Below are positions 1 through 20,587 of a stretch of 20,587 nt of DNA, piece by piece. Every line of letters begins with the position of its first letter. Positions within the stretch are counted from its first letter, which is position 1. Location of the stretch: positions 1 to 20,587 of the IMG/VR virus record IMGVR_UViG_3300029862_000030. One strand, written 5' to 3'. A program made the translations under genes and the position numbers. Under the pieces are notes generated by a model. It saw nothing but the letters and a program-made list of their open reading frames with translations. It did not search any database and was not told where the DNA came from. Source of the stretch: a virus. Lineage: Duplodnaviria; Heunggongvirae; Uroviricota; Caudoviricetes.

Positions 1-265
1 TGACCATGCCGTACAGGTTAGAAACCGTCAGCGTGGGGCGCGTACTGGTGCCTTTGCCATTCAGTTCGAAACCACTCCCCTGAATGGGATATGCCTGATA
101 CTGTCGCCCCTGCCAGGTGACCGGCTCACCTTTTTCGTTCTGCTCATTACAGAAAAAATAACGTTCTCCACCAACCTCTGTCAGATCGATTTCCCAGAGC
201 ACCACGCTGGCAGACTGCTCCGCACGGGTGCATTCATTCAGTGTTTCCTGTCGGATATCCTGCAT
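1..265 (-). CDS. Minor tail protein L (lambda gpL-like), partial: the N-terminal part is in the window and the C-terminus runs off the left edge
   Basis: Reverse-complement translation from the ATG at 265..263 gives MQDIRQETLNECTRAEQSASVVLWEIDL..., which matches my recollection of the lambda gpL N-terminus. The start overlaps the stop of the upstream M-like gene (ATGA). Not in the ORF track because it is cut by the window edge. Confidence 0.75.
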   Translation of the reverse strand, partial: MQDIRQETLNECTRAEQSASVVLWEIDLTEVGGERYFFCNEQNEKGEPVTWQGRQYQAYPIQGSGFELNGKGTSTRPTLTVSNLYGMV

Positions 266-606
266 CAGTTCACCACCTGCTCAATCGTACAGCTGAAATC
301 ACTGTACCGGGCGTTATCCGTGACGCTCCACTCCCGACACACCACCCTCACCGTCCGGTTATGTTTCGGCGGTCGCCACAAAAAGGCACGGTAACCACCA
401 TGCCAGGATAAAAATTCATCCAGCCAGCGCCGGGTTGACTCATCCGTCACCCGGAACACCGCCTGAAACGTCTTCAGTTGAGGATTCAGTCCTGTGGGGC
501 GGCGCTGTTCATAACCGTCACCAAACCGAACCCTCACCACCGACGGTTTCTCACTCACCTGCATCCCTTCACGCGGGACCAGATGCAGCGTTTTTATCTC
601 AGCCAC
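265..606 (-). CDS. Minor tail protein M (lambda gpM-like)
   Basis: 113-aa ORF in the track. VRFGDGY, HGG and the C-terminal EQVVN are shared with lambda gpM as recalled. It sits between the tape measure and L, as in lambda. Confidence 0.8.
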   Translation of the reverse strand: MAEIKTLHLVPREGMQVSEKPSVVRVRFGDGYEQRRPTGLNPQLKTFQAVFRVTDESTRRWLDEFLSWHGGYRAFLWRPPKHNRTVRVVCREWSVTDNARYSDFSCTIEQVVN

Positions 607-3600
607 TCAGCATTCCTCCGTCACGTCGCATGGACAGCATCACCGCCTGCACCCGCTGGTCAATCAGCTGCACAAGACTGCCTGCCGCCTCCGGCCCTAT
701 CTGTCCGTTAGCCCCGTCATTCTGAATGGCGATGTGGTAGACCGGGGAATACACCAGACCGGCGCTGCCGTTCATACTGCCCACCGCGCGTACGCCCAGC
801 GAGCCATCCGCCGCCCGGGTCAGGGGCATAATGGCTTCAGGTCCGGCTTCCCCCATCAGCCCGGCCCCTTTTGCAAACGCAAAGTACGTGGGCGTGTCCA
901 CAATGCTGTTGCTGTACGCACTCAGATTTGCCGATGTGTAAACACCACCTTTTGCGTTTGCCACTGCCCCCGAAATCCATCCGCCGACCGTACCAAGCCA
1001 CCCTCCGGCACCGGAGAGTGATTTCAGTCCGTTAACAATGGCTGCATTCATCAGAATTTTTGAAACTTCCCGGAGAACTGAACTCCCCCAGTTCCTCCAG
1101 TCCACAACATTCCCGGCCAGTGCATCGGAAATATTTGATACCAGCCCGTCCATCGTGGAAACGACAGCATCTGCCGCCTGCGAAGCATAATCGGTGGCAC
1201 TGTCTGCCCAGTTCGTCAGCCCCTCTTTGAGCCCGGCATTCCAGTTACTGCGTAAAGCATCAGCCTTTGCATAATAATCCTGCTGATCGCTGAGACGCTC
1301 TTCCAGATATTTTTTATTCAGCTCTTTCTCCTGTTTCCACAGGGCTTCTTCAATTTCTCCGGCCTGATACTGTCTCAGTAGCTCGTTATTTTTCTGCTCA
1401 AACTCCTGCCGGATGCTCCACATTTCCTGAAGTCGTTCACGCATCCGTGAGCCTTCACCATATCCCAGTAACTGAGCCTCATTTGATGCTCTGACACTGG
1501 CATTACTGTCCGCCAGACTGCTCTCATACGCAGCAAGCTGCTCACGAATCTTTTTCTGGTCGATAAGTGCTGCATTCTGCAAAAGCGTTTTTTTCTGCGC
1601 TTCTGACAGGGTTGATAATTCGCCCTGACTGACCTGATATTTCATCTTAGCCAGTTCAGTATTCTGCCCTGCCAGTGCTATCTGTTCTTTTTGCTGTTTA
1701 ATCAGCCGTTTATAAATATCCTCTGTTTTTTCCGCTTCGGTCTTTTTATGCGCTTTGGGTTTATTTGCCTGGTTATTTCGCCATGCATCCAGTGAGTTAT
1801 TTATATAATTCAGTCTTGCTGTCTGATACGCCTCTCCCACAAAGCCGAGATCATCCGCAGCATAACCCAGGCGGGCACGCTCACGAGCTTCCCCCTTCAG
1901 GCGGGACAGAGCCAGTTCGCGCTCGCTGTTATTCAGTGCGGTCTGCTGTTTATCATCCAGGGTTGCCTGTGGTAGCCGTAACGGTACATTCACCAGCCCC
2001 TGTCGCTGCTGAAGTAATTCATTACCGAGCCCGAGAAGGCGATTAAACTCGGTATGCTGCCCATTCATGATCAACAGGGACTGATACGCTTTGTTTTGTT
2101 CCGCTGCCTGTTGACGGATCAACGCCACCCGTCGCTCCTCCAGCCCGGCAAGCACATCCTGAATGGATTGCGCTTTGCCCTGCATTTGAGTGAGGCGAGA
2201 CTGTTCAACTGCCAGTTGATTTGTTGCTTCTGCAAGCCCTTCTGTGACAGTTTTTACCGACGTCATGTGGTTAATCATAAAACCGTTATCGGTTGTCCAG
2301 CCCGGGTTTGCCAGCACATACTGATAGCCAGCAATTTTTTCCTGTAAGGATTTAATCTTACTTTTCTGCTCGTCAATTAACCTGTTTTGCTCCTTCAGTG
2401 CCTGTCGCGTCTTTTCCTCATTATCTGACGCTTCAGGAAGCGACATTGCCGACGTTTTCTGGCGAATTTCGTCGATTGTTGCGGCATACTGGCGTGCAGA
2501 TTCTCTGGCCTGCTCCTGATTCTGATACATCGTGTACCAGGCCGCAGCCCCCAGCATGACGAGTCCCGGCACACCACCAACCAGCCCCAGCGCGCCACTT
2601 AATAAACGACTCCCCACTGACGTAACATTATTCAGCGTTGTCTGTGCCGCTGTTCTGGCCGCAATATTACGGGTAAGTGACACCTGGGCAGCTGTCAGCT
2701 TCGCTTCTGCTGCGGCCTGCCTTTCGGTACCGCGAGCAGCAACAACCGCCTGTTGCGCACGATAAACCGCCGCACGCGCCCTGGCGGTTGCTATCTGTGT
2801 CCCCCGAAGTTGCACTTCAGCAAGAGCCACTTCGTTTCTGGCTGCAGTAATTAATCCGGCAGTTGCAGATCCAGCAGACGACGCCATATTGCCAAAATAT
2901 CGGGCTACCCCGACGGCAACCAGAGCACCGGCAGCGGTTGCCACGGTGTCAATATTGCCTGCAATACCATTCAGCACACCGGAGAGCGTCTTCGTCACTC
3001 CGCTTGCCTCGTTCGCACCACCAACCCAGGCCATAAAGGCGTTTTCAACTTTGGTTGCAGAGGATGAAACCGTATCAGGCATTGCCGCATATTCATCACG
3101 TAATGCCCCAAGCTGACTAATCAGTGCAGGAACAACCTTATCGGCGGTCAACTTTCCGTTATCCGCCATGGCCTTCAGATCCTTACGGGCAACTCCCATT
3201 CCCGCAGCCAGAGCACGAATAACACGATCGCCGTTCTCATTCACCGAGTTAAACTCTTCACCGCGCAGCACTCCCTGCGCCAGAGCCTGACTGAACTGCG
3301 TGATCACCGAACTGGCTTCTGCTGTACTGGCACCGGATAATTTCAGGCCCGTGGAGATCGCCTCGGTGACTTTCAGTACCTCCTCAGAACTGTAACCATA
3401 CTCCCGCATGGAAGCTGCAGAGCGGGCAAAAAGGCTGGCGTTATCAGAAAAAGCCGTCCCCGTTCTCTGGCTGATCGCCATTAATTCACGCTGTGATGAC
3501 TGAAAATCATCACTGGACTGTGAGGCCTGCTTCAGACGGGCATTTACTGAATTCCACTCATCGGCGAGAGAAATAAGATGACCGGTAGCAAAAGCCCCGG

Positions 3601-3832
3601 CAAATGCCCCCGCCATGTTCAGTGCCGAAGATTTAGCTGTATTTATCTGATCCGTCACTTCTGCCAGTGCACGCCGCATTTCACGGGATGCAGCAGCGGA
3701 CTGTCGGCCTCCGTTCTGCATGGTACGGTAGTAATCCTGCCCCATACGCGAAGCCCGGGAGATCTCTGACTGGAATGACCGGGAATTTGCCGAGATTTTA
3801 ATAATCAGTTCACGTAATGTCGCCACACTCAT
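599..3832 (-). CDS. Tail tape measure protein (lambda gpH-like)
   Basis: 1077-aa ORF with long Ala/Gln-rich, coiled-coil-like low-complexity stretches. The C-terminus (NDGANGQIGPEAA...RDGGMLSG) resembles the lambda gpH C-terminus. It lies directly downstream of the G/GT chaperone pair. Confidence 0.9.
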   Translation of the reverse strand: MSVATLRELIIKISANSRSFQSEISRASRMGQDYYRTMQNGGRQSAAASREMRRALAEVTDQINTAKSSALNMAGAFAGAFATGHLISLADEWNSVNARLKQASQSSDDFQSSQRELMAISQRTGTAFSDNASLFARSAASMREYGYSSEEVLKVTEAISTGLKLSGASTAEASSVITQFSQALAQGVLRGEEFNSVNENGDRVIRALAAGMGVARKDLKAMADNGKLTADKVVPALISQLGALRDEYAAMPDTVSSSATKVENAFMAWVGGANEASGVTKTLSGVLNGIAGNIDTVATAAGALVAVGVARYFGNMASSAGSATAGLITAARNEVALAEVQLRGTQIATARARAAVYRAQQAVVAARGTERQAAAEAKLTAAQVSLTRNIAARTAAQTTLNNVTSVGSRLLSGALGLVGGVPGLVMLGAAAWYTMYQNQEQARESARQYAATIDEIRQKTSAMSLPEASDNEEKTRQALKEQNRLIDEQKSKIKSLQEKIAGYQYVLANPGWTTDNGFMINHMTSVKTVTEGLAEATNQLAVEQSRLTQMQGKAQSIQDVLAGLEERRVALIRQQAAEQNKAYQSLLIMNGQHTEFNRLLGLGNELLQQRQGLVNVPLRLPQATLDDKQQTALNNSERELALSRLKGEARERARLGYAADDLGFVGEAYQTARLNYINNSLDAWRNNQANKPKAHKKTEAEKTEDIYKRLIKQQKEQIALAGQNTELAKMKYQVSQGELSTLSEAQKKTLLQNAALIDQKKIREQLAAYESSLADSNASVRASNEAQLLGYGEGSRMRERLQEMWSIRQEFEQKNNELLRQYQAGEIEEALWKQEKELNKKYLEERLSDQQDYYAKADALRSNWNAGLKEGLTNWADSATDYASQAADAVVSTMDGLVSNISDALAGNVVDWRNWGSSVLREVSKILMNAAIVNGLKSLSGAGGWLGTVGGWISGAVANAKGGVYTSANLSAYSNSIVDTPTYFAFAKGAGLMGEAGPEAIMPLTRAADGSLGVRAVGSMNGSAGLVYSPVYHIAIQNDGANGQIGPEAAGSLVQLIDQRVQAVMLSMRRDGGMLSG

Positions 3833-3842
3833 TCTCCGGACG

Positions 3843-3862
3843 AAAAAAAACCGCCGAAGCGG
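3843..3862 (-). terminator. Candidate intrinsic terminator between the GT chaperone and the tape measure gene
   Basis: Minus-strand reading gives CCGCTTCGGCGG (4-bp GC stem, TTCG loop) followed by T8. It lies in the 40-nt gap between 3873 and 3832. Confidence 0.5.
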
Positions 3863-3872
3863 TTATGTTGAC

Positions 3873-4561
3873 TCACTGAGACACTATTAAAAGCGCGTTT
3901 TCCAGTCCGGCAAATGGATCTGAGACGCCTTCTGTCTGCTCCTGCTCCCACTGAAGAAGCGCATCATTCAGTGGCACTTTGACCCCCTGCGCACCGTAAA
4001 CAGCTGAAACAATCTGGGCAGCCCGGATATCAGCCCGCTCGTCACCCAGCGGGCTGAACCTGTCAAATTCTGCCCACATCATGATTTCTGATGCGGACAT
4101 TTCCCGGCGTAACTCTGACAATGTGCGCCCCATCCTGAGCGCCAGCATCATCAGAAAACGCATCCCCGGAAGCGCTACTTTTTTTTAACCTCGCCGGCAT
4201 CACTGATCAGTTCCAGAGACTGCCGAAGAAGCCGCGCATGCACCGGGCCATACACGGCAATCACCTGTTCACGATCATCCTCTGAAAATACGGGTTGCAG
4301 TCCGGTATCACACAGAACATCAATGAACAGTTCAACATCTGCCTCCAGATTTCGGCGGGCGCGCTCCGCAACGGATAACGGTGTCTCATCATCTTTTGCT
4401 TTAACGATCTCCTGCCAGCGCAACCAGGCTTCTGCAGAAGGTTCCCGTAACACAACCGTTGCTCCCTCCCATTCAGGCACATCAACGGTTTTATGGCGAA
4501 ACCCCGACATCGTTGCCAGTGCCAGATTACGGATATTTTTAGTCATCACATCCATCCTCAT
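3873..4561 (-). CDS. Tail assembly chaperone GT fusion, made by a programmed -1 ribosomal frameshift from G into the T frame
   Basis: The slippery heptamer A_AAA_AAG lies at 4184..4178 (minus strand), just before the G stop TAG (4177..4175). Reading in the -1 frame gives KKVALPG followed by MRFLMMLALRMGRT..., which is exactly the 96-aa ORF 3873..4163 in the track. The frame arithmetic is consistent. Confidence 0.7.
4175..4561 (-). CDS. Tail assembly chaperone G (lambda gpG analog)
   Basis: 128-aa ORF immediately upstream of the tape measure. It ends ...GEVKKK with an A AAA AAG slippery heptamer at its 3' end. Confidence 0.75.
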   Translation of the reverse strand: MRMDVMTKNIRNLALATMSGFRHKTVDVPEWEGATVVLREPSAEAWLRWQEIVKAKDDETPLSVAERARRNLEADVELFIDVLCDTGLQPVFSEDDREQVIAVYGPVHARLLRQSLELISDAGEVKKK

Positions 4562-5265
4562 TAACTGACGGTTACAGTGCAGGAAGTAGAGGTCACTTTG
4601 TTAACCGGGCTTGCTGAATCAGAAATCTCGCAGGTATATGCACCCGCATCACCGGATACTGCCGATGCCTTACTGAACGTTGCCGCCGTCTGTCCGGAAA
4701 CAGGAGAACCACCTTTCTTCCAGACATAAGAATAAGGCGGCATACCACCCGCAGCCTCAACCGCCATTTCAAGTTTCGCTCCGGAAGCAACCCGCAGCGT
4801 GCTTTTTAAATTGGCCTTCACTTTCAGCGGCTCTGTCGTCAGCACAGGTTTACCTTTCAGACGCAGGGAAAACGTTGCAGCCACAACACCATTGGTTCCT
4901 GCAGACCAGGTATGCTGACGCACCTCTGCCATAAAGGTAAATCCGTTGCCTGACGGAAAAATAACTTTAAAGCCATACGTGGTGTCATTGTCATAGGCAC
5001 TGCGCAACGCGTTCTGGGCAGCATTCAGATAAAAGTTGCCTGACATGGAAATCTCTGAAGCAGCCCCAAGGCCGTTAATATTTTCCTGCTCAACAGAACA
5101 CAGCGTGGTGACATCAATATCCTGCTTTTGTCCTGCGGTAAACTGCACCTCTTTGATTGTACAGCTCAGGCCAAGATAGCTGGCAGAATCCAGGGTTTCT
5201 GCTGTTACCGGTGCAGACGAAATCATAATTTTCGTCAGTTGCGAACGCTCAAAATTAGAGGACAT
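4561..5265 (-). CDS. Major tail protein with a C-terminal Ig-like domain
   Basis: The track ORF 4561..5316 was trimmed to the internal ATG at 5265 (MSSNFERSQ...), which has a CAGGAGACGAGT Shine-Dalgarno sequence. It sits between the neck genes and G/GT. The C-terminal ~80 aa (EMAVEAAGGMPPYSYVWKKGG...YTCEISD...TVTVS) look like a bacterial Ig-like domain. Confidence 0.8.
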   Translation of the reverse strand: MSSNFERSQLTKIMISSAPVTAETLDSASYLGLSCTIKEVQFTAGQKQDIDVTTLCSVEQENINGLGAASEISMSGNFYLNAAQNALRSAYDNDTTYGFKVIFPSGNGFTFMAEVRQHTWSAGTNGVVAATFSLRLKGKPVLTTEPLKVKANLKSTLRVASGAKLEMAVEAAGGMPPYSYVWKKGGSPVSGQTAATFSKASAVSGDAGAYTCEISDSASPVNKVTSTSCTVTVS

Positions 5266-5282
5266 ACTCGTCTCCTGAAAAT

Positions 5283-5304
5283 AAAAAAACCCGCCAGCGG
5301 CGGG
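5283..5304 (-). terminator. Candidate intrinsic terminator just upstream of the major tail protein gene
   Basis: Minus-strand reading gives CCCGCC-GCT-GGCGGG (6-bp GC stem) followed by T7. Confidence 0.55.
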
Positions 5305-5324
5305 TGGGTAAATCATTAACGACC

Positions 5325-5669
5325 TCAGGCTATTACCTGAAATTCAAGCGTGGCTCTGCTCAGACGGGAGTCAGGATCATACCCCTGCGTTTTAGAAATA
5401 ACGGAGGGTGCCAGTTTTCTTACCGCATCAAGCGCCTGCTCACGAATATTATCTGCGTCATCAGGTACTGTCGCCCAGACATCGATCTGCACGGTAATTC
5501 TGGATTCAGCCTGCCCATCAAGCACATCAGATGCCGTGTCAGACACCACAGAAAACACCAGCCACGGCGGAGATACCGCAGGCTTTCCCTCCGTCAGCGG
5601 GACCACATAAGGATAAACCTGTCCTCCGGCCAGCTGAGACAACAGGGAATACAGTGTGCCCTCCCTCAT
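5325..5669 (-). CDS. Tail completion / tail terminator-like protein (DUF3168-like; functional analog of lambda gpU)
   Basis: 114-aa ORF immediately upstream of the major tail gene. Size and position are typical for this family; the sequence assignment is from memory and position. Confidence 0.55.
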   Translation of the reverse strand: MREGTLYSLLSQLAGGQVYPYVVPLTEGKPAVSPPWLVFSVVSDTASDVLDGQAESRITVQIDVWATVPDDADNIREQALDAVRKLAPSVISKTQGYDPDSRLSRATLEFQVIA

Positions 5670-6115
5670 TTACTTAAGACCTCATCAATAGCCTGATTCA
5701 TTCGCTGTATGGCAACCTGCGCCGCCAGCTCCTCTGTCGTATCGAAAGCCGGACGAATGAATGGATGCGCGGGCATGTTTATCGTTCCCAGCTCCACAAA
5801 GCGCCAGTAAAATGCATTTCGGGGATCGCTGGCTTTCATGCTGTTATCACTGTTTCCGGTTCGCAGGTTCCGTCCGCGAATGTGGACACCCGAGATAATT
5901 TCCCCCCGACGCTTTGAACGCTGAGTGAGAACAACCACATTTTTCTTCAGTTTCCCGGTTCGCTCCGGCGCACGTTCAACAACTGCATCCCGCATAACTT
6001 CAGCACCGGCACGGGTGGCATCGCGCAGAACCTTATTGTTTTCTGCCCTGCTGAGCGCCTCCAAATCCCGTGCAATATCCGCCAGGCCGGAAAAATCAAG
6101 ACTGAAATCCATCAC
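5666..6115 (-). CDS. HK97 gp10-like neck / tail completion protein
   Basis: 149-aa ORF with a 4-nt overlap onto the neighbouring gene. Position and size match the HK97 gp10 family. Confidence 0.6.
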   Translation of the reverse strand: MMDFSLDFSGLADIARDLEALSRAENNKVLRDATRAGAEVMRDAVVERAPERTGKLKKNVVVLTQRSKRRGEIISGVHIRGRNLRTGNSDNSMKASDPRNAFYWRFVELGTINMPAHPFIRPAFDTTEELAAQVAIQRMNQAIDEVLSK

Positions 6116-6450
6116 ACATTTCCCTTCAGGCTGCAGAGCATTTCAAGCCGGGTAGCGCGTGCATCCGGTATTGGTGGACCTTCTATACCCAGAATCGCGC
6201 CTTTGAATGCACCGGTCAGCACTTTCAGACGTGAAGTCGCTGTCACATCGCGCCGGAATCTCATCCAGACTCTGACCGTAGCCTGAGCGGTTTCTGCTCC
6301 GCCTGAGATTATCTCCCTCCCGCTGATACCCTTAACTTCTGCCCATACGGTAGCTCCCTCCGTCACCGTCTCCACCGGATGCCCTGACGGAGAGCGGGCG
6401 GTGGTGACATTCAGAATAATTACGCGATCACGTAATCTGCCCGCCTGCAT
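6112..6450 (-). CDS. Head closure / head-tail joining protein (HK97 gp9-like)
   Basis: 112-aa ORF between the connector and the gp10-like gene, overlapping its neighbour by 4 nt. Assigned by position and size. Confidence 0.55.
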   Translation of the reverse strand: MQAGRLRDRVIILNVTTARSPSGHPVETVTEGATVWAEVKGISGREIISGGAETAQATVRVWMRFRRDVTATSRLKVLTGAFKGAILGIEGPPIPDARATRLEMLCSLKGNV

Positions 6451-6458
6451 GTCTCCTC

Positions 6459-6776
6459 CTACAAAGGAATAAAACGATAAGGCTCCAGAAGAGAAGAAAA
6501 ACCAAACGGGACTGGTGCCTTGCTGACATCTGAGGAATTTTCCCGGTTTTCGTACCAGTGCCCGACCAGCAACATGAGCGCCAGCAAAACATCATCAGCT
6601 ATAAGCACCCCTTCAGGATCACCTTCCGGCACCGTCTCCTCATAAAGCTTACGGTTGATAAAATTTTCTGCCTTGCGGCAGGCAGCCCGGAAATACAGCA
6701 TCAGTAACTCATCATCAGTTGCATCATCTGTATCAATACGGCACTGCGCCCTGAGTTTTTCCACTATTGCTGCCAT
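6459..6776 (-). CDS. Head-tail connector protein (HK97 gp6-like)
   Basis: The track ORF 6459..6956 was trimmed to the internal ATG at 6776 (MAAIVEKLRAQ...), which has a CAGGAG Shine-Dalgarno sequence 8 nt upstream. The first 60 codons of the track ORF overlap the capsid 3' end and a terminator hairpin. Confidence 0.6.
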   Translation of the reverse strand: MAAIVEKLRAQCRIDTDDATDDELLMLYFRAACRKAENFINRKLYEETVPEGDPEGVLIADDVLLALMLLVGHWYENRENSSDVSKAPVPFGFSSLLEPYRFIPL

Positions 6777-6809
6777 CAGAAACTCCTGCCCGCAACACTG
6801 TGCGGGCAT

Positions 6810-6830
6810 AAAAAAACCGCGTCGGCGCGG
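6810..6830 (-). terminator. Candidate intrinsic terminator directly after the major capsid gene
   Basis: Minus-strand reading gives CCGCG-CCGA-CGCGG followed by T7, 20 nt after the capsid stop codon. Confidence 0.6.
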
Positions 6831-6852
6831 TCTGTAACTGAACAACGAGTGG

Positions 6853-8070
6853 TTATTTGCCAGTGAGCGCCTTGATGGCTGCCACATCTTCCAGCACACA
6901 GTCAAAACGATGGAAAGCCAGAAATGCCACCTGATCAAACTCAGCATAACGCTCAACCAGACGTTTCAGTTCCATATAAGTAACGCGGCGAATGATAAAG
7001 CGGTTGAAATCCCCCAGGAAAATGAATTTTTTTCCGGTACCAATCCCGTCAATAGCCTGATCAATAACATAAGGGATCCCCAGCACAGTAGCCGGCGTAC
7101 CGCCTGCAATATCCGGCAGCCATAACGGGCGTTTCTGTCCATCCTCCATCTCTTCAATAGTCTGCAATGTGGCATCATTGAATGCCCAGCGGTATTTCGG
7201 CCCACCACGATATGCCGGATCAATGGCATGTTTCAGGGCATTCATTTCTTTCCAGGTGAAAGCGGCAGAGGCTGCAGTCTGGATGGTTCCCGTCACCGAC
7301 GCTGCCAGCCCTTTTGGCTGTAACGGTGATCCCGTTCCGGTCCCCTGAACCAGATATTTTGCCTCTCCACGACCAATACGCTGGGCAATACGGTTTGCCA
7401 GATAAGATTCAATATCCACCCCACTGTCCTGGAGCAGCTCATTGGACACACGAATTATTTTTGATGACAGCTTTTTAGCCCCCAGAATAGCGGTCCCGAA
7501 CGTCACATCCTGTTCCGTTGCGGCTGTATTTTCCGCCAGCAGTTCGCCCTCTTCAGTCGTGCCATCAGACGTTGACCAGGTGATATCCTGCCCGGTTGAT
7601 GTGGTCAGAAGTTGCGCCACACTGGCAATCCCGCCATAAGCCTTCATGGTGTCAATGATTTTGTTACGCATCTGCGTGGGCACCGTATATCCGCCCTGAG
7701 AATCCGTTGTTACACTCTGAGCCCGCAGTTCACGCATCAGATTACGCTCTTCAGCATTCAGTTCTGCAAATCCGGCACGCAGAAAACGGTTAAATGCCGC
7801 AGCGCGCTTCTCTTCCACCGCCTTTTTCCCGTTCTCCGCCTCATTATTCTGGCGCTCTTCCGGCCCGGACTCATCCACATATGCCTGATCCTGACGGCGC
7901 AACTCTTCTTCACGGGCGATTTGCTCATCCAGCGCATCCAGCTCAGCTTTCGCCCTGTTCCACTCTGCCCGTTGCTCATCAGTCCATGCGTTATCACCAA
8001 TTTTTTCATGCAGTGCACGCATATCCTTTGCAATGGTGTTTCGTTTTTGCTTCATCTCATGAAGTTTCAT
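6853..8070 (-). CDS. Major capsid protein, HK97 fold, with an N-terminal delta (scaffolding) domain
   Basis: 405-aa ORF. The N-terminal ~100 aa are charged and coiled-coil-like (delta domain), followed by a capsid-like body. It follows the prohead protease, as in HK97. Confidence 0.9.
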   Translation of the reverse strand: MKLHEMKQKRNTIAKDMRALHEKIGDNAWTDEQRAEWNRAKAELDALDEQIAREEELRRQDQAYVDESGPEERQNNEAENGKKAVEEKRAAAFNRFLRAGFAELNAEERNLMRELRAQSVTTDSQGGYTVPTQMRNKIIDTMKAYGGIASVAQLLTTSTGQDITWSTSDGTTEEGELLAENTAATEQDVTFGTAILGAKKLSSKIIRVSNELLQDSGVDIESYLANRIAQRIGRGEAKYLVQGTGTGSPLQPKGLAASVTGTIQTAASAAFTWKEMNALKHAIDPAYRGGPKYRWAFNDATLQTIEEMEDGQKRPLWLPDIAGGTPATVLGIPYVIDQAIDGIGTGKKFIFLGDFNRFIIRRVTYMELKRLVERYAEFDQVAFLAFHRFDCVLEDVAAIKALTGK

Positions 8071-8084
8071 CGTCAGTAGTATCC

Positions 8085-8684
8085 TTATGCATTAAGAAGG
8101 GTCAAAAGACGCTCACGCGCCATTCGTTCGTTAACAGCTTTCTTCAGCGCACCACTCGCCCGCGCTTCCTGCCAGGCTTTCATTGAGCGGACACCAGAGT
8201 CTGCGTCCTGATAGGCCGGATATGTCACCGGGCTGACGTCATACAGACGAGAAATGCGCGTGATTTCCCGGATAACAATCCCCTCGTCGTCTTCATACCA
8301 GCTCTCTCCGTCACGGGCGACACGAAACGCGAACGAGGACTGATTAATGTCACCACGCAACATTGGAGACAGCACCAGGTCACAAATAGTCGGAGTATCC
8401 GGTGCAACAATGTCATAACGTAAACCGCGTTCATCCACCGACAATGACAACGTGCCGGCAGAACTTCGTCCGAGAATGAAATTAGGATCATGATTAAACA
8501 AGCCACGTACATCATCATTCAGTACATCATCAAAAGCCCCCGGCTTGATGATTTCACGAAATCCCCACAGAGGTTCTGAACGACTGTTAAATACCGAGCC
8601 ATAGCCCAGAATGTGGGTCGGGGCATTATCATATTGTTCCGCCCGCACCTCCCCGCTGTAACAGCGCGTTTCACGGTCATTCAT
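8085..8684 (-). CDS. Prohead maturation protease (HK97 gp4-like, S78 family)
   Basis: 199-aa ORF between portal and capsid, with the typical size and position. Confidence 0.85.
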   Translation of the reverse strand: MNDRETRCYSGEVRAEQYDNAPTHILGYGSVFNSRSEPLWGFREIIKPGAFDDVLNDDVRGLFNHDPNFILGRSSAGTLSLSVDERGLRYDIVAPDTPTICDLVLSPMLRGDINQSSFAFRVARDGESWYEDDEGIVIREITRISRLYDVSPVTYPAYQDADSGVRSMKAWQEARASGALKKAVNERMARERLLTLLNA

Positions 8685-9903
8685 CGTTCTTTTCCTCTTT
8701 GCCTTTCGTATCTTTAAAGTTATTCAACGGATTTGCTGCATTTACGCTGACCAGCATTTCATCCAGACCGTCAACCGGGTTCATATCCTCAAATGCCCTG
8801 GCTTCATTCCGGCTCATCCAGCCATCTGTAATGGCAAAGTGATAGAACTGCGCACGCTCCTGTGGGGTCCCACGGAGCAACCCCGTGAGGTTGAAGCGAA
8901 CGTAATACCCGGCAGCCCGTTCTGTACGGGTAAACAGGCGACGGTTAAGCTCCTGCTCCCAGTTCGCAACCCAGGGCATCATCGTGTAGCGAACAAACTG
9001 AATCGCCTGCTGCGTAATATTCGAAAATGTGGCTTTTTCCAGGTCATTAATCATGTGCGCCGGGACATTAAAAATCCCGGCAATCATCGACCGGTTCAGC
9101 TTGGTCATATCAATGATCTGAGCATCCACCGGAGAAACTGTCAGAGCGCGGTAATCCAGTTGCGCAGGCAGCAACATGGTTTTATTTTCCTGGCTGCGAA
9201 GCGCTGTCACCGCCCGCTGCCACATATTCTTGAGCCTGCTCCAACTCTGTTCGTTCAGTTCATTTTTCACAGAAATAATCCCGGCAGGACGGGCATTACC
9301 GTTAAAAAAAGCACTGGTATACTGCTGACCACTCATTCCCATACCAATGGTTTCAGCATGCTGCATGATCGGACTCAGTCCCATTTTCTGATTGTTTCCC
9401 AGCGCCCTGATATGGATCATGTCGTCCGGACTTACCGCAAATGCACCCTCTTCGTTATACACACCGTAGGTATGACGCCCTCCGGTGTTAAGTAACGTGG
9501 TTTCCCATGGCATACAGCATTCAAGACTGGTAACCTCGCCACGACGATTACGTTTCACCCACGTATAACCATTGCCCCACCCCAGCACATGACGCTGCTT
9601 CAGTTCCCGCCACTTATAGCTGGTCTGCCAGGCATTCGGTTCATCATGAACGAGCCAGAACAACGGGTGATCGCGTGCCGGCTGAACATGCTCATTCGTT
9701 TTTCGCATCACATGCAGGGGCATCTGAGCCACACTGGATGAAATAACATAAATACAGGCATAGACAGCAGCCAGCCTCATGGACGTTTCCGGACTGACAT
9801 ACACATCCCGGGCAAAAATATTATCCGTCTCAGCGGCCTCTCCGGTTACCGGAACCGAGGGATTTTCCAGAGGCTCACTGCGAAACAGAGCATCAAGAAG
9901 CAT
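8677..9903 (-). CDS. Portal protein (HK97 gp3-like)
   Basis: 408-aa ORF downstream of the large terminase, with an AGGAGAAAAC Shine-Dalgarno sequence before its ATG. Confidence 0.9.
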   Translation of the reverse strand: MLLDALFRSEPLENPSVPVTGEAAETDNIFARDVYVSPETSMRLAAVYACIYVISSSVAQMPLHVMRKTNEHVQPARDHPLFWLVHDEPNAWQTSYKWRELKQRHVLGWGNGYTWVKRNRRGEVTSLECCMPWETTLLNTGGRHTYGVYNEEGAFAVSPDDMIHIRALGNNQKMGLSPIMQHAETIGMGMSGQQYTSAFFNGNARPAGIISVKNELNEQSWSRLKNMWQRAVTALRSQENKTMLLPAQLDYRALTVSPVDAQIIDMTKLNRSMIAGIFNVPAHMINDLEKATFSNITQQAIQFVRYTMMPWVANWEQELNRRLFTRTERAAGYYVRFNLTGLLRGTPQERAQFYHFAITDGWMSRNEARAFEDMNPVDGLDEMLVSVNAANPLNNFKDTKGKEEKNDE

Positions 9904-10032
9904 GTTTTCTCCTCATGGACACCACCAGTGCATAAAGCAGCAACAAACAGCCAGACAGCATCAGAGACGCTGGCAGACCTGCATACAGATAAACGCCAGC
10001 AGTGAGCAGACCGAAACCGATCAGCCCGGTCA
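9893..10032 (-). CDS. Small hydrophobic protein (~46 aa) between the large terminase and portal
   Basis: Hand translation of the minus strand from the ATG at 10032 gives MTGLIGFGLLTAGVYLYAGLPASLMLSGCLLLLYALVVSMRRKHAS, a probable single transmembrane helix. It overlaps the portal start. It is below the ORF-track size cutoff and the end coordinate is good to about 1 nt. Confidence 0.3.
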
Positions 10033-10050
10033 TATCAGTAATAAGCTGTT

Positions 10051-11808
10051 TCACAGAATTAACAGGTCCTCATCAGGATCAAGCGTGGACAGAAAGTCAT
10101 TCACGCCCCCGCCATTTACCAGAAAGCGGCTCATGGCTGTAAAAAGCGCAACAGGGCCGTCGATTTTGGCTTCCGGCGTGGATTTATTCGGGAAGATGTT
10201 GTCGTTTTTGTCCGGTTTTACAGTAACGTTAGACATCATCCAGTTCATGACCGGATGATTGCTGTGATGGAAACGCCCGGCATAAACCAGTGATTCCGTT
10301 TCCTTCATGGCCTCTGACAGATTGCGGACCGTCTGCGGAACCTCCACCAGCGGTATCCCTTCTTCAGCCAGTGCCAGGCTGAACTGCATTGCGCTCCACG
10401 GGTCAAATCCCAGTTCCCTGAGGTTTTCACCGCCAATCCATTCCAGTAAGTCACTTTTTATCTGAGCATGATCGATAACATCACCATCCGTCAGGATGAG
10501 CTTATCCATCTCCGCCCACTTCCGGTAAAGTTCTGCCTGCTGCCGCGAGCATCGCTCCAGCCGTCCTTCCGGAAGCCAGAATTTAAAATCAGCATGAACA
10601 TGTCCGTTATCGGTTCGCCAGAGTTTTGCCGCCGCACAGATATCAATCTTATGAGCAAGGTCTACGCCGACCCACATGGGATATGTTTTCAGCTCATGTT
10701 GTGGAGCAATGTATTCGCACTTCTCCCACTTAATCATATCCATCCAGGCAGATTCGGCAGTGACCCACACATTCATGTGTTTGGTAAAAAAATTCACCCG
10801 CGCAGAGACCTGCTCCTTCGCTTTTTTCGCCAGACGACGCAGATCATCCCAGCGTTTACAGATGCCCAGGCCAGGATTCGCTTTCTGCCAGACCGTTTCA
10901 TCAAACGGATCATCTCCCTCATCAAGCGTGTAAATGATCGCAAAGTAAGAGTCGTCTTTTACAGCGCCCTCCACGTCGCTGTTATAGCCTCGCAATACCT
11001 TGATGGCGTAATCACGCTGCTCGTAACAAATCCCTTCCTTGTTAAAGCCAGCCGTGGTGATACCAAATAACAGGGACTGCAGACGGGCACCGGTTGCCGT
11101 TTCCAGAACGTCCCACACGTCGCGGGTTTTATGTGCATGCAGCTCATCAATAATGGCGCAGTGGATGTTCAGACCGTCCAGGTTGTTTGCATCCGAGGAA
11201 AGCGGTTCAAATTTTGATGCGCTCTGCTCCTGGTAAATCGCCAGCTTGTTGAAATCAAACAACCGCCCGAGTGTCGACCGGGCTTTTCTGACCATATTTT
11301 TGGCGTCTTCAAACACGATTCTGGCCTGGTCACGCGTGGTTGCGGCTGAATACACCTCAGCTCCGCCTTCACTATCTGCCCCCGTCATATACAGGCCGAT
11401 ACCCGATGACAGTGTTGATTTTGCGTTTTTACGGGCGACTTCGTTGTACGCCGTCCGGAACCGGCGCACCATCACCGGACGTCCGCTGCCATCGCTGCGC
11501 ATGACAACTTCCCCGGTTTCTTCATTGACCAGCGGAATGACAAAACCAAAAATATTAATGAGGATAAATACATGCCAGTCCATCAACTCAATGGGCTGGC
11601 CTGCCAGTGCCCCTTTTACATGAGGCACAAATTTGTAGAAATTCAGGATGTGCTGCGCACGGGGTTCACTGAAATAAATCCCCCGCTTTTCGCCGTACTT
11701 CAGATCATCAAGAAAACGCTGGCAGGCCAGGCGGACAAATTCGCCAGCAACAATTTCTCCTGCAACAACACGTTCGGCGTAGCGGATCCCGTCAGCCACT
11801 TTTGCCAT
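10051..11808 (-). CDS. Terminase large subunit
   Basis: 585-aa ORF. The start overlaps the small-subunit stop, and it sits upstream of the portal. Confidence 0.9.
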   Translation of the reverse strand: MAKVADGIRYAERVVAGEIVAGEFVRLACQRFLDDLKYGEKRGIYFSEPRAQHILNFYKFVPHVKGALAGQPIELMDWHVFILINIFGFVIPLVNEETGEVVMRSDGSGRPVMVRRFRTAYNEVARKNAKSTLSSGIGLYMTGADSEGGAEVYSAATTRDQARIVFEDAKNMVRKARSTLGRLFDFNKLAIYQEQSASKFEPLSSDANNLDGLNIHCAIIDELHAHKTRDVWDVLETATGARLQSLLFGITTAGFNKEGICYEQRDYAIKVLRGYNSDVEGAVKDDSYFAIIYTLDEGDDPFDETVWQKANPGLGICKRWDDLRRLAKKAKEQVSARVNFFTKHMNVWVTAESAWMDMIKWEKCEYIAPQHELKTYPMWVGVDLAHKIDICAAAKLWRTDNGHVHADFKFWLPEGRLERCSRQQAELYRKWAEMDKLILTDGDVIDHAQIKSDLLEWIGGENLRELGFDPWSAMQFSLALAEEGIPLVEVPQTVRNLSEAMKETESLVYAGRFHHSNHPVMNWMMSNVTVKPDKNDNIFPNKSTPEAKIDGPVALFTAMSRFLVNGGGVNDFLSTLDPDEDLLIL

Positions 11809-12290
11809 CAGTCTCTCGCTTTTAAAAGCTCTGCCAGCGGATCAACATTATCCGGTCCGGCGGTATTTACTTTTGCCCGGCTTGCCGGTGACATACCAAA
11901 TTCTGCAAGCATCGCCCGGATCCGCTTCCAGGCATCCGCTTTCATCGCAGCAGCTGGGTGTGCCTTAATCAGCACATCACCGTTCTGCGTTTCCGAGCGG
12001 TAGGTGTACCCCTCAACATCGAGTGTTTCGCAGTGATGCCGGTATTCGGTATAGGCTTCCACCAGTAGCTCAAGCGCACGCGCATCAAGCTGAGAAATGA
12101 TCCCTTCCGCATTCAGCTCTTCCGCCATTCGCCTGAACCAGTACTTCCCCTGCGCCCCTAAATGTTGCGGAATTTTAGGGAGACCTTTTTCATCCTTTTT
12201 AGCGGTTTTTTTGAGGTCTTTAACTGGCCGCTTTGAGGGGTTGCCTCGTATCAAATGCAGGCGTGGCGGGGTTTTCGGGGGTCCAGACAT
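11808..12290 (-). CDS. Terminase small subunit (P27 family type)
   Basis: 160-aa ORF immediately upstream of the large subunit with which it overlaps. It has a basic N-terminus (KRPVKDLKKTAKKDEKG). Confidence 0.75.
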   Translation of the reverse strand: MSGPPKTPPRLHLIRGNPSKRPVKDLKKTAKKDEKGLPKIPQHLGAQGKYWFRRMAEELNAEGIISQLDARALELLVEAYTEYRHHCETLDVEGYTYRSETQNGDVLIKAHPAAAMKADAWKRIRAMLAEFGMSPASRAKVNTAGPDNVDPLAELLKARD

Positions 12291-12519
12291 AATCGGTTTT
12301 ACCTATCAATCATTTAATCACATTCCAAAAAAAAGTTTTCGAACCTGCGGCGATGCGAGGAAAGGTCAGGCGGCGGTACTGAGCAGCCTGGGTTGCAGAG
12401 ATTTGATCCCCCCCCTCCCCCTTGAAGATGGCGGCAAAAAGCAGATACTGGCCACCCATCAGGATGCTCAGCATGGTGTATTCAGTTAATCTCAATAAAT
12501 AAAAGATGGAGTCTAAGAA

Positions 12520-13035
12520 ATGGATAAAACCAGAAAATATGACAGAGCCTTACAACTTGAAATCCTCAATGCCCTTATAGATTGCGCGCCTAACTCTTTA
12601 AACAAGGCACAGGAGCGAGACCTCATTGAGAAGTTTGACAGTTACGATCACTTTGTGGCGTGCATGTTATACCTTGAAATGCATGGTCTCGTTTCCACCC
12701 CCTTCATACGCAGTGACACCATGGCTGGCGTTGAGTTTATCTTCTGTGCCCCTAACTGCTACATTACAGAAAAAGGAATTGATTTTCTTCTCGATGATGG
12801 CGGCTTAAGTGCGATCCTTAAAGTTCAGACCTTTCGGTTACACAGTGACACGATTGTTGCCCTTGAGGATATAATCCGTGTCGCAAATATATCTGAAGAT
12901 CAGAAGAAGGGATTGATTTCAAAACTCCGAGAGCTTCCGGGAGACGCCATAAAACATTTGACCCTACAGTTACTGACTCAGGGGGTTCTGAATCTGCCGA
13001 ACGCACTTCGACTAATTCAAACAACCCTCCAGTAG
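12520..13035 (+). CDS. Hypothetical protein, unknown function; AT-rich gene on the opposite strand to the late operon
   Basis: 171-aa plus-strand ORF with a GGAG Shine-Dalgarno sequence 9 nt upstream of the ATG. Base composition is visibly more AT-rich than the flanking late genes. It is inserted between the HNH endonuclease and the small terminase gene. Confidence 0.6.
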   Translation: MDKTRKYDRALQLEILNALIDCAPNSLNKAQERDLIEKFDSYDHFVACMLYLEMHGLVSTPFIRSDTMAGVEFIFCAPNCYITEKGIDFLLDDGGLSAILKVQTFRLHSDTIVALEDIIRVANISEDQKKGLISKLRELPGDAIKHLTLQLLTQGVLNLPNALRLIQTTLQ

Positions 13036-13170
13036 GGCTAAACTCATCTGAGGGGCGAATTAACTCAAATTTGCCCCATCCCAGTTTTTCACTTAAAACA
13101 ACCCAAAATCCCTCCCGGGTATCTGCATGAATATAGAAACTATTTTTATGCATTACAGCAGTGAATATTA

Positions 13171-13521
13171 TCATCGAATACGTTCCCTTGCTGTCTTCTC
13201 TCTGTGGCATTCCCTGCATAACGACTCAAGATTGGAGTCATCATCGGTGCCGCCATGAGCTTTTGGAATCATGTGGTCTACAGTCCTGGCCTCAACGGCT
13301 CGTCCATTGCGCAGACAGTTCTTACACAGATGGTTATCACGCTTCAGTATACGCGCACGTATAACATCCCATTTCGAGCCATAGCCACGCTGGTGGCGAC
13401 TCAGTCCGCGTTGATGCTGTACCCATCCTTCACCACGATGTTTATCGCAGTAACCAGAACTGTCTGTGGTTGTACCTGCGCATCCACGCTTACGGCAGGC
13501 ACGTGGGATTCGTGATGGCAT
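13171..13521 (-). CDS. HNH endonuclease (packaging-associated, HK97 gp74-like)
   Basis: 116-aa ORF with Cys pairs flanking an H-N-H motif region (CKNCLRNGRAVEARTVDHMIPKAHGGTDDDSNLESLCRECHREK). Confidence 0.85.
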   Translation of the reverse strand: MPSRIPRACRKRGCAGTTTDSSGYCDKHRGEGWVQHQRGLSRHQRGYGSKWDVIRARILKRDNHLCKNCLRNGRAVEARTVDHMIPKAHGGTDDDSNLESLCRECHREKTARERIR

Positions 13522-13563
13522 AAATACCTCATACCCTGCGAAATGTTTACCACGATAAAAAGG

Positions 13564-14028
13564 CTACTTAATGCACTGAGTGCGGATATACTCCTGTGCC
13601 CCTTCCAGTTGCATCTGCATCGTCATCAGCCGCTCTCTGAGGGTGAAATAATCCCGTTCAGCGGTGTCTGCCAGTCGGGGGCTGGTTGCATTATCCACGC
13701 CGGAGGCGGTGGTGGCTTCACGCACTGACTGACAGACTGCTTTGATGTGCAACCGACGACGACCAGCGGCAACGTCAGCGCGAAGAGTTTCATTTTCAGC
13801 CTTCGCATCAGCTAACTCCTTCAGGTATTTTGCATCGAGTGCAGCAACATCACGCTGGCGTATCTGCATGTCAGTAATGATTGCGGTCGCCTGGTTGAGT
13901 TTTTCCATCACATTATCGCGTTGCGCTTTGTAGGTAATGGCATTATCACGGTAATGATTGACCGCCCACGACAGGCAGACGATGATGCAGATAACCAGAG
14001 CATAAATAATCGCGGCGACTCTGCTCAC
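13564..14028 (-). CDS. Rz: Spanin inner-membrane subunit (Rz / i-spanin)
   Basis: Near-identical over long stretches to lambda Rz as recalled ([27 protein letters not shown]..., [25 protein letters not shown]). The track ORF begins at TTG 14043; the likely true start is GTG 14028 (VSRVAAII, aligned with lambda MSRVTAII), overlapping the endolysin stop. Confidence 0.9.
13626..13808 (-). CDS. Rz1: Spanin outer-membrane lipoprotein subunit (Rz1 / o-spanin), nested inside Rz in the +1 frame
   Basis: 60-aa ORF with the lipobox LVVVGC and the proline-rich segment [29 protein letters not shown], almost identical to lambda Rz1 as recalled. Confidence 0.85.
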
Positions 14029-14558
14029 TGATCTATCCCCCAACAGGCTAATGCGCTTTCCTGGTCACGACGAATAACCTGTCCATAGCAGTTATTTGAA
14101 CGTATGCGGCAATCGCGCCCACCATCTTTTATCCACCAGCGAATCGCCTCGCATGCGCCCTTACGATCACCGGCATTCAGCCGCTTATAAAACGTCGACG
14201 GAAAACACTTACCGGGGCCAATGTTATAGGGACAGAATGACGCGATACCCGCTTTTTGTGGTTCGGTCATTGGTACTTTAATATTGCGCTCTACCCATGC
14301 CAGCGCCTTATCACGTTCAATAGCGTTAACCTGGTCGCATTTTTCCTTCGACAGTTTCATACCGGGAAAAACGGGTTTTCCATCCACCATCGTGGCACCC
14401 CGACAGATGGTCCAGATGCCGGAACCATCGCGGTATGCCGTTGTGTGGTTACCTTCTTTTTCATCCAGAAACTGGTCGAGAATGTCAGGCGCAGGCGCAC
14501 CTGCGGCAATCAGCGCCAGAACGGCAGCCGACAGGCCGTATCTGATTTTTGCGTTCAT
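14025..14558 (-). CDS. SAR endolysin (lysozyme, phage 21 R / Qin RrrQ type)
   Basis: 177-aa ORF. The N-terminus ([27 protein letters not shown]) is a Gly/Ala-rich, weakly hydrophobic signal-anchor-release segment. The body is lysozyme-like and matches my recollection of the E. coli Qin prophage lysozyme. Confidence 0.9.
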
Positions 14559-14608
14559 GGATATTTATCAGGATTTATCGGTTCCGAATACCTGGATATG
14601 TTAAGTCT

Positions 14609-14953
14609 TCAGCCCAGCGGTGGAGTCTTCAGAGAACCAGTAATTCTTCCCGGTAGCTTTCCTTTGTAGGTTATCCACACATTCTGCGCCTCTAAAATTA
14701 CGGGGCGCTTTTCCGGCGACTGCTCACCCCCTTCACATAACCCGGCAGCAACATCCAGGAAGACCTGTCTGATGCTCCTTCTGGCTGCTGCCTCATAAAA
14801 CTCCAGCGCGGCACCTTCAACACGGTCCAGCGAGATGTCCAGGTCAAAAATTTCACCGTCAAAGCGTTTTTTGTCCCGTAACGCTAAAGTTACCGTAACT
14901 TTATTCTCAAAATTGCGGATCCCTTTCACAATCAGTTCATAGTTTTGAGTCAT
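14609..14953 (-). CDS. YdfR-like (DUF1327-type) conserved protein of unknown function between holin and endolysin
   Basis: 114-aa ORF. Its position between holin and lysozyme is the same as ydfR in the E. coli Qin prophage. The family assignment is from memory. Confidence 0.65.
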   Translation of the reverse strand: MTQNYELIVKGIRNFENKVTVTLALRDKKRFDGEIFDLDISLDRVEGAALEFYEAAARRSIRQVFLDVAAGLCEGGEQSPEKRPVILEAQNVWITYKGKLPGRITGSLKTPPLG

Positions 14954-14957
14954 TGAA

Positions 14958-15173
14958 TTACTCTCCCCGTGCAGCCTTACGCTTGTCTTCTCTGATTTTG
15001 AAGTACAGATTTGTCAGATAAGTCAGGAAGCCCAGAACCAGACTCCCCAGTACACCAATCGCAGCCCACTGTGACGGACTGACCTGATCAAGCCACTGTA
15101 AAAACCAGTAGCCAGCACTGCCTGCGGAGGTGCCGTAGGCAATGCCCGTTGAAATTTTGTCCATGGATTTCAT
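14958..15173 (-). CDS. Class II pinholin (phage 21 S-type) with a dual-start motif
   Basis: The 71-aa product [71 protein letters not shown] matches the phage 21 S holin as recalled. The track ORF 14958..15272 was trimmed to the ATG at 15173, which has a GGAGG Shine-Dalgarno sequence. M1 and M4 give the antiholin/holin dual start. Confidence 0.9.
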
Positions 15174-15310
15174 AGCCTCACCTCCGCAGCGAACGGATGG
15201 CGTAGTTATAAGGGGAGCGAAAAAGAAAGAATGCGCGATTGCGCAATATGGTAACGTCAGGGTATTATCCACTGGCTGAATAGATCACTTCACGTTTTTT
15301 GTTCCTTGCC

Positions 15311-15338
15311 GCCCGTATCCATATGCGGGCTTTTTTTT
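15311..15338 (+). terminator. Candidate plus-strand intrinsic terminator
   Basis: Plus-strand hairpin GCCCGTAT..ATATGCGGGC (imperfect) followed by T8. Confidence 0.45.
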
Positions 15339-15344
15339 GCATGT

Positions 15345-15374
15345 AAAAAGGCCCCAACACATGTGCGTGGGGCC
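15345..15374 (-). terminator. Candidate minus-strand intrinsic terminator upstream of the holin (possible tR'-like element)
   Basis: Minus-strand reading gives a GGCCCCA/TGGGGCC stem around an 11-nt loop containing the palindrome CACATGTG, followed by TTTTTAC. Confidence 0.45.
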
Positions 15375-15574
15375 TGAGAGTATACATGGTTTCAGTCAAC
15401 TGCATGGTGCCGGGTGCCTCCCGGTGAATTCAGTACCAGCACCTGAATCCGCGATTATCCCATATACCTACTCGCTGATTGCCCATCCGCACAGGGGGAT
15501 TCACCATGCCAGTTTCTTTTAACAAACTCCCCGCAAAACAGACAACTGTCAACCGTCTGAATTGTGAGACATTT

Positions 15575-15603
15575 AAAAAAAAGGCCCGCAAAAGCGAGCC
15601 GGG
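15575..15603 (-). terminator. Intrinsic terminator downstream of the tRNA cluster
   Basis: Minus-strand reading gives CCCGGCTCGC-TTTT-GCGGGCC (7-bp stem with one G-T pair) followed by T8, about 12 nt after the 3' end of tRNA-Arg(TCT). Confidence 0.6.
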
Positions 15604-15614
15604 AAAAATAAGTC

Positions 15615-15691
15615 TGGCGCGTTGTACTGGATTCGAACCAGTGACCGATTGCTTAGAAGGCAATTGCTCTGTCCGGTTGAGCTAACAACGC
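15615..15691 (-). tRNA. tRNA-Arg (anticodon TCT, reads AGA), argO-like
   Basis: Hand-folded from the reverse complement: acceptor stem GCGTTGT/ACAACGC, D arm GCTC..GAGC, anticodon stem ATTGC/GCAAT with loop CTTCTAA, T arm CTGGTTCGAATCCAG, discriminator G and an encoded CCA. Similar to E. coli argU. Confidence 0.8.
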
Positions 15692-15704
15692 AGGGTACAG
15701 ATAA

Positions 15705-15781
15705 TGGACCGCCATCGAGGACTCGAACCCCGCGCAACCAGCTTCGAAGGCTGGTGCTCTATCCTGATGAGCTAATGGCGG
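15705..15781 (-). tRNA. tRNA-Arg (anticodon TCG as read by hand, reads CGA), argN-like
   Basis: Hand-folded: acceptor stem CCGCCAT/ATGGCGG (C1-G72), D stem GCTC/GAGC, anticodon stem CCAGC/GCTGG with loop CTTCGAA, T arm CGGGGTTCGAGTCCTCG and an encoded CCA. The anticodon call depends on my loop assignment. Confidence 0.65.
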
Positions 15782-15788
15782 TATGTGA

Positions 15789-15864
15789 TGGTGGCCCTTG
15801 CTGGATTTGAACCAGCGACCTGGCGATTATGAGTCGCTCGCTCTCACCACTGAGCTAAAGGGCC
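15789..15864 (-). tRNA. tRNA-Ile2 (anticodon CAT, lysidine type, reads AUA), ileZ/ileX-like
   Basis: Hand-folded 76-nt sequence GGCCCTTTAGCTCAGTGGTGAGAGCGAGCGACTCATAATCGCCAGGTCGCTGGTTCAAATCCAGCAAGGGCCACCA, which closely resembles E. coli tRNA-Ile2 (ileX) as recalled. Anticodon loop CTCATAA. Confidence 0.8.
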
Positions 15865-15904
15865 GGGAGCCGCATAATAACGACGCGTAATTAATTCTTC
15901 AATA

Positions 15905-16243
15905 TCATCCGTTCTGGCTGACTAAATCCTGTACTTCCCGAACCGTCTGCTCAAAACGTTCAGTCTCCAGCTCAACGCCAATTGCACGACGCCCGAGCGC
16001 CAGTGCCGCTTTCACTGTCGAACCCGACCCCATGAAAAAATCTGCAATCAGGTCACCCGGACGACTGCTAGCGCTGATTATCTGCTGCAGCATTTCTGCC
16101 GGTTTTTCGCACGGATGTTTCCCGGGATAGAACTGCACCGGTTTATGCGTCCAGACATCGGTATACGGCACCTGCGCCGTCACGCCAAAATACCGCCGCA
16201 GTCGGCATTCACAACCACCAGCGCATTTAACGTTCAGGCACAA
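15905..16243 (-). pseudogene. 5'-truncated DNA N6-adenine/N4-cytosine methyltransferase remnant (C-terminal part only)
   Basis: The 112-aa ORF contains HPCEKP (the HPTQKP-type motif) and DFFMGSGST (the FxGxG AdoMet-binding motif) near its C-terminus. These are the C-terminal half of beta-class amino-methyltransferases. No DPPY motif or N-terminal half is present; the reading frame runs into the AT-rich region upstream of the porin. Confidence 0.6.
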
Positions 16244-16693
16244 AAAAACCCGCTCATCGGCGGGTTTAAGCTGTGTGACGAAGTAACTACTCTTAACAGC
16301 ATAACCAATTTTTTACGTACGTAAACTACTAAATGATATTTGTGAGAATGCCACCGAGTGTTCAAAACACCACCACAAATACATAAGAAAATTTCAACAA
16401 ATAACCAATTAATAATTTCAGATGTTATTTTTAGTTTGTTTAAATTAAGCTAAAGAATTATAGACTGCTTATAAATAAGTTCCATTAATATAAATTAGCT
16501 AATAGATTTATTTTTGTTCAAACAAGAGCCATAAATAGGATTAGATAGAAAAGGTTCAGATAAAAATAGAGATCTACTTCACAAATTAAATGAGAAACTA
16601 AAACTTACATCTTGAAATAATCACATTGATTAGATGAATATTTATCGCGCAGTGACATCATTTTTTAATAATAGTTCAAAAAAAGGGTGTACA

Positions 16694-17776
16694 ATGAAAA
16701 AATTAACAGTGGCAATTTCTGCTGTAGCTGCATCAGTACTGATGGCGATGTCTGCTCAGGCAGCTGAAATTTATAATAAAGACAGTAACAAGCTGGATCT
16801 ATACGGGAAAGTTAATGCCAAGCACTACTTCTCCTCTAATGATGCAGATGATGGTGATACTACTTATGCCCGTCTTGGCTTCAAAGGTGAAACCCAAATC
16901 AACGATCAACTGACTGGTTTCGGTCAGTGGGAATATGAATTCAAAGGCAACCGCGCTGAATCTCAAGGTTCTTCCAAAGACAAAACCCGTCTTGCATTTG
17001 CAGGCCTGAAATTTGGTGATTACGGCTCAATCGATTACGGCCGTAACTACGGTGTAGCATACGACATCGGTGCGTGGACTGACGTTCTGCCAGAATTCGG
17101 TGGTGATACCTGGACCCAAACAGATGTGTTCATGACTGGTCGCACTACTGGTGTTGCAACTTATCGTAACAACGACTTCTTTGGTCTGGTCGATGGCCTG
17201 AACTTTGCTGCTCAGTATCAGGGTAAAAATGACCGCACTGACGTAACTGAAGCCAATGGTGATGGTTTCGGTTTCTCCACTACTTATGAGTATGAAGGAT
17301 TCGGCGTGGGTGCAACCTATGCTAAATCAGATCGCACTGACGGTCAGGTCGCCTATGGTAAGAGCAAATTCAATGCCTCCGGCAAAAATGCGGAAGTATG
17401 GGCTGCAGGCCTGAAATATGATGCGAACAATATCTATCTGGCTACCACATATTCTGAAACTCAGAATATGACCGTTTTTGGTAATAACCATATTGCAAAC
17501 AAAGCACAAAACTTTGAAGCAGTAGCACAATATCAGTTTGACTTCGGTCTGCGCCCATCTGTTGCTTACCTTCAGTCAAAAGGTAAAGACCTTGGTGTTC
17601 ATGGTGACCGAGACTTAGTCAAGTATGTCGATGTCGGTGCTACTTACTACTTTAATAAAAACATGTCCACTTTTGTTGATTACAAAATCAACTTAATTGA
17701 CGATAGTAAGTTTACCAAAACAGCTGATATTGATACCGACGACATCGTCGCTGTAGGTCTGGTTTACCAGTTCTAA
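16694..17776 (+). CDS. nmpC: Outer membrane general porin, NmpC/OmpC/OmpD family
   Basis: The track ORF 16634..17776 contains the signal peptide [23 protein letters not shown] followed by [16 protein letters not shown] and a C-terminal ...VGLVYQF beta-barrel signature, matching NmpC as recalled. The start was trimmed to the MKKL Met; my nucleotide count in that line disagrees with the track frame by 1 nt, so the start is good to about 1 nt. It is on the opposite strand to the phage late genes and preceded by about 370 nt of very AT-rich DNA. Confidence 0.9.
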
Positions 17777-17779
17777 TCT

Positions 17780-17950
17780 GATTACGAAAAAGATATGTTG
17801 CGGGAGGCGTTGCCTCCCCAACATATAAGTGGCTCCCTCAAGCCACTTCCTTTAGAAGCACAACCTTGCTTCTAACTATATAAACCTTCTGTTATATATT
17901 ACCCTTTATTTTTGGGGGCGTCTCAACGCCCCATTTTTAATAATTTTTAG
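17780..17950 (+). ncRNA. Candidate structured 3' region / small RNA downstream of the porin (IpeX-like position)
   Basis: Three successive plus-strand hairpins (GGGAGGC-GTT-GCCTCCC, AAGTGGCT-CCCTCA-AGCCACTT, GAAGC..GCTTC) followed by an intrinsic terminator (GGGGCG-TCTCAA-CGCCCC then ATTTTTAATAATTTTT). In E. coli K-12 DLP12 the IpeX sRNA is reported downstream of nmpC; I cannot verify identity from sequence alone. Confidence 0.35.
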
Positions 17951-17965
17951 TAAACAATTGGCATA

Positions 17966-18349
17966 TTAATTAGAGTTATTAACAACGATATCCATCTCTA
18001 ACTGGATATCTAATGCCATTAACATCCCTTCAATTATGCCCTCAGCCTTCTGTAACCTTTTCCCGATATAACCATCAGAGCAGCAATGCTTACCTGCCAG
18101 TGACATGAATGTCATACCGACTACATAATAATCTACTAATAAATCGTGCAAATCGCTGTTGTTCTTTTTCAGACGGGCCATGCACCCGCAAATGATCATA
18201 GCGTCATCGTCACAACATTGCGGGCGAGATTTTACTTTTGAAGTAATTAATCCCTTAAAACCGGCGGCAATGGACGACCAGGTCACATCTTCATGATTAT
18301 TAGCCGCCCACGCTCCCCAACGCTCAAGAACCATCTGAATATCACGCAT
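17966..18349 (-). CDS. Late-gene antiterminator Q (DLP12 QuuD-like)
   Basis: The 127-aa product from the ATG at 18349 ([22 protein letters not shown]...) matches my recollection of E. coli QuuD. The track ORF starts 5 codons earlier at an alternative TTG. It lies downstream of rusA and ylcG, as in DLP12. Confidence 0.8.
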
Positions 18350-18434
18350 CAACTTACTCCACAAAAATCAGACCAGAACGCCAATTACAAGCAAAAATCA
18401 ACAAAACAGTATTAGTTGATTGTTATCTCTGACT

Positions 18435-18572
18435 TCATACTCCTGCTCCTGTCAGGGTTTTGGCGTAATTCTTCAGTATTCGGTAATCGGTCAAAACAGA
18501 ACCGGGGAAACGATATAAGCGCAGATGCCCCCAGCGGTGGCGAAGAAGTTCTGCCATATAAAACTCAAACAT
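18435..18572 (-). CDS. YlcG-like small protein
   Basis: Hand translation from the ATG overlapping the rusA stop (TGATG) gives [45 protein letters not shown] (45 aa). It is below the track cutoff. The position between rusA and Q matches ylcG of DLP12. Confidence 0.45.
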   Translation of the reverse strand: MFEFYMAELLRHRWGHLRLYRFPGSVLTDYRILKNYAKTLTGAGV

Positions 18573-18934
18573 CATTCATTCCCCATTTCGGTGATGGTCA
18601 GTTCCAGCCTCCCACCTTTGGTAACAGGCATCTTCACAACGCGGTAATCAACGACCTGAGCATCATCCAGCCAGAAACCTGCTTTGGTGAGTGCGTCAAA
18701 AGAGGCTTTTTGTAGATTATCCAGGTCACGGCGACGGCGATCCGGCATGTGGCACTCAATGCGGATTTTCACAGGCATAGCCAGACCGATATCCAGCATT
18801 GAGCCTTTAATGATTCGGGCGACGTTATCGCGGTATGCCTGCCCTTCTGCGCTGATGTGCGTGCGCCCTCGATTATGGCGGTAGTAGCGGTTATTGCTCG
18901 GCGGCCAGGGTAGTGTGATGTGGTAAGTATTCAC
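18572..18934 (-). CDS. rusA: Holliday junction resolvase RusA
   Basis: The 120-aa product [26 protein letters not shown]...ITEMGNE is nearly identical to E. coli RusA as recalled. Confidence 0.9.
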
Positions 18935-19221
18935 GCCTTAATTACCCCCTCTTTCAGCCAGATAACCTGCGTTCTCGCCATACCTTCCAGCGCGCATTCT
19001 TTTGCATATCCAGCGTCAACAAAATGCGTGCGGCGGTCGATTTCGTCGTGGCAGGCAGAACATGCAATGGTGGCAATCAGGTCTGGCGGTTTCGTACCGG
19101 TGCCGCACAATCCAGTCAGCCGGATATGTGCCAGTACAGACGTTTCAGGGTTGCCATTACATACGCCAGGGATTCTTACCTGGCATTCCCGACCACGCGC
19201 TGCTTTTCTCAAATCAGCCAT
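18931..19221 (-). CDS. YbcO-like protein (DUF1364, putative nuclease)
   Basis: 96-aa product from the ATG at 19221 ([28 protein letters not shown]...), with an AGGAGG Shine-Dalgarno sequence. It is Cys-rich and overlaps the rusA start. The track ORF is extended 13 codons upstream. Confidence 0.7.
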
Positions 19222-19384
19222 GATTCCTCCTTGCTGCCAGTCGCAACCATTTTTTATCAACCAGGCTAGCGGTATATCCGAGCAGTGTTGGTATTTCGGA
19301 TGGCTTCAGCTCAGGTTTACGCTTACGACGATTTGGTACTTTGTAGATGTGTCCGTTCATGACACGAATAAGCGGTGTAGCCAT
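19214..19384 (-). CDS. ninE: NinE-like protein
   Basis: Hand translation gives a 56-aa product [56 protein letters not shown]. Its start overlaps the upstream stop (TAATG) and its stop overlaps the ybcO-like start. Below the track cutoff. Confidence 0.65.
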   Translation of the reverse strand: MATPLIRVMNGHIYKVPNRRKRKPELKPSEIPTLLGYTASLVDKKWLRLAARRNHG

Positions 19385-19839
19385 TACGCCTCCTGCTTGT
19401 CGCGCAGCAGCTGGAACTCGCAGCTCTGCGGAATAGTCAGGTGGCAGCCAATATTCATCGCCCAGGCTTCAACCTTACACAGGAAGACATACATCTCTCC
19501 GGTATCAAGATCGGAGGTATGGCGTAACGACTGGATAGTAGTGATTTCGCCGGTTACGACATCAACCAGGTCCTTGGTTTCATAACCGAGGTATGTGTGT
19601 TTGAGAGCATCTTTTACCCATGCTGCGGTAGCGAACGATTTCCCCCTGCTGATGAGGTATTCACTGATTTCGCTGTACCACATGTGGCTGAGTGCATTCT
19701 GGGAAAGACTGCGTCTCTCTCGCCACGGTTTAAGCACCATGCGAAAGCATTTGCCGTCTTCCAGATAAGGCTGGATCTGCTGACCGATAGCGGTGAAGTT
19801 ACCGCGATGCAATTTGATGCCATCTTGTGGGAGGTTCAC
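19384..19839 (-). CDS. NinB/YbcN-like DNA-binding recombination protein
   Basis: 151-aa ORF with an [13 protein letters not shown] motif, similar to the SLDQN region of lambda NinB. It sits at the head of the nin block and matches my recollection of DLP12 YbcN. Confidence 0.65.
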
Positions 19840-20045
19840 GCTTCACCTCCACAGAGGTCAAACGCTAGATGCAAAGAATTGCAGGTGCATTTCTGCATCT
19901 GTGAAAGGAGAAGATAGTTTGGATTGTATGTGCGCATAAACGTCCCCGTTTAGCGCAGAAGTCACCGGAGTTGTTCAGGCTCCGATTACTTAATTATGGC
20001 AAGTTGATTATCGCAAATCAAAGGTTTTAATTGTGCTTTATTCTT

Positions 20046-20246
20046 TCAAGCGTTTCCTTCATACCAAAGCCTATAAAGTTTTTCTTCTTCGTTTGGGTTA
20101 ATAGGCTCACCATGTTTTAATTTTTCAGTGTACAAAATTGTTGAACAAATCGCGGAAGTTAATCCAGTGATCGCCATCTGCTGCAGATCGGATTTTTGTG
20201 TCCCCCCCAACAGACGATCTCCCATCCATGTAATAATTGTATCCAT
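20046..20246 (-). CDS. Hypothetical small protein (66 aa) in an AT-rich segment
   Basis: ORF in the track (MDTIITWMGDRLLGG...). The local composition is AT-rich compared with the nin genes. No family recognised. Confidence 0.3.
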   Translation of the reverse strand: MDTIITWMGDRLLGGTQKSDLQQMAITGLTSAICSTILYTEKLKHGEPINPNEEEKLYRLWYEGNA

Positions 20247-20465
20247 GCTTCAGCCCTTCTTAGTAAATAGTGTGTAGGGCGACTGAAGGACCGAGTTTAT
20301 GCTTTTTCGCATTGCTTTCAGTTAGTAGACCGGTATCGCACCGGAAACAATCCTACGGCAAATTGGTTGTCTGACCTCTCGGTTTTTCGTGCATTAACCG
20401 ATACCCACTACAGTCTCGGCGAAAGCTGCACACCCCCAAGGTGTACTGGTAGCACTCGGCACAGC

Positions 20466-20587
20466 CTAGCGCGCCACTTTCTTCTCACTATCCAGTCTAA
20501 TTTTATCCCCTTGAACCGCCCCGGGTTTCCTGGAGAGTATTTTATCTGTGAACTCAGGCTGCCAGATCATCGTTTCCGATGGAAGCA
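20466..20587 (-). CDS. Possible 3' end of a minus-strand gene whose start lies beyond the right edge of the window
   Basis: The minus-strand frame stays open from the window edge to the TAG at 20468..20466 (...ETMIWQPEFTDKILSRKPGAVQGDKIRLDSEKKVAR). Other minus-strand frames have early stops. Not recognised; could be chance. Confidence 0.2.
   Translation of the reverse strand, partial: LPSETMIWQPEFTDKILSRKPGAVQGDKIRLDSEKKVAR

Follow-up and report, generated by a model that had tools for sequence, protein, structure and literature searches.

The T7 terminator T-phi lies directly after major capsid gene 10, and partial read-through there balances expression. More generally, genome papers report intra-operon terminators as common features with unknown roles. 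The closest described system is phage HK97 (GenBank AF069529; Juhala et al. 2000), in which putative terminators lie after gene 5 (major head), between genes 11 and 12, and immediately before the tape measure gene. In the stretch of viral DNA analysed here (20,587 nucleotides from an E. coli prophage, hereafter the window), the genes follow a homologous order and three terminator-type hairpins, which we call T1, T2 and T3, occupy the same syntenic positions, T1 following the capsid gene as T-phi does. T2 can be aligned base by base to the site marked 'putative terminator' at 6692-6719 in HK97, through the CCCGCC/GGCGGG stem, the T run and the RBS, amid homologous tail genes (the window's major tail protein is 73% identical to HK97 gp12). 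In contrast, the terminator behind HK97 moron gene 15 (8398-8422) is only analogous to T3 and has a different stem, and the HK97 post-capsid terminator is unrelated to T1 in sequence and lacks a second hairpin of the kind found past T1 (hp2). HK97 also carries an extra hairpin after gp12; no matching hairpin follows the major tail gene of the window, since just 14 nt separate that gene from the next.

Predicted Rho-independent terminators also end the procapsid block within a single-promoter antiterminated operon, as in the window, in the late clusters of P22-like phage L (PMC8022706) and SPP1 (PMC6316719). These cases differ from the present one in having unrelated sequences and other virion modules, and no comparative or covariation evidence is given in those papers. 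Their authors discuss the same two candidate roles and state that the role is unknown (PMC8022706, PMC6316719). The two functional ideas of an earlier, sequence-only reading of the window, that the hairpins block transcription arriving from embedded genes in the lysogen or stabilize the 3' ends of upstream messages, are essentially speculations published for phage L (PMC8022706). In T7 and in Pseudomonas phage LUZ7, whose leaky terminators have been mapped (PMC9163698), the terminators by contrast act on phage or unmodified host polymerase and not inside a Q-antiterminated transcript.

Table 1 Coordinates of the hairpins and neighbouring late genes in the window.
Feature	Coordinates	Strand	Description	Detailed positions
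Q antiterminator gene	17966..18364	(-)	PF06530, E 3.5e-53; presumed read-through source	
Major capsid gene	6853..8070	(-)	HK97 family, PF05065; upstream of T1	stop TAA 6855-6853
T1	6810..6833	(-)	terminator-type hairpin + U7; core CCGCG/CGCGG; stem 8 bp, loop 4 nt	extended stem 6833-6814; core hairpin CCGCG-CCGA-CGCGG 6830-6817; T7 run 6816-6810; begins 20 nt past capsid stop
hp2	6787..6808	(-)	second, stronger hairpin (UGCCCGCA...UGCGGGCA); immediately 3' of T1 U tract	adjoins connector RBS GGAG 6786-6783
Head-tail connector gene	6459..6776	(-)	downstream of T1 + hp2	ATG 6776
Tail completion gene gp17	5325..5669	(-)	PF11367; upstream of T2	stop TGA 5327-5325
T2	5278..5305	(-)	terminator-type hairpin ACCCGCC-GCT-GGCGGGT + UUUUUUUAUUUU; stem 7 bp, loop 3 nt; tract U7(A)U4; between gp17 gene and major tail RBS	hairpin 5305-5289; core CCCGCC-GCT-GGCGGG 5304-5290; T7 run 5289-5283, then ATTTT
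Major tail protein gene	4561..5265	(-)	C-terminal Ig domain; downstream of T2	SD 5275-5272; ATG 5265-5263
Tail assembly chaperone genes G, T	3873..4546	(-)	upstream of T3	G 4175-4546; T 3873-4163, stop TGA 3875-3873
T3	3843..3864	(-)	terminator-type hairpin AACCGC-UUCG-GCGGUU + U8; 6-bp stem, UUCG tetraloop; between gene T and tape measure gene	hairpin (DNA AACCGC-TTCG-GCGGTT) 3864-3849; T8 run 3850-3843
Tape measure gene	599..3832	(-)	downstream of T3	start ATG 3832, or GTG 3826 per RefSeq

Each of the three hairpins lies in an intergenic gap on the minus strand, which is the coding strand, and is aligned with the operon. The sequence-only reading had placed GC hairpins followed by T runs on the transcribed strand at these sites, and we recovered all three, with T runs of 7-8; its wording that T2 lies right before the major tail gene proved accurate, T2 sitting between the gp17 stop and the major tail SD. 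Terminator prediction with energy scoring, which that reading had proposed as a check, used a discriminant in the style of d'Aubenton-Carafa (hairpin energy per length plus a weighted T run) and gave d of 21.4, 50.9 and 22.2 for T1, T2 and T3, the value for T2 being the highest in the window. The corresponding dG values were -11.2 (extended stem), -12.6 (ACCCGCC/GGCGGGT stem) and -8.5 kcal/mol. Seven sites in the window exceeded d of 20, against a mean of 0.075 in 40 dinucleotide shuffles; a lax terminator scan returned 30 sites against 19.0 +/- 4.1 in shuffles, only a modest enrichment. Across 23 distinct related loci (297 kb), sense sites outnumbered antisense sites by 50 to 13 at d>10 and by 28 to 6 at d>20. 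T1-T3 show the anatomy of intrinsic terminators: a GC stem-loop, an uninterrupted 3' U tract, a noncoding position on the transcribed strand and an above-chance discriminant.

Comparison with relatives indicates that T1, T2 and T3 are maintained by selection, because stem changes are compensated, the U tract and orientation are retained, and positions are kept. T2 was found in 34 of 35 distinct versions as 11 stem-loop variants, with at least four different compensating stems (CCCGCC, CCCGGC, CCACC and GCTGC among them, each with its matching 3' arm); the copy in L064 is degraded. Stems at T3 likewise vary (ACCGC, ACCTGC, CCCGC and GCTCGC among them), and in each of these the 3' arm matches. 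A plain stabilizer hairpin needs no U tract, so conservation of the tract points to a function that does need one, such as termination.

Morons are inserted genes that bring a promoter and a terminator of their own; HK97 gene 15 occupies exactly the position between the chaperone and tape measure genes (PMC3594210). T3 falls in this founding moron's slot, whereas T1 and T2 are without a moron in any relative examined. In the window nothing occupies the slot: only 8 nt lie between the T stop and the T3 stem, with no inserted gene and no promoter, so that T3 does not here stand, as a moron terminator would, behind an insert of atypical composition that is transcribed independently. An inserted gene does lie upstream of a T3-type hairpin in HK97 and in seven relatives (L052, L064, L094, L109, L114, L003 and L028), and small membrane or lipoprotein genes of at least four PHROG families directly precede the hairpin among relatives. 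Whether the slot is empty or filled, T3 is kept just upstream of the tape measure gene, although two relatives, L017 and L021 (Proteus and Providencia), are without it. T3 is the element that closes the chaperone/tape-measure moron slot in relatives, and it marks a place where small accessory genes (morons) have been inserted repeatedly.

T1 recurred after the capsid gene, as CCGC-loop-GCGG followed by U6-U8 (mostly U7), at 24 of 24 distinct loci among relatives, which come from other Enterobacterales and encode capsids with only 66-79% identity to the window's. Across these loci the CCGC/GCGG stem is invariant, as are five T-run columns, with two more nearly so; the loops vary and are mostly stable tetraloops, for example GAAA, GUAA, GAGA and UUCG. 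All 24 relatives also keep the two-hairpin layout of T1 followed by hp2. The dG of hp2 is -18.5 in the window and -15 to -24 among relatives, whose alignment contains 2-3 compensatory pairs in this hairpin with 96.7% of cells paired, and in the consensus fold the T1 U tract also pairs with purines of the connector RBS. The T1-hp2 sequence joins capsid genes to two classes of connector, 37-45% or 50-66% identical to the window's. A 3'-stabilizing role, the second idea of the sequence-only reading, is plausible for T1, judging from its place after the capsid gene and ahead of a second conserved hairpin.

A broader proposal, which we make tentatively and hold to be doubtful, is that T1 and hp2 form a conserved cis-acting RNA module of the HK97-family head block, from Escherichia to Proteus and Symbiopectobacterium. 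T1, as a terminator or processing hairpin, would cap the capsid message; hp2, lengthened by base pairs that the U tract makes with the RBS, would throttle or time connector translation; and the pair would set, at the RNA level, the ratio of ~400 capsid to 12 connector subunits. We also considered the T1-into-hp2 motif GCGGTTTTTTTRTGCCYG as a capsid-module-specific family and rejected it: only 26 of its 120 viral-contig matches follow a capsid homologue, the remaining matches being generic terminators followed by an RBS in other contexts. We therefore restrict any claim of a specific sequence family to the capsid-linked version. Many unrelated viral contigs contain the layout 'hairpin-U7-RUGCCUGGAG-N5-ATG', 94 of 120 matches lying outside a capsid context.

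The sequence-only reading had assumed a Q-antiterminated operon, and the late operon does lie downstream of a same-strand Q antiterminator gene. Structures of Q21 with RNA polymerase have been solved, and Q21 forms a nozzle at the exit channel. The Q protein of the window is distantly related to Q21 (match to chains 6P18 and 6JNX, E 1.2e-6), and we infer from established Q biology that polymerase carrying Q would pass T1-T3. Between Q and the lysis genes there are at least four more strong terminator-like sites, so expression of the operon would all but require processive antitermination. As to the late promoter, its Q-binding element and the promoter-proximal terminator tR' expected of such an operon, an AT-rich region and, at 17825-17794, a strong hairpin carrying a T run are present ~140 nt past the Q stop; no promoter or Q-binding element was identified.

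Of the embedded genes, the minus-strand tRNAs and STnc100 end in terminators of their own ~8 kb upstream of T1-T3, and the porin gene and a 171-aa ORF are on the opposite strand. We found no same-strand embedded gene or convincing promoter upstream of T1, T2 or T3 in the window. A search for terminator-promoter pairs downstream of the hairpins returned only a 9-of-12 match, inside the tape measure start, and promoter-like matches overall numbered 13 where 20.5 were expected, fewer than by chance. A block to transcription coming from embedded genes has comparative backing at T3 only (HK97 gene 15 and other small genes upstream in relatives, the slot being empty in the window); T1 and T2 have no same-strand embedded gene upstream.

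We consider it probable that T1-T3 are Rho-independent terminators at the boundaries of late-operon blocks, stopping RNA polymerase unmodified by Q, moron transcripts included, whereas Q-modified polymerase reads through; they may also serve as 3' ends or processing sites. The blocks so delimited would be the head shell, the neck, the tail tube with chaperones, and the tape measure with the tip. In a repressed prophage, ordinary RNA polymerase from leaky or spurious initiation would terminate at T1-T3, as would moron transcripts in relatives, and unscheduled transcription would be kept from running between blocks. Once the prophage is induced, polymerase that is modified by Q at the late promoter would not let the terminator hairpin fold within its RNA exit channel and would read through. 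Residual termination, or RNase cleavage in the U-rich spacer, could then leave upstream messages, notably that of the capsid, with a protective 3' hairpin. Several observations weigh against this explanation. In the window, the transcription that would be blocked has only a hypothetical source, because no same-strand embedded gene or convincing promoter precedes the hairpins; virion structural proteins are not obviously toxic, so a benefit of insulation is not evident; and the T3 stem is weak. The absence of T3 from L017 and L021 and the degraded T2 in L064 mean that the elements are at least sometimes dispensable.

It is unlikely that T1-T3 instead act as leaky attenuators during lytic growth, with modest termination of Q-modified polymerase at each site producing a stepwise drop in mRNA along the operon and helping to set protein ratios (much capsid and little connector, much chaperone and little tape measure). 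T1 does follow the gene of the most abundant virion protein and T3 precedes that of a few-copy protein. Long-read transcriptomics of a Pseudomonas phage found most phage terminators to be <50% efficient, inefficient ones balancing expression in T7 (PMC9163698), and partial termination is among the possible roles given for phage L (PMC8022706). T2, however, stands in the wrong order, downstream of a low-copy completion protein and directly upstream of the abundant major tail protein, and lambda's best internal hairpin lies just before capsid gene E. Two further points count against attenuation: Q-type antitermination is generally highly efficient, and Sampson and colleagues (PNAS, 1988) reportedly attributed lambda late-protein ratios mainly to translation initiation. 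Quite unlikely, in our view, is that these are RNA processing or stability elements and not terminators, RNase E cutting the U-rich spacer while the upstream hairpin guards the capsid 3' end and hp2 guards the downstream 5' end or masks the RBS. The invariable two-hairpin layout at T1, the compensatory pairs in hp2 and the pairing of the U tract with RBS purines all suit such elements, but a second hairpin occurs only at T1, T2 and T3 leading directly into an RBS, and the anatomy is exactly terminator-like. A processing or stability role is, moreover, compatible with termination at block boundaries and not exclusive of it.

Translation offers a very unlikely account, in which a U-rich tract 5-15 nt upstream of the RBS binds S1 and enhances the downstream gene while the hairpin exposes the tract or uncouples it from upstream ribosomes. 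T2 and T3 do put U7-8 immediately 5' of the RBSs of the major tail and tape measure genes, and the recurrence of the hairpin-U7-RBS layout in unrelated contigs agrees with this; yet hp2 separates the T1 U tract from its RBS, the low-copy tape measure protein would need no enhancer, and S1 binding requires no GC hairpin with compensatory evolution. We judge it highly improbable that the hairpins are neutral relics, the ends of former operons or lost morons rendered harmless by Q, or DNA-level linkers that promote module exchange by recombination. Such an origin would fit the coincidence of the sites with functional module boundaries, the joining of capsid genes to two connector classes by one T1-hp2 sequence, and the gain and loss of morons beside T3. 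Against it, compensatory stems and strict T-run retention in one orientation over wide divergence argue for selection on RNA structure and not on DNA sequence, and the one mosaic breakpoint seen (~6461) coincides with a gene boundary that has no hairpin.

Terminators of this kind have been known since the HK97 record of 2000, and T1-T3 are ordinary. Our analysis adds comparative evidence of purifying selection, namely compensating stems, the U tract, orientation and fixed positions at module boundaries; its significance is modest, and the understanding of late operons is unchanged. We found nothing usable in the literature on direct 3'-end mapping for the late operons of lambda or HK97.

Rfam at gathering thresholds gave no match at T1-T3 or hp2 and found only three tRNAs and STnc100. 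A 380-aa plus-strand ORF (16634-17776) that matched almost every E. coli genome was considered as an IS transposase and discarded, Pfam identifying it as the porin. Two ORFs in the mechanical list, 6459-6956 and 4561-5316, would span T1 and T2, and we rejected them as real genes: RefSeq and homologues place the starts at 6776 and 5265. This confirms where the connector and major tail genes truly begin, and the long ORFs through the hairpins are artefacts.

Three gaps in the virion operon of this prophage each hold a hairpin with a U tract, here called T1, T2 and T3 (table). The sequence-only reading had placed all three exactly, between genes and on the coding strand. Because a lax terminator scan of the window was only mildly enriched (30 sites versus 19 +/- 4 in shuffles), we scored every T run with a d'Aubenton-Carafa-style discriminant (d), which weighs hairpin energy per nucleotide together with a T count weighted by position. 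Seven sites in the window exceeded d = 20, against a mean of 0.075 in 40 dinucleotide shuffles. T2 was the top site (d = 50.9), with T3 sixth (22.2) and T1 seventh (21.4). The free-energy check proposed in the sequence-only reading came out at d > 20 for all three, with energies ordinary among E. coli terminators but with T3 at the weak end. The other four sites are sensible terminators. A terminator-like hairpin at 385-404 (minus; T5 run, d = 12.8, dG -11.8) lies within the coding sequence of a gpM-like tail gene (265-606).

Features of the window in late order, followed by genes inserted ahead of the tape measure gene in related loci (own coordinates)
Feature	Position	Strand	Remarks
Q antiterminator	17966-18364	minus	PF06530; first in late order
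Site with d > 20	17915-17932	plus	about 140 nt beyond porin stop
OmpC/NmpC-type porin gene, complete	16634-17776	plus	PF00267, E 1e-150; between Q and late genes
Site with d > 20	16264-16249	minus	after methylase fragment
DNA methyltransferase remnant, C-terminal part only	15905-16243	minus	PF01555
Three tRNAs			after methylase remnant
Site with d > 20	15600-15583	minus	after tRNAs
STnc100-type sRNA	15339-15538	minus	Rfam full-length match, 133 bits (gathering score 47)
Site with d > 20	15311-15330	plus	
Holin, endolysin and spanin genes, then HNH endonuclease			after STnc100
171-aa ORF	12520-13035	plus	phrog_3983; no Pfam match
Small terminase, large terminase, portal, protease			between 171-aa ORF and capsid
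Capsid	6853-8070	minus	
T1	stem 6833-6814, U7 6816-6810	minus	starts 20 nt past capsid stop; dG -11.2 kcal/mol
hp2	6808-6787	minus	directly after T1 U tract, ends at connector ribosome-binding site; dG -18.5 kcal/mol
Connector	6459-6776	minus	followed by head closure, gp10
gp17	5325-5669	minus	
T2	5305-5289	minus	U7AU4; between gp17 stop and major tail ribosome-binding site; dG -12.6 kcal/mol
Major tail protein	4561-5265	minus	
Chaperones G and T	3873-4546	minus	
T3	3864-3849	minus	UUCG loop, U8; between T stop and tape measure start; dG -8.5 kcal/mol
Tape measure	599-3832	minus	
Insert, L052	3846-4336	same as neighbours	
Insert, L064	3846-4345	same as neighbours	
Insert, L109	3846-4370	same as neighbours	
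Insert, L114	3858-4454	same as neighbours	
Insert, L003	10142-10756	same as neighbours	
Insert, L028	10075-10531	same as neighbours	

We compared T1 across 31 loci from other Enterobacterales (Symbiopectobacterium, Citrobacter, Kosakonia, Kluyvera, Buttiauxella, Edwardsiella, Lonsdalea, Serratia, Proteus, Morganella, Providencia, Mixta and Rouxiella) whose capsid is 66-79% identical to that of the window. Every fetched locus having downstream sequence carries a hairpin and T run 3' of the capsid gene. The stem CCGC/GCGG does not vary among 24 distinct versions, and neither do five T-run columns; two further columns are nearly invariant, the exceptions being a C at the last position in L003 and a gap at the first in L029. 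The loop varies and is mostly a stable tetraloop (GAAA, GUAA, GAGA or UUCG). The second hairpin, hp2, is stronger than T1 (dG -15 to -24 kcal/mol in relatives) and is kept with compensatory pairs in 24 of 24 distinct relatives; in the consensus fold the T1 U tract also pairs with ribosome-binding-site purines. RNAalifold on an unbiased MAFFT alignment found two such pairs. A stem-anchored alignment, which leans towards structure because it was fitted to it, gave three, with 96.7% of cells paired and a covariation score matched by none of 500 shuffles. The layout of GC hairpin, U7, RUGCCUGGAG, about 5 nt and ATG is itself very common between genes in viral contigs (L116-L235), and 94 of 120 pattern hits fell in contigs unrelated to the window's capsid.

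T2 and T3 travel with the HK97-type tail module. Of 35 distinct upstream sequences (87 loci), 34 carry T2, in 11 stem-loop versions whose stems include CCCGCC/GGCGGG, CCCGGC/GCCGGG, CCACC/GGTGG and GCTGC/GCAGC; the sole degraded copy is in L064. In nearly all relatives a T3-type hairpin stands just 5' of where the tape measure gene starts, its stem reading ACCGC, ACCTGC, CCCGC or GCTCGC with a 3' arm to match each, and is absent from the Proteus and Providencia relatives. The gap separating chaperone gene T from the tape measure gene is also a slot for morons (inserted accessory genes): major tail stop and tape measure start lie about 728 nt apart when it is empty, as in the window, and 984-1252 nt apart when an additional AT-rich gene on the same strand fills it. 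Such inserts (HK97 gene 15, a zinc-ribbon membrane protein or lipoproteins) represent at least four PHROG families: 8436, 2320 and 6823 among the tabulated inserts, whose lipoproteins carry an LFFISAC lipobox, and 5031 for HK97 gp15. In every filled slot the T3-type hairpin is retained 3' of the insert.

Across 23 distinct loci, terminator-like sites were about four times commoner on the sense than on the antisense strand (50 versus 13 at d > 10; 28 versus 6 at d > 20). Taken together, the anatomy, this bias in orientation and the retained U tract point to selection for the function that requires such a tract, namely intrinsic termination. The idea that the hairpins are neutral relics or recombination linkers is weakened by stems that evolve through compensatory changes. 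In phage LUZ7, long-read transcriptomics found many terminators to be leaky, tuning expression (PMC9163698); leaky attenuation during lytic growth is a rival here, weakened by the position of T2 ahead of the gene for the abundant tail tube protein. For the T1-hp2 pair, a role in RNase processing and stability is attractive. A further rival makes the U tract a translational enhancer.

On balance we favour termination, and think it rather probable that unmodified polymerase is halted by T1-T3 where one module meets the next. T3 would act as a moron terminator as in relatives, and protected 3' ends would be a by-product. Polymerase loaded with Q would be expected to read through, since Q21, a distant relative of the window's Q (E 1.2e-6 to chains 6P18 and 6JNX), builds a nozzle at the RNA exit channel and keeps terminator hairpins from forming. 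At least four strong terminator-like sites lie between Q and the lysis genes, which fits an operon dependent on processive antitermination. A strong hairpin at 17794-17825 (minus; dG -19.7, T5 run), about 140 nt past the Q stop codon, may serve the late promoter as its promoter-proximal terminator (tR'); we identified no promoter or Q-binding element.

Features of this kind are ordinary and have been described before. In the HK97 record (AF069529), 'putative terminator' annotations follow the major head gene, the major tail gene and moron gene 15 (the last one directly ahead of the tape measure gene), and another separates gp11 from the major tail gene; our scan recovered all but one of the annotated late-strand terminators, missing the post-gp12 hairpin, which has no T run. 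T2 aligns with its HK97 counterpart from the stem through the T run and ribosome-binding site to the start codon; that of T3 is analogous with a different stem, and that of T1 is unrelated in sequence. Applied to lambda, the same scan picks out comparable hairpins within the late operon, among them one directly upstream of capsid gene E and one between I and J. SPP1 late clusters are likewise bounded by stem-loop terminators (PMC6316719). Morons were defined as having their own promoter and terminator, with HK97 gene 15 as the founding example (PMC3594210); that gene occupies exactly the T3 slot. In phage L, a predicted terminator ends the procapsid block within a single-promoter late operon, and the possible roles offered were partial termination or stopping spurious non-antiterminated transcription (PMC8022706). 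The sequence-only proposal that such hairpins block transcription from embedded genes in the lysogen, or stabilise 3' ends, is reasonable but repeats published speculation, and its embedded-gene argument does not apply to the window's prophage. What we add is small: evidence of selection from comparing relatives, and hp2 as a second conserved hairpin.

The window belongs to a lambdoid E. coli prophage with its late genes on the minus strand. Of 5426 complete E. coli genomes, 951 contain the 3.3-kb core that surrounds the hairpins, and isolated phages such as vB_EcoS-689R5, PhiR49_2 and Evi match it at 97-99% identity. As the porin gene, which separates Q from the late genes, runs the opposite way, the late transcript must cross it antisense. 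A related prophage (L001) has a full 1050-bp methyltransferase gene where the window has the C-terminal remnant. The STnc100 match is flanked by the phage tRNA genes and the holin gene and ends in a terminator-like hairpin of its own (15374-15350). The 171-aa ORF, an embedded gene in reverse orientation, has the HNH endonuclease gene on one side and the small terminase gene on the other. Finally, in the tape measure ORF the first ATG (3832) is just 1 nt from the ribosome-binding site GGAG (region 3824-3837, minus), whereas the RefSeq start, GTG at 3826, has a normal 7-nt spacing and gives an N-terminus like those of relatives.

What the first reader, a model, noticed from the sequence alone, without database searches (positions are those of the whole stretch)
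3873..4561. Programmed -1 ribosomal frameshift making the G and GT tail assembly chaperones
The slippery heptamer A_AAA_AAG lies immediately before the G stop codon. The -1 frame continues without a stop into the 96-aa ORF at 3873..4163. The frame arithmetic was checked by hand: G codons start at positions congruent to 1 mod 3, the downstream ORF at 2 mod 3, which is what a -1 slip on the minus strand produces. This is the conserved G/GT strategy of long-tailed phages, using the same heptamer as E. coli dnaX.
Basis: seen in the sequence. Interest (0 to 1): 0.5.

Follow-up and report, generated by a model that had tools for sequence, protein, structure and literature searches.

The report
Phage tail chaperone G/GT frameshift site

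Summary
On the minus strand, the G ORF (annotated ATG 4546, or 4561, to 4175) ends GTT AAA AAA AAG TAG. The heptamer A_AAA_AAG is at 4184..4178. The -1 frame is closed by TAA at 4187..4185 and then open to the TGA at 3875..3873. The shift can therefore only happen on the A-run, and it gives ...GEVKKK|VALPGMRF... G is a Phage_TAC_1 protein and matches PDB 2OB9 (HK97 chaperone) at E 5e-49. The -1 ORF is a Phage_tail_T domain. The pair lies between the major tail and tape-measure genes.

In 159 related loci, T is in the -1 frame in 154, and 1-nt indels explain the other five. All 97 distinct junctions carry an in-frame A_AAN slip codon; 56 are A_AAA_AAG. A Pro codon upstream of any possible T start is conserved.

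HK97 gp13/gp14 is annotated as a -1 frameshift. Published clusters (GeneTack Phage_TAC; Sharma 2014 A_AAA_AAG_25) list this family. A homologous A_AAA_AAG_TAG cassette gave 7% frameshifting in E. coli.

No dnaX-like upstream SD is present. A hairpin is predicted 6 nt downstream, but it is lineage-specific and has no covariation support. Transcriptional slippage on the A8 run would give the same protein but is probably minor.

Verdict: real, already known, low interest. The only practical value is annotation: records list G and T as separate genes.

The parts
4175..4546 (-). Gene G, tail assembly chaperone: 123 aa from ATG 4546. An upstream in-frame ATG at 4561 overlaps the major-tail stop as TAATG and would give 128 aa.
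   Evidence: Translation. Pfam PF06222 Phage_TAC_1, 2.7e-58, starting at residue 6 of the long ORF. PDB 2OB9 HK97 tail assembly chaperone, E 4.6e-49. RefSeq CDS of 372 nt.
4178..4184 (-). Slippery heptamer A_AAA_AAG; the zero-frame codons are AAA 4183-4181 and AAG 4180-4178.
   Evidence: Sequence. It is the only in-frame A_AAA_AAG in a gene of this window. Conserved as A_AAA_AAG in 56 of 97 distinct junctions, and as an A_AAN slip codon in all 97.
4179..4186 (-). A8 homopolymer that contains the heptamer. Any -1 slip within it, or insertion of one A into the mRNA, gives the same protein.
   Evidence: Sequence. In IMG/VR, A8 occurs in at least 119 contigs, A7 in 4 and A9 in 0.
4175..4177 (-). 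Zero-frame UAG stop of G, immediately 3' of the heptamer.
   Evidence: A stop directly follows the slip codon in 60 of 97 distinct junctions.
4185..4187 (-). TAA in the -1 frame that closes the T frame just upstream of the heptamer. It confines the shift to 4184..4178.
   Evidence: overlap of 10 nt.
3873..4178 (-). T segment, read only in the -1 frame after the slip: 101 codons, VALPGMRFLMM...IVSQ, then TGA 3875-3873. The GT fusion is 224 aa.
   Evidence: Translation. Pfam PF06223 Phage_tail_T, 3.6e-19. phrog_14766 covers G plus T. Pro127 (CCG 4169-4167), upstream of every ATG in this frame, is invariant in 9 proteins. Its first base is invariant and its second at least 90% conserved in 52 DNA sequences.
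4102..4171 (-). Predicted imperfect hairpin beginning 6 nt 3' of the heptamer; a candidate stimulator, lineage-specific.
   Evidence: -31.7 kcal/mol for 80 nt, z -2.5, 3 of 200 shuffles as good. Within the lowest 2.7% of 80-nt windows of the operon. Not conserved in the family. No compensatory changes in close relatives.
4030..4099 (-). Two further predicted hairpins (4099-4071 and 4057-4030) inside T coding sequence; function unknown, probably not part of the signal.
   Evidence: The 148 nt fold to -70.7 kcal/mol, z -5.9. Hairpin 3 is broken in most close relatives.
4561..5316 (-). Upstream neighbour: major tail protein with a C-terminal Ig-like domain. RefSeq starts it at about 5265.
   Evidence: phrog_158 major tail protein, 9e-111. 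Pfam Ig_2, Ig_3, Phage_TTP_11..
599..3832 (-). Downstream neighbour: tape measure protein (1077 aa), the expected binding partner of G.
   Evidence: Pfam Phage_HK97_TLTM 2e-93, TMP_3, Tape_meas_lam_C. phrog_339.

Best explanation
This is the G/GT tail-assembly-chaperone recoding site of an HK97-like lambdoid prophage of E. coli.

Most ribosomes translate G (4546..4178) and terminate at UAG 4177-4175, giving the 123-aa chaperone G. A minority slip one base backwards on A_AAA_AAG. The single E. coli tRNA-Lys pairs as well with AAA as with AAG. The slip may involve tRNAs on AAA and AAG together, or the AAG tRNA alone while the UAG waits in the A site. These ribosomes then read GTA GCG CTT CCG... 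to the TGA at 3875-3873. The product is a 224-aa GT protein (...GEVKKK-VALPGMRFLMM...).

By analogy with lambda, the shared G part is expected to coat the tape measure protein. The T domain of the rare GT would recruit the major tail protein, so the fixed G:GT ratio is what the frameshift provides.

Shown here: the sequence anatomy, the protein families, the synteny and the comparative conservation. Inferred: that the shift is ribosomal, its efficiency (likely a few per cent), and the roles of the adjacent stop codon and of the predicted hairpin at 4171-4102.
For: Anatomy:
- The heptamer fills the only interval where the two frames can be joined. The -1 frame is closed at 4187-4185 and the zero frame at 4177-4175.

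Families and synteny:
- G is PF06222 and matches PDB 2OB9. T is PF06223. The pair lies between the major tail and tape measure genes.

Comparative evidence:
- tblastn of the fused protein finds 226 phage records. In the 60-row spread listed, every hit that reaches both halves is in two joined pieces, consistent with G and T lying in different frames (frames were verified only).
- Of 159 loci from GTDB genomes and IMG/VR, 154 have T in the -1 frame. The other 5 are 1-nt indels.
- All 97 distinct junctions have an in-frame A_AAN. Counts: A_AAA_AAG 56, G_GAA_AAG 16, A/G_GCA_AAG 11, G_GGA_AAG 5, A_AAA_AAC 4, A_GAA_AAG 2, A_AAA_AAA 2, G_GGA_AAC 1.
- -1-frame residues between the slip site and the first ATG are conserved (V-x-x-P...F-L-M, with Pro127 invariant). 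There is no start codon between 4184 and 4164.

Annotation precedent:
- HK97 NP_037707 is annotated 'translated due to a -1 frameshift', and HK446 has a joined CDS.

Literature:
- The lambda G:GT ratio of about 30:1 is needed for tail assembly, and G-T frameshifting is widely conserved (PMC5009743).
- Cluster A_AAA_AAG_25, 'ECs1801 tail assembly chaperone [true]' (PMC4066793 Table S4).
[quoted passage not shown] A G_GGA_AAG relative gave 6% (PMC3711429).
Against: - No GT protein or frameshift efficiency was measured for this sequence.
- In one reporter the bare A_AAA_AAG heptamer gave only 0.29% (PMC4066793 Table S3). Some context effect must therefore help, and I could not identify it with confidence. 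There is no SD-like element 6-17 nt upstream; only GAGG lies 4 nt upstream, and it is not conserved.
- The predicted downstream hairpin has no covariation support.
- The A8 run could also support RNA-polymerase slippage, which would give the same protein.
Confidence: 0.92

Rival explanations
1. GT arises mainly from transcriptional slippage. RNA polymerase adds one extra A on the A8/T8 tract, and the A9 mRNA is translated normally into the same ...VKKKVALPG... fusion.
For: The tract has 8 identical bases, close to the 9-base runs on which bacterial RNA polymerase slips efficiently (PMC5009743; 'An, n>7' is listed for transcriptional realignment in PMC3711429). The protein product would be indistinguishable (my reading). 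The tract does gain and lose bases in databases: A7 in 4 IMG/VR contigs and an A9 in-frame fusion in L014.
Against: Relatives keep the same -1 layout and the same slip position with runs far too short for polymerase slippage: GGGAAAG, GGAAAAG, AGCAAAG, and A6 in the Stx phages. The A6 cassette still gave 7% and the G_GGA_AAG cassette 6%. What is conserved is the codon phase (A_AAG in frame), which matters to ribosomes and not to RNA polymerase. Efficient slippage is described for 9 or more bases.
Confidence: 0.05
2. There is no fusion. T is made as a separate small protein by initiation or termination-reinitiation at ATG 4163, 4151 or 4148, as the RefSeq and GenBank annotations of this lineage imply.
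For: Records annotate T as its own CDS starting at ATG 4151. ATG 4163 lies 11 nt after the G stop. A GGGGA stretch at 4167-4163 lies 11 nt before ATG 4151 (sequence).
Against: The ATG at 4163 is not conserved; relatives have Ile, Val, Thr or Leu codons there. No SD-like sequence is conserved. -1-frame residues upstream of every ATG are conserved, including the invariant Pro. That only makes sense if this stretch is translated, and no start codon exists between the upstream TAA and 4164. The always-present in-frame slip codon would also be unexplained. HK97 is annotated as a fusion. From memory of Levin et al. 1993, only gpG and gpGT are seen in lambda.
Confidence: 0.03
3. The site is a decayed or inactive relic: a cryptic prophage in which the layout persists without function.
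For: It lies in a bacterial chromosome as a prophage. A few relatives carry frame-breaking A7 tracts.
Against: All head, tail, lysis and terminase ORFs in the window are intact. Sequences 97-99% identical occur in phage-collection records, most named as induced or isolated phages; ON470600 is listed as 11,121 bases and ON470580 is described as a partial genome. The locus is found in 901 of 5426 complete E. coli genomes with the A8 tract retained.
Confidence: 0.03

Closest known systems
Phage HK97 gp13 / gp14 (tail assembly chaperone and its -1 frameshift extension; NP_037708 / NP_037707; structure 2OB9)
   Same: Same protein families. G aligns with 2OB9 over residues 1-125 at E 4.6e-49, and the fused GT is about 61-64% identical to HK97-type relatives by tblastn and alignment. 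Same position between the major tail and tape measure genes. Same -1 relation and the same slip codon position (AAG); the fusion continues V-x-x-P-G-x-x-F-L-M.
   Different: HK97-type phages have G_GAA_AAG followed by five more G codons before the stop. Here it is A_AAA_AAG followed directly by UAG. HK97 also has a moron (gp15) between T and the tape measure gene; here only a terminator-like hairpin remains.
E. coli O157 Sakai ECs1801 / Stx-phage tail assembly chaperone (Sharma 2014 cluster A_AAA_AAG_25; GeneTack Phage_TAC cluster)
   Same: Same family, about 64-66% identity. Same heptamer A_AAA_AAG immediately followed by UAG. Listed as a true frameshift case, and a cassette identical to the L004 junction gave 7%.
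   Different: The A run is 6 there and 8 here. The -1 frame opens 25 nt before the stop there and 10 nt here. The downstream RNA is not unusually structured there (z -0.2) but is here (z about -5.5).
Phage lambda G / G-T
   Same: Same strategy, same gene position and the same T-domain family (PF06223). The expected mechanism is that G binds the tape measure, T binds the major tail protein, and the ratio is set by the frameshift.
   Different: Lambda uses G_GGA_AAG, and its G belongs to a different chaperone sequence family. Only PF06222 was hit here; the lambda details are from the literature and from memory.
E. coli dnaX gamma/tau frameshift
   Same: Identical heptamer A_AAA_AAG and dependence on the single tRNA-Lys.
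   Different: dnaX has an SD-like stimulator about 10 nt upstream and a proven stem-loop 6 nt downstream. It shifts at about 50% and makes a shorter product. Here there is no SD at that distance, the hairpin is unproven, the likely efficiency is a few per cent, and the product is longer.

Membership tests
G/GT tail assembly chaperone -1 programmed frameshift of long-tailed phages (Xu, Hendrix & Duda 2004) | Two ORFs lie between the major tail protein gene and the tape measure gene. | tested here: met
   Major tail 4561..5316, G 4175..4546, T 3873..4178, tape measure 599..3832, all on the minus strand.
G/GT tail assembly chaperone -1 programmed frameshift of long-tailed phages (Xu, Hendrix & Duda 2004) | The second ORF overlaps the end of the first in the -1 frame. 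| tested here: met
   The overlap is 4184..4175, with frame residues 1 mod 3 and 2 mod 3.
G/GT tail assembly chaperone -1 programmed frameshift of long-tailed phages (Xu, Hendrix & Duda 2004) | A slippery sequence lies in the correct phase inside the overlap. | tested here: met
   A_AAA_AAG at 4184..4178, with zero-frame codons AAA AAG.
G/GT tail assembly chaperone -1 programmed frameshift of long-tailed phages (Xu, Hendrix & Duda 2004) | The second ORF lacks its own conserved start and ribosome binding site, and coding conservation reaches back to the slip site. | tested here: met
   No start codon lies between 4184 and 4164. ATG 4163 is not conserved. Pro127 upstream of it is invariant.
G/GT tail assembly chaperone -1 programmed frameshift of long-tailed phages (Xu, Hendrix & Duda 2004) | The layout is conserved in homologues despite sequence divergence. 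| tested here: met
   154 of 159 loci have the -1 relation, and the 5 exceptions are 1-nt indels. All 97 distinct junctions carry an in-frame A_AAN.
G/GT tail assembly chaperone -1 programmed frameshift of long-tailed phages (Xu, Hendrix & Duda 2004) | Both products (G and the GT fusion) are made, with GT the minor species. | not testable with these tools
   Only indirect evidence is available. Homologous cassettes gave 7% and 6% in E. coli (PMC3711429). HK97 is annotated as a frameshift product.
HK97 gp13-type chaperone (Pfam PF06222 Phage_TAC_1) plus T domain (PF06223 Phage_tail_T) | Sequence membership above the curated cut-offs. | tested here: met
   195.7 bits against a cut-off of 25, and 69.4 bits against 25.9. 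2OB9 at E 4.6e-49. NCBIfam has no model for either.
dnaX-type -1 frameshift cassette | Heptamer A_AAA_AAG. | tested here: met
dnaX-type -1 frameshift cassette | A Shine-Dalgarno-like stimulator about 10 nt (6-17 nt) upstream. | tested here: not met
   The only match is GAGG at 4192-4189, 4 nt from the heptamer. It is absent in the Stx, HK97 and Klebsiella relatives. The published cluster is also scored as having no SD.
dnaX-type -1 frameshift cassette | A stable stem-loop 5-9 nt downstream that stimulates the shift. | tested here: inconclusive
   A hairpin is predicted at 4171-4102 with a 6-nt spacer, -31.7 kcal/mol, z -2.5. Only 52.6% of cells are paired in the family against 52.0% when shuffled. 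There are no compensatory changes. A relative shifts at 7% with only 45 nt downstream.
Programmed transcriptional realignment (Thermus dnaX, some IS elements) | A homopolymer of 9 or more A/T, conserved in length rather than in codon phase. | tested here: not met
   The run is A8 here. Relatives have A3-A7 or GGGAAAG, with the codon phase conserved.

The most novel reading that the evidence does not exclude
In this particular prophage lineage the signal may have been upgraded in two ways. The A8 tract is two bases longer than in the tested Stx-phage relative. In addition, an unusually structured 148-nt stretch lies right after it: three hairpins at z about -5.9, the most stable RNA in the 11.7-kb late operon, with the first hairpin starting 6 nt from the heptamer. 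Together these could set a higher or condition-dependent G:GT ratio, partly through RNA-polymerase slippage. The tract could also act as a mutational on/off switch for tail assembly (A7 variants exist).
Probability: 0.12. Interest if true: 0.3.

Novelty: already known. Interest (0 to 1): 0.1.

Why it matters
The biology adds little, because the G/GT frameshift is a textbook feature of long-tailed phages. This family with this heptamer is already catalogued, and a close homologue has been tested. The practical value is annotation. RefSeq and most GenBank records of this very common prophage (901 of 5426 complete E. coli genomes) list G and 'T' as two independent genes, with T given an artificial internal ATG start. 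The real second product is almost certainly a 224-aa GT fusion. The survey also gives a clean picture of how the slip codon (A_AAG) stays fixed while the P-site half of the heptamer drifts.

Tried and rejected
1. Folds of 48 and 60 nt are no better than shuffles, so I rejected a local hairpin.

2. A family-wide downstream structure. RNAalifold on 9 relatives finds only a 6-bp GCGCUC/GGGCGC helix about 36 nt downstream, with no covariation; it encodes the conserved ALRxGR. Projecting the window's three hairpins on 52 relatives gives 52.6% paired against 52.0% shuffled. Close relatives show 28 pair-breaking and 12 wobble-only changes, none compensatory. I rejected it as a conserved element and kept it only as a lineage-specific candidate.

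3. A family-wide tendency to be structured. It is mild: mean z -1.2, and 25% of sequences have z below -2.

4. A dnaX-like upstream SD. None lies at 6-17 nt.

5. Enrichment of AAAAAAG in the window. There is none; position and phase are the argument, not counts.

6. Rfam. Nothing is found at the site.

7. NCBIfam. There is no model for G or T.

8. Xu et al. 2004 could not be read, as it is not held. Statements about it rest on citing reviews and on memory.

9. A first version of the close-relative variant script was off by one base and returned nothing. It was corrected.

Full report
**What is in the sequence**

Read on the minus strand, an ORF runs from ATG 4561, or from the annotated ATG 4546, to a TAG at 4177-4175. 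It ends ...GAT GCC GGC GAG GTT AAA AAA AAG TAG. The A run has eight bases (4186..4179). The phased heptamer A_AAA_AAG is at 4184..4178.

In the -1 frame there is a TAA at 4187-4185. After it the frame stays open for 103 codons, to the TGA at 3875-3873. The two frames can therefore be joined only within about 7 nt, and that interval is exactly the heptamer. The fusion reads ...SDAGEVKKK|VALPGMRFLMMLALRMGRTL..., 224 aa from ATG 4546.

AAAAAAG as a word is not over-represented in the window (7 found, 4.9 expected). None of the other six copies is phased A_AAA_AAG inside a gene (arithmetic). In-frame A_AAA_AAG is also strongly avoided in E. coli genes (z = -10.1, PMC4066793 Table S3).

**What the genes are**

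- The upstream ORF is a Phage_TAC_1 tail assembly chaperone (PF06222, 2.7e-58). The match begins at the Met at 4546.
- It aligns with the solved HK97 chaperone 2OB9 at E 4.6e-49.
- The -1 segment is a Phage_tail_T domain (PF06223, 3.6e-19).
- PHROG 14766, a 224-residue profile, matches G with its first half and T with its second.
- Upstream lies the major tail protein with an Ig-like C-terminus. Downstream lies a 1077-aa tape measure protein.
- The rest of the window is an intact HK97-type head, terminase and lysis module of a lambdoid prophage.
- Sequences 97-99% identical occur in 11 phage-collection records. The G-T stretch occurs in 901 of 5426 complete E. coli genomes, always on chromosomes.
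- Those records annotate G and 'T' as separate CDSs. T is given an internal ATG at 4151, and in one record it is split into pieces.

**Comparative test**

A tblastn search with the fused protein finds 226 phage records. In the 60-row spread that was listed, every hit reaching both halves is in two joined pieces. I read the junction in nine diverse relatives. I then read it in 159 further loci from GTDB genomes and IMG/VR.

T is in the -1 frame in 154 of those 159. The five exceptions are all single-base indels:
- an A9 tract that fuses G and T in frame in a Symbiopectobacterium symbiont;
- A7 tracts in two IMG/VR contigs;
- an A6-for-A7 tract in a Serratia;
- an extra C inside G in a Leclercia.

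Among 97 distinct junction contexts, every one has an in-frame A_AAN codon inside the overlap:

| Motif | Count |
|---|---|
| A_AAA_AAG | 56 |
| G_GAA_AAG (HK97 type) | 16 |
| A/G_GCA_AAG | 11 |
| G_GGA_AAG (lambda type) | 5 |
| A_AAA_AAC (Halomonadaceae) | 4 |
| A_GAA_AAG | 2 |
| A_AAA_AAA | 2 |
| G_GGA_AAC | 1 |

The A-site half (A_AAG) is fixed while the P-site half drifts. [quoted passage not shown]

Fusions built at that codon align without gaps across the junction. The -1-frame residues just after it are conserved (V-x-x-P-[G/E/D]-x-x-F-L-M). The Pro encoded at 4169-4167 is invariant in 9 proteins. The first base of its codon is invariant and the second at least 90% conserved in 52 nucleotide sequences. 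That Pro lies upstream of every ATG of the frame and downstream of the TAA. It can be translated only by ribosomes arriving from G.

**Precedent**

- HK97 NP_037707 is annotated 'translated due to a -1 frameshift', and HK446 carries the joined CDS.
- Sharma et al. 2014 list 'A_AAA_AAG_25, ECs1801, tail assembly chaperone [true]', with no SD and a predicted hairpin.
- Antonov et al. 2013 tested two members of their HK97-like 'Phage_TAC' cluster in E. coli. [quoted passage not shown] A G_GGA_AAG_CCG_TAA member gave 6%.
- The biological rationale comes from lambda. G and GT at about 30:1 are both needed: G binds the tape measure and T binds the major tail protein (PMC5009743).

**How it most likely works here**

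Most ribosomes stop at UAG and release G. A few per cent slip -1 on the lysine codons and continue into T. Because the site is a homopolymer, several routes all give the identical protein:
- a tandem slip on AAA-AAG;
- a slip of the AAG tRNA alone while UAG occupies the A site;
- a slip one codon earlier;
- insertion of one A by RNA polymerase.

The bare heptamer gave only 0.29% in one reporter, 4.3% with the IS911 stimulators and 39% with the IS3 pseudoknot. Context must therefore help. I see two candidates.

1. The stop codon directly 3' of the heptamer. It is present in 60 of 97 junctions and in the 7% cassette.
2. A predicted imperfect hairpin at 4171-4102, starting 6 nt after the heptamer. 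It folds to -31.7 kcal/mol, z -2.5, and lies within the lowest 2.7% of 80-nt windows of the operon.

The hairpin is not a family feature. Only a 6-bp helix that encodes ALRxGR is shared. The window's pairs are no better kept than shuffled ones. Close relatives show no compensatory changes. The 7% cassette had only 45 nt downstream. No SD-like element lies at the dnaX-type distance. The dnaX comparison therefore holds for the heptamer only.

**Rivals**

- Transcriptional slippage is possible on eight As but is described as efficient at nine or more. It cannot explain relatives with GGGAAAG, GGAAAAG or AGCAAAG at the same phased position. I rate it a minor contributor.
- Independent initiation of T is contradicted by the conserved -1-frame residues upstream of any start and by the non-conserved ATG at 4163.
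- Decay is contradicted by the intact module and by the closely related phage records.

**Left unexplained**

The 148 nt after the heptamer fold into three hairpins (-70.7 kcal/mol, z -5.9). They contain the most stable 80-nt windows of the whole late operon. Across the family the tendency is weak: mean z is -1.2, and the tested Stx relative has z -0.2. This could tune the ratio in this lineage, or it could mean nothing.

**Verdict**

The feature belongs to a catalogued and experimentally sampled family, so it is already known and of low interest. The one useful consequence is that the separate 'T' gene in current annotations of this prophage should be replaced by a joined G-T CDS with the slip at 4184..4178.

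Noticed in passing
window 4030..4177 (-): The 148 nt right after the heptamer fold into three hairpins (4171-4102, 4099-4071, 4057-4030) at -70.7 kcal/mol, z -5.9. The most stable 80-nt windows of the whole minus-strand late operon (599..12290) start at 4110..4080. This is lineage-specific: the family mean z is -1.2, and hairpin 3 is broken in most close relatives.
   Followed up: partly
window 3841..3864 (-) and 5289..5305 (-): Intrinsic-terminator-like hairpins followed by T runs. One lies between the T stop and the tape-measure start, where HK97 has the moron gp15 plus an annotated terminator. The other lies just upstream of the major tail gene, where HK97 also annotates a putative terminator.
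   Followed up: partly
L014 (Ca. Symbiopectobacterium endolongispinus) 1523-1592; L129, L144, L172-L175 (IMG/VR); L038 (Serratia): The A tract gains or loses one base in a few relatives. An A9 makes an in-frame G-T fusion. A7 (4 IMG/VR contigs, against at least 119 with A8 and none with A9) or A6 puts T in the +1 frame. These may be sequencing errors or inactivating or phase-type mutations; I could not tell which.
   Followed up: partly
L076, L077, L080, L084 (Salinicola, Halomonas and an unclassified gammaproteobacterium, MFB021) and L086 (Pseudomonas): These relatives use A_AAA_AAC or G_GGA_AAC, an Asn slip codon, instead of the Lys AAG used by the enterobacterial members. This may be a host-specific choice of slip codon.
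   Followed up: no
window 3873..4151 (-), and records PV340570, ON470580, NZ_CP025401: Public records of this prophage annotate T as a free-standing CDS from an internal ATG. One record splits the region into three 'tail assembly chaperone' CDSs. None joins G and T.
   Followed up: yes
window 15339..15864 (-): The prophage carries three tRNA genes (Met-CAU 15789-15864, Arg-UCG 15705-15781, Arg-UCU 15615-15691). Next to them is a full-length match to the sRNA family STnc100 (15339-15538, 133 bits).
   Followed up: no
window 16634..17776 (+): A 380-aa Gram-negative porin gene (Porin_1, 1e-150) lies on the opposite strand, between the Q antiterminator gene (17966-18364) and the lysis genes. It is a probable moron.
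   Followed up: no
window 4561..5316 (-): The major tail protein carries a C-terminal Ig-like domain (Ig_2/Ig_3). Its start is ambiguous: the longest ORF begins at 5316, whereas RefSeq uses about 5265, downstream of the terminator-like hairpin.
   Followed up: no

Follow-up and report, generated by a model that had tools for sequence, protein, structure and literature searches.

Why should the DNA just upstream of a phage small terminase gene carry a run of cytosines broken by a single thymine? The tract lies within positions 12291-12519 of the window, by which we mean the whole stretch of 20,587 nt of viral DNA analyzed here. The original prediction took this interval for a probable cos or packaging-initiation region, with a slipped-strand mispairing site acting on the neighboring gene as an equal option. 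We put at roughly 85% the probability that positions 12291-12421 hold an HK97-type, HNH-assisted cos site of an E. coli prophage and that the C8-T-C5 tract is its allele of a G-rich box (G-box), an accessory subsite.

Gene context of the tract

The window was found to belong to an E. coli lambdoid prophage, positions 11800-13600 being 99.8% identical to Escherichia phage PhiR49_2 (ECOR13). Its genes, open reading frames (ORFs), and inserted DNA are as follows.

599-3832, minus strand: tape measure
6853-8070, minus strand: major capsid
8085-8684, minus strand: protease
8677-9903, minus strand: portal
10051-11808, minus strand: large terminase (TerL), HK97 type (PF20441 and PF03354)
11808-12290, minus strand: small terminase (TerS), P27 family (PF05119, E 4.9e-25; TIGR01558; phrog_83)
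12310-12495, minus strand: 61-aa ORF, judged spurious (no Pfam or PHROG match)
12422-13153, plus strand: inserted cassette (moron) of 732 nt between the HNH gene and the G-box, absent from most relatives
12520-13035, plus strand: 171-aa ORF (phrog_3983)
13171-13521, minus strand: HNH endonuclease, packaging-associated, gp74-like (PF01844, E 9e-16)

The original prediction had assumed a context of HNH endonuclease, P27-type TerS, and large terminase, and the family matches listed for these three genes bore it out. Lysis genes come after the HNH gene, and the segment upstream of them at 15615-15864 (minus strand) encodes three tRNAs, Arg(tct), Arg(tcg), and Met(cat), in PhiR49_2 as well. Since the terminase genes are encoded on the minus strand, the C-tract of the plus strand is a G-tract in the packaging direction.

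Sequence comparison with the HK97 packaging proteins revealed 28% identity of TerL to gp2 over 466 aa (E 6e-41) and 40% identity of the HNH protein to gp74 over 47 aa (E 7e-11), whereas BLASTP detected no similarity between the window TerS and HK97 gp1. In the family search, gp1 matched only phrog_5601, while the window TerS fell into PF05119, TIGR01558, and phrog_83. In a related prophage of E. coli 2009C-3133 (locus 1115-2323), an ISVsa5 element of the IS4 family is inserted just inside the start of the TerS gene, such that an intact cos stands beside a disrupted packaging gene. Literature searches found no paper on PhiR49_2 or on Proteus phage Pm34, which is used for comparison below.

The tract and the neighboring motif

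Both sequence features named in the original prediction were present: CCCCCCCCTCCCCC (C8-T-C5) occupies 12408-12421 on the plus strand, and GGCGGCGG occupies 12369-12376. With up to one mismatch allowed, a run of 14 C was found once in the window, against 0.01 expected from dinucleotide-preserving shuffles. The 8-mer GGCGGCGG is unremarkable by itself, with 2 matches in the window versus 0.91 expected, which is insignificant, and its meaning comes from its position and homology.

Comparison with the HK97 cos and with phage record ends

Positions 12291-12421 matched the cos of HK97, which has been defined by experiment, element by element, and the elements assigned to the window are given here in the direction of the terminase strand.

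12408-12421, minus strand: G-rich box, reading GGGGGAGGGGGGGG on the terminase strand; outermost conserved cos element, at -56 to -43 from the predicted top-strand nick
12400-12407, minus strand: ATCAAATC, A-rich flank of the G-box, identical in HK97 (GATCAAATCT)
12377-12399, minus strand: spacer of 23 nt, fixed in length and free in sequence, with low information content in the alignments
12375 to 12366, minus strand: predicted cohesive end, a 10-nt 3' overhang CGCCGCCTGA, by homology to HK97, Pm34, and AH07
12327-12354, minus strand: ATCGCCGCAGGTTCGAAAACTTTTTTTT, conserved left-arm block ending in T8; putative TerS binding site (cosB-like)

The minus strand of the window reads GGGGGAGGGGGGGGATCAAATCTCTGCAACCCAGGCTGCTCAGTACCGCCGCCTGACCTTTCCTCGCATCGCCGCAGGTTCGAAAACTTTTTTTTGG...ATG, with the layout GGGGGAGGGGGGGGATCAAATCT-N20-TACCGCCGCCTGA CCTTTCC...GAAAACTTTTTTTT...ATG, and HK97 is laid out as GGGCAGGGGGGGGGATCAAATCT-N20-GACCGCCGCCAAA|GTTTGA...CCCGATTTTTTT...ATG. 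The HK97 record runs from physical end to physical end, its right end being ...GGGCAGGGGGGGGGATCAAATCTTCAAAACCTTTGCCCCAAATGACCGCCGCCAAA and its left end GTTTGAATTTAACGCTAACCCGATTTTTTTAG...ATG with TerS at 50, so that the record finishes ...GAC CGCCGCCAAA and restarts at GTTTGA. These ends were reportedly first mapped by Juhala in 2000. They carry 10-nt 3' overhangs (PMC9410871), and HK97 TerS binds from +15 to +29, a segment that includes an essential A/T tract in which interrupting G:C pairs abolish binding (PMC11331095).

The window and HK97 have in common the G-run with ATCAAATCT, CGCCGCC at the cut, and the order of G-run plus ATCAAATC, 29-nt spacing, ACCGCCGCC at the nick, and a downstream T-tract, the last of which is the TerS site in HK97. 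TCAAA and ACCGCCGCC are spaced 29 nt apart in HK97, mEp235, and Fraca as they are in the window, and the last G of the box lies at -43 in the window as in HK97, whose box is G3-C-A-G9. The gene order HNH-cos-TerS-TerL is shared as well, with TerL and HNH being homologous. On the other hand, the window has a P27-family TerS with no detectable similarity to gp1, a longer left arm (T-tract at +32-39 versus +24-30 in HK97), a TerS ATG at +76 rather than +50, TGA instead of AAA as the last three overhang bases, and a 732-nt cassette that parts the HNH gene from cos. Because its TerS shows no BLASTP similarity to HK97 gp1, the system is of mixed character: judged by these alignments, it is HK97-like in the cutting machinery and the right arm and P27-like in the recognition subunit and the left arm.

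Two further records have boundaries at this site. The Pm34 record boundary, GGAC|CGCCCCCTTA, corresponds to the other nick, as the record starts with the 10-mer; in the terminase orientation, the break falls within ...CCTAGGAC|CGCCCCCTTACCTCTTTTCACATC..., 10 nt ahead of the one of HK97 type. The record of Pantoea phage AH07 ends ...CCTCCTGAC and starts CCTTTTTATGCAC..., while prophages with AH07-type flanks read ...CTTCCTGAC CGCCCGCCCC CCTTTTTATGCAC...; AH07 therefore lacks exactly the 10-mer CGCCCGCCCC, as expected if library preparation removed a 3' overhang. The record ends of HK97, Pm34, and AH07 thus mark one pair of positions, 10 nt from each other, and from this a 10-nt 3' overhang, CGCCGCCTGA, is predicted for the window. 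The nicks are predicted between 12366 and 12365 on the minus strand and between 12376 and 12375 on the plus strand. The predicted left end would start at 12365 with CCTTTCCTCGC and place the TerS ATG at +76, as in Pm34, and the predicted right end would finish with CAGTAC followed by the 3' tail CGCCGCCTGA.

A second CGCCGC at 12347-12352 lies nearer the T-tract than the predicted nick does and counts against the predicted cut site, and an IMG/VR scan with the left-arm motif found no contig that ends at the predicted nick. We nevertheless regard the nick positions as likely on the evidence of the sequence comparison. A cut at the second CGCCGC was considered from the start of the Providencia phage PSTRCR_117lys record (GGTTAGAAAAC...), which we set aside because, compared with Pm34, 39 nt are missing from its cos, apparently through misassembly. 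The Fraca record start was also rejected as cos evidence, since it consists of a terminal duplication plus unrelated sequence, and KLB28 was rejected as end evidence, with no cos features at its record ends.

Three public records (MW358929, MZ501270, and LR597645) proved faulty exactly at cos: PSTRCR_117lys is short of 39 nt, AH07 of the 10-nt overhang, and Fraca has a duplicated end joined to unrelated sequence. Public phage records are thus often wrong at cos.

These comparisons changed the reading of the two sequence features. The tract is distinct from the cohesive end: lying 43-56 nt upstream of the predicted nick, it is a G-rich box in its own right. The GGCGGCGG motif, rightly placed within cos, is part of the predicted cut site, since the overhang CGCCGCCTGA (12375 to 12366) holds most of it, and it aligns with the ...GACCGCCGCCAAA| end of HK97. 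The earlier statement that no literal lambda cosN occurs here is true only of the full 12-mer, because the 7-mer GGCGGCG is shared with the lambda cohesive end, which is GGGCGGCGACCT (PMC12315714). With high confidence, 12291-12421 can be taken as the cos site, such that the prophage ends can be annotated with the predicted cohesive end CGCCGCCTGA.

An inserted cassette and the outer limit of cos

In relatives, the HNH gene directly adjoins cos, and in those without the cassette the G-box follows within about 20 nt after the HNH gene. In the window, the 732-nt cassette lies between them: where close relatives read HNH...CCCATCTGTA-GGGGAGGGG..., the window reads HNH...CACTGCTGTA-(732 nt)-GGGGGAGGGG.... 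The cassette is carried by 27 of about 927 E. coli records sharing this cos, and 10 of these 27 have a second cassette allele that is about 86% identical. Homology to close relatives breaks at about 12421, or at 12431 in one relative class. The cassette thus joins immediately outside the box (12421-12431, approximately), which makes the box the outer limit of the kept cos. The interval originally called probable cos was consequently too wide: 12291-12421 stood, and the right-hand 98 nt (12422-12519) are the start of the cassette.

The 171-aa protein of the cassette matched phrog_3983, a family of unknown function, with an E value of 1e-56, and no match was found in Pfam, NCBIfam, or PADLOC. 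As its gene is opposite in orientation, late transcription must cross the cassette antisense. Two terminator-like hairpins are present inside the cassette on the late-gene (minus) strand, at 13101-13120 and 13022-13040; if these are functional, terminase expression would need antitermination. A second G-box remnant on the HNH side of the cassette was also considered, and the alignment did not bear it out.

Conservation and spacing of the G-box

The 80 closest IMG/VR relatives carry a G-rich box at the corresponding place, ending about 117 nt before the TerS ATG. The commonest form, GGGGAGGGGCGG followed by GTCAAATC, accounted for 43 of the 57 loci that the search pattern picked up, and the form seen in the window (G5-A-G7/8 plus ATCAAATC) occurred, among the 80 relatives, only with a cassette-bearing flank. 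A scan that took one genome per species with a TerS alignment also yielded 80 loci, from Enterobacterales, Pseudomonas, Aeromonadaceae, Gilliamella, Martelella, Phaeospirillum, and others, nearly all of which had GGGGAGGG[GC]GGG and then an A-rich segment. They fell into two classes: class A, with a TerS 49-73% identical to the query alignment and a box at about -130 from the ATG, and class B, with a TerS 33-41% identical to it and a box at about -104.

The box, in its usual form GGGGAGGGGCGGG, was conserved across many genera in 77 distinct cos regions (43 of class A and 34 of class B), a count that is not one of independent cases, since the sequences compared are related. The 77 aligned regions come from Enterobacterales, Pseudomonas, Gilliamella, and Martelella; the Aeromonadaceae locus was left out of the alignments, and the box is visible there, too. 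In both alignments, information was high at the box, the AAA flank, the GAC|C nick context, and the left-arm block and low in the spacer. The AAA core of the A-rich flank is kept in both classes, as are CCGC at +16-19 and a T-tract at about +32, and the left-arm block ATCGCCGCAGGTTCGAAAACTTTTTTTT is near-invariant in class A. Most class A relatives have, after the T-tract, a GGGG-N1-2-CCCC palindrome at about -45 to -30 from the TerS ATG (e.g., ATGGGGTCCCCCA), in whose place the window and its close relatives from E. coli have GGAATGTGATTAAATG.

Among the 67 regions scored for spacing, the last G of the box preceded the first predicted overhang base by 29-32 nt (class A) or 28-32 nt (class B), while the distance from the box to the TerS ATG differed by 26 nt between the classes. 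The box therefore tracks the nick and not the gene. Moreover, it is present with unrelated TerS families, namely P27 (PF05119 and TIGR01558) and HK97 gp1 (phrog_5601), whereas the left arm differs between the two groups; phages with an HK97-type TerS have the same box with a G-run of 7-11. Taken together, we are fairly confident that the G-box is a functional subsite of cos. We propose that it is read largely as G-richness or DNA shape and not as an exact sequence, a mode of reading that would explain the drifting homopolymer length (7-11).

Could the box instead have no function of its own, as a neutral G-rich leftover, or a recombination joint bordering the cos module, that common descent alone has kept? 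It does coincide with a mosaic boundary, because homology to close relatives stops at the box or within 10 nt of it and the cassette was inserted there; the window allele (G8-ATCAAATC) is nearer to that of HK97 than to the form of the closest relatives, and the exact sequence and length of the box are loose. However, the 20-odd nt between the box and the cut have diverged freely, while the box has stayed G-rich and in register alongside a TerL that is only 28% identical and an unrelated TerS. A spacing of 28-32 nt across Enterobacterales, Pseudomonas, Gilliamella, and an alphaproteobacterium is also unexpected of neutral sequence, and we consider a functionless box very unlikely.

The same measurements bear on a role of the box as RNA, in which a leader structure or processing site in the late HNH-to-terminase transcript would control TerS expression. 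The leader transcribed ahead of TerS does include the box, on the coding strand, and G-rich RNA can form stable structures. Yet no Rfam match was found near the tract, the only matches being sub-threshold chance matches inside the TerS gene, and the single strand folded no better than shuffles and was in fact less stable (z = +1.63). Given, in addition, that the distance to the nick is constant while that to the TerS start shifts by 26 nt from one class to the other, and that the box is kept with unrelated TerS genes, control through RNA is highly improbable.

A literature search by box sequence and by G-rich cos elements returned nothing on phage cos; older papers lie outside its coverage, so an earlier description is possible. 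The HK97 packaging literature that was found places TerS binding downstream of the nick and mentions no upstream element. The one modestly interesting point here is a widely conserved and apparently unstudied cos subsite in an otherwise ordinary member of the HK97-type cos family.

Length variation of the tract and the 61-aa ORF

The other option in the original prediction was slipped-strand phase variation, with the tract acting as a switch for the 171-aa gene at 12520 or for the small ORF that contains it. The tract does vary in length. In a set of 17 close E. coli genomes, the stretch measured 230, 231, 232, and 233 nt in 5, 10, 1, and 2 genomes, respectively, and C7 (2014C-3075), C9 (201609), and C10 (FY26 and NCTC11151) were read directly, with T and C5 being invariant; HK97-type phages range from G7 to G11. 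Some of this variation is possibly sequencing error, but C10 was found in two independent assemblies and the C7 length in five genomes. As in contingency loci, therefore, a G/C homopolymer of 7-10 differs in length between isolates.

Unlike the tracts of contingency loci, however, this one is outside any credible coding sequence or promoter spacer, and its long uninterrupted run is exceptional among relatives. No sigma-70-like promoter was found in 12200-13250, and the gene at 12520 begins about 100 nt downstream of the tract, which is outside its coding sequence and outside any predicted promoter spacer. Furthermore, the box occupies the same place in many relatives that have no 171-aa gene and predates that gene, and it is usually interrupted there (G4-A-G4-C-G3) and not slippage-prone.

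The small ORF fares no better as a target of switching. It has no family match, and it joins cassette DNA to cos DNA whose conservation has other causes; the C7, C9, and C10 alleles disrupt its reading frame. As indels blurred a frame comparison across 80 relatives, we relied on the pattern of tract length and annotation. RefSeq calls a 54-aa version (WP_154675861.1; 12310-12474, minus strand) in every listed genome of C8 length, one of which was checked directly, and among the listed genomes only in these; it is unannotated in those with a tract differing by 1-2 bases (C7, C9, or C10). A call that appears and vanishes with homopolymer length behaves as an artifact, and this ORF, which RefSeq annotates or drops accordingly, can be removed. 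The original view that 12291-12519 holds no convincing gene and that the 61-aa ORF is spurious is consistent with all of these results.

Thus, with no promoter or credible gene depending on the tract, phase variation is highly improbable: of the slipped-strand option, the variation in length (C7-C10 in close E. coli) was confirmed, and the regulatory role was not. We read the polymorphism as ordinary homopolymer instability that is tolerated by the box.

Proposed role of the G-box and comparison with other packaging sites

HK97 serves as the structural model for cos packaging, and current models explain recognition only via the TerS site downstream of the cut. By analogy with HK97, a TerS ring would bind the T-tract block and recruit TerL and the HNH protein, which would introduce staggered nicks 10 nt apart. 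Packaging would then proceed away from cos with the terminase genes first, the TerS start at 12290 being 76 nt into the virion chromosome. At the next cos, TerS bound downstream would stall the motor, and the end would be cut. The G-box would lie on the end that is packaged last, with about three helical turns between it and the first nick, and could serve as an accessory cos subsite that helps to position or license the cut, most likely at termination, like cosQ of lambda. Kept at a fixed distance across the cut with unrelated TerS families, it is a candidate for an element of site-specific cutting at termination. Alternatively, the box may provide docking for the HNH partner or TerL at initiation, or it may act through the physical effect of a stiff G tract.

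Two known packaging sites invite comparison. The pac1/pac2 sites of herpesviruses likewise combine G-rich and T-rich elements with a CGCGGCG-like motif that sets cleavage at a fixed distance (PMC13595911). Their arrangement is different, and the likeness to the G-box cos is one of composition only; that the G-rich/T-rich/CGCCGCC "grammar" is shared by descent is very unlikely.

Lambda, the other, has the order cosQ-cosN-cosB, in which cosQ, conserved and 7 bp long, lies on the packaged side, is needed for nicking at the downstream cos, and is independent of cosB specificity (PMC4669245). The order of box, cut site, and TerS site parallels this arrangement, as the G-box, too, is on the packaged (right-end) side of the cut and a few helical turns off, is short and conserved amid variable neighbors, and is independent of TerS specificity. 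The right end of lambda reads ...GATGATAATCATTATCACTTTACGGGTCCTTTCCGGTGATCCGACAGGTTACG|, including ...CTTTACGGGTCCTTTCC..., and a perfect dyad, TGATAATCATTATCA, stands there 6 nt before GGGTCCT, which we take to be cosQ. A like dyad is found in front of the G-box: with at most 4 mismatches, a lambda-type dyad was present at most 45 nt upstream of the box in 80 of 140 distinct HK97-like or P27-like cos regions, compared with about 3.7% of shuffles, these regions again being akin and the count not one of independent cases. The dyad resembles a Fur box (TGAnAAT-N-ATTnTCA); a perfect copy, TGATAATGATTATCA, is present in a Providencia prophage, and the lambda copy is at 48450-48465. In the window, a dyad remnant at about 13154-13175 is parted from cos by the cassette.

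The two systems also differ. The presumed cosQ sequence is GGGTCCT, whereas the G-box is a G-run of 13-14 nt, and the G5-A-G8 of the window does not contain the conserved 7 bp of cosQ; the lambda element lies 23 nt from the nick and the G-box about 31 nt; and lambda has 12-nt 5' overhangs and no HNH partner. Its relative position, its independence of the TerS family, and the shared dyad favor a cosQ-like role for the G-box, and an action specifically in termination, drawn from this analogy, is a tentative proposal to which we give somewhat less than even odds. More doubtful is the broader idea that every HK97-type cos, that of HK97 included, depends on an undescribed subsite formed by the G-box and the preceding dyad, which as the counterpart of lambda cosQ would pass the signal to cut to the motor through TerL, the HNH partner, or the portal.

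Follow-up and report, generated by a model that had tools for sequence, protein, structure and literature searches.

The window, the whole stretch of 20,587 nucleotides that was analyzed, contains a plus-strand open reading frame of 171 codons, here called ORF171, between the small terminase gene (terS) and an HNH endonuclease gene. An earlier note, made from the letters of the window, had flagged it as a moron, that is, as an acquired gene expressed on its own. We find a second, unannotated gene on the minus strand, here called the partner, which begins at the end of the HNH gene and runs into ORF171. The features of the region are as follows.

11808 to 12290, minus strand: small terminase gene, terS (Terminase_4, E = 5e-25)
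12421 to 13241: mosaic segment, in place of about 90 bp in related phages (ORF171 upstream region, ORF171, partner, diverged HNH 3' end)
12448 to 12465, plus strand: CTGGCCACCCATCAGGAT, degenerate palindrome copy with 2 mismatches, 72 nt 5' of the ORF171 start; candidate operator at the presumed promoter
12508 to 12511, plus strand: GGAG ribosome-binding site of ORF171, 8 nt 5' of the ATG
12520 to 13035, plus strand: ORF171, 171 aa, ATG start
12818 to 13174, minus strand: partner gene, 118 aa plus stop, ATG at 13174-13172
12818 to 13035, both strands: dual-coding stretch of 218 nt (the overlap is 125-227 nt across other loci)
13171 to 13174, minus strand: ATGA, in which the partner start overlaps the HNH stop
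13171 to 13521, minus strand: HNH endonuclease gene (Pfam HNH, E = 9e-16), with its last 24 codons in the swapped segment
13183 to 13189, minus strand: Shine-Dalgarno-like AAGGGAA of the partner, 8 nt 5' of its ATG, within the HNH 3' end

ORF171, its partner, and their predicted proteins

ORF171 is more than a chance reading frame, as it matches the profile of phrog_3983 over its full length (E = 1e-56, 192 bits; residues 5-171 on profile positions 2-164 of 165), has many homologs (194 in the 90% database, with 1025 representatives at 50% identity), and has a confidently predicted N-terminal fold. Several properties reported from the letters stand: the ribosome-binding site of its own, a GC content (0.444) below that of terS and the HNH/lysis flanks (0.51 to 0.53), the convergent orientation with the HNH gene, and the acidity of the protein (pI 5.33). 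ORF171 points against the late operon. The description of the window as otherwise strictly minus-strand has to be corrected, as a porin-like gene lies on the plus strand at 16634-17776.

The family phrog_3983 has no name, function, or Pfam or NCBIfam model. No significant match to either protein came from Pfam, NCBIfam, or PADLOC. In PADLOC-DB v2 no model matched at E values up to 1, neither protein matches known defense, anti-defense, or toxin-antitoxin families, and the PHROG catalogue contains nothing for the partner (best E = 0.27). The defense or anti-defense role suggested earlier thus finds no direct support and is drawn from the position of the gene. In the literature, neither gene was found described under family name, accessions, phage name, or concept.

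By structure prediction, ORF171 is a cytoplasmic acidic protein, soluble and free of membrane segments, with three parts:

Residues 9-91: winged helix (predicted fold), YjcQ/MarR-like
Residues 93-107: extremely conserved linker, DDGGLSAILKVQT.RLH
Residues 108-170: four-helix C-terminal domain

The small winged helix guessed earlier for the N-terminal half is therefore also predicted by the model, which has the same fold as the solved YjcQ structure (PDB 2HGC, Bacillus subtilis). At the sequence level, Pfam YjcQ (PF09639) stays below its gathering threshold (12.5 bits versus 23.3, E = 0.18, ORF171 residues 37-102), and MarR-family models give no match. Unlike ORF171, YjcQ and the MarR-type proteins lack the extra conserved linker and four-helix domain, and YjcQ itself has no known function. 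The winged helix has a mean net charge of -5, and no basic residues are conserved in its recognition helix or wing, so DNA binding by this domain, and hence autoregulation at the palindrome, is doubtful; the palindrome conserved 5' of the gene speaks indirectly in favor of such binding.

Two other assignments for ORF171 were discarded. The B domain of staphylococcal protein A (PF02216) is matched in Pfam at only E = 0.03-0.1 (13 to 15 bits against a threshold of 27), and the match to a protein A PDB profile at E = 2e-10 is an artifact of summing five tandem repeats of about 8 to 9 bits each, a single domain giving an E value of about 0.2. A ribbon-helix-helix in the linker and first helices had been prompted by the low monomer pLDDT and a beta-alpha-alpha-like pattern there; Pfam does not support it, and the polar residues lack the alternation of a DNA-binding strand.

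The 135 nt between ORF171 and the HNH gene, which look like an intergenic spacer, encode the first 46 codons of the partner; its last 72 codons and stop codon are antisense to ORF171, in a phase in which sense positions 1, 3, and 2 coincide with antisense positions 1, 2, and 3. This does not agree with the claim that ORF171 is expressed on its own, as it forms instead a convergent overlapping pair with a 118-aa gene that is operonic with HNH. Judged from the sequence, the ATGA overlap with the HNH stop codon implies translational coupling of the partner to the late operon. The same ATGA arrangement is found in 21 of 55 distinct cassettes and a gap of at most 35 nt in 45 of the 55, and in 55 of 59 the first ORF upstream of the partner runs in the same direction. 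In Enterobacterales, the partner is packed right behind a co-directional phage gene, the identity of which (HNH, tape-measure, glycosyltransferase, Q, or pRha) varies by phage.

The partner protein, which contains the peptide LGWGKFELIRPSDEF and is about 100 to 118 aa long across loci, is predicted by AlphaFold to form a five-stranded beta domain at residues 1-60 (pLDDT 81 to 91), with helices of low confidence and a disordered tail after it. The last strand of this predicted domain falls within the overlap.

Upstream of ORF171, a candidate operator is a conserved palindrome, CTGAT-N5-ATCAGGAT (in sequence form CTGATCAAATATCAGGAT), which, allowing up to 2 mismatches, lies 72 to 78 nt 5' of the start in 12 of 27 loci and at 108 nt in one more, against a background rate of 0.0066 per 140 nt. 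It is not a LexA box, as its spacing is CTG-N9-CAG and LexA requires N10. The promoter scan found no sigma-70 consensus promoter for ORF171, and the terminator scan gave two terminator-like matches on the minus strand, no more than expected by chance. A GGGGCG...CGCCCC hairpin 3' of the ORF171 stop was rejected as a terminator; it is not conserved in Proteus and is a consequence of the codons for WG(K/R)F..IRP in the partner.

Comparative evidence for coding on both strands

Comparison of related loci indicates that the last third of the ORF171 DNA also encodes a conserved antisense protein, a rare case of DNA that codes for two proteins. In 20 of 27 loci, the same antisense frame runs for 84 to 204 codons without a stop, and the remaining two antisense frames are mostly far shorter (2 to 55 codons in the enterobacterial loci). 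Permutation of synonymous codons gave P values for the open frame of 0.0002 to 0.044 under the within-gene null and of 0 to 0.016 under a second null in each of 16 divergent loci, with 2.1 to 6.3 stops expected and 0 observed; as the loci are related by descent, these per-locus values are not fully independent. The frame remains open as far as Pseudomonas and Acinetobacter, despite 23 to 30% identity and a different GC content, and it is intact in 52 of 56 distinct viral sequences.

Synonymous change in ORF171 is reduced where the partner overlaps it. Where the amino acid is identical, 61% of pairs share the codon within the overlap, versus 36% outside it, and a subfamily that lacks the partner shows no such rise (38% versus 44%). 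ORF171 third positions diverge by 0.34 in the overlap and by 0.68 in the linker immediately before it, which is conserved to the same degree. Beyond the overlap, the remaining 45 codons of the partner diverge by 0.43, 0.31, and 0.64 at codon positions 1, 2, and 3, a coding-like pattern, and each of the 13 divergent loci examined has an aligned ATG with a purine-rich, Shine-Dalgarno-like stretch 5' of it. Both genes are annotated in Acinetobacter, where they overlap by 161 nt.

Each gene is also found intact without the other. The sense gene lacks a partner in L033, L113, L123, and L124 and in one whole subfamily, and the partner lacks an intact sense gene in L037 and in L125, where the sense gene is reduced to its overlapped 52 codons. 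A strict functional dependence between the two is therefore not supported. The antisense overlap is backed by several independent comparative signals, and routine annotation misses the partner. The conservation of the C-terminal half of phrog_3983-type proteins would partly reflect the second reading frame, which calls for caution when function is deduced from conservation.

Mobility and genomic settings

Based on its distribution, we can describe the locus as a mobile two-gene accessory cassette of prophages. Homology of the window to the related phages vB_EcoS-813R8 and phi467 stops at position 12420, where the mosaic segment adjoins a C-rich tract (12409-12422), and restarts at 13242; in these two phages the cassette is absent and HNH lies about 148 bp from terS. 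The expected patchy presence at the locus is thus borne out, and only 28 of 5426 complete E. coli genomes contain ORF171. These absences, together with the lower GC, favor the moron proposed earlier; what does not fit is the idea of a solitary gene. A minus-strand ORF at 12310-12495, which PhiR49_2 of E. coli ECOR13 carries as an annotated 49-aa gene, appears to be spurious, as it spans the mosaic junction and nothing supports it.

Hundreds of prophages from Enterobacterales, Acinetobacter, and Pseudomonas carry the cassette, Stx prophages included, and it is kept even in a decayed Salmonella prophage remnant beside pepN. At other prophage positions, the relatives of ORF171 lie antisense to late genes or follow repressor genes, all of these being lysogeny-type positions. 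In Acinetobacter phage AbIPP1, the ORF171 homolog is directly downstream of cI on the same strand, and the partner is not co-directional with its neighbors; in Edwardsiella phage GF-2, the homolog overlaps the end of an Arc/Mnt-like gene by 4 bp, also on the same strand. An apparent enrichment of antirepressor genes near the cassette was indistinguishable from chance.

A possible lysogeny/lysis toggle and its alternatives

The best explanation, to which we give a probability of about 45%, is that this mobile antisense two-gene cassette acts as a lysogeny/lysis toggle. In the lysogen, ORF171 would be transcribed from a regulated promoter of its own, and the partner would be transcribed with the late operon after induction. 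As late transcription would run antisense across ORF171, the latter should then be shut off, through transcriptional interference, an RNA duplex, or both. The partner protein would be made at the same time and may antagonize the ORF171 protein as well. The most likely payload would be a prophage-state protein involved in exclusion, defense, or regulation that must be silenced during the lytic growth of the phage itself. The stronger proposal, a new type of prophage switch in which the two strands give their proteins in phases that exclude each other (ORF171 during lysogeny, the partner during lytic growth), is tentative and, in our view, rather unlikely. If true, the DNA common to both genes would link a prophage-state effector, both physically and in its regulation, to its own off-switch.

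Two alternatives deny that the pair forms a unit. According to one, only ORF171 is functional, the antisense ORF is a by-product, and the low synonymous change comes from an RNA or DNA element or from recent transfer. This would explain why gene callers and PHROGs list ORF171 alone, why the partner is called in 17 clusters versus more than 190 for ORF171, and why some intact ORF171 homologs have no partner. We consider it very improbable, as the spacer part of the partner evolves as coding sequence behind a conserved ATG and ribosome-binding site, its beta domain is predicted with confidence, its frame is open out to the distant Pseudomonas and Acinetobacter loci, it survives where ORF171 is destroyed, and the adjoining, equally conserved linker shows no synonymous constraint. 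The other takes the partner as an ordinary accessory protein of the late operon, helping the HNH/terminase, tail, or lysis functions, with ORF171 as an unrelated moron that invaded its 3' end. The tight operonic arrangement with HNH, tape-measure, glycosyltransferase, or Q genes agrees with this idea, to which we give a similarly slim chance: as the upstream neighbor differs between phages, no single late function fits the partner, and both genes move as one unit between positions.

The remaining alternatives accept the pair and assign it another role. A life-cycle regulatory module, comparable in function to P22 immI, with ORF171 as a maintenance regulator and the partner as a small, antirepressor-like effector released in lytic growth, seems unlikely to us, despite a varied set of observations in its favor. 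The predicted winged-helix fold would suit a regulator, and the palindrome is also consistent with one. The AbIPP1 homolog sits behind cI, and the one in GF-2 appears from the sequence to be co-transcribed with the Arc/Mnt-like gene, beside arc-ant. Genes with pRha, ANT, P22_AR, AntA, or ORF6N domains occur within a few kilobases in E. coli L016, Proteus, GF-2, and Acinetobacter, which may be a coincidence, given how often temperate phages carry genes of these kinds. Two further points speak against this reading: the acidity of the winged helix, and the distance of the cassette from any immunity region here, in Salmonella, and in Klebsiella. Modules of this kind do exist in prophages: those of Silpe et al. 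2023 (PMC10432266), from linear plasmid-like phages, combine a transcription factor with a small ORF, the product of which inactivates cI. They resemble the cassette in pairing a putative transcription-factor-like protein with a small neighbor that has no family, but they are divergent and nonoverlapping, where our pair is convergent and overlapping. A toxin-antitoxin or addiction module is a less attractive idea, which we rate as quite unlikely; ORF171 would be the antitoxin, with an N-terminal domain for DNA binding and a C-terminal one for neutralization, autoregulated at the palindrome at its presumed promoter, and the beta protein of about 100 aa the toxin, or the reverse. Two small genes travel as a pair, the cassette is highly mobile and has been kept in the decayed remnant beside pepN, and ORF171 is built like an antitoxin, with a winged helix before a less ordered C-terminal domain. 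Against a type II system, the genes converge and share DNA at their 3' ends instead of being co-directional in one operon, no known toxin or antitoxin family is matched, and there are the partner-only and sense-only loci given above.

Relation to known systems

Morons, a concept of Hendrix and Juhala for lambdoid and HK97-like phages, include bor and lom. Like these and the porin gene of the window, the cassette is extra material between conserved genes, patchy and of lower GC. Unlike classic morons, it consists of two genes that share DNA on opposite strands, one of them wired into the late operon, and the scans revealed no clear promoter or terminator belonging to it.

Lambda rexA and rexB lie after cI and P22 sieA near mnt, and all are expressed in the lysogen. 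The ORF171 homologs of AbIPP1 and GF-2 have similar same-strand positions, downstream of cI or of an Arc/Mnt-like gene, but there is no relation in sequence or fold, and ORF171 is soluble. Closer in layout are the type I toxin-antitoxin pairs bsrG/SR4 and txpA/RatA of Bacillus prophage-like elements, which overlap at their 3' ends, and the similar sar RNA of P22, a phage in which the immI region combines mnt, arc, and ant with an antisense RNA. As in these, the cassette has convergent units that share 3' ends (125 to 227 nt), and antisense control is possible. Unlike in these, both strands code for conserved, predicted-folded proteins of 100 to 170 aa, and the cassette contains neither a small hydrophobic toxin nor a noncoding RNA partner.

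Long antisense overlaps between protein genes of bacteria or phages are rare and disputed (PMC7457138; bioRxiv 10.1101/724807), and the cassette offers a tractable test case, as one base change can kill one protein and be silent in the other. It touches two general questions: how one stretch of DNA can serve two folded proteins, and how the accessory functions of prophages are switched between the lysogenic and lytic states. Antisense overlapping protein genes have been proposed in E. coli O157:H7 (PMC9927249), and they have in common with the cassette that opposite-strand coding frames occupy the same DNA. The support for our pair is comparative constraint and not expression data. Unlike the O157:H7 pairs, the cassette is conserved in phages of Enterobacterales, Acinetobacter, and Pseudomonas, and its partner gene extends beyond the overlap as an ordinary coding region.

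A convergent, antisense-overlapping gene pair

ORF171, the gene flagged in the earlier note, belongs to a mobile cassette of two convergent genes that overlap in antisense, one of them wired into the operon of the carrying phage and the other pointing the opposite way, often with a conserved palindrome upstream.

Features of the cassette locus (window numbering)
11808..12290, minus strand, small terminase gene, P27-type (Terminase_4, E=5e-25)
12448-12465, upstream of ORF171, degenerate copy (2 mismatches) of the palindrome CTGAT-N5-ATCAGGAT
12508-12511, plus strand, GGAG ribosome-binding site of ORF171, 8 nt ahead of the ATG
12520..13035, plus strand, ORF171, 171 aa, ATG start
13174 to 12818, minus strand, partner gene, 118 aa, protein beginning MIIFTAVMHKNSFYIHADTREGFWVVLSEKLGWGKFELIRPSDEFSPTGGLFELVEVRSADSEPPESVTVGSNVLWRLPEALGVLKSIPSSDLQ...
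13171..13521, minus strand, HNH endonuclease gene (HNH, E=9e-16)

These coordinates, a GC content of 44.4% (versus 51-53% in the terminase and HNH/lysis flanks) and a pI of 5.33 bear out what the note had said of the ORF's placement, its GGAG site, lower GC and neighbors, and the acidity of its protein. ORF171 is a member of phrog_3983, a PHROG family of unknown function that it matches end to end (E=1e-56); Pfam, NCBIfam, and PADLOC searches returned no significant match, and it misses the Pfam YjcQ threshold. In the 90% database there are 194 relatives, every one called "hypothetical," from Escherichia, Citrobacter, Enterobacter, Salmonella, Klebsiella, Serratia, Yersinia, Proteus, Xenorhabdus, Edwardsiella, and Vibrio. 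When the 50% representatives were searched with a profile, 1025 proteins were recovered, nearly all of 155-175 aa and matched full length, and the exact protein is carried by ~1000 contigs, so by sequence comparison ORF171 is a real gene of a large unnamed family. Two viral contigs (L092 and L094) have a sense frame of 283 aa that matches ORF171 from residue 41 onward only, perhaps through fusion or replacement of the N terminus.

An AlphaFold model built with a 40-sequence alignment (mean pLDDT, 79.6) agrees with the earlier guess of a winged helix in the N-terminal half, as the predicted fold is a YjcQ/MarR-like winged helix. Residues 9-91 form three helices, a beta hairpin, and a helix with pLDDT of >90, and residues 108-170 form four helices (pLDDT 66-82). 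Since the net charge of the domain averages -5 over the family, and no conserved basic residue was found on its recognition helix or wing, we are cautious about DNA binding. Staphylococcal protein A came up in the PDB with an apparent E=2e-10, which was rejected because it arises from summing tandem repeats. Residues 93-107 (window 12796-12840) are the best-conserved stretch of the protein, with D93, G95, L96, L100, V102, and H108 invariant or nearly so, yet they are not placed by AlphaFold (pLDDT <50). This linker is dual coded only in the unusually long overlap of the window, not in other loci, and probably takes up its fold in contact with a partner or within an oligomer. One subfamily of 155-163 aa (L038, L040, and L043, from Serratia, Silvania, and Enterobacter, plus L039) keeps the winged helix and the DDGGL..ILNVQT..H linker, has a different, shorter C terminus, and lacks the partner downstream.

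Coding evidence for the antisense partner

The DNA 3' of the ORF171 stop is conserved between very different loci and at each of them ends with a ribosome-binding site and an ATG in reverse-complement orientation. At every locus read there is a minus-strand ORF that starts ~135-150 nt past this stop and reaches, in antisense, 40-75 codons into the 3' end of the ORF171 homolog. The partner ATG in the window overlaps the HNH stop codon (cgATGAtaa), with AAGGGAA 8 nt upstream. The description of ORF171 as a single gene expressed on its own is therefore wrong, as it is convergent with, and overlapped by, a conserved partner. In prokaryotes, overlaps this long between conserved protein genes on opposite strands are regarded as rare and are disputed (PMC7457138; bioRxiv 10.1101/724807; PMC9927249). 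We found no literature description of the partner, the overlap, or any function of either gene.

The frame tested, which pairs position 1 of the sense codon with position 1 of the antisense codon, stays open over 84-204 codons in 20/27 loci; open stretches in the remaining two antisense frames are mostly far shorter (2-55 codons in enterobacterial loci). With the ORF171 protein sequence fixed and synonymous codons permuted within genes at 16 loci (including Salmonella, Proteus, Edwardsiella, Yersinia, Pseudomonas, and Acinetobacter), the chance of this frame staying open over the observed overlap was 0.0002-0.044 per locus, and a second null gave 0-0.016 for the same loci; 2.1-6.3 antisense stops were expected in the overlap and 0 observed. 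For the conserved Ile144-Lys145 the only option is the rare codon ATA, since an antisense stop would arise from ATT-A or ATC-A; the window reads GCC ATA AAA at this point.

Synonymous change points the same way. In sequence pairs of <70% identity, sites that share an amino acid also share the codon in 36% of cases for residues 2-116 and in 61% for residues 117-171; the subfamily without a partner, a natural control, gives 44% and 38%, respectively. Divergence at sense codon positions 1/2/3 is 0.49/0.40/0.67 in the winged helix, 0.33/0.16/0.68 in the conserved linker just outside the overlap (residues 93-116), and 0.33/0.21/0.34 in the overlap. As the linker is conserved and still diverges by 0.68 at position 3, protein conservation alone cannot account for the synonymous change lost in the overlap. 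The 45 nonoverlapping codons of the partner diverge by 0.43/0.31/0.64 at their own positions 1/2/3, a pattern typical of coding DNA.

All 13 divergent loci examined have, at the position aligned with the partner start, an ATG that follows a purine-rich (Shine-Dalgarno-like) stretch, and a partner ORF of at least 94 codons that fits the partner profile at E<=1e-38 is kept in 52 of 56 distinct sequences drawn from 80 viral contigs. AlphaFold (16 sequences) predicts a five-stranded beta domain at partner residues 1-70 (pLDDT 81-91), the last strand of which (residues 49-58) is encoded within the overlap, followed by low-confidence helices and a disordered tail. Some Acinetobacter assemblies annotate both genes, with an overlap of 161 nt. 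In Acinetobacter sp. C32I (L125) the partner is intact (104 aa, 4001-4315, plus strand), and the sense gene (4155-4313, minus strand) is reduced to exactly the overlapped last 52 codons, an unrelated 365-aa gene replacing the rest.

Mobility, transcription, and possible role of the cassette

An identical locus is found in PhiR49_2, a phage of E. coli ECOR13. In the close relatives vB_EcoS-813R8 and phi467, the HNH gene lies ~148 bp from terS with nothing in between; their homology to the window ends at 12420 and resumes at 13242 within the HNH 3' end, so that an 821-bp segment stands in place of ~90 bp. The HNH protein is unchanged in length, and its differences from the 813R8 protein cluster in the C-terminal part. 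From the alignments, a simple insertion seems less likely than a mosaic exchange with another phage that carries an HNH gene. A C-rich tract, CCCCCCCCTCCCCC (12409-12422), lies at the left junction and may be a hotspot for recombination or slippage. No cos site was located between HNH and terS, where one is expected. The deposited PhiR49_2 annotation (PV340570.1) omits the HNH gene and has instead a 61-aa plus-strand "hypothetical protein" within its frame (7031-7216), as well as a 49-aa ORF across the mosaic junction (window 12310-12459, minus strand); both look like miscalls.

The gene occurs in 28 of 5426 complete E. coli genomes, one copy being in a Stx1d prophage. Relatives in Salmonella and Klebsiella lie between Q and the holin gene, and those in Proteus between the tape-measure gene and gpM; in E. 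coli, one is flanked by a pRha-type gene and the lysis region, and another is next to a glycosyltransferase gene. In Edwardsiella phage GF-2 the homolog immediately follows an Arc/Mnt-like gene, in Acinetobacter phage AbIPP1 it immediately follows cI, and in a Pseudomonas phage it is near the repressor region. With its absence from 813R8 and phi467, its rarity in E. coli, and these varied positions, the proposal of a moron holds, and ORF171 as a mobile accessory gene is well supported by genome comparison. The cassette behaves like a moron and is of the same kind as known prophage accessory cassettes, from which it differs in its unusual dual-coding architecture. Two Salmonella loci beside pepN (L005 and L007) keep it, partner sequence included, in a heavily decayed Gifsy-2-like prophage remnant, which hints at host benefit or addiction.

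The gene upstream of the partner varies (HNH, tape measure, glycosyltransferase, Q, or pRha-type). Among 59 distinct cassettes, 55 have as the nearest upstream ORF of at least 80 aa one that is codirectional with the partner. In 45 of these 55 the two are separated by <=35 nt, with an ATGA overlap in 21, leaving little room for a partner promoter in most contexts. The partner should thus be transcribed with the host phage operon, the late operon in Enterobacterales; AbIPP1 is an exception to this arrangement. ORF171 has an upstream spacer of 100-240 nt, in which a simple scan found no consensus sigma-70 promoter. At 12 of 27 loci the palindrome (<=2 mismatches) occupies a fixed position 72-78 nt ahead of the start codon, and one further locus has it 108 nt upstream, against a background of 0.0066 per 140 nt. 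Loci with it include L009, L026, L030, L043, L044, and the partnerless subfamily; several copies contain a GATC site, and in L026 and L043 a minus-strand intrinsic terminator lies directly ahead. A different block, common to both, lies upstream in the alleles of Salmonella and Klebsiella.

Production of ORF171 in the lysogen would be in keeping with its placement behind repressor genes or antisense to late genes. After induction, late transcription would yield the partner while running antisense through ORF171 and shutting it off, and the partner protein may antagonize the ORF171 protein. The payload would then be a prophage-state function (exclusion, defense, or regulation) that needs silencing during the phage's own lytic growth. 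We give this overall picture a probability of about 0.45, a little under even, and any specific payload is far less probable. Three observations make a classical toxin-antitoxin module less likely: the genes converge, neither matches a known toxin or antitoxin family, and each occurs naturally without the other. Alternatively, the cassette may be a regulatory module for the life cycle, of the immI or transcription-factor/small-ORF type.

Other features of the window

A 380-aa ORF (16634-17776, plus strand) with a signal-peptide-like start, which judging from its translation resembles an OmpC/NmpC-type porin, sits between a Q-like gene (17966-18364, minus strand) and the tRNA/lysis region. It falls partly in an AT-rich stretch (16200-17000), the DNA upstream of it having only 28-31% GC, and looks like a second, classical lysogenic-conversion moron. 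The Rfam hits upstream of the holin gene are the sRNA STnc100 (133 bits) and three tRNA genes (15339-15538 and 15618-15864, both minus strand), where PhiR49_2 is annotated with tRNA-Arg, tRNA-Arg, and tRNA-Met. A 112-aa ORF (15905-16243, minus strand), the "DNA adenine methylase" of that annotation, looks like a short methyltransferase fragment.

Follow-up and report, generated by a model that had tools for sequence, protein, structure and literature searches.

Cleavage of phage DNA at cos by an HNH protein acting with the terminase is best described for HK97, whose HNH protein, gp74, stimulates cos cleavage by the HK97 terminase in vitro (PMC9410871). The HK97 ends bear 10-nt 3' overhangs (PMC11331095; PMC9410871), and the site of its small terminase (TerS) has been mapped to +15 to +29, a stretch that includes a G and an A-tract (PMC11331095). 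A second relevant set of enzymes is Group 1 of Xu and Gupta, comprising small phage and prophage HNH proteins that are strand-specific nickases with sites sharing ACCG (PMC3592412). The members are defined by an N-terminal CxxxxC, CxxH ribbon plus a C-terminal HNH domain with two CxxC pairs, within a length of 95-300 aa; the genes for such zinc-ribbon HNH proteins adjoin cos and terminase genes, and the enzymes nick at AC^CG / CG^GT (PMC3592412). For the HNH protein of phage GVE2 (Geobacillus virus E2), the catalytic residues are H93, N109 and H118 (PMC5304195).

Here we analyze an HNH endonuclease gene that lies close to the genes for TerS, the large terminase (TerL) and the portal, but is separated from them by a gene on the opposite strand. 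The window, i.e. the whole stretch of DNA that was analyzed, comprises 20,587 nucleotides of the IMG/VR virus record IMGVR_UViG_3300029862_000030. A preliminary description of this DNA had assigned the HNH protein to the packaging module and had proposed that the opposite-strand gene was inserted at the genome-end junction. Our overall reading, to which we assign a probability of about 85%, is that the HNH protein is indeed of the packaging type and that cos is intact, the extra gene being a moron that was brought in by recombination of a block of ~870 bp.

Results

Late genes around the HNH endonuclease

Over 2 kb the window is 99.8% identical to Escherichia phage PhiR49_2 (PV340570), and several E. 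coli chromosomes match it at 99.8-100% identity; it represents the late region of a lambdoid E. coli prophage whose head and packaging module are of the HK97 type. The minus-strand genes are listed in Table 1 in their order from the antiterminator Q down to the tape measure, together with the tRNA genes, the cos elements and the exchanged block. The HNH ORF was recovered at exactly the coordinates, and with the ATG start, previously given for it, and profile matches bear out its neighbors, with TerS, TerL and the portal on one side and Rz and the endolysin on the other.

Table 1. Coordinates of the late genes, cos elements and exchanged block in the window
Feature	Position	Strand	Matches and remarks
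Antiterminator Q	17966-18364	-	
Three tRNA genes (Arg-tct, Arg-tcg, Met-cat)	15615-15864	-	upstream of holin
P21-type holin	14958-15272	-	
DUF1327/YdfR	14609-14953	-	
Endolysin	14025-14558	-	upstream side of HNH
Rz	13564-14043	-	upstream side of HNH
HNH endonuclease, 116 aa, ATG start	13171..13521	-	PF01844, PHROG 144, 5h0m, gp74
Opposite-strand gene (putative moron), 171 aa	12520..13035	+	PHROG 3983
Recombined block, ~870 bp	12408..13278	.	80-93% identical to Citrobacter L104, flanks differ
G-run GGGGGAGGGGGGGG, then ATCAAA	12408..12421	-	conserved in 10 phages including HK97
Predicted cos cleavage core ACCGCCGCC-TGA	12366..12377	-	HK97 record-end alignment; ACCGCCGCC = 12369-12377
Conserved box CATCGCCGCAGGTTCGAAAAC, then T8	12327..12355	-	conserved in 8 P27-TerS phages
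TerS, P27 family	11808..12290	-	PF05119 (Terminase_4), E 4.9e-25; TIGR01558, E 3.9e-31; PHROG 83
TerL, ATPase + nuclease domains	10051..11808	-	PF03354, PF20441; PHROG 9, E 1.7e-188
53-aa ORF	between TerL and portal	-	
Portal, HK97 type	8677..9903	-	PF04860, E 1.9e-100
S78 prohead protease	8085-8684	-	
HK97-fold capsid protein	6853-8070	-	
HK97-type tape measure	beyond capsid gene	-	

Further upstream, beside the tRNA genes, the product of an ORF at 15905-16243 (-) matches an N6/N4 DNA methylase in its C-terminal part only (profile positions 135-220 of 221) and looks truncated. The interval from antiterminator Q to the tRNA/lysis region holds a full-length, opposite-strand gene for an OmpC/OmpF-type porin (16634-17776, +; PF00267, E 1e-150), a second moron in the same late region; we take it to resemble the phage-borne porins Lc and NmpC.

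In the record of PhiR49_2 (L001, 4472-4822) the HNH gene is not annotated, an opposite-strand ORF of 61 aa being called instead, although the HNH ORF is intact and encodes a protein identical to that of the window; our literature search found no paper describing this phage.

The HNH protein and its relatives

The 116-aa product matches the Pfam HNH family with an E-value of 9.2e-16 (58 bits, against a cut-off of 21.4) and the PHROG family 'HNH endonuclease' with an E-value of 4e-39. All catalytic and zinc-binding residues of the HNH domain are kept, i.e. D82-H83, N97, H106, C66xxC69 and C102xxC105, and they are preceded by an N-terminal zinc ribbon, C9xxxxC14 / C25xxH28, the cysteines and H28 of which are invariant in an alignment of 23 sequences of the family. 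In a profile search of the PDB, residues 1-113 align with residues 2-126 of the GVE2 HNH structure, corresponding to a full-length match (E 1.3e-13), with H83, N97 and H106 falling on the GVE2 catalytic residues H93, N109 and H118. The length and all four motif pairs are those of the Group 1 architecture, and by class the protein is a predicted zinc-ribbon HNH nickase.

The alignment with HK97 gp74 that had been proposed as a check on packaging association bears out homology of the catalytic domain. Pairwise BLASTP gives 40% identity over 47 residues (overall, 36-40% over 47-66 residues), and the 23-sequence family profile aligns with the whole catalytic domain of gp74 (hhalign, 97.6% probability, E 4e-12), in an alignment that bridges the known helical insertion of gp74. 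Packaging-associated phage HNH proteins of the gp74 type were reportedly treated as a class by Kala et al. in 2014; the features of this class are present in the window, where an HNH domain with intact His, Asn and His is encoded next to cos, the terminase and an HK97-type portal, protease and capsid. As gp74 lacks the zinc ribbon, such that only the catalytic domain is common to the two proteins, function can be transferred to the window protein only via homology and synteny; on these grounds its predicted role as an accessory nuclease for cos cleavage is well supported.

A different view would be that the HNH protein is a selfish homing endonuclease, the proximity of the terminase being incidental and the mosaic joint described below a trace of homing-associated gene conversion. 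Several phage records (ON470xxx) do label its orthologue 'homing endonuclease', the recombination joint is located inside the HNH gene, and a recent survey (2025) urges caution in reading the role of an HNH protein from its position (PMC12315714). However, the ORF stands by itself between Rz and cos and no interrupted host gene is seen in its relatives, i.e. it is not found within an intron, an intein or a conserved host gene with HNH-less alleles, as a homing endonuclease would be. Its length of ~116 aa is uniform and its position fixed across Enterobacterales, it is present in 913 E. coli genomes, and its best structural relative is a cos-adjacent nickase, to which the homology with gp74 may be added. 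The exchanged block, moreover, holds only the 3' third of the HNH gene together with an unrelated gene, unlike a self-mobilizing endonuclease gene. Homing is therefore a highly improbable explanation, and the clustering with intron or intein enzymes that the preliminary description had named as contrary evidence is not what the comparisons reveal; rather, the full-length match to 5h0m, the homology with gp74 and the nearby TerS at every locus compared (see below) point to a packaging-associated protein.

Sequence elements of cos

The position of cos was deduced by alignment with the HK97 mature ends and with eight other phages, the ten aligned phages and prophages being from E. coli (four), HK97, mEp235, Citrobacter, Pantoea, Morganella and Klebsiella; the spacing in HK97 differs by a few bases. 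Among the relatives, only the HK97 record starts and ends at mature termini. When the records of other relatives were inspected for true ends, that of mEp235 (JQ182731) was found to open at the TerS ATG, and those of Fraca, PSTRCR_117lys and CharmingMan to be arbitrarily opened or circular.

The right arm of HK97 ends with GGGCAGGGGGGGGGATCAAATCT-N23-GACCGCCGCCAAA and its left arm starts with GTTTGAATTTAACGCTAACCCGATTTTTTT, after which comes the TerS start; the minus strand of the window reads GGGGGAGGGGGGGGATCAAATCT-N22-TACCGCCGCCTGA-N14-CATCGCCGCAGGTTCGAAAACTTTTTTTT-N36-ATG(TerS), with the HK97 end placed by the alignment at position 12366. The same order of elements recurs across the ten aligned phages, the G-run and the ACCGCCGCC core being conserved and the spacers variable, and the T-tract box is conserved in the phages with a P27-family TerS (eight aligned). 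The G-run is the cos element furthest from TerS; with its ATCAAA it is unique in the window, where 0.06 chance matches would be expected. The core, ACCGCCGCC, is likewise unique in the window, contains the ACCG motif (12374-12377), and is invariant in nine of the ten aligned phages. In the Citrobacter prophage, a core of 15 nt is 87% identical to that of the window, compared with 36-37% for its flanks. The conserved box on the TerS side of the core is probably the small-terminase binding site, in a position equivalent to that of the +15 to +29 site of HK97 (CGA + T-tract). By homology with HK97, cos would lie ~76-130 bp upstream of the TerS start, and judged from the alignment all of its conserved elements are intact and contiguous with TerS.

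Cut positions can be proposed on the same basis. The equivalent of the HK97 mature right end would come after base 12366 and the 10-nt 3' overhang would be formed by 12366-12375, CGCCGCCTGA. If the HK97 record gives the full top strand, its last 10 nt, CGCCGCCAAA, form the overhang and the bottom strand is cut at GGCG^GTC. The corresponding bottom-strand cut in the window would fall between 12375 and 12376, matching the site CG^GT at which zinc-ribbon HNH enzymes nick, and we infer that it is this CG/GT site in the core that the HNH protein nicks. It has reportedly been suggested that TerL cuts one strand and the HNH protein the other, and the predicted cut positions fit. The conserved core is suggestive of a division of labor, as a bottom-strand nick by the HNH protein at GGCG^GT would lie exactly 10 nt away from where the HK97 record places the top-strand cut, and would explain the length of the overhang.

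The whole of cos, from the G-run to the T-tract, is also covered by a minus-strand ORF (12310-12495, 54-61 aa), for which RefSeq and two phage records give a hypothetical protein. The N-terminal half of the product, which lies inside the imported block, is hydrophobic (MLSILMGGQYLLFAAIF), and there is a 12-nt in-frame indel relative to Citrobacter. We rejected this ORF as a real gene, as it overlaps conserved cos elements and its N terminus differs between the arrangements; it is probably spurious.

Spacing of the HNH and terminase genes

The association of the HNH gene with the terminase was assessed using the 79 IMG/VR loci that hold both a close HNH relative and TerS. A P27-family TerS is located at most 900 nt downstream of the HNH gene in all 79; measured from where the HNH match ends to where TerS starts, the spacing is 151-156 nt at 72 loci, 194 nt at one and 883-897 nt at six, with the 171-aa gene present in each of these six. 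The window has a gap of 883 nt, which contains the gene. Among 5426 complete E. coli genomes, the uninterrupted HNH-cos-TerS segment was found in 913 and the interrupted form, at 94-100% identity, in 27; of the E. coli prophages that share this HNH, cos and TerS, ~97% lack the 171-aa gene.

The HNH-terminase association is thus real and strong, and comparison with prophages lacking the extra gene, as the preliminary description had proposed, confirms the direct arrangement as the common one. The further proposal, that a canonical adjacency is broken here by the gene at 12520..13035, holds in that the interrupted form is the minority arrangement, but not in so far as adjacency was taken for a strict rule, the interval from gp74 to the genome end in HK97 being ~320 bp. 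This interval includes an unannotated same-strand ORF of 67-83 aa, lying between gene 74 and the right cohesive end (AF069529, 39346-39597; L006, 1847-2098).

The slot between HNH and cos that is occupied in the window is a rare one, whereas the gap between Rz and HNH is often filled in sibling phages, where it measures 46, 470, 857 or 1120 nt and holds bor/iss or other small genes. Examples of cargo in the Rz-HNH gap are found in sibling phages at L003, 4615-4908, and L004, 4228-5039. At three of the IMG/VR loci (L017-L019) the Rz-HNH interval is also expanded, to 470 or 857 nt, and both slots are apparently filled.

Exchange of a DNA block

The proposal of an insertion at the genome-end junction did not survive comparison with related phages, in two respects. 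As regards its place, the foreign DNA is found between the HNH stop codon and cos, in the right arm, and starts just outside the G-run, ~45-55 bp from the predicted cut; because cos is intact beside TerS, the extra gene is located between the HNH stop codon and cos, and not in the end junction itself. As regards its nature, a simple insertion can be dismissed, the 3'-terminal ~108 nt of HNH having arrived together with the extra gene in a block that is common to a Citrobacter prophage.

The block extends from the G-run through a 99-nt leader, the moron and intergenic DNA into HNH, of which it includes the last 36 codons. The Citrobacter prophage remnant has the same order of TerS, 171-aa gene and HNH, and is 80-93% identical to the window over 12408-13278; its cos/TerS-proximal DNA and the 5' portion of its HNH gene are only 36-59% identical. 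With respect to phi467, 813R8 and 611R1, the homology runs from the TerS side through cos and ends at ~12421, the outer edge of the G-run, which forms the left boundary of the recombination. At the other boundary, the identity of the HNH gene to that of phi467 changes in steps, from 57-63% over 13171-13245 to 85-93% over 13246-13365 and 97-100% from 13366, i.e. the 5' two-thirds of the gene are of the E. coli phi467 type and the 3' ~108 nt (13171-13278) belong to the imported block. HNH alleles at least 94.8% identical to that of the window are all linked to the 171-aa gene, whereas alleles without it are at most 92.2% identical.

From the steps in HNH identity, the allele linkage and the sharing with Citrobacter, it follows that the block was exchanged between otherwise different phages. 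It was swapped by recombination at two conserved sequences, namely the G-run of cos and the DNA encoding DHxIPKAHGG of the HNH protein; the resulting arrangement is ordinary phage mosaicism. A de novo insertion of the extra gene in this lineage was considered and rejected, given that the HNH 3' end co-varies with it and that the whole block is present in the Citrobacter prophage. The codon differences between the HNH genes of the window and phi467 comprise 24 synonymous and 12 non-synonymous changes, with every motif residue kept, a pattern that points to purifying selection on the imported 3' end.

The Citrobacter copy of the block (L104; GCA_046518175.1, 3332-5014) is in a decayed prophage, in which TerS (144 aa) is directly followed by host-type genes for an EAL-domain protein and an MFS transporter; its cos core is ACTGCCGCC in place of ACCGCCGCC, with ACTG instead of ACCG.

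Such a rearrangement could in principle have harmed cos or the expression of the late operon, leaving the prophage as a packaging-defective remnant. In the window ~730 bp of foreign DNA splits HNH from TerS and brings weak terminator-like hairpins (13120-13101 and 13040-13022) onto the late-transcript strand, and the Citrobacter copy, with its mutated core, resides in a degraded prophage. Q-antiterminated late transcription, however, normally passes such hairpins, as is known from lambda. In addition, the conserved cos elements are all intact, the late-gene ORFs in the window are all full-length, the 3' end of the HNH gene appears to be under purifying selection, and the same arrangement is present both in the 27 E. 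coli genomes and in PhiR49_2, which was deposited as a complete phage genome. We consider a packaging defect very doubtful; the persistence of the arrangement at 94-100% identity in 27 genomes would instead imply that it is packageable.

The gene between the nuclease and cos

The ORF of 171 aa is real, as had been claimed and at exactly the coordinates given, its product matching a PHROG family (E 1e-56) and having 194 database homologues. It lies on the plus strand amid a run of minus-strand late genes, and its GC content is 0.41-0.46 compared with 0.50-0.55 in the surroundings. A GGAG is positioned 8 nt ahead of its ATG, a sequence scan found no sigma-70 consensus promoter for it, and downstream there is a hairpin, GGGGC-N15-GCCCC, with a T-run but with a long loop, which we did not call a terminator. 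The gene may be expressed independently of the late operon.

An AlphaFold2 model of the protein (pLDDT 82) consists of an N-terminal winged helix followed by a bundle of four helices at the C terminus. There was no match to a curated family in Pfam, NCBIfam or PADLOC. Its homologues are 'hypothetical proteins' of Enterobacterales, with distant ones in phages of Pseudomonas, Acinetobacter and Halomonas. A PDB profile search with the family returned IgG-binding domains of protein A, with an E-value of 8e-11 for multi-repeat constructs, the resemblance to the three-helix domains of protein A being in residues 103-145 of the product (stretch ANISEDQKKGLISKLRELPGDA). We rejected homology with protein A, as the low E-values come from multi-repeat constructs and single domains score only 13-15 bits (E ~0.15); the resemblance probably reflects a helix-loop-helix pattern in common.

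In Salmonella, a relative of the gene occupies the Q-holin interval, and in Proteus one separates the tape measure from a minor tail gene (gpM). An Enterobacter prophage has a relative at its end, and in Pantoea and another E. coli the relatives lie upstream of a hypothetical gene and HNH. They are opposite to the late genes in every slot seen. Because its relatives fill several other opposite-strand prophage slots, we classify the gene, on sequence grounds, as a moron, i.e. as cargo outside the packaging module. The other features of a moron are also present, in that the gene occurs in only some related phages (six of the 79 loci; 27 E. coli genomes against 913) with collinear flanks, and in that its base composition and orientation differ from those of the surrounding operon.

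Given the predicted DNA-binding winged-helix fold, the protein might alternatively be a working part of packaging or of cos, for instance a cos-binding accessory factor or one that protects or redirects packaging, recruited to its position for that reason. The gene directly adjoins the G-run of cos, the two are transferred together in the block, and the same arrangement of gene and G-run is present in Citrobacter. However, it is on the opposite strand and of lower GC content, most of the E. coli prophages that have this HNH-cos-TerS unit lack it, its relatives occupy unrelated slots (Q-holin, tape measure-gpM, prophage end), and the protein has no similarity to terminase, Rpp-like or defence families in Pfam, NCBIfam, PADLOC or the PDB. 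We consider such a packaging role quite unlikely. The related suggestion that the block was built to sit against the cos G-run, the protein being other than random cargo, is likewise improbable, but would have consequences for function. The gene would be the nearest to the right virion end, ~150 bp from the predicted end and transcribed inward, and if that end enters first, as in lambda, it could be expressed while the rest of the genome has yet to arrive; alternatively, the protein could bind DNA near cos and affect packaging, or could keep out rival cos phages or satellites.

Discussion

Our results are consistent with a model in which the HNH nickase would work with the P27-family TerS and TerL, cutting concatemeric DNA at cos, the late transcript of the integrated or circular genome running from the lysis genes through HNH and cos to TerS. 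Into this unit, a block carrying the lower-GC 171-aa gene has recombined between the HNH stop codon and the G-run, its ends provided by the conserved G-run and by DNA for the conserved HNH motif (DHxIPKAHGG). The exchange would leave the nuclease and cos functional, and no gene would lie closer to the right end of the virion chromosome than the 171-aa gene.

The HNH protein is of the known gp74/GVE2 type and the extra gene a known prophage moron, and it is the slot and the block structure that are a modest new instance; the finding is a clean, documented example and not a discovery. It implies that an HNH-cos-terminase unit can accommodate cargo in the interval from HNH to cos as long as the segment from the G-run to TerS is intact, and so gives an estimate, based on sequence, of the minimal cos region of a packaging module present in about one-sixth of complete E. 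coli genomes. It also illustrates how a moron may spread across phages of different genera via two short sequences that are conserved for other functions. The comparisons flag problems of annotation, with the HNH gene missing in the PhiR49_2 record and called a homing endonuclease in others. Members of PHROG 3983, the family of the 171-aa protein, occur widely in prophages of Enterobacterales, and a screen of prophage functions could reasonably include them.

Of the described systems, HK97 shares with the window a homologous HNH catalytic domain, encoded by the last late gene before cos and TerS, and the same partners, i.e. TerL, portal, S78 protease and HK97-fold capsid. In both, cos is built in a similar way, with a G-run plus ATCAAATCT, the ACCGCCGCC core and a T-tract before TerS. 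HK97 differs in that gp74 has no N-terminal zinc ribbon but has a 16-residue helical insertion and a C-terminal tail, in that its TerS is not of the P27 family, and in that a small same-strand ORF, rather than an opposite-strand moron, is found between gp74 and cos.

The Group 1 HNH nickases, including GVE2 HNHE (5h0m) and N.phiGamma, share the full-length CxxxxC/CxxH ribbon plus HNH architecture and the location of the gene, which adjoins cos and a P27- or HK97-type terminase; the family's ACCG nick site is present in the cos core of the window. In contrast to these enzymes, the window protein comes from a phage with a Gram-negative host, and its identity to 5h0m is low outside the conserved motifs.

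With respect to the moron, the closest parallel is bor/iss of lambda, which is likewise a short, lower-GC, opposite-strand gene located in the interval from the lysis cassette to cos and found in only some related phages. Bor/iss encodes a lipoprotein, whereas the moron of the window encodes a protein predicted to be cytoplasmic and winged-helix, and in sibling phages bor/iss is carried one slot upstream, between Rz and HNH, the corresponding slot in the window being that between HNH and cos.

Follow-up and report, generated by a model that had tools for sequence, protein, structure and literature searches.

Gene content and setting of the locus

The window, the whole 20,587-nt stretch of the Caudoviricetes record IMGVR_UViG_3300029862_000030 analysed here, carries five intact genes on its minus strand between positions 13564 and 15173, in the order S, ydfR, R, Rz and Rz1 (Table 1), and the features described in the initial annotation are all present within the interval that it gave. 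Each of the five has a family match in Pfam and in PHROGs, and these matches lie far above the level expected by chance; NCBIfam holds no models specific to the cassette proteins. The gene junctions within the cassette point to a coupled operon. A Q antiterminator gene lies upstream and HNH and terminase genes lie downstream, and the interval between Q and S contains a methylase fragment and a porin moron, the porin gene being located on the opposite strand. The late promoter was not located in a scan for promoters and terminators, in which promoter-like sites were no commoner than in shuffled sequence. Two longer open reading frames, one of 104 aa starting at a GTG for S and one of 159 aa starting at a TTG for Rz, were dropped in favor of the ATG and GTG starts, respectively, which are backed by homologs and by RefSeq annotation.

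Table 1. Features of the lysis cassette and their positions in the window.
Feature	Position	Strand	Details
S, holin gene, predicted dual start	14958..15173	-	71 aa; PF04971, E 1.4e-35
ydfR (DUF1327)	14609..14953	-	114 aa; PF07041, E 5.8e-43
R, predicted SAR-type endolysin, T4-lysozyme-like muramidase	14025..14558	-	177 aa; PF00959, E 1.9e-24
Rz, predicted i-spanin	13564..14028	-	154 aa; PF03245, E 3.3e-49
Rz1, predicted o-spanin lipoprotein	13626..13808	-	60 aa; PF06085, E 6.6e-20
S Shine-Dalgarno sequence, GGAGG	15181..15185	-	7 nt 5' of first ATG; read from sequence

Holin, endolysin and spanins

The N-terminus of the S protein reads MKSMDK, the codons for Met1 and Met4 being in frame, and the protein scores 121.5 bits (cutoff 26) with the Pfam family 'Bacteriophage P21 holin S' (PF04971). 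Initiation at the ATG at 15173 would yield a predicted antiholin form of 71 aa, in which the MKS extension contributes Lys2 and one additional positive charge, and initiation at the ATG at 15164 would yield a predicted pinholin form of 68 aa. S thus read appears to encode two products, one from each Met codon. Phage 21 S, with which it is identical at 70 of 71 residues, is annotated with the same motif, the same GGAGG ribosome-binding site and the corresponding two products (antiholin S21-71 and pinholin S21-68), in support of the dual start that had been proposed for this gene. More distant relatives include DLP12 EssD (87% identity), Qin EssQ (82%) and 933W S (76%).

The topology of S was read from a simple hydropathy scan, which reveals two charge-free segments, a weak one at residues 7-28 (55% G/A/S/T, below the KD threshold) and a strong one at residues 30-58 (KD 2.02) that includes the small-residue zipper G40xxxS44xxxG48. 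Because only a single strongly hydrophobic TMD is accompanied by a weak, Gly/Ala/Ser-rich TMD1, S would have two TMDs at most, and its length of 71 aa leaves no room for a third. S is predicted to be a class II holin and not the three-TMD class I type that the initial annotation had named as contrary to its proposal. In a minimum free energy fold of the S 5' region, a small hairpin is predicted that takes up the GGAGG in its 3' arm, and a mini-hairpin pairs both AUGs; the hairpin around the ribosome-binding site is not significant in this fold (z = -0.7), and therefore no regulatory RNA structure is claimed for the region.

The R protein carries the catalytic triad E35-X8-D44-X5-T50 and is 94% identical to Qin RrrQ and 92% identical to 933W R, with only 38% identity to RrrD and 35% to R21. 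By sequence it belongs to the RrrQ/933W R subfamily and is not of the R21 type. At its N-terminus, K4 and R6 precede an 18-residue charge-free stretch (residues 7-24, 56% G/A/S/T); this weakly hydrophobic segment, with a KD17 of 1.65 compared with 2.29 for the R21-like RrrD, is kept across 31 enterobacterial homologs. In the AlphaFold (AF2) model, residues 11-30 form a kinked helix packed on the enzyme at a pLDDT of 94-95. Of the 177 columns of the model, 170-174 align with R21 in its full-length form (3HDE, TM 0.65-0.67), compared with 140 columns for truncated R21 (3HDF, TM 0.52), and the PDB matches of R include 3HDE, 4ZPU and 7M5I. Taken as simple hydropathy, homology and the AlphaFold model, on which the call rests, this evidence supports a putative SAR-type endolysin, in which a signal-anchor-like segment precedes a T4-lysozyme-type catalytic domain; the SAR-like N-terminus of the initial annotation is upheld in the same terms. 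The relative 933W R has been used as a SAR endolysin by Young's laboratory (PMC9239132), and that paper cites a thesis as the primary evidence for its SAR status. The definitive test of a SAR endolysin is that it is membrane-tethered and inactive until depolarisation or a pinholin frees the enzyme (PMC9239132).

Alternatively, the N-terminus of R could be an ordinary cleavable Sec signal peptide, the product being a soluble periplasmic enzyme that is restrained as long as the membrane is energised, or through another form of control. The hydrophobic stretch is indeed short, with 18 charge-free residues, a hydrophobic core at residues 7-21 and a P-A-P end, and it appears nearer in length to a signal-peptide h-region than to the approximately 20 residues of R21; moreover, the relatives 933W R and RrrQ carry A-G-A|S, a plausible signal peptidase I site. 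In the R protein itself, however, both A-x-A sites after the h-region have a proline at +1 (AGA|P and APA|P), and proline at this position blocks signal peptidase I. Other evidence against cleavage is that the N-terminal segment is conserved and modelled with high confidence as part of the fold, that the alignment with full-length R21 includes the SAR region, and that the partner of the R gene is a pinholin, a type of holin unable to free a cytoplasmic enzyme. In addition, the closely related 933W R behaves as a SAR endolysin in the assays of Young's laboratory. A cleavable signal peptide is consequently regarded as highly improbable, and the SAR-type reading of R is retained below.

The GTG start of Rz overlaps the R stop codon as GTGA, and PGAP annotates the same start in strain FY26. 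Rz has a predicted N-terminal TMD at residues 4-20 (KD 3.0) as well as Cys99 and Cys152, both conserved with lambda Rz. All of Rz1 falls within Rz, in the +1 frame (offset 1); AAGGAG lies upstream of the Rz1 ATG, and the product displays a VVGC lipobox with Cys20 and Thr at +2, a PPPPP run and Cys29. Both the overlapping start and the complete nesting agree with what had been described before. The Rz protein shares 85% identity with lambda Rz, 83% with phage 21 Rz and 23% with Qin RzpQ, and Rz1 is 85% and 87% identical to its lambda and phage 21 counterparts, respectively. In DNA, Rz/Rz1 is 88% identical to lambda and has no match to Qin rzpQ. Rz and Rz1 thus characterised share the embedded architecture of lambda and constitute a lambda-type embedded two-component spanin, although their earlier description as almost lambda-identical was an overstatement for what are closely related genes. 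In contrast to the spanins, neither lambda S, a class I holin with three TMDs, nor lambda R, a cytoplasmic transglycosylase, is detectably similar to the S and R of the window, which favors the pinholin/SAR route of the initial annotation over the lambda large-hole route.

The cassette very probably serves as the lysis module in the late operon of a lambdoid prophage of the E. coli type, acting through the pinholin/SAR-endolysin/spanin pathway. By analogy with the phage 21 and 933W homologs, R would be exported by Sec and would stay inactive, tied to the inner membrane through its SAR segment, while S68 builds up and the weakly hydrophobic TMD1 of S68 exits the bilayer; S71, slowed by the extra Lys2, would serve as antiholin. 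At the programmed time TMD2 would make small pinholes and the proton motive force would collapse, upon which the SAR segment of R would exit the membrane and refold into the enzyme body, leading to degradation of the murein. Lastly, Rz in the inner membrane and Rz1, as an outer-membrane lipoprotein, would disrupt the outer membrane.

The ydfR gene between S and R

The ydfR gene starts 4 nt after the S stop codon and its ribosome-binding site, GGAGAG, falls within the last S codons; it is wedged between S and R and appears to be translationally coupled to S. Its product scores 145.5 bits with PF07041 (cutoff 25), and the corresponding PHROGs entry is of unknown function. It is 96% identical to YdfR of PhiR49_2 and strain FY26 and 64% identical overall to K-12 YdfR, with 59 of 72 positions identical in the N-domain. 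A hydropathy scan found no hydrophobic segment and no TMD, and YdfR is predicted to be a soluble, cytoplasmic accessory protein. The AF2 model comprises a strand-strand-strand-helix N-domain with a pLDDT of 70-89 and a C-terminus below 55. Exhaustive sequence searching recovered only close relatives and one 3128-aa G2F-repeat protein, P0161; the latter resemblance (32% over approximately 50 residues, six repeats) was judged likely to be a beta-strand compositional match.

The distribution of ydfR is very narrow, being confined to Escherichia/Shigella, and the gene occurs in 101 phage records compared with 438 that possess the P21 holin family. Its earlier description as an extra inserted gene is correct relative to phage 21 and 933W, but this is a standard annotated YdfR gene, placed as in the K-12 Qin prophage. 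Because phage 21 and 933W are without ydfR, YdfR appears to be dispensable for the pinholin/SAR/spanin pathway.

The location of ydfR nonetheless raises the possibility that YdfR is a dedicated lysis-timing regulator, for example one that works in the cytoplasm and targets SAR release or the basic tail at the pinholin C-terminus, in a role like that of T4 RIII or Mu gp25. In accord with this, the gene is always found between S and R, it occurs exclusively in phages with the P21 holin family, and its junction with S has the geometry that 933W uses for R itself. Such a role is nevertheless considered unlikely, given that phage 21 and 933W lyse without YdfR, that only about one quarter of the phages with the P21 holin family carry the gene, that YdfR has no TMD, and that fold searches returned no lysis-related match. 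Furthermore, overexpression of K-12 YdfR caused no growth defect, and its reported partners are RNase E, the catalytic half of which it binds, and co-purifying RNA (PMC13232886). These partners are the sole experimental clue to what YdfR does.

A different role is suggested with considerable hesitation, namely that YdfR may be a late-expressed phage protein that targets RNA and/or host RNase E, the latter through the enzyme's catalytic N-terminal half, and that shortly before lysis it alters how stable host RNAs or late/lysis transcripts are; translational coupling would keep its amount in a fixed ratio to that of the pinholin. In the 'envelope integrity' screen that is cited for ydfR (Paradis-Bleau 2014), the main text does not name the gene. 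As a narrowly spread gene within one of the best-studied operons of phage biology, ydfR is open to a cheap genetic test.

Mosaic relationships and distribution of the cassette

Comparison with known systems reveals the affinities of the individual genes. Phage 21 (OL657228.1) resembles the cassette in its nearly identical holin, with the Met1/Met4 dual start and GGAGG, in its SAR-type, T4-lysozyme-fold endolysin with the E35/D44/T50 triad, and in its embedded lambda-type spanins. However, the R protein of the window is of another subfamily, which has eight invariant Cys residues and an extra loop, and at the point where the window has ydfR, phage 21 has no gene, its S stop codon and R start overlapping as TAATG. 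The K-12 Qin cassette (essQ-ydfR-rrrQ-rzpQ/rzoQ) shares the S-ydfR-R order, the S/ydfR junction, the close match of R to RrrQ and the YdfR N-domain. It differs in the C-terminal part of YdfR, in an overlap of ydfR with rrrQ where the window has a 50-nt spacer, and in the unrelated RzpQ (DUF2514), which stands in the place of the lambda-type Rz/Rz1. In the Stx2 phage 933W (S-R-ant-Rz/Rz1) the R protein, the P21-family holin and the lambda-type spanins are all similar to those of the window, but ydfR is absent, R directly follows S, and the ant gene is located between R and Rz.

The best matches of S are phage 21 and Qin, those of ydfR-R are in Qin, and those of Rz/Rz1 are lambda, phage 21 and DLP12. 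The cassette thus compared is a mosaic of a phage 21-like S, a Qin-like ydfR-R and an Rz/Rz1 pair that is lambda/21/DLP12-like and not Qin-like. The initial annotation was therefore right that a mosaic exists but wrong in the argument, which relied on the lambda-like Rz/Rz1. Phage 21 Rz is 97% identical to lambda Rz, and 59 of the 60 residues of its Rz1 are identical to those of lambda; the classic pinholin/SAR cassette therefore already has lambda-type spanins, and the joints of the mosaic lie elsewhere. In similar fashion, the label of a phage 21-type cassette holds for S only and fails for R, which is far closer to Qin RrrQ than to R21. Because S and R come from different lineages, such a label is better given gene by gene.

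The closest relatives of the whole cassette are found in PhiR49_2 (PV340570.1) and in E. coli prophages such as that of strain FY26, where it is collinear at 95-96% DNA identity and the gene in the ydfR position is named 'YdfR family protein' by RefSeq. The flanks are shared as well, with tRNAs upstream and, downstream, a 171-aa ORF, a terminase gene and an HNH gene as annotated in FY26. Differences are seen in the last two YdfR residues and approximately 60 nt of the ydfR-R spacer, including a 19-nt indel; upstream, the window has another allele of Q and a porin gene that is DLP12-like. Of 5426 complete E. coli genomes, 2600 have the same collinear arrangement, and the cassette also occurs in sequenced phages, among them PhiR49_2 (96% identical). 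The arrangement, including ydfR, is therefore already known, being annotated in K-12 Qin, about half of the complete E. coli genomes and many sequenced phages, and the cassette is an ordinary textbook module that carries little weight beyond its correct annotation.

Since the closest textbook cases of this gene order, Qin and DLP12, are defective prophages, the cassette might instead belong to a cryptic prophage and be an inactive remnant, as essQ-ydfR-rrrQ is in Qin, kept only by drift or by some benefit to the host, and the methylase fragment and porin moron between Q and S may be seen in the same light. Yet all five ORFs are intact with their starts, ribosome-binding sites and coupling signals, the window also has intact terminase, portal, protease, capsid and tape-measure genes, and 80% of the window aligns at 97% identity with the sequenced phage PhiR49_2. 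An inactive remnant is also at odds with the strong excess of synonymous changes and is judged decidedly unlikely. More specifically, S differs from phage 21 S by 29 synonymous codon changes and 1 nonsynonymous change, and R differs from 933W R by 65 synonymous and 15 nonsynonymous changes, ratios from which purifying selection is evident in both genes.

Layout of the lysis cassette

The interval 13564-15173 holds exactly five intact minus-strand genes, running from the S start codon to the Rz stop, and the five-gene lysis cassette described in the initial annotation is borne out. PHROGs assignments match those of Pfam, the DUF1327 protein falling there in the unknown function category. The gene junctions are of the coupled operon type. 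More specifically, GGAGG lies 7 nt upstream of the first S ATG, the ydfR ATG is 4 nt past the S stop with GGAGAG within the final S codons, ydfR and R are separated by a 50-nt spacer, and AAGGAG precedes Rz1. As first described, the Rz GTG start overlaps the endolysin stop (GTGA is common to both) and Rz1 is nested within Rz in the +1 frame.

Features of the window, in order of minus-strand transcription
Feature	Position	Strand	Details
NinB, YbcO, RusA
Q	17966-18364	minus
Porin gene	16634-17776	plus	intact general porin, PF00267 E 1e-150
Methylase fragment	15905-16243	minus	matches only profile positions 135-220/221 of N6/N4 DNA methylase
tRNA genes Met-CAT, Arg-TCG, Arg-TCT	15615-15864	minus	upstream of S
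Terminator-like hairpin and T-run	15600-15583		after tRNA genes
STnc100 sRNA	15339-15538	minus	full-length RF02076, 133 bits vs gathering score 47
S holin	15173..14958	minus	71 aa; Bacteriophage P21 holin S, E 1.4e-35
ydfR	14953..14609	minus	114 aa; DUF1327, E 5.8e-43
Differing patch	14558-14640	minus	last ydfR codons and ydfR-R spacer
R endolysin	14558..14025	minus	177 aa; Phage_lysozyme, E 1.9e-24
Rz	14028..13564	minus	154 aa, GTG start; Rz lysis protein, E 3.3e-49
Rz1	13808..13626	minus	60 aa; Lipoprotein Rz1 precursor, E 6.6e-20
HNH endonuclease
171-aa ORF	12520-13035	plus	between HNH endonuclease and small terminase; phrog_3983 (unknown function)
TerS, TerL, portal, protease, capsid, on to tape measure

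The whole cassette is already known and annotated. Of 5426 complete E. coli genomes, 2600 have the 1.7-kb unit in collinear form with coverage of 80% or more. RefSeq names its genes there as coding for a class II holin family protein, a YdfR family protein, a lysozyme and a lysis protein. The unit also occurs in 76 phage records.

Holin and endolysin

The proposal of a dual-start holin agrees with the S N-terminus (MKSMDK), in which Met1 and Met4 share a frame, and with the identity of S to phage 21 S at 70 of 71 residues; the phage 21 record annotates both products, the antiholin S21-71 and the pinholin S21-68. A hydropathy scan found one strongly hydrophobic segment (residues 37-53, KD 2.0), while residues 7-28 are charge-free, 55% Gly/Ala/Ser/Thr and under the TMD threshold. 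Unlike the lambda S control, S has no room for a third TMD, and the class I architecture with three such domains was not found. Codon differences from phage 21 S (29 synonymous, 1 nonsynonymous) indicate strong purifying selection on S.

The label of a phage 21-type cassette fits the holin, but not the endolysin. R, which carries the canonical triad E35-X8-D44-X5-T50, is only 35% identical to R21 and 38% to the R21-like RrrD, as against 94% to Qin RrrQ and 92% to 933W R, and is not an R21 ortholog. Nevertheless, the SAR-type N-terminus claimed for it is upheld: K4 and R6 are followed by 18 charge-free residues (56% G/A/S/T). In the hydropathy scan the RrrD control has an N-terminal segment of this sort and the lambda R control does not. 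The segment is kept across 31 enterobacterial homologs. Two A-x-A motifs come after it, both with Pro next, which disfavours signal peptidase I. In the AlphaFold model residues 11-30 have pLDDT 94-95 and form a helix (11-18), a kink and a second helix (23-35) leading into Glu35. An alignment of the model with the active, full-length form of R21 (3HDE) spans 170-174 of 177 columns (TM 0.65-0.67), and one with SAR-less R21 (3HDF) only 140 (TM 0.52). Precedent comes from 933W R, which is listed as a SAR endolysin and used as such in release assays, release by pinholin being the definitive test (PMC9239132). Because of segment conservation, the A-x-A-Pro arrangement, the model and its R21 alignments, and this precedent, R is accepted as a predicted SAR endolysin, a cleavable signal peptide being very improbable. 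Lysis by pinholin, SAR endolysin and lambda-type spanins is supported as the likely mechanism.

Window R and its collected homologs (P0182-P0296) share eight invariant Cys (52, 74, 109, 118, 136, 150, 157, 172), which suggests several periplasmic disulfides in this subfamily, unlike R21. None lies within the SAR segment. About one third of members have Pro at position 22 and most of the rest have Ser; a variable loop reads RIRSNN or LTKGQKNG.

Mosaic structure and prophage context

Window Rz and Rz1 both share 85% identity with their lambda counterparts. Rz keeps its TMD, Cys99 and Cys152; Rz1 keeps Cys29, the proline run and a VVGC lipobox in which Cys20 is followed by Thr at +2. The initial annotation took lambda-like spanins beside a pinholin/SAR pair as the sign of a mosaic. 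This argument fails because phage 21's own spanins are nearly those of lambda (Rz 97%, Rz1 59 of 60 residues). The cassette is a mosaic, of another make-up. S is nearest phage 21 as protein, and its DNA shares about 80-85% identity with both phage 21 and Qin. Qin is matched by ydfR over its 5' two-thirds (83% DNA identity) and by R over its whole length (92%). Rz/Rz1 DNA is 87-88% identical to lambda, phage 21 and DLP12; the Qin spanin gave no match as DNA, and as protein RzpQ is 23% identical. Lambdoid phages normally shuffle modules in this way.

To judge by its sequence, the window is a lambdoid prophage. It is 97% identical to PhiR49_2, the closest phage, over 80% of its length, and 97-99% identical to many E. 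coli chromosomes over 75-80%. The porin gene is absent from PhiR49_2 and the Q allele differs there, so a second mosaic joint lies near 16298. The porin region is 87% DNA-identical to the DLP12 nmpC region, the gene lying antisense between Q and the lysis genes. The adjacent ORF looks like a truncated methylase; PhiR49_2 has a similarly short gene annotated at the matching position. STnc100, which a 2026 preprint links with PasD sRNAs from Stx phages, sits between the tRNA cluster and S, within the presumed late transcript leader. The 171-aa ORF, which has no Pfam match but has conserved counterparts in PhiR49_2 and strain FY26, is probably a moron.

The ydfR gene

The extra gene between S and R is ydfR. 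Qin of K-12 has ydfR in the same slot; in 933W the GGAGAG-TAA-N4-ATG junction used here for ydfR serves R instead. YdfR is dispensable for lysis, since phage 21 and 933W are without it and 101 phage records have ydfR as against 438 with this holin family. The hydropathy scan found no TMD or signal sequence in YdfR.

Functional data found for the family concern K-12 YdfR only: a fragment of residues 1-72 binds the N-terminal half of RNase E (two-hybrid and pull-down), the purified protein carries RNA, and overexpression hardly alters transcriptome or growth (PMC13232886). The window N-domain is identical to this fragment at 59 of 72 positions.

The family is modular: its N-domain (about 70 aa) and a middle segment ending KTPP are conserved, and some members, though not the one here, continue for about 60 aa more at the C-terminus. 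It is also very narrow, with 324 clusters in 5.8 billion proteins when grouped at 90% identity and 64 in 1.84 billion when grouped at 50%; essentially all are from Escherichia or Shigella. Window YdfR is 96% identical to that of PhiR49_2 and FY26, and the gene differs from theirs only in the last residues and a patch of about 60 nt with a 19-nt indel before R; these relatives are otherwise 95-96% identical. The patch coincides with the exact point where long-form YdfR (176-183 aa) runs into its extra C-terminal domain, and for this reason resembles a scar left by deletion or recombination.

A metagenome-derived protein of 3128 aa with 15 G2F-domain repeats (P0161) gave six matches to YdfR 7-58 (32% identity, E 1e-8), which could mean that the DUF1327 core is distantly homologous to a repeat domain, or could stem from beta-strand composition.

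Follow-up and report, generated by a model that had tools for sequence, protein, structure and literature searches.

What does a small gene lodged between the holin and endolysin genes of a lambdoid phage do, and does its place in the lysis cassette reveal its function? The locus that raises this question lies on a 20,587-nt stretch of viral DNA (IMG/VR record IMGVR_UViG_3300029862_000030), here called the window, which by gene content is an HK97-like lambdoid prophage. An earlier sequence-only reading had placed a 114-aa gene of the DUF1327/YdfR family between S and R (14609..14953 on the minus strand, from an ATG to a TGA; among family members a short allele), and Pfam, PHROG and neighbour matches all bear this out. 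The profile search it proposed matches the protein to Pfam PF07041 (DUF1327) over residues 1-112, with E=5.8e-43 and 145.5 bits against a cut-off of 25. The PHROG match is phrog_406, a family of unknown function, and a 100% identical DNA copy in E. coli ZH063 carries the RefSeq label 'YdfR family protein'. NCBIfam returned no match for the protein and Rfam no RNA family within the ORF. We are very confident of the identity of the gene and of its anatomy as described below: it is an already known, annotated YdfR/DUF1327 gene, and the window adds nothing beyond the family. The earlier reading was also right that the literature defines no function: searches on DUF1327, ydfR/b1555 and lysis cassettes found no paper defining one and no study of a lysis role, the single DUF1327 match being incidental and the ydfR matches mostly unrelated. 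The sole functional data on YdfR come from a 2026 RNA Biology report on the K-12 protein (PMC13232886), to which we return below.

The surrounding genes leave little doubt about the type of cassette. Upstream lies a 71-aa S21-type pinholin gene (14958..15173, minus strand; PF04971, E=1.3e-35, and holin PHROGs), and downstream the 177-aa lysozyme R, a SAR-type endolysin (14025..14558, minus strand; PF00959, E=1.9e-24; phrog_7, endolysin); the MKSM dual start of the former and the N-terminal SAR-like segment of the latter are read from the sequence only. The Rz i-spanin (13564..14043, minus strand; PF03245, E=3.6e-49) follows, with the Rz1 o-spanin embedded in it (13626..13808, minus strand; PF06085, E=6.6e-20). 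With a dual-start S21-family holin, a SAR-like lysozyme and spanin genes one inside the other, all read in the same direction, this is a phage 21-type cassette. Along the minus strand, NinB, YbcO, RusA and Q precede a methylase fragment, three tRNAs, an STnc100 match and the lysis genes; an HNH endonuclease gene, identified by Pfam, comes after Rz/Rz1, and the structural genes (terminase, portal, capsid, tape measure) lie beyond the lysis genes.

Several features of this region are worth recording in their own right. A complete general porin gene (16634-17776, plus strand; PF00267, E=1e-150) sits between Q and the lysis genes, beside a fragment of an N6/N4 DNA methylase gene that covers profile positions 135-220 only (15905-16243, minus strand), and late transcription from the Q gene at 17966-18364 must cross both. 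The three tRNA genes (Arg-TCT, Arg-TCG and a Met/CAT-anticodon tRNA; 15615-15864, minus strand) stand just upstream of the lysis cassette. Stx phages carry a tRNA cluster upstream of their stx genes, which the window cluster resembles. Between the tRNA cluster and the holin gene, an Rfam match to the STnc100 sRNA (15339-15538, minus strand; 133 bits, E=1.5e-29) falls inside the presumed late transcript. Further along, a 171-aa ORF with no Pfam match (12520-13035, plus strand), between the HNH endonuclease and small terminase genes, could be another accessory gene.

How is the DUF1327 gene tied to its neighbours? Its ATG lies 4 nt past the holin stop codon, and its Shine-Dalgarno sequence GGGGAGAG (14961..14968, minus strand) falls within the last holin codons, 7 nt from the ATG, so that the junction reads GGGGAGAG-TAA-TTCA-ATG. 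We analysed 258 fetched loci, of which 243 are Escherichia loci with upstream sequence; the gap between holin stop and DUF1327 ATG is 3-4 nt in every one of these 243, and the fixed position inside the lysis operon described earlier thus holds within Escherichia. The other side of the gene is loose, the distance from the DUF1327 stop to the start of R ranging from -83 to +536 nt across the analysed loci. A consensus scan of the minus strand from the holin start to Rz found no promoter-like or terminator-like site. Co-transcription with the lysis genes, which had been stated as fact, is therefore consistent with the scan, and the gene is apparently part of the late lysis transcript, but this much we infer.

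The comparison with 933W, which lacks DUF1327, is instructive. There it is R whose start codon follows the S stop at a distance of 4 nt, served by this GGGGAGAG site too; DUF1327 thus takes up a coupled start that belongs to R in such a cassette. In the window, R is instead preceded by a 50-nt spacer with a leader without Shine-Dalgarno sequence (14559..14608, minus strand) ending in GATAAATCCTGATAAATATCC-ATG; this AU-rich leader is conserved in the window, H-19B and two further loci, L112 and L016. The R genes behind DUF1327 (in the window, L001, L016 and L112) share the SD-less GATAAATCCTGATAAATATCC-ATG leader, which in the window lies at 14559-14585 (minus strand), and begin MNAKIRYG; the R of 933W, coupled to S, begins MSRKLRYG. 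It is conceivable that the gene acts mainly in cis, the insert uncoupling translation of R from that of S and setting the endolysin-to-holin ratio, while the protein itself matters little. The exact placement at the S-coupled start, the conserved SD-less leader and the repeated truncation or deletion of the 3' part of the gene would all suit such an effect. But RNA folding of the DUF1327-R spacer gave no significant structure (z = +0.88 against shuffled sequence), homologues occur away from any endolysin gene, and the amino-acid sequence is under purifying selection with several invariant core residues, as set out next. We regard a purely cis-acting role as very unlikely.

The protein itself falls into two parts of opposite character. 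Its N-terminal core domain (codons 1-76; 14726..14953, minus strand) is acidic, with a pI of 5.0, and the structure prediction suggested by the earlier reading gives it a confident fold of three antiparallel strands and one long helix: AF2 pLDDT is about 80-94 for residues 1-75, with strands at 5-14, 18-27 and 34-43 and the helix at 50-74. In an alignment of 23 diverse members, E6, G47, Y53-E54 and A57, together with Y5 and L7, are invariant or nearly so. The C-terminal module of about 35 aa (codons 77-114, EKRPVILEAQNVWITYKGKLPGRITGSLKTPP; 14612..14725, minus strand) is basic, with a pI of 9.8, and is predicted to be disordered, its pLDDT lying below 50 for residues 77-114. The maximum 19-aa hydropathy is 0.69, so the window protein has no transmembrane segment, and it carries no membrane or export signal. 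Fold searches gave no significant match, with nothing at E<=0.001 in Foldseek against BFVD.

Across the family, protein length ranges from 103 to 330 aa and a core of about 75 aa is common to all alleles. The alleles of 296-330 aa are longer by a coiled-coil segment and a tail of about 130 aa. Some 670 nt of their DNA are missing from the window gene, a short allele; aligned with L112, an allele of 329 aa, it loses homology at window position 14618 and regains it at 14581. The C-terminal region of the long alleles matched neither Pfam nor PDB sequences, and the model of one long allele (P0142, 287 aa) has a mean pLDDT of 49.8 and is unusable beyond the core. The short allele's stop codon lies between copies of a 9-nt direct repeat, CTGAAGACT (in context CTGAAGACTCCACCGCTGGGCTGAAGACTT; 14618-14640, minus strand). 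Homology to the 329-aa allele ends at about this point, and the repeat could have served as the microhomology from which the short form arose.

The alleles also appear to be mosaics. Cores fall into deeply diverged classes (dS >1), yet alleles with N-domains of only about 60% identity keep a C-module whose DNA is about 91% identical, which points to a recombination junction near AAGLCEG. An unusual case is P0145, a 112-aa protein on a single 1752-nt contig, in which the EKRP…KTPP C-module follows a coiled-coil N-terminus without any DUF1327 core; this N-terminus resembles the middle segment of the long alleles, and the domain make-up suggests that the modules recombine independently. A core match in the repetitive 3128-aa protein P0161 (E=1e-8; six repeats at 32% identity) was set aside as probably spurious. 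The amino-acid sequence is under purifying selection: 72 distinct N-domain sequences give a dN/dS of about 0.30, and the C-module gives 0.30, which marks a real coding gene rather than a chance ORF.

Where is the gene found? Among complete E. coli genomes, about 80% (4305 of 5426) contain similar DNA, in up to nine copies each, and DUF1327 is present in 101 phage records, all of them Escherichia lambdoid or Stx phages, with H-19B, BP-4795, mEp460, YYZ-2008 and Stx1a and Stx2c phages among the carriers. The family is otherwise very small, with 324 clusters at 90% identity; a set of 1.84 billion proteins contains 64 representatives when grouped at 50% identity, and a set of 185,579 species genomes contains eight loci, all Escherichia/Shigella except for two MAG contigs that look like contamination. 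One could see in this very narrow range, in the many truncated alleles (103 to 330 aa) and in the lack of a phenotype on over-expression (PMC13232886) the marks of a selfish passenger in decay that at present serves neither phage nor host. However, such a passenger would hardly be expected to keep its core intact in about 250 loci at a dN/dS of about 0.3, to ride on H-19B, BP-4795, mEp460 and the Stx1a/Stx2c phages, or to be spread so widely and in such numbers through E. coli genomes; we give this explanation very little credence. YdfR/DUF1327 is best described as an accessory gene, optional among the lambdoid prophages of Escherichia.

The word optional matters for the question of lysis. The survey of holin-X-endolysin architecture that had been proposed gave a divided answer: the slot is the same in carriers, the gene lying between S and R in four of four phages inspected, but an S21-type holin is present in 438 phage records against 101 for DUF1327, so about three quarters, including 933W, do without the gene. 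As R follows S directly in 933W, the S21/R system works without DUF1327. Consistent co-occurrence with a holin type is not seen either, given these counts and the relatives that lie away from holins. One YdfR allele adjoins S21 alleles that are 76-100% identical to each other, which argues against allele-specific pairing. Co-variation of S21 and YdfR alleles was itself rejected as evidence in either direction, the genes being adjacent and the C-terminal half of S21 nearly invariant. Known antiholins and lysis regulators are recognized by membrane or periplasmic location or by homology, and the window protein has no match to a lysis family in Pfam, PHROG or NCBIfam. The role in lysis or its timing that had been deduced from position is thus not supported, with optional carriage, non-lysis sites, no membrane segment and no allele pairing to set against it. 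We are fairly confident that the DUF1327 protein does not belong to the core of the lysis machinery; it may nonetheless modulate lysis timing, a role for which the analysis gave no support.

Such an effect could arise if the acidic core, produced together with the pinholin through translational coupling, shifted the time of triggering by binding another lysis factor or S21 itself, at the positively charged C-terminal tail that lies in the cytoplasm. The junction invites the idea, with the gene 3-4 nt after S21 at all 243 Escherichia loci and its Shine-Dalgarno sequence inside the holin gene, and so does the chemistry: the core has a pI of 5.0 and a conserved acidic helix start (E46/E51/E54), and the C-terminal half of S21 hardly varies across all alleles. 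The Keio ydfR mutant, moreover, is among the matches of an envelope-leakiness screen (PMC3879167, supplement). We suspect, however, that YdfR loss is not behind this phenotype and that transcription reads out of the kanamycin cassette into the SAR endolysin gene rrrQ, which lies directly downstream. A timing modulator is also difficult to reconcile with the S21-type-holin phages that lack the gene, with the absence of any membrane segment or similarity to a known antiholin or releasin, and with core homologues that stand among tail genes or after Rz beside the unrelated holins PF16931/PF05449. We consider it an unlikely alternative, though one to keep in mind.

These homologues are the non-Escherichia relatives, 12 clusters from Yersinia species and Cronobacter that consist of bare 72-76-aa cores. 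Their genes lie at the tail M/L junction, at the tail I/J junction or after Rz, the last in a cassette with holins of PF16931/PF05449. The common denominator of all DUF1327 contexts is predicted late lytic expression, not lysis itself. A convergent small ORF was seen 15-30 nt downstream of every non-Escherichia DUF1327 gene (L261-L269, L094-L098), belonging to phrog_25324 (98-101 aa), phrog_10490 (93-110 aa) or others; in L261, for example, DUF1327 at 4001-4219 (plus strand) is paired with a partner at 4249-4548 (minus strand). This one two-gene cassette occupies three insertion sites in lambdoid late operons: tail M/L, tail I/J and after Rz. The DUF1327 gene behaves as a moron in that it is present or absent between syntenic phages (933W versus H-19B and the window) and in its differing insertion sites; a promoter or terminator of its own and expression in the lysogen, the other marks of a moron, are not seen, the scan finding no such sites and the gene starting 4 nt from the holin stop.

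Could the Escherichia gene then be the remnant of a two-gene accessory cassette with a defence, counter-defence or toxin/antidote-like role, whose partner was lost or replaced by the C-terminal extensions? The partner beside DUF1327 in every non-Escherichia locus, and the recurrence of the same pair at three sites in the manner of a mobile moron cassette, are what this would predict. But no homologue of a partner ORF was found in the window or in any Escherichia locus, and the Yersinia/Cronobacter partners show no similarity to the Escherichia C-terminal extensions. No defence model in PADLOC matched the protein of the window or any of three longer DUF1327 alleles. The gene in the window is coupled to the holin gene and lacks its own promoter, and over-expression of ydfR is not toxic (PMC13232886). 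We judge a cassette remnant to be decidedly unlikely.

The most informative lead comes from the K-12 protein. Residues 1-72 of K-12 YdfR, reported to bind the catalytic half of RNase E, were recovered three times in a two-hybrid screen; full-length YdfR gave a signal with Rne(1-597), and full-length T25-YdfR did not score with full-length Rne, Rne 1-498 or Rne 1-415 (PMC13232886). Rne(1-598)-FLAG co-eluted with Strep-YdfR, and DNase-resistant nucleic acid co-purified with YdfR, although the authors could not exclude a contaminant as the RNA binder (PMC13232886). Over-expression of ydfR changed few transcripts and left growth unaffected, and in the uninduced lysogen the gene is essentially silent, with almost no RNA-seq reads (PMC13232886). 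The window protein is 82% identical to K-12 YdfR over residues 1-72. Transferred from this fragment, binding to the N-terminal half of RNase E or to RNA is the most likely activity of the window core, a prediction that we hold with limited confidence.

We therefore propose the following reading of the locus, which we favour only tentatively, at somewhat short of even confidence: an optional late cytoplasmic accessory protein whose core binds RNase E and/or RNA. The gene occupies the S-R junction of S21-type cassettes and uses the holin-coupled ribosome-binding site that R has where DUF1327 is missing; with such a site, the protein is expected to be made only late in lytic growth, together with the holin. 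Its product is small, soluble and presumably cytoplasmic; the core is acidic, and the tail is basic and probably disordered. The protein is not built into the machinery of holin, endolysin and spanins, and S21-type lysis does without it. Instead, RNA or the N-terminal catalytic half of the host's RNase E may be what the core docks onto, and such docking may adjust how RNA is processed or decays in the final phase of infection. The S-R slot would then reflect where the insert landed and how it is translated, rather than membership in the lysis machinery. Besides the constructs that did not score, the possible contaminant and the slight effect of over-expression, some points weigh against the RNase E reading: the binding data come from a different allele and from over-expression, an acidic core is unusual for an RNA binder, and the invariant S21 adjacency in Escherichia remains compatible with a holin-related role. 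A broader version, in which the DUF1327 core is an RNase E- or RNA-docking phage module, deployed late by temperate lambdoid phages, mobile as a cassette among late operons and a new regulator of RNA decay, strikes us as possible but doubtful.

Why should this gene receive attention? YdfR-family genes are among the commonest E. coli prophage genes of unknown function and are present in many Stx1 and Stx2c phages. Their product would be expressed with the lysis genes, which in Stx phages is also the time of toxin release. If the protein tunes lysis time or the stability of late RNA, phage burst and toxin release would both be affected; if it binds RNase E, it would offer a compact handle on a central host enzyme. 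What this work adds is the anatomy of the short allele, with its conserved 75-aa core and swappable tails, the fixed holin junction, the distribution of the gene, the selection acting on it and its dispensability.

Finally, we would like to set the window gene beside systems already described. K-12 YdfR (b1555, P76160), encoded in the Qin prophage in the order essQ-ydfR-rrrQ-rzpQ, belongs to the same Pfam family, and its gene is placed alike, with an S21-type holin gene ending 4 nt upstream and a SAR lysozyme gene following. It diverges completely after about residue 70, however, where K-12 has EKLSEKVESYLQHQYSFKIENPANKHERPHHKYL and the window the EKRP…KTPP module, and ydfR shares 4 nt with rrrQ, while in the window 50 nt separate the gene from R. 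The Stx1 phage H-19B (AF034975) contains an unannotated ORF between S and R that agrees with the window in its length of 114 aa, its 50-nt spacer, its C-module and its R leader, but its N-domain belongs to the other deep allele class (MKKKYELVVKGINNYPDK…; 62% overall identity to the window, dS >1); BP-4795, YYZ-2008 and the Stx1a/Stx2c phages carry equivalent genes. The long alleles of Escherichia prophages (296-330 aa; phrog_1085) share the core, the C-module and the position after S21 with the window, which lacks their extra coiled coil and their tail of about 130 aa, itself modelled at low confidence.

Two groups of phage proteins with defined functions also invite comparison. P2 LysA, P1 LydB, T4 RI and the Mu gp25 releasin are membrane or periplasmic lysis regulators. 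Like DUF1327, they are encoded by an extra gene in or beside a holin-endolysin cassette; DUF1327 differs from them in having no hydrophobic segment and no homology to any of them. T7 gp0.7, phiKZ Dip and T4 Srd, for their part, are phage-encoded proteins that are expressed in lytic growth and act on host RNase E. Any likeness of the window protein to these three would be functional only, and it is through the K-12 YdfR data (PMC13232886) that the window protein may join them as a phage product directed at this enzyme.

Follow-up and report, generated by a model that had tools for sequence, protein, structure and literature searches.

Lambdoid prophages of EHEC Sakai carry "convergent sRNA genes" at a moron site 3′ of PR′ (Tree et al. 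2014, PMC4104026). Each convergent pair combines one sRNA in the late direction with one short antisense RNA, the latter exemplified by AsxR (54 nt), AgvB (60 nt), and EcOnc03 (51-56 nt), whose primary 5′ ends were mapped by 5′ RLM-RACE and which are destabilized without Hfq (PMC4104026). AsxR and AgvB are anti-sRNAs, directed against FnrS and GcvB, respectively (PMC4104026). The same study lists in its Table S2 an Hfq-CRAC peak, EcOnc08, in prophage Sp4 (Sakai 1179938-1180010, minus strand), together with its homologues EcOnc21 and EcOnc42, and a Northern band of ~271 nt was reported for the EcOnc08 group in EHEC (PMC4104026).

A further member comes from EPEC E2348/69, where Hfq RIL-seq by Pearl Mizrahi et al. 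(2021) recovered the sRNA E2348C_1409.E2348C_1408.IGR from prophage PP6 and described it as a "homologue of EcOnc08/21/42" (PMC8550237). This RNA maps to NC_011601 1444797-1444978 (minus strand, Table S6), its size was estimated at 182 nt from RNA-seq, and it formed chimeras with the 5′ UTRs of cfa (767) and dppA (197) and with pcm (118), perA (30), tir (29), and espC (26), with emrA likewise among its RIL-seq partners (PMC8550237). Its target motif, GGCAAGG, is present in targets that include cfa, dppA, and tir (PMC8550237). EcOnc08, EcOnc21, and EcOnc42 have been listed without an assigned function (PMC7873438).

Here, we analyzed a 20,587-nucleotide stretch of viral DNA (the window) in which a promoter-like hexamer pair and a hairpin with a T-run had been flagged on the plus strand, upstream of a holin gene and opposite to it. 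The flagged promoter and terminator very likely constitute a real sRNA gene of ~64 nt. By comparison with the systems above, it is probably a gene of a lambdoid prophage that forms the EcOnc08-type antisense half of a convergent pair and acts in trans via Hfq.

RESULTS

Genomic setting of the locus

The window belongs to a lambdoid E. coli prophage. Around the plus-strand unit, an 801-base segment has 100% matches in many E. coli chromosomes and in PhiR49_2, a phage isolated from ECOR13. The features surrounding the unit are as follows.

18364-17969, minus strand: antiterminator Q, first in order in the late operon
16634-17773, plus strand: porin gene, 380 aa, general porin (Pfam Porin_1, E 1e-150)
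16243-15908, minus strand: truncated DNA methylase
15864-15615, minus strand: three tRNAs (ARAGORN)
15339..15538, minus strand: STnc100 sRNA (RF02076), full length over model positions 1-206 (Rfam 133.1 bits against a gathering score of 47)
15376-15350, minus strand: STnc100 terminator, with U5 at 15349-15345, tail-to-tail with the plus-strand unit
15185-15178, minus strand: Shine-Dalgarno sequence of the holin gene, with the start codon at 15173-15171
14958..15173, minus strand: phage 21-type holin S, 71 aa, dual start M1/M4 (Pfam PF04971, E 1.4e-35; annotation of the identical locus)

Downstream of the holin gene, the minus strand continues with DUF1327/YdfR, lysozyme, Rz, HNH, and terminase genes. 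The plus-strand unit lies 3′ of Q, antisense to the late operon and tail-to-tail with STnc100, and 65 bp separate its -35 hexamer from the start of the holin gene, the first of the lysis genes. Pairing of STnc100 with an antisense unit was also found in Sakai Sp4, Sp5, Sp9, and Sp10, in EPEC PP6, in Stx1 and Stx2 phages, and in the clade C loci described below.

Several other observations concern this region. Identical RefSeq loci leave STnc100 unannotated and show a pseudo "hypothetical protein" on the other strand. The tRNA cluster comprises a tRNA with anticodon CAT (Met according to ARAGORN; Ile, ileZ-type, in RefSeq), Arg-TCG, and Arg-TCT, and is followed by a minus-strand terminator at 15600-15583; this ileZ-argN-argO set is the set found upstream of stx genes in Stx phages. 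The porin gene stands between Q and the tRNAs, opposed to the late operon and with a terminator at 17915-17932 (plus strand), an arrangement that recalls nmpC in DLP12; the late transcript would need to pass antisense through it. A mosaic breakpoint falls at ~16243-18364, where KA0011 and PhiR49_2, whose loci match the window exactly around the plus-strand unit, carry a 126-aa Q directly upstream of the methylase fragment and the window instead carries the porin gene and a different, 132-aa Q (PF06530). Finally, a strong minus-strand terminator at 16267-16246 lies within 16240-16362, a segment with sub-threshold Rfam matches to Trp_leader (26 bits) and isrK (15 bits). On the minus strand, this segment may be a short terminated leader RNA of the PR′/tR′ (StxS/6S-like) type, left from another Q module.

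Promoter, terminator, and predicted transcript

The elements of the unit, all on the plus strand, are as follows.

15220..15232, plus strand: A-rich tract AAAAAGAAAGAAT, just 5′ of the -35 hexamer (sequence and alignment A1)
15239..15244, plus strand: -35 hexamer TTGCGC (read from the sequence)
15245-15262, plus strand: 18-nt spacer between the hexamers (read from the sequence)
15263..15268, plus strand: -10 hexamer TATTAT (read from the sequence)
15274..15338, plus strand: predicted sRNA of 64-65 nt, EcOnc08/EcOnc42 / EPEC IGR-sRNA group (covariance model match; 5′ end by analogy)
15304..15310, plus strand: seed CCUUGCC, directly 5′ of the terminator stem (alignment and RIL-seq motif)
15311-15330, plus strand: stem-loop of the intrinsic terminator, followed by U8 at 15331-15338, an Hfq-type 3′ end (terminator scan)

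The original prediction had named the two hexamers, their 18-nt spacing, and the hairpin with T8, and each of these elements is present at the positions listed here. A terminator scan, independent of that prediction, returned the stem GCCCGTAT/ATGCGGGC at 15311-15330, with 8 pairs (5 of them G-C) and a loop of 4, beginning 42 nt from the -10 hexamer. As the hairpin lacks a U-tract on the other strand, it is a plus-strand terminator; a minus-strand terminator was ruled out at this hairpin by the absence of a U-tract 3′ on that strand. The plus-strand terminator is back-to-back with the minus-strand terminator of STnc100, with ~6 nt between them.

The Rfam matches of AsxR and AgvB begin 6 nt past the -10 hexamer. 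Because the AsxR and AgvB RNAs start at that distance, the window RNA would, by analogy, have its 5′ end at about G15274/15275 and a length of 64-65 nt. A start 6-7 nt past the -10 hexamer thus comes close to the transcript of ~60 nt estimated at the outset. The A-rich tract is possibly an UP-like element, a function that we infer from sequence; relatives carry AAAAAGG at the equivalent position in alignment A1. All eight sequences of that alignment keep TTGCGC with a GC-rich palindrome, the 18-nt spacing, TA[TA][TA]AT, and GCCCG...CGGGC followed by a T-run.

The promoter matches the consensus at 8/12 positions, with just 3/6 in the -35 hexamer, and for this reason, the promoter scan made no call here. 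The window contains 46 sites of equal quality, and resampled sequence yields 58 +/- 9. By itself, the hexamer pair thus does not exceed chance level, and the case for the promoter must therefore come from comparison with relatives. Between the window and the Stx-phage relatives (clade A, below), the hexamers are identical at 12/12 positions and the spacer at just 8-10/18. The -35 hexamer TTGCGC is identical in the EcOnc08-type, AsxR, AgvB, and EcOnc03 loci and reads TTGCAA in clade C. The -10 hexamer TATTAT is identical (6/6) in clades A and C, and reads TAAAAT in AsxR, AgvB, and EcOnc03, again at 18-nt spacing. Conservation of the promoter therefore covers three diverged clades plus AsxR, AgvB, and EcOnc03. 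The prediction had staked itself on the promoter being conserved in related prophages, and there the hexamers and the 18-nt spacing are indeed kept while the spacer drifts.

The -35 hexamer sits in a perfect palindrome, ATTGCGCAAT (15238-15247). Its minus-strand form (15232-15247), a 5-bp hairpin with TTCTTTCTTT 3′ of it, was classed as terminator-like by the scan. On the strand opposing the sRNA, relatives preserve a comparable hairpin, GCGC-N4-GCGC and then T5. The hairpin over the -35 hexamer could be a second pause site or terminator in the late direction, a regulator site, or simply the reverse of an UP-like A-tract.

Relatives and distribution

A blastn comparison with phage genomes found the 110 bases at 15233-15342 at ~73-75% identity in Stx1- and Stx2-converting phages. 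These relatives are tail-to-tail with STnc100, and on their promoter side lies a nanS-p-like esterase gene, not a holin gene. A pattern scan of viral contigs, followed by de-duplication, resolved three clades. Clade A comprises Stx phages, Sakai Sp4, and EPEC PP6; homology of the window to this clade starts at 15233, and the extension corresponding to the EcOnc21 region is missing from the window. Clade B is the window type and the sole clade that adjoins a holin gene (97 genomes). Clade C consists of two loci (L029 and L045) with the -35 hexamer TTGCAA, ~390 nt from a phage 21-type holin gene. At ~75% identity, the three clades have in common the -35 hexamer (TTGCAA in clade C), TATTAT at exactly 18 nt from it, the block CTTCACGTTT, CCTTGCC, and the terminator, while their spacers and 5′ thirds have diverged.

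Relatives were found in 768/5426 complete E. coli genomes. The window variant (at least 99% identity) is present in 97 complete genomes (~2%), and the whole tRNA-STnc100-sRNA-holin arrangement likewise occurs in 97. A diverged form at 60-80% identity is carried by ~87% of the genomes with a relative, clade A-like sequences making up 673/770 matching records, and every inspected example of this form adjoins a nanS-p-like esterase gene and lies >2 kb from a holin gene. The unit is unannotated in the matching E. coli genomes and appears only as a "hypothetical protein" in phage PhiR49_2. Scanning one genome per species for CTTCACGTTT-N-CCTTGCCGCC gave 108 stretches; because none of those checked is followed by a T-run, these matches look like chance, and the scan provided no evidence for the EcOnc08 group outside E. 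coli and its phages.

Assignment to the EcOnc08 group

We built a covariance model (R1) from 11 distinct clade A and clade C sequences, leaving out window-type sequences. R1 matches the window at 15275-15337 (plus strand) over model positions 1-69, with 54.4 bits and an E value of 2.4e-11. The next-best match in the window scores 16.8 bits (E ~0.015) at 6808-6864 (minus strand), a GC hairpin and U-tract after a structural gene; it is most likely an ordinary terminator. AsxR, AgvB, and EcOnc03 match R1 at the terminator level only. In the reverse comparison, Rfam gave nothing above noise on the plus-strand unit, either at the gathering threshold or at E <= 10, with AsxR, AgvB, and Esr41 all absent; a model of the EcOnc08 group is itself absent from Rfam. 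The Rfam AsxR and AgvB models scored 57-97 bits on Sakai Sp5, Sp10, and Sp9, and the region used for them in the window was 14900-16400, at E <= 10. Since R1 gives a full match and the AsxR/AgvB models miss the window, the window RNA belongs to the EcOnc08 group and not to AsxR/AgvB. The EcOnc08 CRAC peak corresponds to positions 2511-2439 of our Sakai Sp4 locus (L005) and covers the clade A unit from the base that follows TATTAT as far as the U-tract, and the sequence in Fig. S5 of the EPEC study (PMC8550237) is likewise the clade A unit.

The convergent slot is nonetheless shared across these groups. With Rfam, the late-direction partner in Sp4, Sp5, Sp9, and Sp10 is STnc100, and AsxR and AgvB occupy the antisense slot of Sp5 and Sp10; the AgvB model matches the same slot of Sp9, home of EcOnc03. 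This raises the alternative that the window RNA is an anti-sRNA sponge like AsxR and AgvB, titrating a core-genome sRNA rather than regulating mRNAs directly. The dppA and cfa 5′ UTRs are targeted by core sRNAs (GcvB; RydC/CpxQ). That the top EPEC partners are also core-sRNA targets would fit such a sponge, as would the promoter/terminator scaffold and genomic slot held in common with AsxR and AgvB and the similar size. We nevertheless regard a sponge as unlikely: the body and seed of the window RNA are unrelated to AsxR/AgvB, with 4-8/23 positions identical, the two Rfam models and R1 separate the groups as described above, and the partners listed for the EPEC homologue in RIL-seq are segments of mRNAs, with no sRNA among them.

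Other candidate identities were rejected. Esr41 (EcOnc14) is on SpLE1, and its Rfam match is absent here. PasA/PasC and the EPEC PP4 antisense RNA gave chance matches only by blastn at word size 7 and were ruled out as homologues. The PP4 RNA (locus L240 ~610-680, minus strand; NC_011601 1060613-1060672) is another antisense-oriented RNA, located in the PasD1/holin intergenic slot, annotated inside CDS E2348C_1013, and has very large RIL-seq totals, with entC, nlpD, and dnaK as partners. As it is unrelated to the window unit in sequence, the same slot hosts several sRNA payloads.

The predicted length of 64-69 nt is shorter than the only sizes reported for the EcOnc08 group (~271 and 182 nt), which counts against a short EcOnc08-type transcript from the window. 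In Sakai Sp4 (L005 2665-2630, minus strand), a second promoter-like site, ATGCCA-N17-GATAAT, overlaps the esterase start codon and has an equivalent in the EPEC PP6 locus (L004). This upstream site is the better promoter-like match and would give an RNA of ~190 nt to the same terminator; its sequence is absent from the window. It may explain the 182-nt (EPEC) and longer (EHEC) isoforms of EcOnc08/21, and in the EHEC and EPEC phages, it may be the main promoter, with the short form a processed product. Should the short promoter be inactive, the copy in the window could be no more than a dead remnant.

Seed, fold, and candidate targets

The heptamer CCTTGCC is invariant in 16/16 distinct family sequences, abuts the stem at 15311, and occurs once in the window. 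As RNA, CCUUGCC is complementary to GGCAAGG, the RIL-seq motif of the EPEC homologue's partners. A search of the window for GGCAAGG-type target sites in the phage's own genes found none besides the antisense of the sRNA gene. The predicted RNA fold (-18.5 kcal/mol, z = -4.3) consists of a weak A/U-rich 5′ hairpin, the seed, and the terminator. Across eight diverged relatives, 92% of terminator stem cells are paired, compared with 19-48% in slid controls. Two stem pairs are changed on both sides and 5/8 never vary, so the covariation support is modest.

RNAduplex energies for pairing between the sRNA body and the cfa and dppA 5′ UTRs of EPEC were no better than those of shuffled controls, because the method permits huge loops. 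A 9-bp seed match, UCCUUGCCG / CGGCAAGGG, is present in the cfa leader and is open to the window and EPEC versions alike.

Relation to the lysis genes

The original prediction was of a short RNA antisense to the holin leader that might act as a brake on leaky lysis-gene expression. Its plus-strand RNA gene has gained support, as the promoter is conserved and homologues are Hfq-bound in EHEC (PMC4104026) and EPEC (PMC8550237). The antisense position also stood, with the window RNA antisense to the late-transcript leader 101-165 nt 5′ of the holin AUG, but the RNA does not reach the ribosome-binding site: 15274-15338 has no overlap with the holin Shine-Dalgarno sequence (15185-15178) or AUG (15173). 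The brake itself fared worse, since the RNA falls ~100 nt short of these signals, the linkage to holin is specific to one clade, the features that are conserved are of the trans-acting type, and GGCAAGG occurs in the window solely as the antisense of the sRNA gene. A second plus-strand promoter-like site of at least 8/12 was sought in the holin gene and its leader (~14930 to 15239), and none was found; a long antisense RNA running over the holin ribosome-binding site from a promoter inside the holin gene thus found no support.

In a cis-antisense brake, the RNA or its transcription against the late operon would lower read-through or stability of the transcript that enters holin, lysozyme, and Rz. 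Lysogens would then be protected from accidental lysis, or the timing of lysis would be adjusted, an effect to which we assign a low probability. Perfect complementarity exists between the RNA and the part of the Q-antiterminated late transcript that separates the STnc100 terminator from holin, every family member faces late transcription, and the minus-strand hairpin with its T-rich tail overlaps the -35 hexamer. Moreover, with just 65 bp between the sRNA promoter of the window variant and the start of holin, any transcription past the STnc100 terminator would enter the lysis genes directly. Polymerase modified by Q reads through terminators, as is established for lambda, and would swamp a weakly expressed antisense RNA. 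Adjacency to holin is also not conserved: the inspected clade A examples adjoin an esterase gene, 673/770 records are clade A-like, and the clade C units are ~390 nt away. Conservation peaks at the seed and terminator, with nothing that is holin-specific, and in RIL-seq, the EPEC homologue is joined to host mRNAs (cfa, dppA, pcm, tir) rather than to lysis genes. With the ~100-nt gap between the RNA and the holin signals, these points make a dedicated cis brake improbable.

With no esterase module in the window clade, the convergent sRNA pair comes to lie right at the holin leader. It is conceivable, though we think it doubtful, that the plus-strand unit has here gained a cis role besides its trans role, insulating the lysis genes as a "lysis safety catch". 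Such insulation would work through head-on transcription and pairing with transcripts that escape the STnc100 terminator, along with the minus-strand hairpin over the -35 hexamer, and the read-through it would act on, at similarly long odds, is that of constitutively made tRNA/STnc100 transcripts. We allow this secondary insulating role a small chance because all members of the superfamily face the late operon.

Least probable of all is that no functional RNA is made, the hairpin and T8 being either half of an insulator built from back-to-back terminators or a remnant in decay, and the hexamers being kept, on this very unlikely account, by descent or by overlap with a palindrome or hairpin used on the other strand. 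The chance-level promoter match fits this, as do the palindrome ATTGCGCAAT around the -35 hexamer with its terminator-like minus-strand hairpin and the nearly clonal window variant (at least 99% identical in 97 genomes), which for that reason carries little evolutionary information on its own; against it, three clades at ~75% identity keep the hexamers, spacing, seed, and terminator while the spacer and 5′ part drift, homologous units are Hfq-bound in two pathotypes, and homologous promoters have mapped start sites.

DISCUSSION

We favor a trans-acting reading of the plus-strand unit, and a dedicated lysis brake is unsupported. The unit has the anatomy, conservation, and position of its homologues; that the window copy is expressed and acts as they do, we infer from that likeness. 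Lambdoid prophages of E. coli carry such convergent pairs in a moron region located between Q/PR′ and the lysis genes. We expect TTGCGC-N18-TATTAT to be used in the lysogen by the sigma-70 polymerase of the host, with initiation near G15274/15275 and termination at the hairpin and U8. The product would be an RNA of 64-65 nt that binds Hfq through its U-tail and terminator. Its unpaired CCUUGCC, adjacent to the terminator, would be free to pair in trans with host mRNAs that contain GGCAAGG-type sites, the best target candidates being the cfa and dppA 5′ UTRs, as for the EPEC homologue.

The type of sRNA represented by EcOnc08/42 and the EPEC PP6 sRNA is already known; what is new here is a ~75%-identical variant in a new genomic context, with no new mechanism. 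On the trans-acting reading, EcOnc08-type Hfq-dependent prophage sRNAs extend beyond the Stx-type phages of EHEC and EPEC to a clade of phage 21-type/HK97-like prophages that is present in ~2% of complete E. coli genomes, many of which come from human isolates. Relatives in EHEC and EPEC contact cfa, dppA, and virulence mRNAs. The assignment is useful for annotation, the gene being unannotated so far, and for understanding prophage sRNA cassettes as modular units. The lysis-brake idea would be of interest only if shown experimentally.

Comparison with known systems

Lambda OOP (against cII) and P22 sar (against ant) are the classical phage cis-antisense RNAs. Like the predicted window RNA, these are short, terminator-ended, opposite a phage operon, and made in the lysogen or the early phase. 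They overlap the coding region or ribosome-binding site of their targets, and this overlap is conserved, whereas the window RNA has no such overlap and its neighboring gene varies among relatives. PasA and PasC of EPEC are likewise antisense-oriented, directly upstream of the holin/lysozyme operon of lambdoid prophages, and trans-acting through Hfq. Their sequences are unrelated to the window unit, however, and they lie between esterase and holin rather than tail-to-tail with STnc100/PasD.

The closest relatives are EcOnc08/EcOnc21 (Sp4), EcOnc42 (Stx1 prophage Sp15), and the EPEC IGR sRNA, which are homologous across the whole predicted window RNA at ~73-75% DNA identity. EcOnc08/42 and the EPEC sRNA have the same -35 and -10 hexamers, spacing, seed CCUUGCC, terminator type, position, and orientation as the window unit. 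The window copy nevertheless forms a clade distinct from EcOnc08/42, differing in the 5′ third, the top of the terminator stem, and the spacer, and compared with EcOnc08/21, it is without the upstream part covered by EcOnc21 and the 182-271-nt isoforms. The promoter-side neighbor differs as well, being a phage 21-type holin gene in the window and a nanS-p-like esterase gene in the EcOnc08 group.

AsxR (RF02703), AgvB (RF02702), and EcOnc03 share the slot, promoter scaffold, and terminator base with the window unit, at 51-60 nt compared with ~64 nt for the predicted window RNA. They differ in the part that makes contact: AsxR and AgvB use a variable 5′ end to sponge FnrS and GcvB, whereas the EcOnc08 group has a terminator-adjacent seed, with mRNAs as the partners seen. 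Together, the EcOnc08 group and AsxR/AgvB present one promoter/terminator cassette with an exchangeable body, a compact example of payload swapping among prophages.

Follow-up and report, generated by a model that had tools for sequence, protein, structure and literature searches.

A very likely ileZ-argN-argO tRNA operon of lambdoid Escherichia coli prophages at an empty stx2AB cargo site

The ileZ-argN-argO tRNA cluster is an already known and common prophage module: public phage records annotate it, roughly half of complete Escherichia coli genomes have it, and a further instance counts for little as a discovery. A literature search on the names ileZ, argN and argO returned nothing usable, and we follow the GenBank annotations of the Stx2 phage Stx2a_1447 (AP012536), whose corresponding locus (L002) served as our Stx2 reference. 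In this locus the stx2 promoter region, stxA and stxB occupy positions ~5631-6962, and an STnc100 element (153.8 bits) stands right after stx2B. A "pS tRNA promoter" has been listed between q and stx2 in O157:H7 (PMC2858043), and the STnc100 small RNA family has been described in a study that reads tRNA matches flanking the Pas and STnc100 sRNAs as integration hot spots (bioRxiv 10.64898/2026.05.13.724894).

Here we compare with these systems a 20.6-kb stretch of viral DNA (20,587 nt, analysed over its whole length and referred to below as the window), in which ARAGORN predicts exactly three tRNA genes, each of them on the minus strand. A preliminary description had placed an Ile-CAT, Arg-TCG and Arg-TCT trio at 15615-15864 and had equated it with the cluster of Stx-converting phages. 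ARAGORN calls all three genes with the anticodons CAT, TCG and TCT and with outer limits at the same coordinates, the Rfam tRNA model agrees, and order, anticodons and sequence match the annotated genes of AP012536. The genes and the signals that flank them are as follows.

15874 to 15902, minus strand: sigma-70 promoter-like site, TTGAAG-17 nt-TATTAT followed by the G+C-rich GCGGCTCCC (consensus scan)
15789 to 15864, minus strand: ileZ, predicted tRNA-Ile2, anticodon CAU, 76 nt with encoded CCA (ARAGORN; Rfam, 72.5 bits)
15705 to 15781, minus strand: argN, tRNA-Arg, anticodon UCG, 77 nt, with C1-G72, U73 and A20 (ARAGORN; Rfam, 56.2 bits)
15615 to 15691, minus strand: argO, tRNA-Arg, anticodon UCU, with G73 and A20 (ARAGORN; Rfam, 70.1 bits)
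15575 to 15600, minus strand: predicted intrinsic terminator of the tRNA operon, with a 7-bp stem (6 G-C pairs), a 4-nt loop and eight T
15571 to 15574, no strand: empty site of the stx2AB cassette, at which the two flanks abut (blastn coordinates and base-level alignment)

On the minus strand the order of transcription is ileZ, argN, argO, and the 3' CCA is encoded in all three genes. Their Rfam scores compare with a gathering score of 29 for the tRNA model, and E-values between 2e-14 and 6e-10 far exclude a chance match. We consider it highly likely that the cluster is the ileZ-argN-argO tRNA operon of lambdoid, Stx-phage-like E. coli prophages, here with the stx2AB site empty.

The same description had located the cluster upstream of the lysis cassette, which agrees with the succession of Q (18349..17966), trio and holin (15173..14958) that we find in the following neighbourhood.

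17966 to 18349, minus strand: Q antiterminator (Pfam Phage_antitermQ, 3.5e-53; 99% identical to DLP12 QuuD by blastp)
16634 to 17776, plus strand: NmpC/OmpC-type porin gene (Pfam Porin_1, 1.1e-150; 87% DNA identity to DLP12 nmpC)
16241 to 16300, minus strand: late-leader element ending in the terminator AAACCCGCCGATGAGCGGGTTTTTTT, a candidate pR'/tR' (terminator scan)
15905 to 16243, minus strand: DNA methyltransferase gene, 3' remnant (Pfam N6_N4_Mtase, matching just profile positions 135-220 of 221)
15339 to 15538, minus strand: sRNA element of the STnc100 family (RF02076), including a terminator of its own (Rfam, 133.1 bits; gathering score 47)
14958 to 15173, minus strand: class II (phage 21 type) holin, the first lysis gene (Pfam Phage_holin_2_1, 4.4e-35)

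Upstream of Q the minus strand encodes YbcN, YbcO and RusA, and the holin, which is annotated as a 71-aa protein in the phage PhiR49_2 and the MS8345 prophage, is followed by a YdfR-family gene, lysozyme and Rz and then by HK97-like terminase, portal, capsid and tail genes. The stretch that separates Q from the late leader holds the porin gene, which runs opposite to the late genes. The methylase remnant is an ORF of 112 codons, compared with a full-length protein of 352 aa in Stx2 phages; its homology to the Stx2a phage begins at window position 16201, and PGAP treats an identical sequence as a pseudogene without an N-terminus. The holin had been thought to follow the cluster's terminator directly, which is incorrect: argO and the holin are 442 nt apart, and the STnc100-family element (~200 nt), whose match covers model positions 1-206 of 206, lies within this interval.

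The tRNA cluster looks like a self-contained operon. Its promoter-like site stops 9 nt short of the mature ileZ 5' end. The 118 ileZ-like genes compared fall into 32 distinct upstream contexts, and in 31 of these TTG (-35) and TATTAT (-10) stand 17 nt apart, while the spacers and upstream flanks vary among at least four unrelated types of sequence. From this conservation we infer, on good comparative grounds, that the site at 15874..15902 is the working promoter of the operon. At the other end, the terminator that had been proposed for the cluster is real, the hairpin GGCTCGCTTTTGCGGGCC, at 15600..15583 on the minus strand, being followed by eight T. The same terminator is conserved a short way upstream of stxA in Stx2a, Stx2c and Stx2e phages. 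Of the two signals that would make the trio a phage "moron", a cargo module autonomous within a phage operon, the terminator is clear and the promoter is predicted, by its match to the consensus, by the conservation of its hexamers across contexts and by the tRNA promoter listed between q and stx2 in O157:H7.

Using K-12 tRNA genes as the comparison set for the identity of the trio, we find that the gene with the CAT anticodon, which ARAGORN labels "Met", is 92% identical to K-12 ileY and 89.5% to ileX, as against 70% to metT/metU. Its 5' end reads GGCCCUU versus GGCUACG in tRNA-Met, and its acceptor stem has the pairs C4-G69 and C5-G68 where tRNA-Met has U4-A69 and A5-U68. C4-G69 and C5-G68 are determinants of recognition by TilS. 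A sequence identical to this gene is annotated as tRNA-Ile by NCBI PGAP. The similarity to ileY, the two acceptor pairs and the PGAP call together point to a tRNA of the Ile2 type, predicted to read AUA after lysidine modification; an elongator or initiator tRNA-Met was ruled out on the identities to metT and ileY and on the acceptor pairs. Across eight aligned loci with differing flanks, ileZ and argO are almost invariant, ileZ varying by one D-loop C-to-A change that is found in both Stx2e loci. An A27.C43 mismatch in ileZ is present in 8/8 of these loci, whereas the host genes ileX and ileY have G27.U43 at this position and share the acceptor pairs relevant to TilS. The UCU anticodon of argO is predicted to read AGA and AGG, and the gene has A20, G73 and the anticodon loop CUUCUAA in common with host argU, although overall identity to argU is just 71%. 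Both argN and argO carry A20, C35 and either G36 or U36, features of ArgRS substrates, and they differ in the discriminator base: argO has G73, a purine as in the sampled host Arg tRNAs, whereas argN departs from them with U73.

The acceptor stem of argN, CCGCCAU/AUGGCGG, begins with the C1-G72 pair that had been singled out as unusual. The pair is real and conserved, and among the sampled K-12 tRNAs just tRNA-Pro (proM) starts in this way. The possibility had been raised that a revised fold might give another anticodon; the minimum-energy structure is a perfect cloverleaf, and UCG stands. The sampled K-12 Arg tRNAs, which carry A73 or G73, are of four isoacceptor types (ACG, CCG, UCU and CCU), and argN, with C1-G72 and U73, has no counterpart among them; to our knowledge these four make up the complete list of K-12 Arg anticodons, so that the host would be without UCG. 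Charging of argN with Arg is likely, U73 being a minor determinant. Relative to the Stx2a-phage copy, the differences in argN fall in loops or keep pairing (G.U to G-C), and its variants in the aligned loci alter just loop bases or wobble-compatible pairs. In phiP27, Stx2c and Stx2e, as well as in two toxin-free prophages (WP4 and CE12), the argN anticodon arm has been replaced or deleted and the ARAGORN call is lost; argN is therefore dispensable in these related prophages. A copy at ≥90% identity occurs in ~1505 E. coli records.

Among 119 IMG/VR loci, the slot is occupied by Ile2-Arg(UCG)-Arg(UCU) in 50 and by Ile2-Lys(UUU)-Thr(UGU)-Gly(UCC) in 43. The Lys(UUU) gene of the related prophages is built on the argN scaffold, sharing its C1-G72, its U73 and its D and T arms; position 33, almost universally U in tRNAs, is C or A in this gene. 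Versions of the scaffold in prophages include Arg-UCG, Arg-UCU, Lys-UUU (C33/A33) and Ile-UAU, and further versions, with 6-nt loops or a total length of 81 nt, no longer resemble decoding tRNAs. One 81-nt copy, with a 7-bp stem and a 6-nt loop, adjoins yahN in essentially all E. coli and also occurs in E. albertii, E. ruysiae, E. whittamii and Shigella; it gave no Rfam match at E-values up to 1, and a literature search gave no match to it. C1-G72 marks a scaffold family with a labile anticodon arm, which is a side lead, the argN of this window being itself canonical. That argN should be understood as a member of a distinct scaffold (C1-G72, U73, conserved D and T arms) whose anticodon arm is repeatedly exchanged is a speculative proposal and, in our estimate, rather a doubtful one. 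If it were true, the slot would be a modular and fast-evolving cassette, in whose shaping pressure from anticodon nucleases, or a function other than translation, may weigh as heavily as codon supply. The scaffold family is the sole lead here that is possibly worth more work.

The absence of a toxin gene after the trio, which the preliminary description had reported, is confirmed by comparison with the Stx2 phage: no stx gene follows in the window. By blastn, window positions 16201..15574 align to L002 5001..5630 at 93% identity, and the alignment resumes between 15571..15481 and L002 6963..7053. Both flanks of stx2AB are thus matched and abutting, and the window therefore appears as the unoccupied form of a cargo site that is positioned right after the T-run of the argO terminator. 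Relative to the window, stx2AB reads in the alignment as a clean 1.33-kb insertion or deletion at 15574/15571. A search for direct repeats at the cassette borders found just a weak, imperfect 7-nt pair in L002 (ATCTGCG/ATCTGTG), too short to interpret. Among the 46 IMG/VR loci with enough downstream flank, the site is followed by stx2A in 15, by STnc100 in 12 and by other sequence in 19.

To assess how widespread the two forms of the site are, we surveyed 5426 complete E. coli genomes. With the 250-nt trio as query and coverage of at least 80%, the trio is present in 2578 genomes, at 7589 places and up to 13 times per genome, and stx2AB in 599 genomes, at 740 places. In all, 1025 genomes contain the contiguous argO-terminator-STnc100 junction, among them O157:H7 strains that carry several copies, and the empty-site junction is also found in three phage records (PhiR49_2, vB_EcoS-611R1 and Nil3). 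The particular arrangement of the window, in which porin, methylase remnant and ileZ are joined in exactly this way, recurs in just 20 of the 5426 genomes. Compared with the 599 genomes that have stx2AB, the numbers for the trio and for the empty junction thus make the toxin-free state the norm. The trio without toxin is the usual condition in E. coli, and the earlier claim that the tRNAs are kept without a toxin cargo holds in that stx2AB is absent and its flanks abut, but not in the sense of a special retention.

The late genes and the porin had been proposed as places to look for enrichment in AUA, AGA and CGA codons. Frequencies per 1000 codons in the late genes of the window (4501 codons) are 5.6 for AUA, 5.8 for AGA, 5.1 for AGG, 5.8 for CGA and 13.3 for CGG. 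The K-12 sample that was computed directly comprises just 43 genes, and within it the corresponding values are 1.9, 1.2, 1.0, 3.5 and 5.2 in 16 core genes and ≤1.1 for each of the five codons in 27 ribosomal and elongation-factor genes. Expected counts were derived from the genome-wide frequencies of the standard K-12 codon table. Against these frequencies, AGA (26 observed, 9.5 expected), AGG (23 and 5.4) and CGG (60 and 24.3) are enriched 2.5- to 4-fold in the late genes (p < 1e-5), CGA is weakly enriched (p = 0.011), and AUA is not clearly enriched (25 observed, 19.4 expected, p = 0.12). The porin gene has zero AUA, AGA and AGG codons and so needs none of the tRNAs that would read them. The expectation of enrichment is therefore borne out for AGA and weakly for CGA, but not clearly for AUA, and it fails for AUA and AGA in the porin. 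In stx2AB, AUA reaches 36.6 per 1000 (68% of Ile codons) and AGA 14.6 per 1000, and the trio fits the codon needs of stx2AB much better than those of this phage's own genes. It plausibly helps the late genes of this phage with minor Arg codons.

The position of the operon relative to the late promoter bears on its expression. In the interval just downstream of Q (17965..17780) we found no convincing sigma-70 match to a late promoter, and Stx2a_1447 has just 21 nt between Q and a reverse-strand cargo, too little for the late promoter of that phage to lie there. The conserved sequence GTTAAGAGTrGTTACTTCGyCACACAGCTTAAACCCGCCG..CGAGCGGGTTTTTTT at 16300..16241 is found again in PhiR49_2 and MS8345, ~40 nt downstream of the stop codon of Q, and in Stx2a_1447 and DLP12, where it follows cargo on the reverse strand; from this comparative position we infer that it is the pR'/tR' module. 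Taken as such, the element would exclude the porin from the late operon, whose leader would contain the tRNA operon. Transcription from the late promoter would then meet three terminators before it reached the holin, an arrangement in which expression of the lysis genes should require Q.

In a lysogen, the tRNA promoter would drive constitutive transcription that stops at the argO terminator. Upon induction, to judge from synteny, Q-modified RNA polymerase starting from the late promoter would pass tR' (16267..16246) and the argO and STnc100 terminators, and this late read-through would add tRNA precursor to the late transcript. Host RNases would free the tRNAs, TilS would convert C34 of ileZ to lysidine and so permit the reading of AUA, argN (UCG) would read CGA and probably CGG, and argO (UCU) would read AGA and AGG; release, lysidine formation and decoding are what known tRNA biology and the identity elements in the sequence lead us to expect. 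The added supply may ease the translation of genes rich in minor codons, both phage late genes and other horizontally acquired genes of the host. The absence of a toxin would mean that a cargo site just past the argO terminator is unoccupied, the site at which Stx2 phages carry the 1.33-kb stx2AB cassette.

Codon supply is, on balance, probably the function for which the trio has been selected. The trio might instead be mainly an evolutionary passenger, selected in stx-carrying relatives and kept by linkage and by recombination between Q and the lysis genes, with little benefit here. The codon demand of stx2AB, with AUA at 36.6 and AGA at 14.6 per 1000 compared with 5.6 and 5.8 in the late genes, would suit such a history, as would the truncation of the adjacent methylase gene to a remnant, the decay of argN in several lineages and the mosaic make-up of the region. 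However, toxin-free copies are far commoner (7589 places for the trio versus 740 for stx2AB), the late genes over-use AGA, AGG and CGG, and ileZ and argO are nearly invariant, with the promoter kept in many toxin-free contexts, which points to selection independent of stx; we regard a passenger role as unlikely. The idea that the tRNA matches are remnants of integration (att) sites and not expressed phage genes would accord with the reading of prophage tRNA matches as integration hot spots (bioRxiv 10.64898/2026.05.13.724894), and yet these genes are full length, encode CCA and have a conserved promoter and terminator, and the trio, with Q before it and the holin after it, is located centrally and away from the prophage ends, a layout that isolated phage genomes share. 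This gene integrity, the flanking signals and the mid-prophage position led us to reject att remnants, which we consider extremely improbable.

A further reading is that the trio serves as a counter-defence, replacing host tRNAs cut by anticodon nucleases such as colicin D (tRNA-Arg) or PrrC and PARIS (tRNA-Lys). Anticodon-loop changes of the C33 or A33 kind are known from tRNAs that escape nucleases, and in related prophages the same slot holds Ile2-Lys(UUU)-Thr-Gly (43 of 119 IMG/VR loci), the Lys(UUU) gene having the argN scaffold with C33 or A33 instead of U33. The tRNAs of the window, on the other hand, have canonical anticodon loops, that of argO (CUUCUAA) being identical to the loop of host argU with no escape change seen, and no defence or nuclease gene was found linked to the locus in this work, so that a counter-defence is very unlikely here. 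The window is a textbook example in which stx2AB is recognized as a discrete 1.33-kb cargo between the terminator of the tRNA operon and STnc100, at a site that is found empty more widely than occupied. The tRNA operon appears in it as an autonomous module with a conserved promoter and terminator of its own, and its persistence independently of the toxin weakens the idea that it exists mainly for toxin translation.

Taken together, the comparisons relate the window to three kinds of known prophage. Stx2a_1447, of the 933W type, shares the three genes and their order on the late strand, between Q and the lysis genes and with STnc100 downstream as in the window, and is ~93% identical over the 3' end of the methylase, the promoter, the tRNAs and the terminator; in the window, by contrast, stx2AB is absent, the methylase is truncated and a porin stands between Q and the late leader, and Q, of the DLP12 QuuD type, is only 46% identical to that of Stx2a_1447. 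The synteny with Stx phages that had been suggested thus extends to the placement between Q and lysis, with the stx2AB cassette missing. DLP12 of K-12 shares the ybcN-ybcO-rusA-quuD-nmpC segment at 87-97% identity, the same opposite orientation of the porin and the same late leader with its terminator, but has no trio, no methylase remnant and no STnc100 match between nmpC and essD. PhiR49_2 (PV340570, from ECOR13) and the MS8345 prophage contain the toxin-free module of methylase remnant, trio, STnc100, holin, lysis genes and terminase at 97-100% identity (99% to PhiR49_2 over the tRNA segment), whereas they have another Q allele (50% identical) and no porin, Q being directly followed by the late-leader element. 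Window positions 20022..16244 are DLP12-like (87-97%) and 16298..13000 are 97% identical to toxin-free PhiR49_2, which in alignment presents the window as a mosaic prophage: the Q and porin region is of the DLP12 kind, and the methylase remnant, tRNAs, STnc100, lysis and head genes match PhiR49_2.

Within the tRNA trio, argN (Arg-UCG) is the gene that varies: several related prophages, of the Stx2e, Stx2c and toxin-free kinds, have its anticodon arm swapped or deleted, as in the following copy:

2915-3005 of the phiP27 locus (L012): argN with altered anticodon arm; also in prophage loci L013, L014, L015 and L017.

ARAGORN made no call on these arm-altered copies (L012-L015, L017), and PGAP labels one of them 'tRNA-OTHER'. 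Since ileZ and argO are intact in the prophages where the argN arm has been altered or lost, argN is the dispensable member of the trio.

The argN frame, with its C1-G72 pair, U73 and conserved D and T arms, also serves other anticodons. In related prophages the slot of the trio is occupied instead by Ile2-Lys(UUU)-Thr(UGU)-Gly(UCC), with the argN scaffold underlying the Lys(UUU) gene:

2578-2654 of prophage locus L016: Ile2-Lys(UUU)-Thr(UGU)-Gly(UCC)/Lys(UUU) variants; also L027, L115 and IMG/VR contigs, e.g., L040, L042 and L107.

Position 33, which is U in nearly all tRNAs, is C in this Lys(UUU) gene, and A in Buttiauxella and one viral contig; the gene may encode a tRNA that escapes nucleases, or one that is non-standard. 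Further anticodons on the same scaffold are found in single viral contigs from IMG/VR (L049, L097, L122), namely UCU and GCG, each reached by point changes within the loop, as well as UAU, which goes with A33; these may represent either genuine remoulding or sequencing errors.

In addition to the phage-borne copies, an 81-nt tRNA-like gene lies between yahL and yahM in E. coli B (L018 3001-3081), with counterparts at L021, L023, L024, L029-L031, L035, L036 and L039. Its acceptor, D and T arms are those of argN (C1-G72, U73, CCA), but its 'anticodon' stem has 7 bp and its loop 6 nt. The gene, which overlaps the start of yahM by 11 nt, adjoins yahN in essentially all E. coli (matches in 5231 of 5426 genomes) and stands beside yahN in other Escherichia species as well. 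It carries no annotation and has no Rfam tRNA match, and we found no literature on it.

The surroundings of the tRNA operon in the window comprise the following features:

15311-15338, plus strand: strong hairpin of terminator type with eight T; it and the STnc100 terminator stand back to back.
15339-15538, minus strand: STnc100-family sRNA element, full length (133 bits to RF02076), which carries a terminator of its own.
15905-16243, minus strand: DNA methyltransferase remnant preceding the tRNAs.
16241-16300, minus strand: short conserved element with a strong terminator at its end.
16634-17776, plus strand: intact NmpC/OmpC-type porin gene between Q and the late leader, in opposite orientation.

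No plus-strand gene ends near the hairpin, which may stop antisense transcription. DLP12, PhiR49_2, MS8345 and Stx2a_1447 all have the element found at 16241-16300, in each case a short way upstream of the late region and even though the Q proteins are only 46-56% identical; it is a candidate pR'/tR' module. The porin gene contains no AUA, AGA or AGG codons, resembling a highly expressed host gene; it shares 87% DNA identity with nmpC of DLP12, which is disrupted by IS5.

STnc100, related to PasD sRNAs according to a 2026 preprint (bioRxiv 10.64898/2026.05.13.724894), is flanked in the window by the tRNA operon and the holin, while in Stx2a_1447 its homologue (L002 6996-7211) lies immediately 3' of stx2B. 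Stx2 phages encode a DNA methyltransferase upstream of the tRNAs, of which the window retains just the C-terminal third, a truncation identical to that in the toxin-free relatives PhiR49_2 and MS8345.

Follow-up and report, generated by a model that had tools for sequence, protein, structure and literature searches.

In Stx phages, a regulator and a DNA methylase form a variable module between the late antiterminator gene Q and the tRNA genes (PMC8456039; PMC3491183, Fig. 5). Late-region DNA methylases of lambdoid and Stx prophages include BCI49784.1 of phage Stx2_112808 (LC567830) and the 'putative DNA methylase' of phiP27, and in these prophages the gene lies between Q/pR′ and a three-tRNA cluster (tRNA-Ile/Met, Arg, Arg). 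A porin of the lc/nmpC kind, placed after Q and before the lysis genes, is likewise already present in the PA-2 GenBank record and in the K-12 DLP12 annotation. The window analysed here, the whole 20 587-nucleotide stretch of IMG/VR record IMGVR_UViG_3300029862_000030, is a lambdoid prophage late region and reads along the minus strand in the order rusA (18934-18572), Q, a porin gene on the opposite strand, AT-rich DNA, a hairpin, an open reading frame (ORF) related to these methylases, tRNAs, STnc100 and the holin/lysozyme/Rz genes. We conclude that the ORF is very probably a pseudogene produced by an ancestral deletion of ~1.18 kb, that the unit containing it then spread by recombination, and that the neighbouring porin was not the cause. 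The features on which the argument turns are:

15615-15864, minus strand: tRNA cluster with a CAT-anticodon tRNA, Arg-TCG and Arg-TCT (ARAGORN, Rfam)
15874-15902, minus strand: sigma-70-like TTGAAG-17-TATTAT, a candidate tRNA promoter from a consensus scan only
15905-16201, minus strand: methyltransferase remnant, codons 255-352 plus stop of a 352-aa prophage enzyme
16202-16243, minus strand: 42-nt leader piece downstream of the terminator, ORF codons 1-14 (MCLNVKCAGGCECR)
16242-16267, minus strand: predicted intrinsic-terminator hairpin directly downstream of pR′ (terminator scan and RNA fold)
16291-16325, minus strand: putative late promoter pR′, assigned by homology to H-19B
~16329-18016, unstranded: porin cassette of the PA-2 lc/DLP12 nmpC type, between the Q core and pR′
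17966-18349, minus strand: late antiterminator Q of the QuuD type, 127 aa (PF06530, E=3.5e-53)

The ORF comprises 112 codons from a TTG start (15905-16243, minus strand) and matches the Pfam family PF01555 (N6_N4_Mtase) with E=2e-24. Its residues 22-101 fall on profile positions 135-220/221, so that the domain is represented by its C-terminal third alone, as against positions 1-219 in the 352-aa homologue. Within this part we find the HPCEKP helix (aa 43-48, 16117-16100), the motif I AdoMet-binding loop FMGSGS (aa 70-75, 16036-16019) and a GVELE segment, and both the profile and the C-terminal block of solved enzymes identify the HPxxKP and FxGxG elements as those of a beta-class N6/N4 methyltransferase. 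The original prediction, which had read a C-terminal beta-class fragment from the HPxEKP and FMGSGS motifs, is borne out here: the ORF is such a fragment, far beyond chance. It was also right that DPPY is missing. Motif IV, (D/N/S)PP(Y/F/W), is absent from the ORF and, in a six-frame translation of the whole window, from any methylase context; the two pattern matches in that translation, SPPH and SPPW, both lie in unrelated ORFs, and the window contains no partner ORF with DPPY.

As the reference for the intact locus we used that of the Stx2d phage Stx2_112808 (LC567830; here L003), in which Q is followed by a short intergenic block, an ORF of 65 aa that weakly resembles wHTH/TrmB, the 352-aa methylase with DPPY (2239-3297, spanning PF01555 profile positions 1-219) and the same three tRNAs. 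By blastn, window positions 16298 to 16203 align to L003 1712-1818, a segment covering the block behind Q and the beginning of the leader, and positions 16201 to 15574 align to L003 3001-3629 with 93% identity. Methylase codon 255 begins at L003 3001, and the protein alignment starts at the corresponding residue, L255; aligning the ORF with full-length methylases, as had been suggested for finding the breakpoint, thus places the break at codon 255, window position 16201. The remnant is colinear with intact loci on both flanks, with the leader upstream and the three-tRNA cluster downstream. The junction and the deleted content are defined by comparison with L003, relative to which 1182 bp (1819-3000) are absent; in L003 this segment holds the distal part of the leader, the wHTH ORF of 65 aa and the first 254 methylase codons, DPPY among them. 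The methylase-derived part that is left amounts to 98 codons plus stop (297 nt), or 28% of the full-length protein. In view of this, the claim that the N-terminal half is missing is sound as to truncation but too low as to extent (254 of 352 codons, ~72%, are lost), and the methylase sequence does not run to 16243, as had been assumed, but ends at 16201. Specifically, tblastn matches to phage methylases cover aa 15-112 of the ORF only, and the piece before them is homologous to L003 1767-1818 and to L009-L012, full-length loci in which it precedes the 65-aa ORF. On this homology, ORF codons 1-14 (16243-16202) are late-operon leader sequence that is in frame by chance.

The deletion junction lies at 16201/16203, with a single base, A16202, that matches neither parental flank. 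Its sequence (GTGAATGCCGA joined to CTGCGGCGG) is identical in 32 of 32 copies examined and includes a G for A in GTGAATG, which the parental flanks also fail to predict. L003 contains short repeats at both ends of the missing segment (GTGAATA at 1809 and 2987, TCT at 1820 and 3000), but the TCT microhomology predicts CCGGTCTGCGG, whereas CCGACTGCGG is observed. No parent with the exact left flank GTGAATGCCGA was found, which prevents a base-by-base reconstruction of the junction; when the left flank GTGGTTGTGAATGCCG was searched in IMG/VR, the related matches were all junction carriers and the other 27 were chance matches in unrelated DNA. We also looked for a second terminator in the deleted distal leader, but L003 1776-1860 folds no better than shuffled sequence (z=-0.2).

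Between the remnant and the porin lies a hairpin in which a stem of 8 bp (16267-16260 paired with 16253-16246) encloses a 6-nt loop; seven T follow (16248-16242), the RNA fold is -16.4 kcal/mol (z=-2.4), and the TTG 'start' of the ORF sits inside the T-tail. The hairpin block is kept in DLP12, PA-2, H-19B, Stx phages and PhiR49_2. Upstream of it, the region that aligns with H-19B (L005) 2471-2561 contains the predicted pR′, with a -35 of TTTACG (16325-16320), a 16-nt spacer, a -10 of TATGCT (16303-16298) and a start expected near 16291; a simple consensus scan did not flag this promoter. In H-19B the -10 is TATCAT and the predicted start, near 2508, is 258 nt before the tR′ T-run at 2765. The PR′-to-tR′ distance mapped experimentally in the Sakai Stx phages is 258 nt (PMC7547250), and this agreement supports the assignment of promoter and start site, which we regard as probable. 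Thus the frame does not dissolve into AT-rich DNA upstream of the porin, as had been proposed: the terminator and pR′ intervene, and the AT-rich sequence begins only at ~16329.

Several further observations concern this short region. A block of ~55 bp comprising the pR′ -10, the initial transcribed region and the hairpin (window 16244-16300, L005 2501-2561, L007 3501-3557) is 82-95% conserved across DLP12, PA-2, H-19B, 933W-type Stx1/Stx2 phages and SfIV. The late RNA mapped in the Sakai Stx phages (StxS) extends over 258 nt as far as a second terminator, which places the first hairpin inside StxS; the window has no second terminator before the tRNAs. The PA-2 record J02580 (L006) annotates a CRP-binding site at 1730-1750, equivalent to window ~16271-16291 in the initial transcribed region of pR′, as well as a second CRP-binding site nearer the start of lc. 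Because of this annotation it is possible that porin regulation and the late promoter overlap. Rfam holds no family for the short RNA from pR′ to the hairpin; a Trp_leader match of 26 bits fell below the gathering score and was disregarded. A comparative paper on pR′ (PMC6266700) mentions neither the methylase nor the tRNAs nor the porin.

The porin cassette comprises an AT-rich regulatory region (16329-16693), the porin gene itself (16694-17776, plus strand; OmpC-family, Pfam Porin_1 E=1e-150), a spacer rich in hairpins and the final ~17 Q codons. Its orientation opposite to the late genes, its slot between Q and the late promoter and its AT-rich upstream region are those of an lc/nmpC porin moron, and it is 88.6% identical to PA-2 J02580 over 1779 bp (window 18002 to 16244) and 87% identical to K-12 DLP12 nmpC. 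The DNA of the Q region is 99.3% identical to K-12 quuD, the name that RefSeq also gives to this gene in E. coli NMBU_W05E18 and VR50. H-19B represents the empty site: its Q aligns to window 18351 to 18017 and its pR′ block to 16328 to 16237, and the two segments are 86 bp apart in H-19B versus 1688 bp in the window. Homology between the Q of the window (127 aa) and that of H-19B (144 aa) ends at 18017 (17966-18016 versus L005 2385-2486), and both proteins match PF06530 over the whole profile; from this alignment, the 3′ end of Q seems to have been exchanged for cassette sequence, which leaves the protein with a different, shorter C-terminus. A stretch of 127 bp separates the deletion junction (16201/16203) from the nearest edge of the cassette (~16329), and it is an intact pR′-terminator-leader sequence, colinear with that of porin-less phages in which the methylase is intact.

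The junction is more widely distributed than its association with the porin. Intact versions in related prophages, which the original prediction had suggested looking for, were found as the 352-aa DPPY enzyme of Stx2_112808 and as the leader, 65-aa ORF and methylase together in 1905 of 5426 complete E. coli genomes. The identical deletion junction occurs in 104 of the 5426, with the same pR′-terminator block in 83 and with an adjacent porin in only 20. In IMG/VR, 26 contigs carry the identical junction: seven are porin-adjacent, 11 Q-adjacent and six PP2C-adjacent, and two are too short to be assigned. Upstream of the junction, these 26 contigs present at least five haplotypes, and three contexts occur overall, namely Q directly adjacent, the porin, and a PP2C phosphatase/kinase pair. 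For example, PhiR49_2 (PV340570) is 99.1% identical to the window from 16298 to 15500 (pR′ through the tRNAs) and has the same junction without a porin, its Q ending 132 nt before the junction; the differences between the two are all concentrated in the shared 55-bp pR′-terminator block. E. coli NRZ88308 likewise has the junction with Q directly upstream and no porin, while E. coli cM8a has it behind a different terminator, the PP2C phosphatase, the kinase and a different Q. The cM8a pair (L004 3467-4971), a PP2C-family Ser/Thr phosphatase and a Ser/Thr kinase, lies between Q and the late terminator and recurs in L044, L045, L049, L053, L059 and L063, in the slot that the porin occupies in the window. 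In the reverse case, the porin cassette and pR′-terminator block of the window are also found in PA-2 and DLP12, but the similarity ends at 16244 and neither has the remnant. The deletion is independent of the porin, since each occurs without the other.

These observations bear directly on the reading in which the porin, on its arrival, cut an intact methylase downstream of Q, its boundary being the breakpoint. The two are indeed near neighbours, 127 bp apart, and they occur together in the 20 E. coli genomes and seven viral contigs counted above. However, their boundaries differ (~16329 for the cassette, 16201/16203 for the deletion), the block between them is intact and colinear with porin-less phages that have the full-length gene, the same junction, A16202 included, is found without a porin in PhiR49_2, NRZ88308, cM8a and 19 of the 26 viral contigs (counting the two short ones), and the cassette occurs without the remnant in PA-2 and DLP12. 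Disruption by the porin is therefore barely credible, and the relative order of events, which the original prediction took to be fixed by the arrangement, finds no support in it. As the junction and the porin boundary are separate and each is found without the other, their adjacency in a mosaic prophage does not amount to causation. A naturally short intact homologue beginning near 16243 was also looked for and none was found; this confirms the truncation and has no bearing on the porin as its cause.

The related idea that the ORF is an intact short protein, for instance a small protein that binds AdoMet or a split-methyltransferase subunit, has some points in its favour. Split methyltransferases exist, 30 of the 32 copies have an open frame, and some databases as well as the PhiR49_2 record list the ORF as a 92-112-aa protein. 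In a word-indexed search that returned short proteins only, three database clusters covered 100% of the 112 aa, all of them junction carriers, while the other matches covered only the methylase-derived 84-88% and were mostly contig-edge 'partial' entries. The stronger test is the DNA, where 93% homology runs from codon 255 through the stop codon into the tRNAs and breaks sharply at the junction. In addition, the 14 N-terminal codons are leader and are found in junction carriers only, the window lacks a DPPY partner, the TTG lies in the terminator T-tail, no in-frame start has a canonical Shine-Dalgarno sequence, and PGAP calls a pseudogene. We consider an intact short protein very unlikely. 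Repeated deletion at a hotspot, as opposed to one origin followed by spread, could draw on the microhomology available in L003 (the GTGAATA and TCT repeats at both ends). Yet independent events would be expected to yield several junction variants, and a product of this microhomology would read differently from what is seen. Instead, a single junction sequence recurs in all 32 copies with two bases, the G in GTGAATG and A16202, that neither flank predicts, which argues for one ancestral deletion and leaves recurrence highly improbable.

In the history that we favour, of one ancestral deletion and subsequent spread, the ancestral late operon would have run Q, pR′, hairpin terminator, leader, 65-aa wHTH ORF, 352-aa methyltransferase and three tRNAs, continuing into stx or other morons and the lysis genes, as in many lambdoid prophages. 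In one ancestral phage, a deletion of ~1.18 kb would have fused methylase codon 255 to the leader at a point ~45 nt beyond the terminator, with loss of the wHTH ORF and of codons 1-254, which hold the N-terminal half of the fold and DPPY (motif IV); a single origin is the probable one given the uniform junction. The unit of leader, remnant and tRNAs would then have spread by homologous recombination among lambdoid phages, coming to lie behind at least three upstream modules. In the window it is joined to a Q-porin-pR′ module of the PA-2/DLP12 type, within or just after the shared 55-bp pR′-terminator block.

A small difference in the leader adds to this picture. Twelve nucleotides (ATCGGACCAGTA, L003 1776-1787) are absent from the leader of the window (at ~16232/16233) and of PhiR49_2. 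Full-length loci and the cM8a-type remnant (L004) retain these 12 nt. Judged by this alignment, the gap is a second small deletion, and the cM8a type is the older form of the remnant unit because it keeps the nucleotides that the window and PhiR49_2 have lost.

What the remnant now does, if anything, can be gauged from its content and setting. Motif IV has an established role in amino-methyltransferases. Because this motif is missing, the remnant is predicted to be unable to transfer methyl groups and probably lacks function; it is expected to be transcribed passively within the Q-antiterminated late transcript. The sequence is not visibly decayed, the frame being interrupted by frameshifts in only two of the 32 copies. 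Those two are IMG/VR contigs (L015 and L043) that are shifted within or just before motif I, and L043 also contains an N, so that a sequencing error is possible. Divergence since the deletion is low. The allelic variants of the remnant copies mirror those of the full-length genes, which suggests that the open frames reflect youth, or gene conversion from the abundant full-length copies, and not selection; alternatively, the 30 open frames could reflect some retained use. No canonical Shine-Dalgarno sequence precedes any in-frame start of the ORF. The Shine-Dalgarno duplex energies at the seven in-frame starts overlap the values of real genes in the window, and a fragment of this predicted ORF may be translated.

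It is conceivable that the unit has been kept because the deletion is useful, or that the remnant encodes a small peptide that binds AdoMet and is produced on induction. The open frames in 30 of 32 copies and the three upstream contexts leave room for this, and we think it unlikely. With the deletion, the late leader is 1.2 kb shorter and the wHTH regulator and the orphan methylase are gone, so that the timing or level of expression of the tRNAs and late genes (stx in other phages) could change.

The tRNA cluster travels with the remnant, starting 339 nt after the junction in every junction contig that reaches that far. Its CAT-anticodon member (15789-15864, minus strand) is called Met by ARAGORN and tRNA-Ile by RefSeq in VR50, NMBU_W05E18 and NRZ88308; the tRNA-Ile call presumably refers to a lysidine-modified CAT anticodon. 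The candidate promoter TTGAAG-17-TATTAT lies just after the stop codon of the remnant and 10 nt upstream of the first tRNA, and a transcription start driving the tRNAs has been reported in an Stx2 phage (PMC7547250). Further along, between the tRNA cluster and the holin gene, an STnc100 sRNA (RF02076) is matched at full length by Rfam (15339-15538, minus strand; 133 bits, E=1.5e-29).

Set against the known systems, the remnant occupies the same late-operon position as the intact methylase of Stx prophages, to which it is 96% identical in amino acids over the last 98 residues and 93% identical in DNA into the tRNAs. Unlike that locus, the window lacks the 65-aa wHTH ORF and codons 1-254, as expected of a deletion derivative. 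In beta-class enzymes the middle region holds the target-recognition part. The full-length homologue matches the solved beta-class enzymes M.RsrI (1eg2), CcrM (6pbd), M.MboIIA (1g60) and DpnA (5hek) in two stretches, in the beta-class order of an N-terminal DPPY block and a C-terminal block with HPxxKP and FxGxG; in contrast, the remnant matches only the second, AdoMet-side block and has neither motif IV nor the middle region. Similarly, the porin of the window resembles the PA-2 lc moron and DLP12 nmpC in occupying, on the opposite strand, the slot from Q to the pR′-terminator block, whereas in PA-2 and DLP12 the terminator leads straight toward the lysis genes without leader, remnant or tRNAs.

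The remnant itself is an ordinary pseudogene that is already known. The same 297 nt carry a RefSeq annotation as a pseudogene, 'missing N-terminus', in VR50 (ECVR50_RS11800), NMBU_W05E18 (FVA71_RS10900) and NRZ88308 (AC6N0D_RS10650). VR50 and NMBU_W05E18 are like the window in having an adjacent porin and quuD; the junction region of VR50 is identical to that of the window, while the genes downstream of the tRNAs differ. In PhiR49_2 the same remnant appears as XSB43083.1, a 92-aa 'DNA adenine methylase' annotated as a gene and not as a pseudogene. The practical value of the comparison is thus one of annotation correction only: 15905-16201 should be treated as a pseudogene and not as a methylase gene, and so should the PhiR49_2 'DNA adenine methylase' CDS, which is the same remnant. 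More generally, the shared pR′-terminator block behaves as a recombination linker of late-region modules, in keeping with the accepted modular evolution of lambdoid phages.
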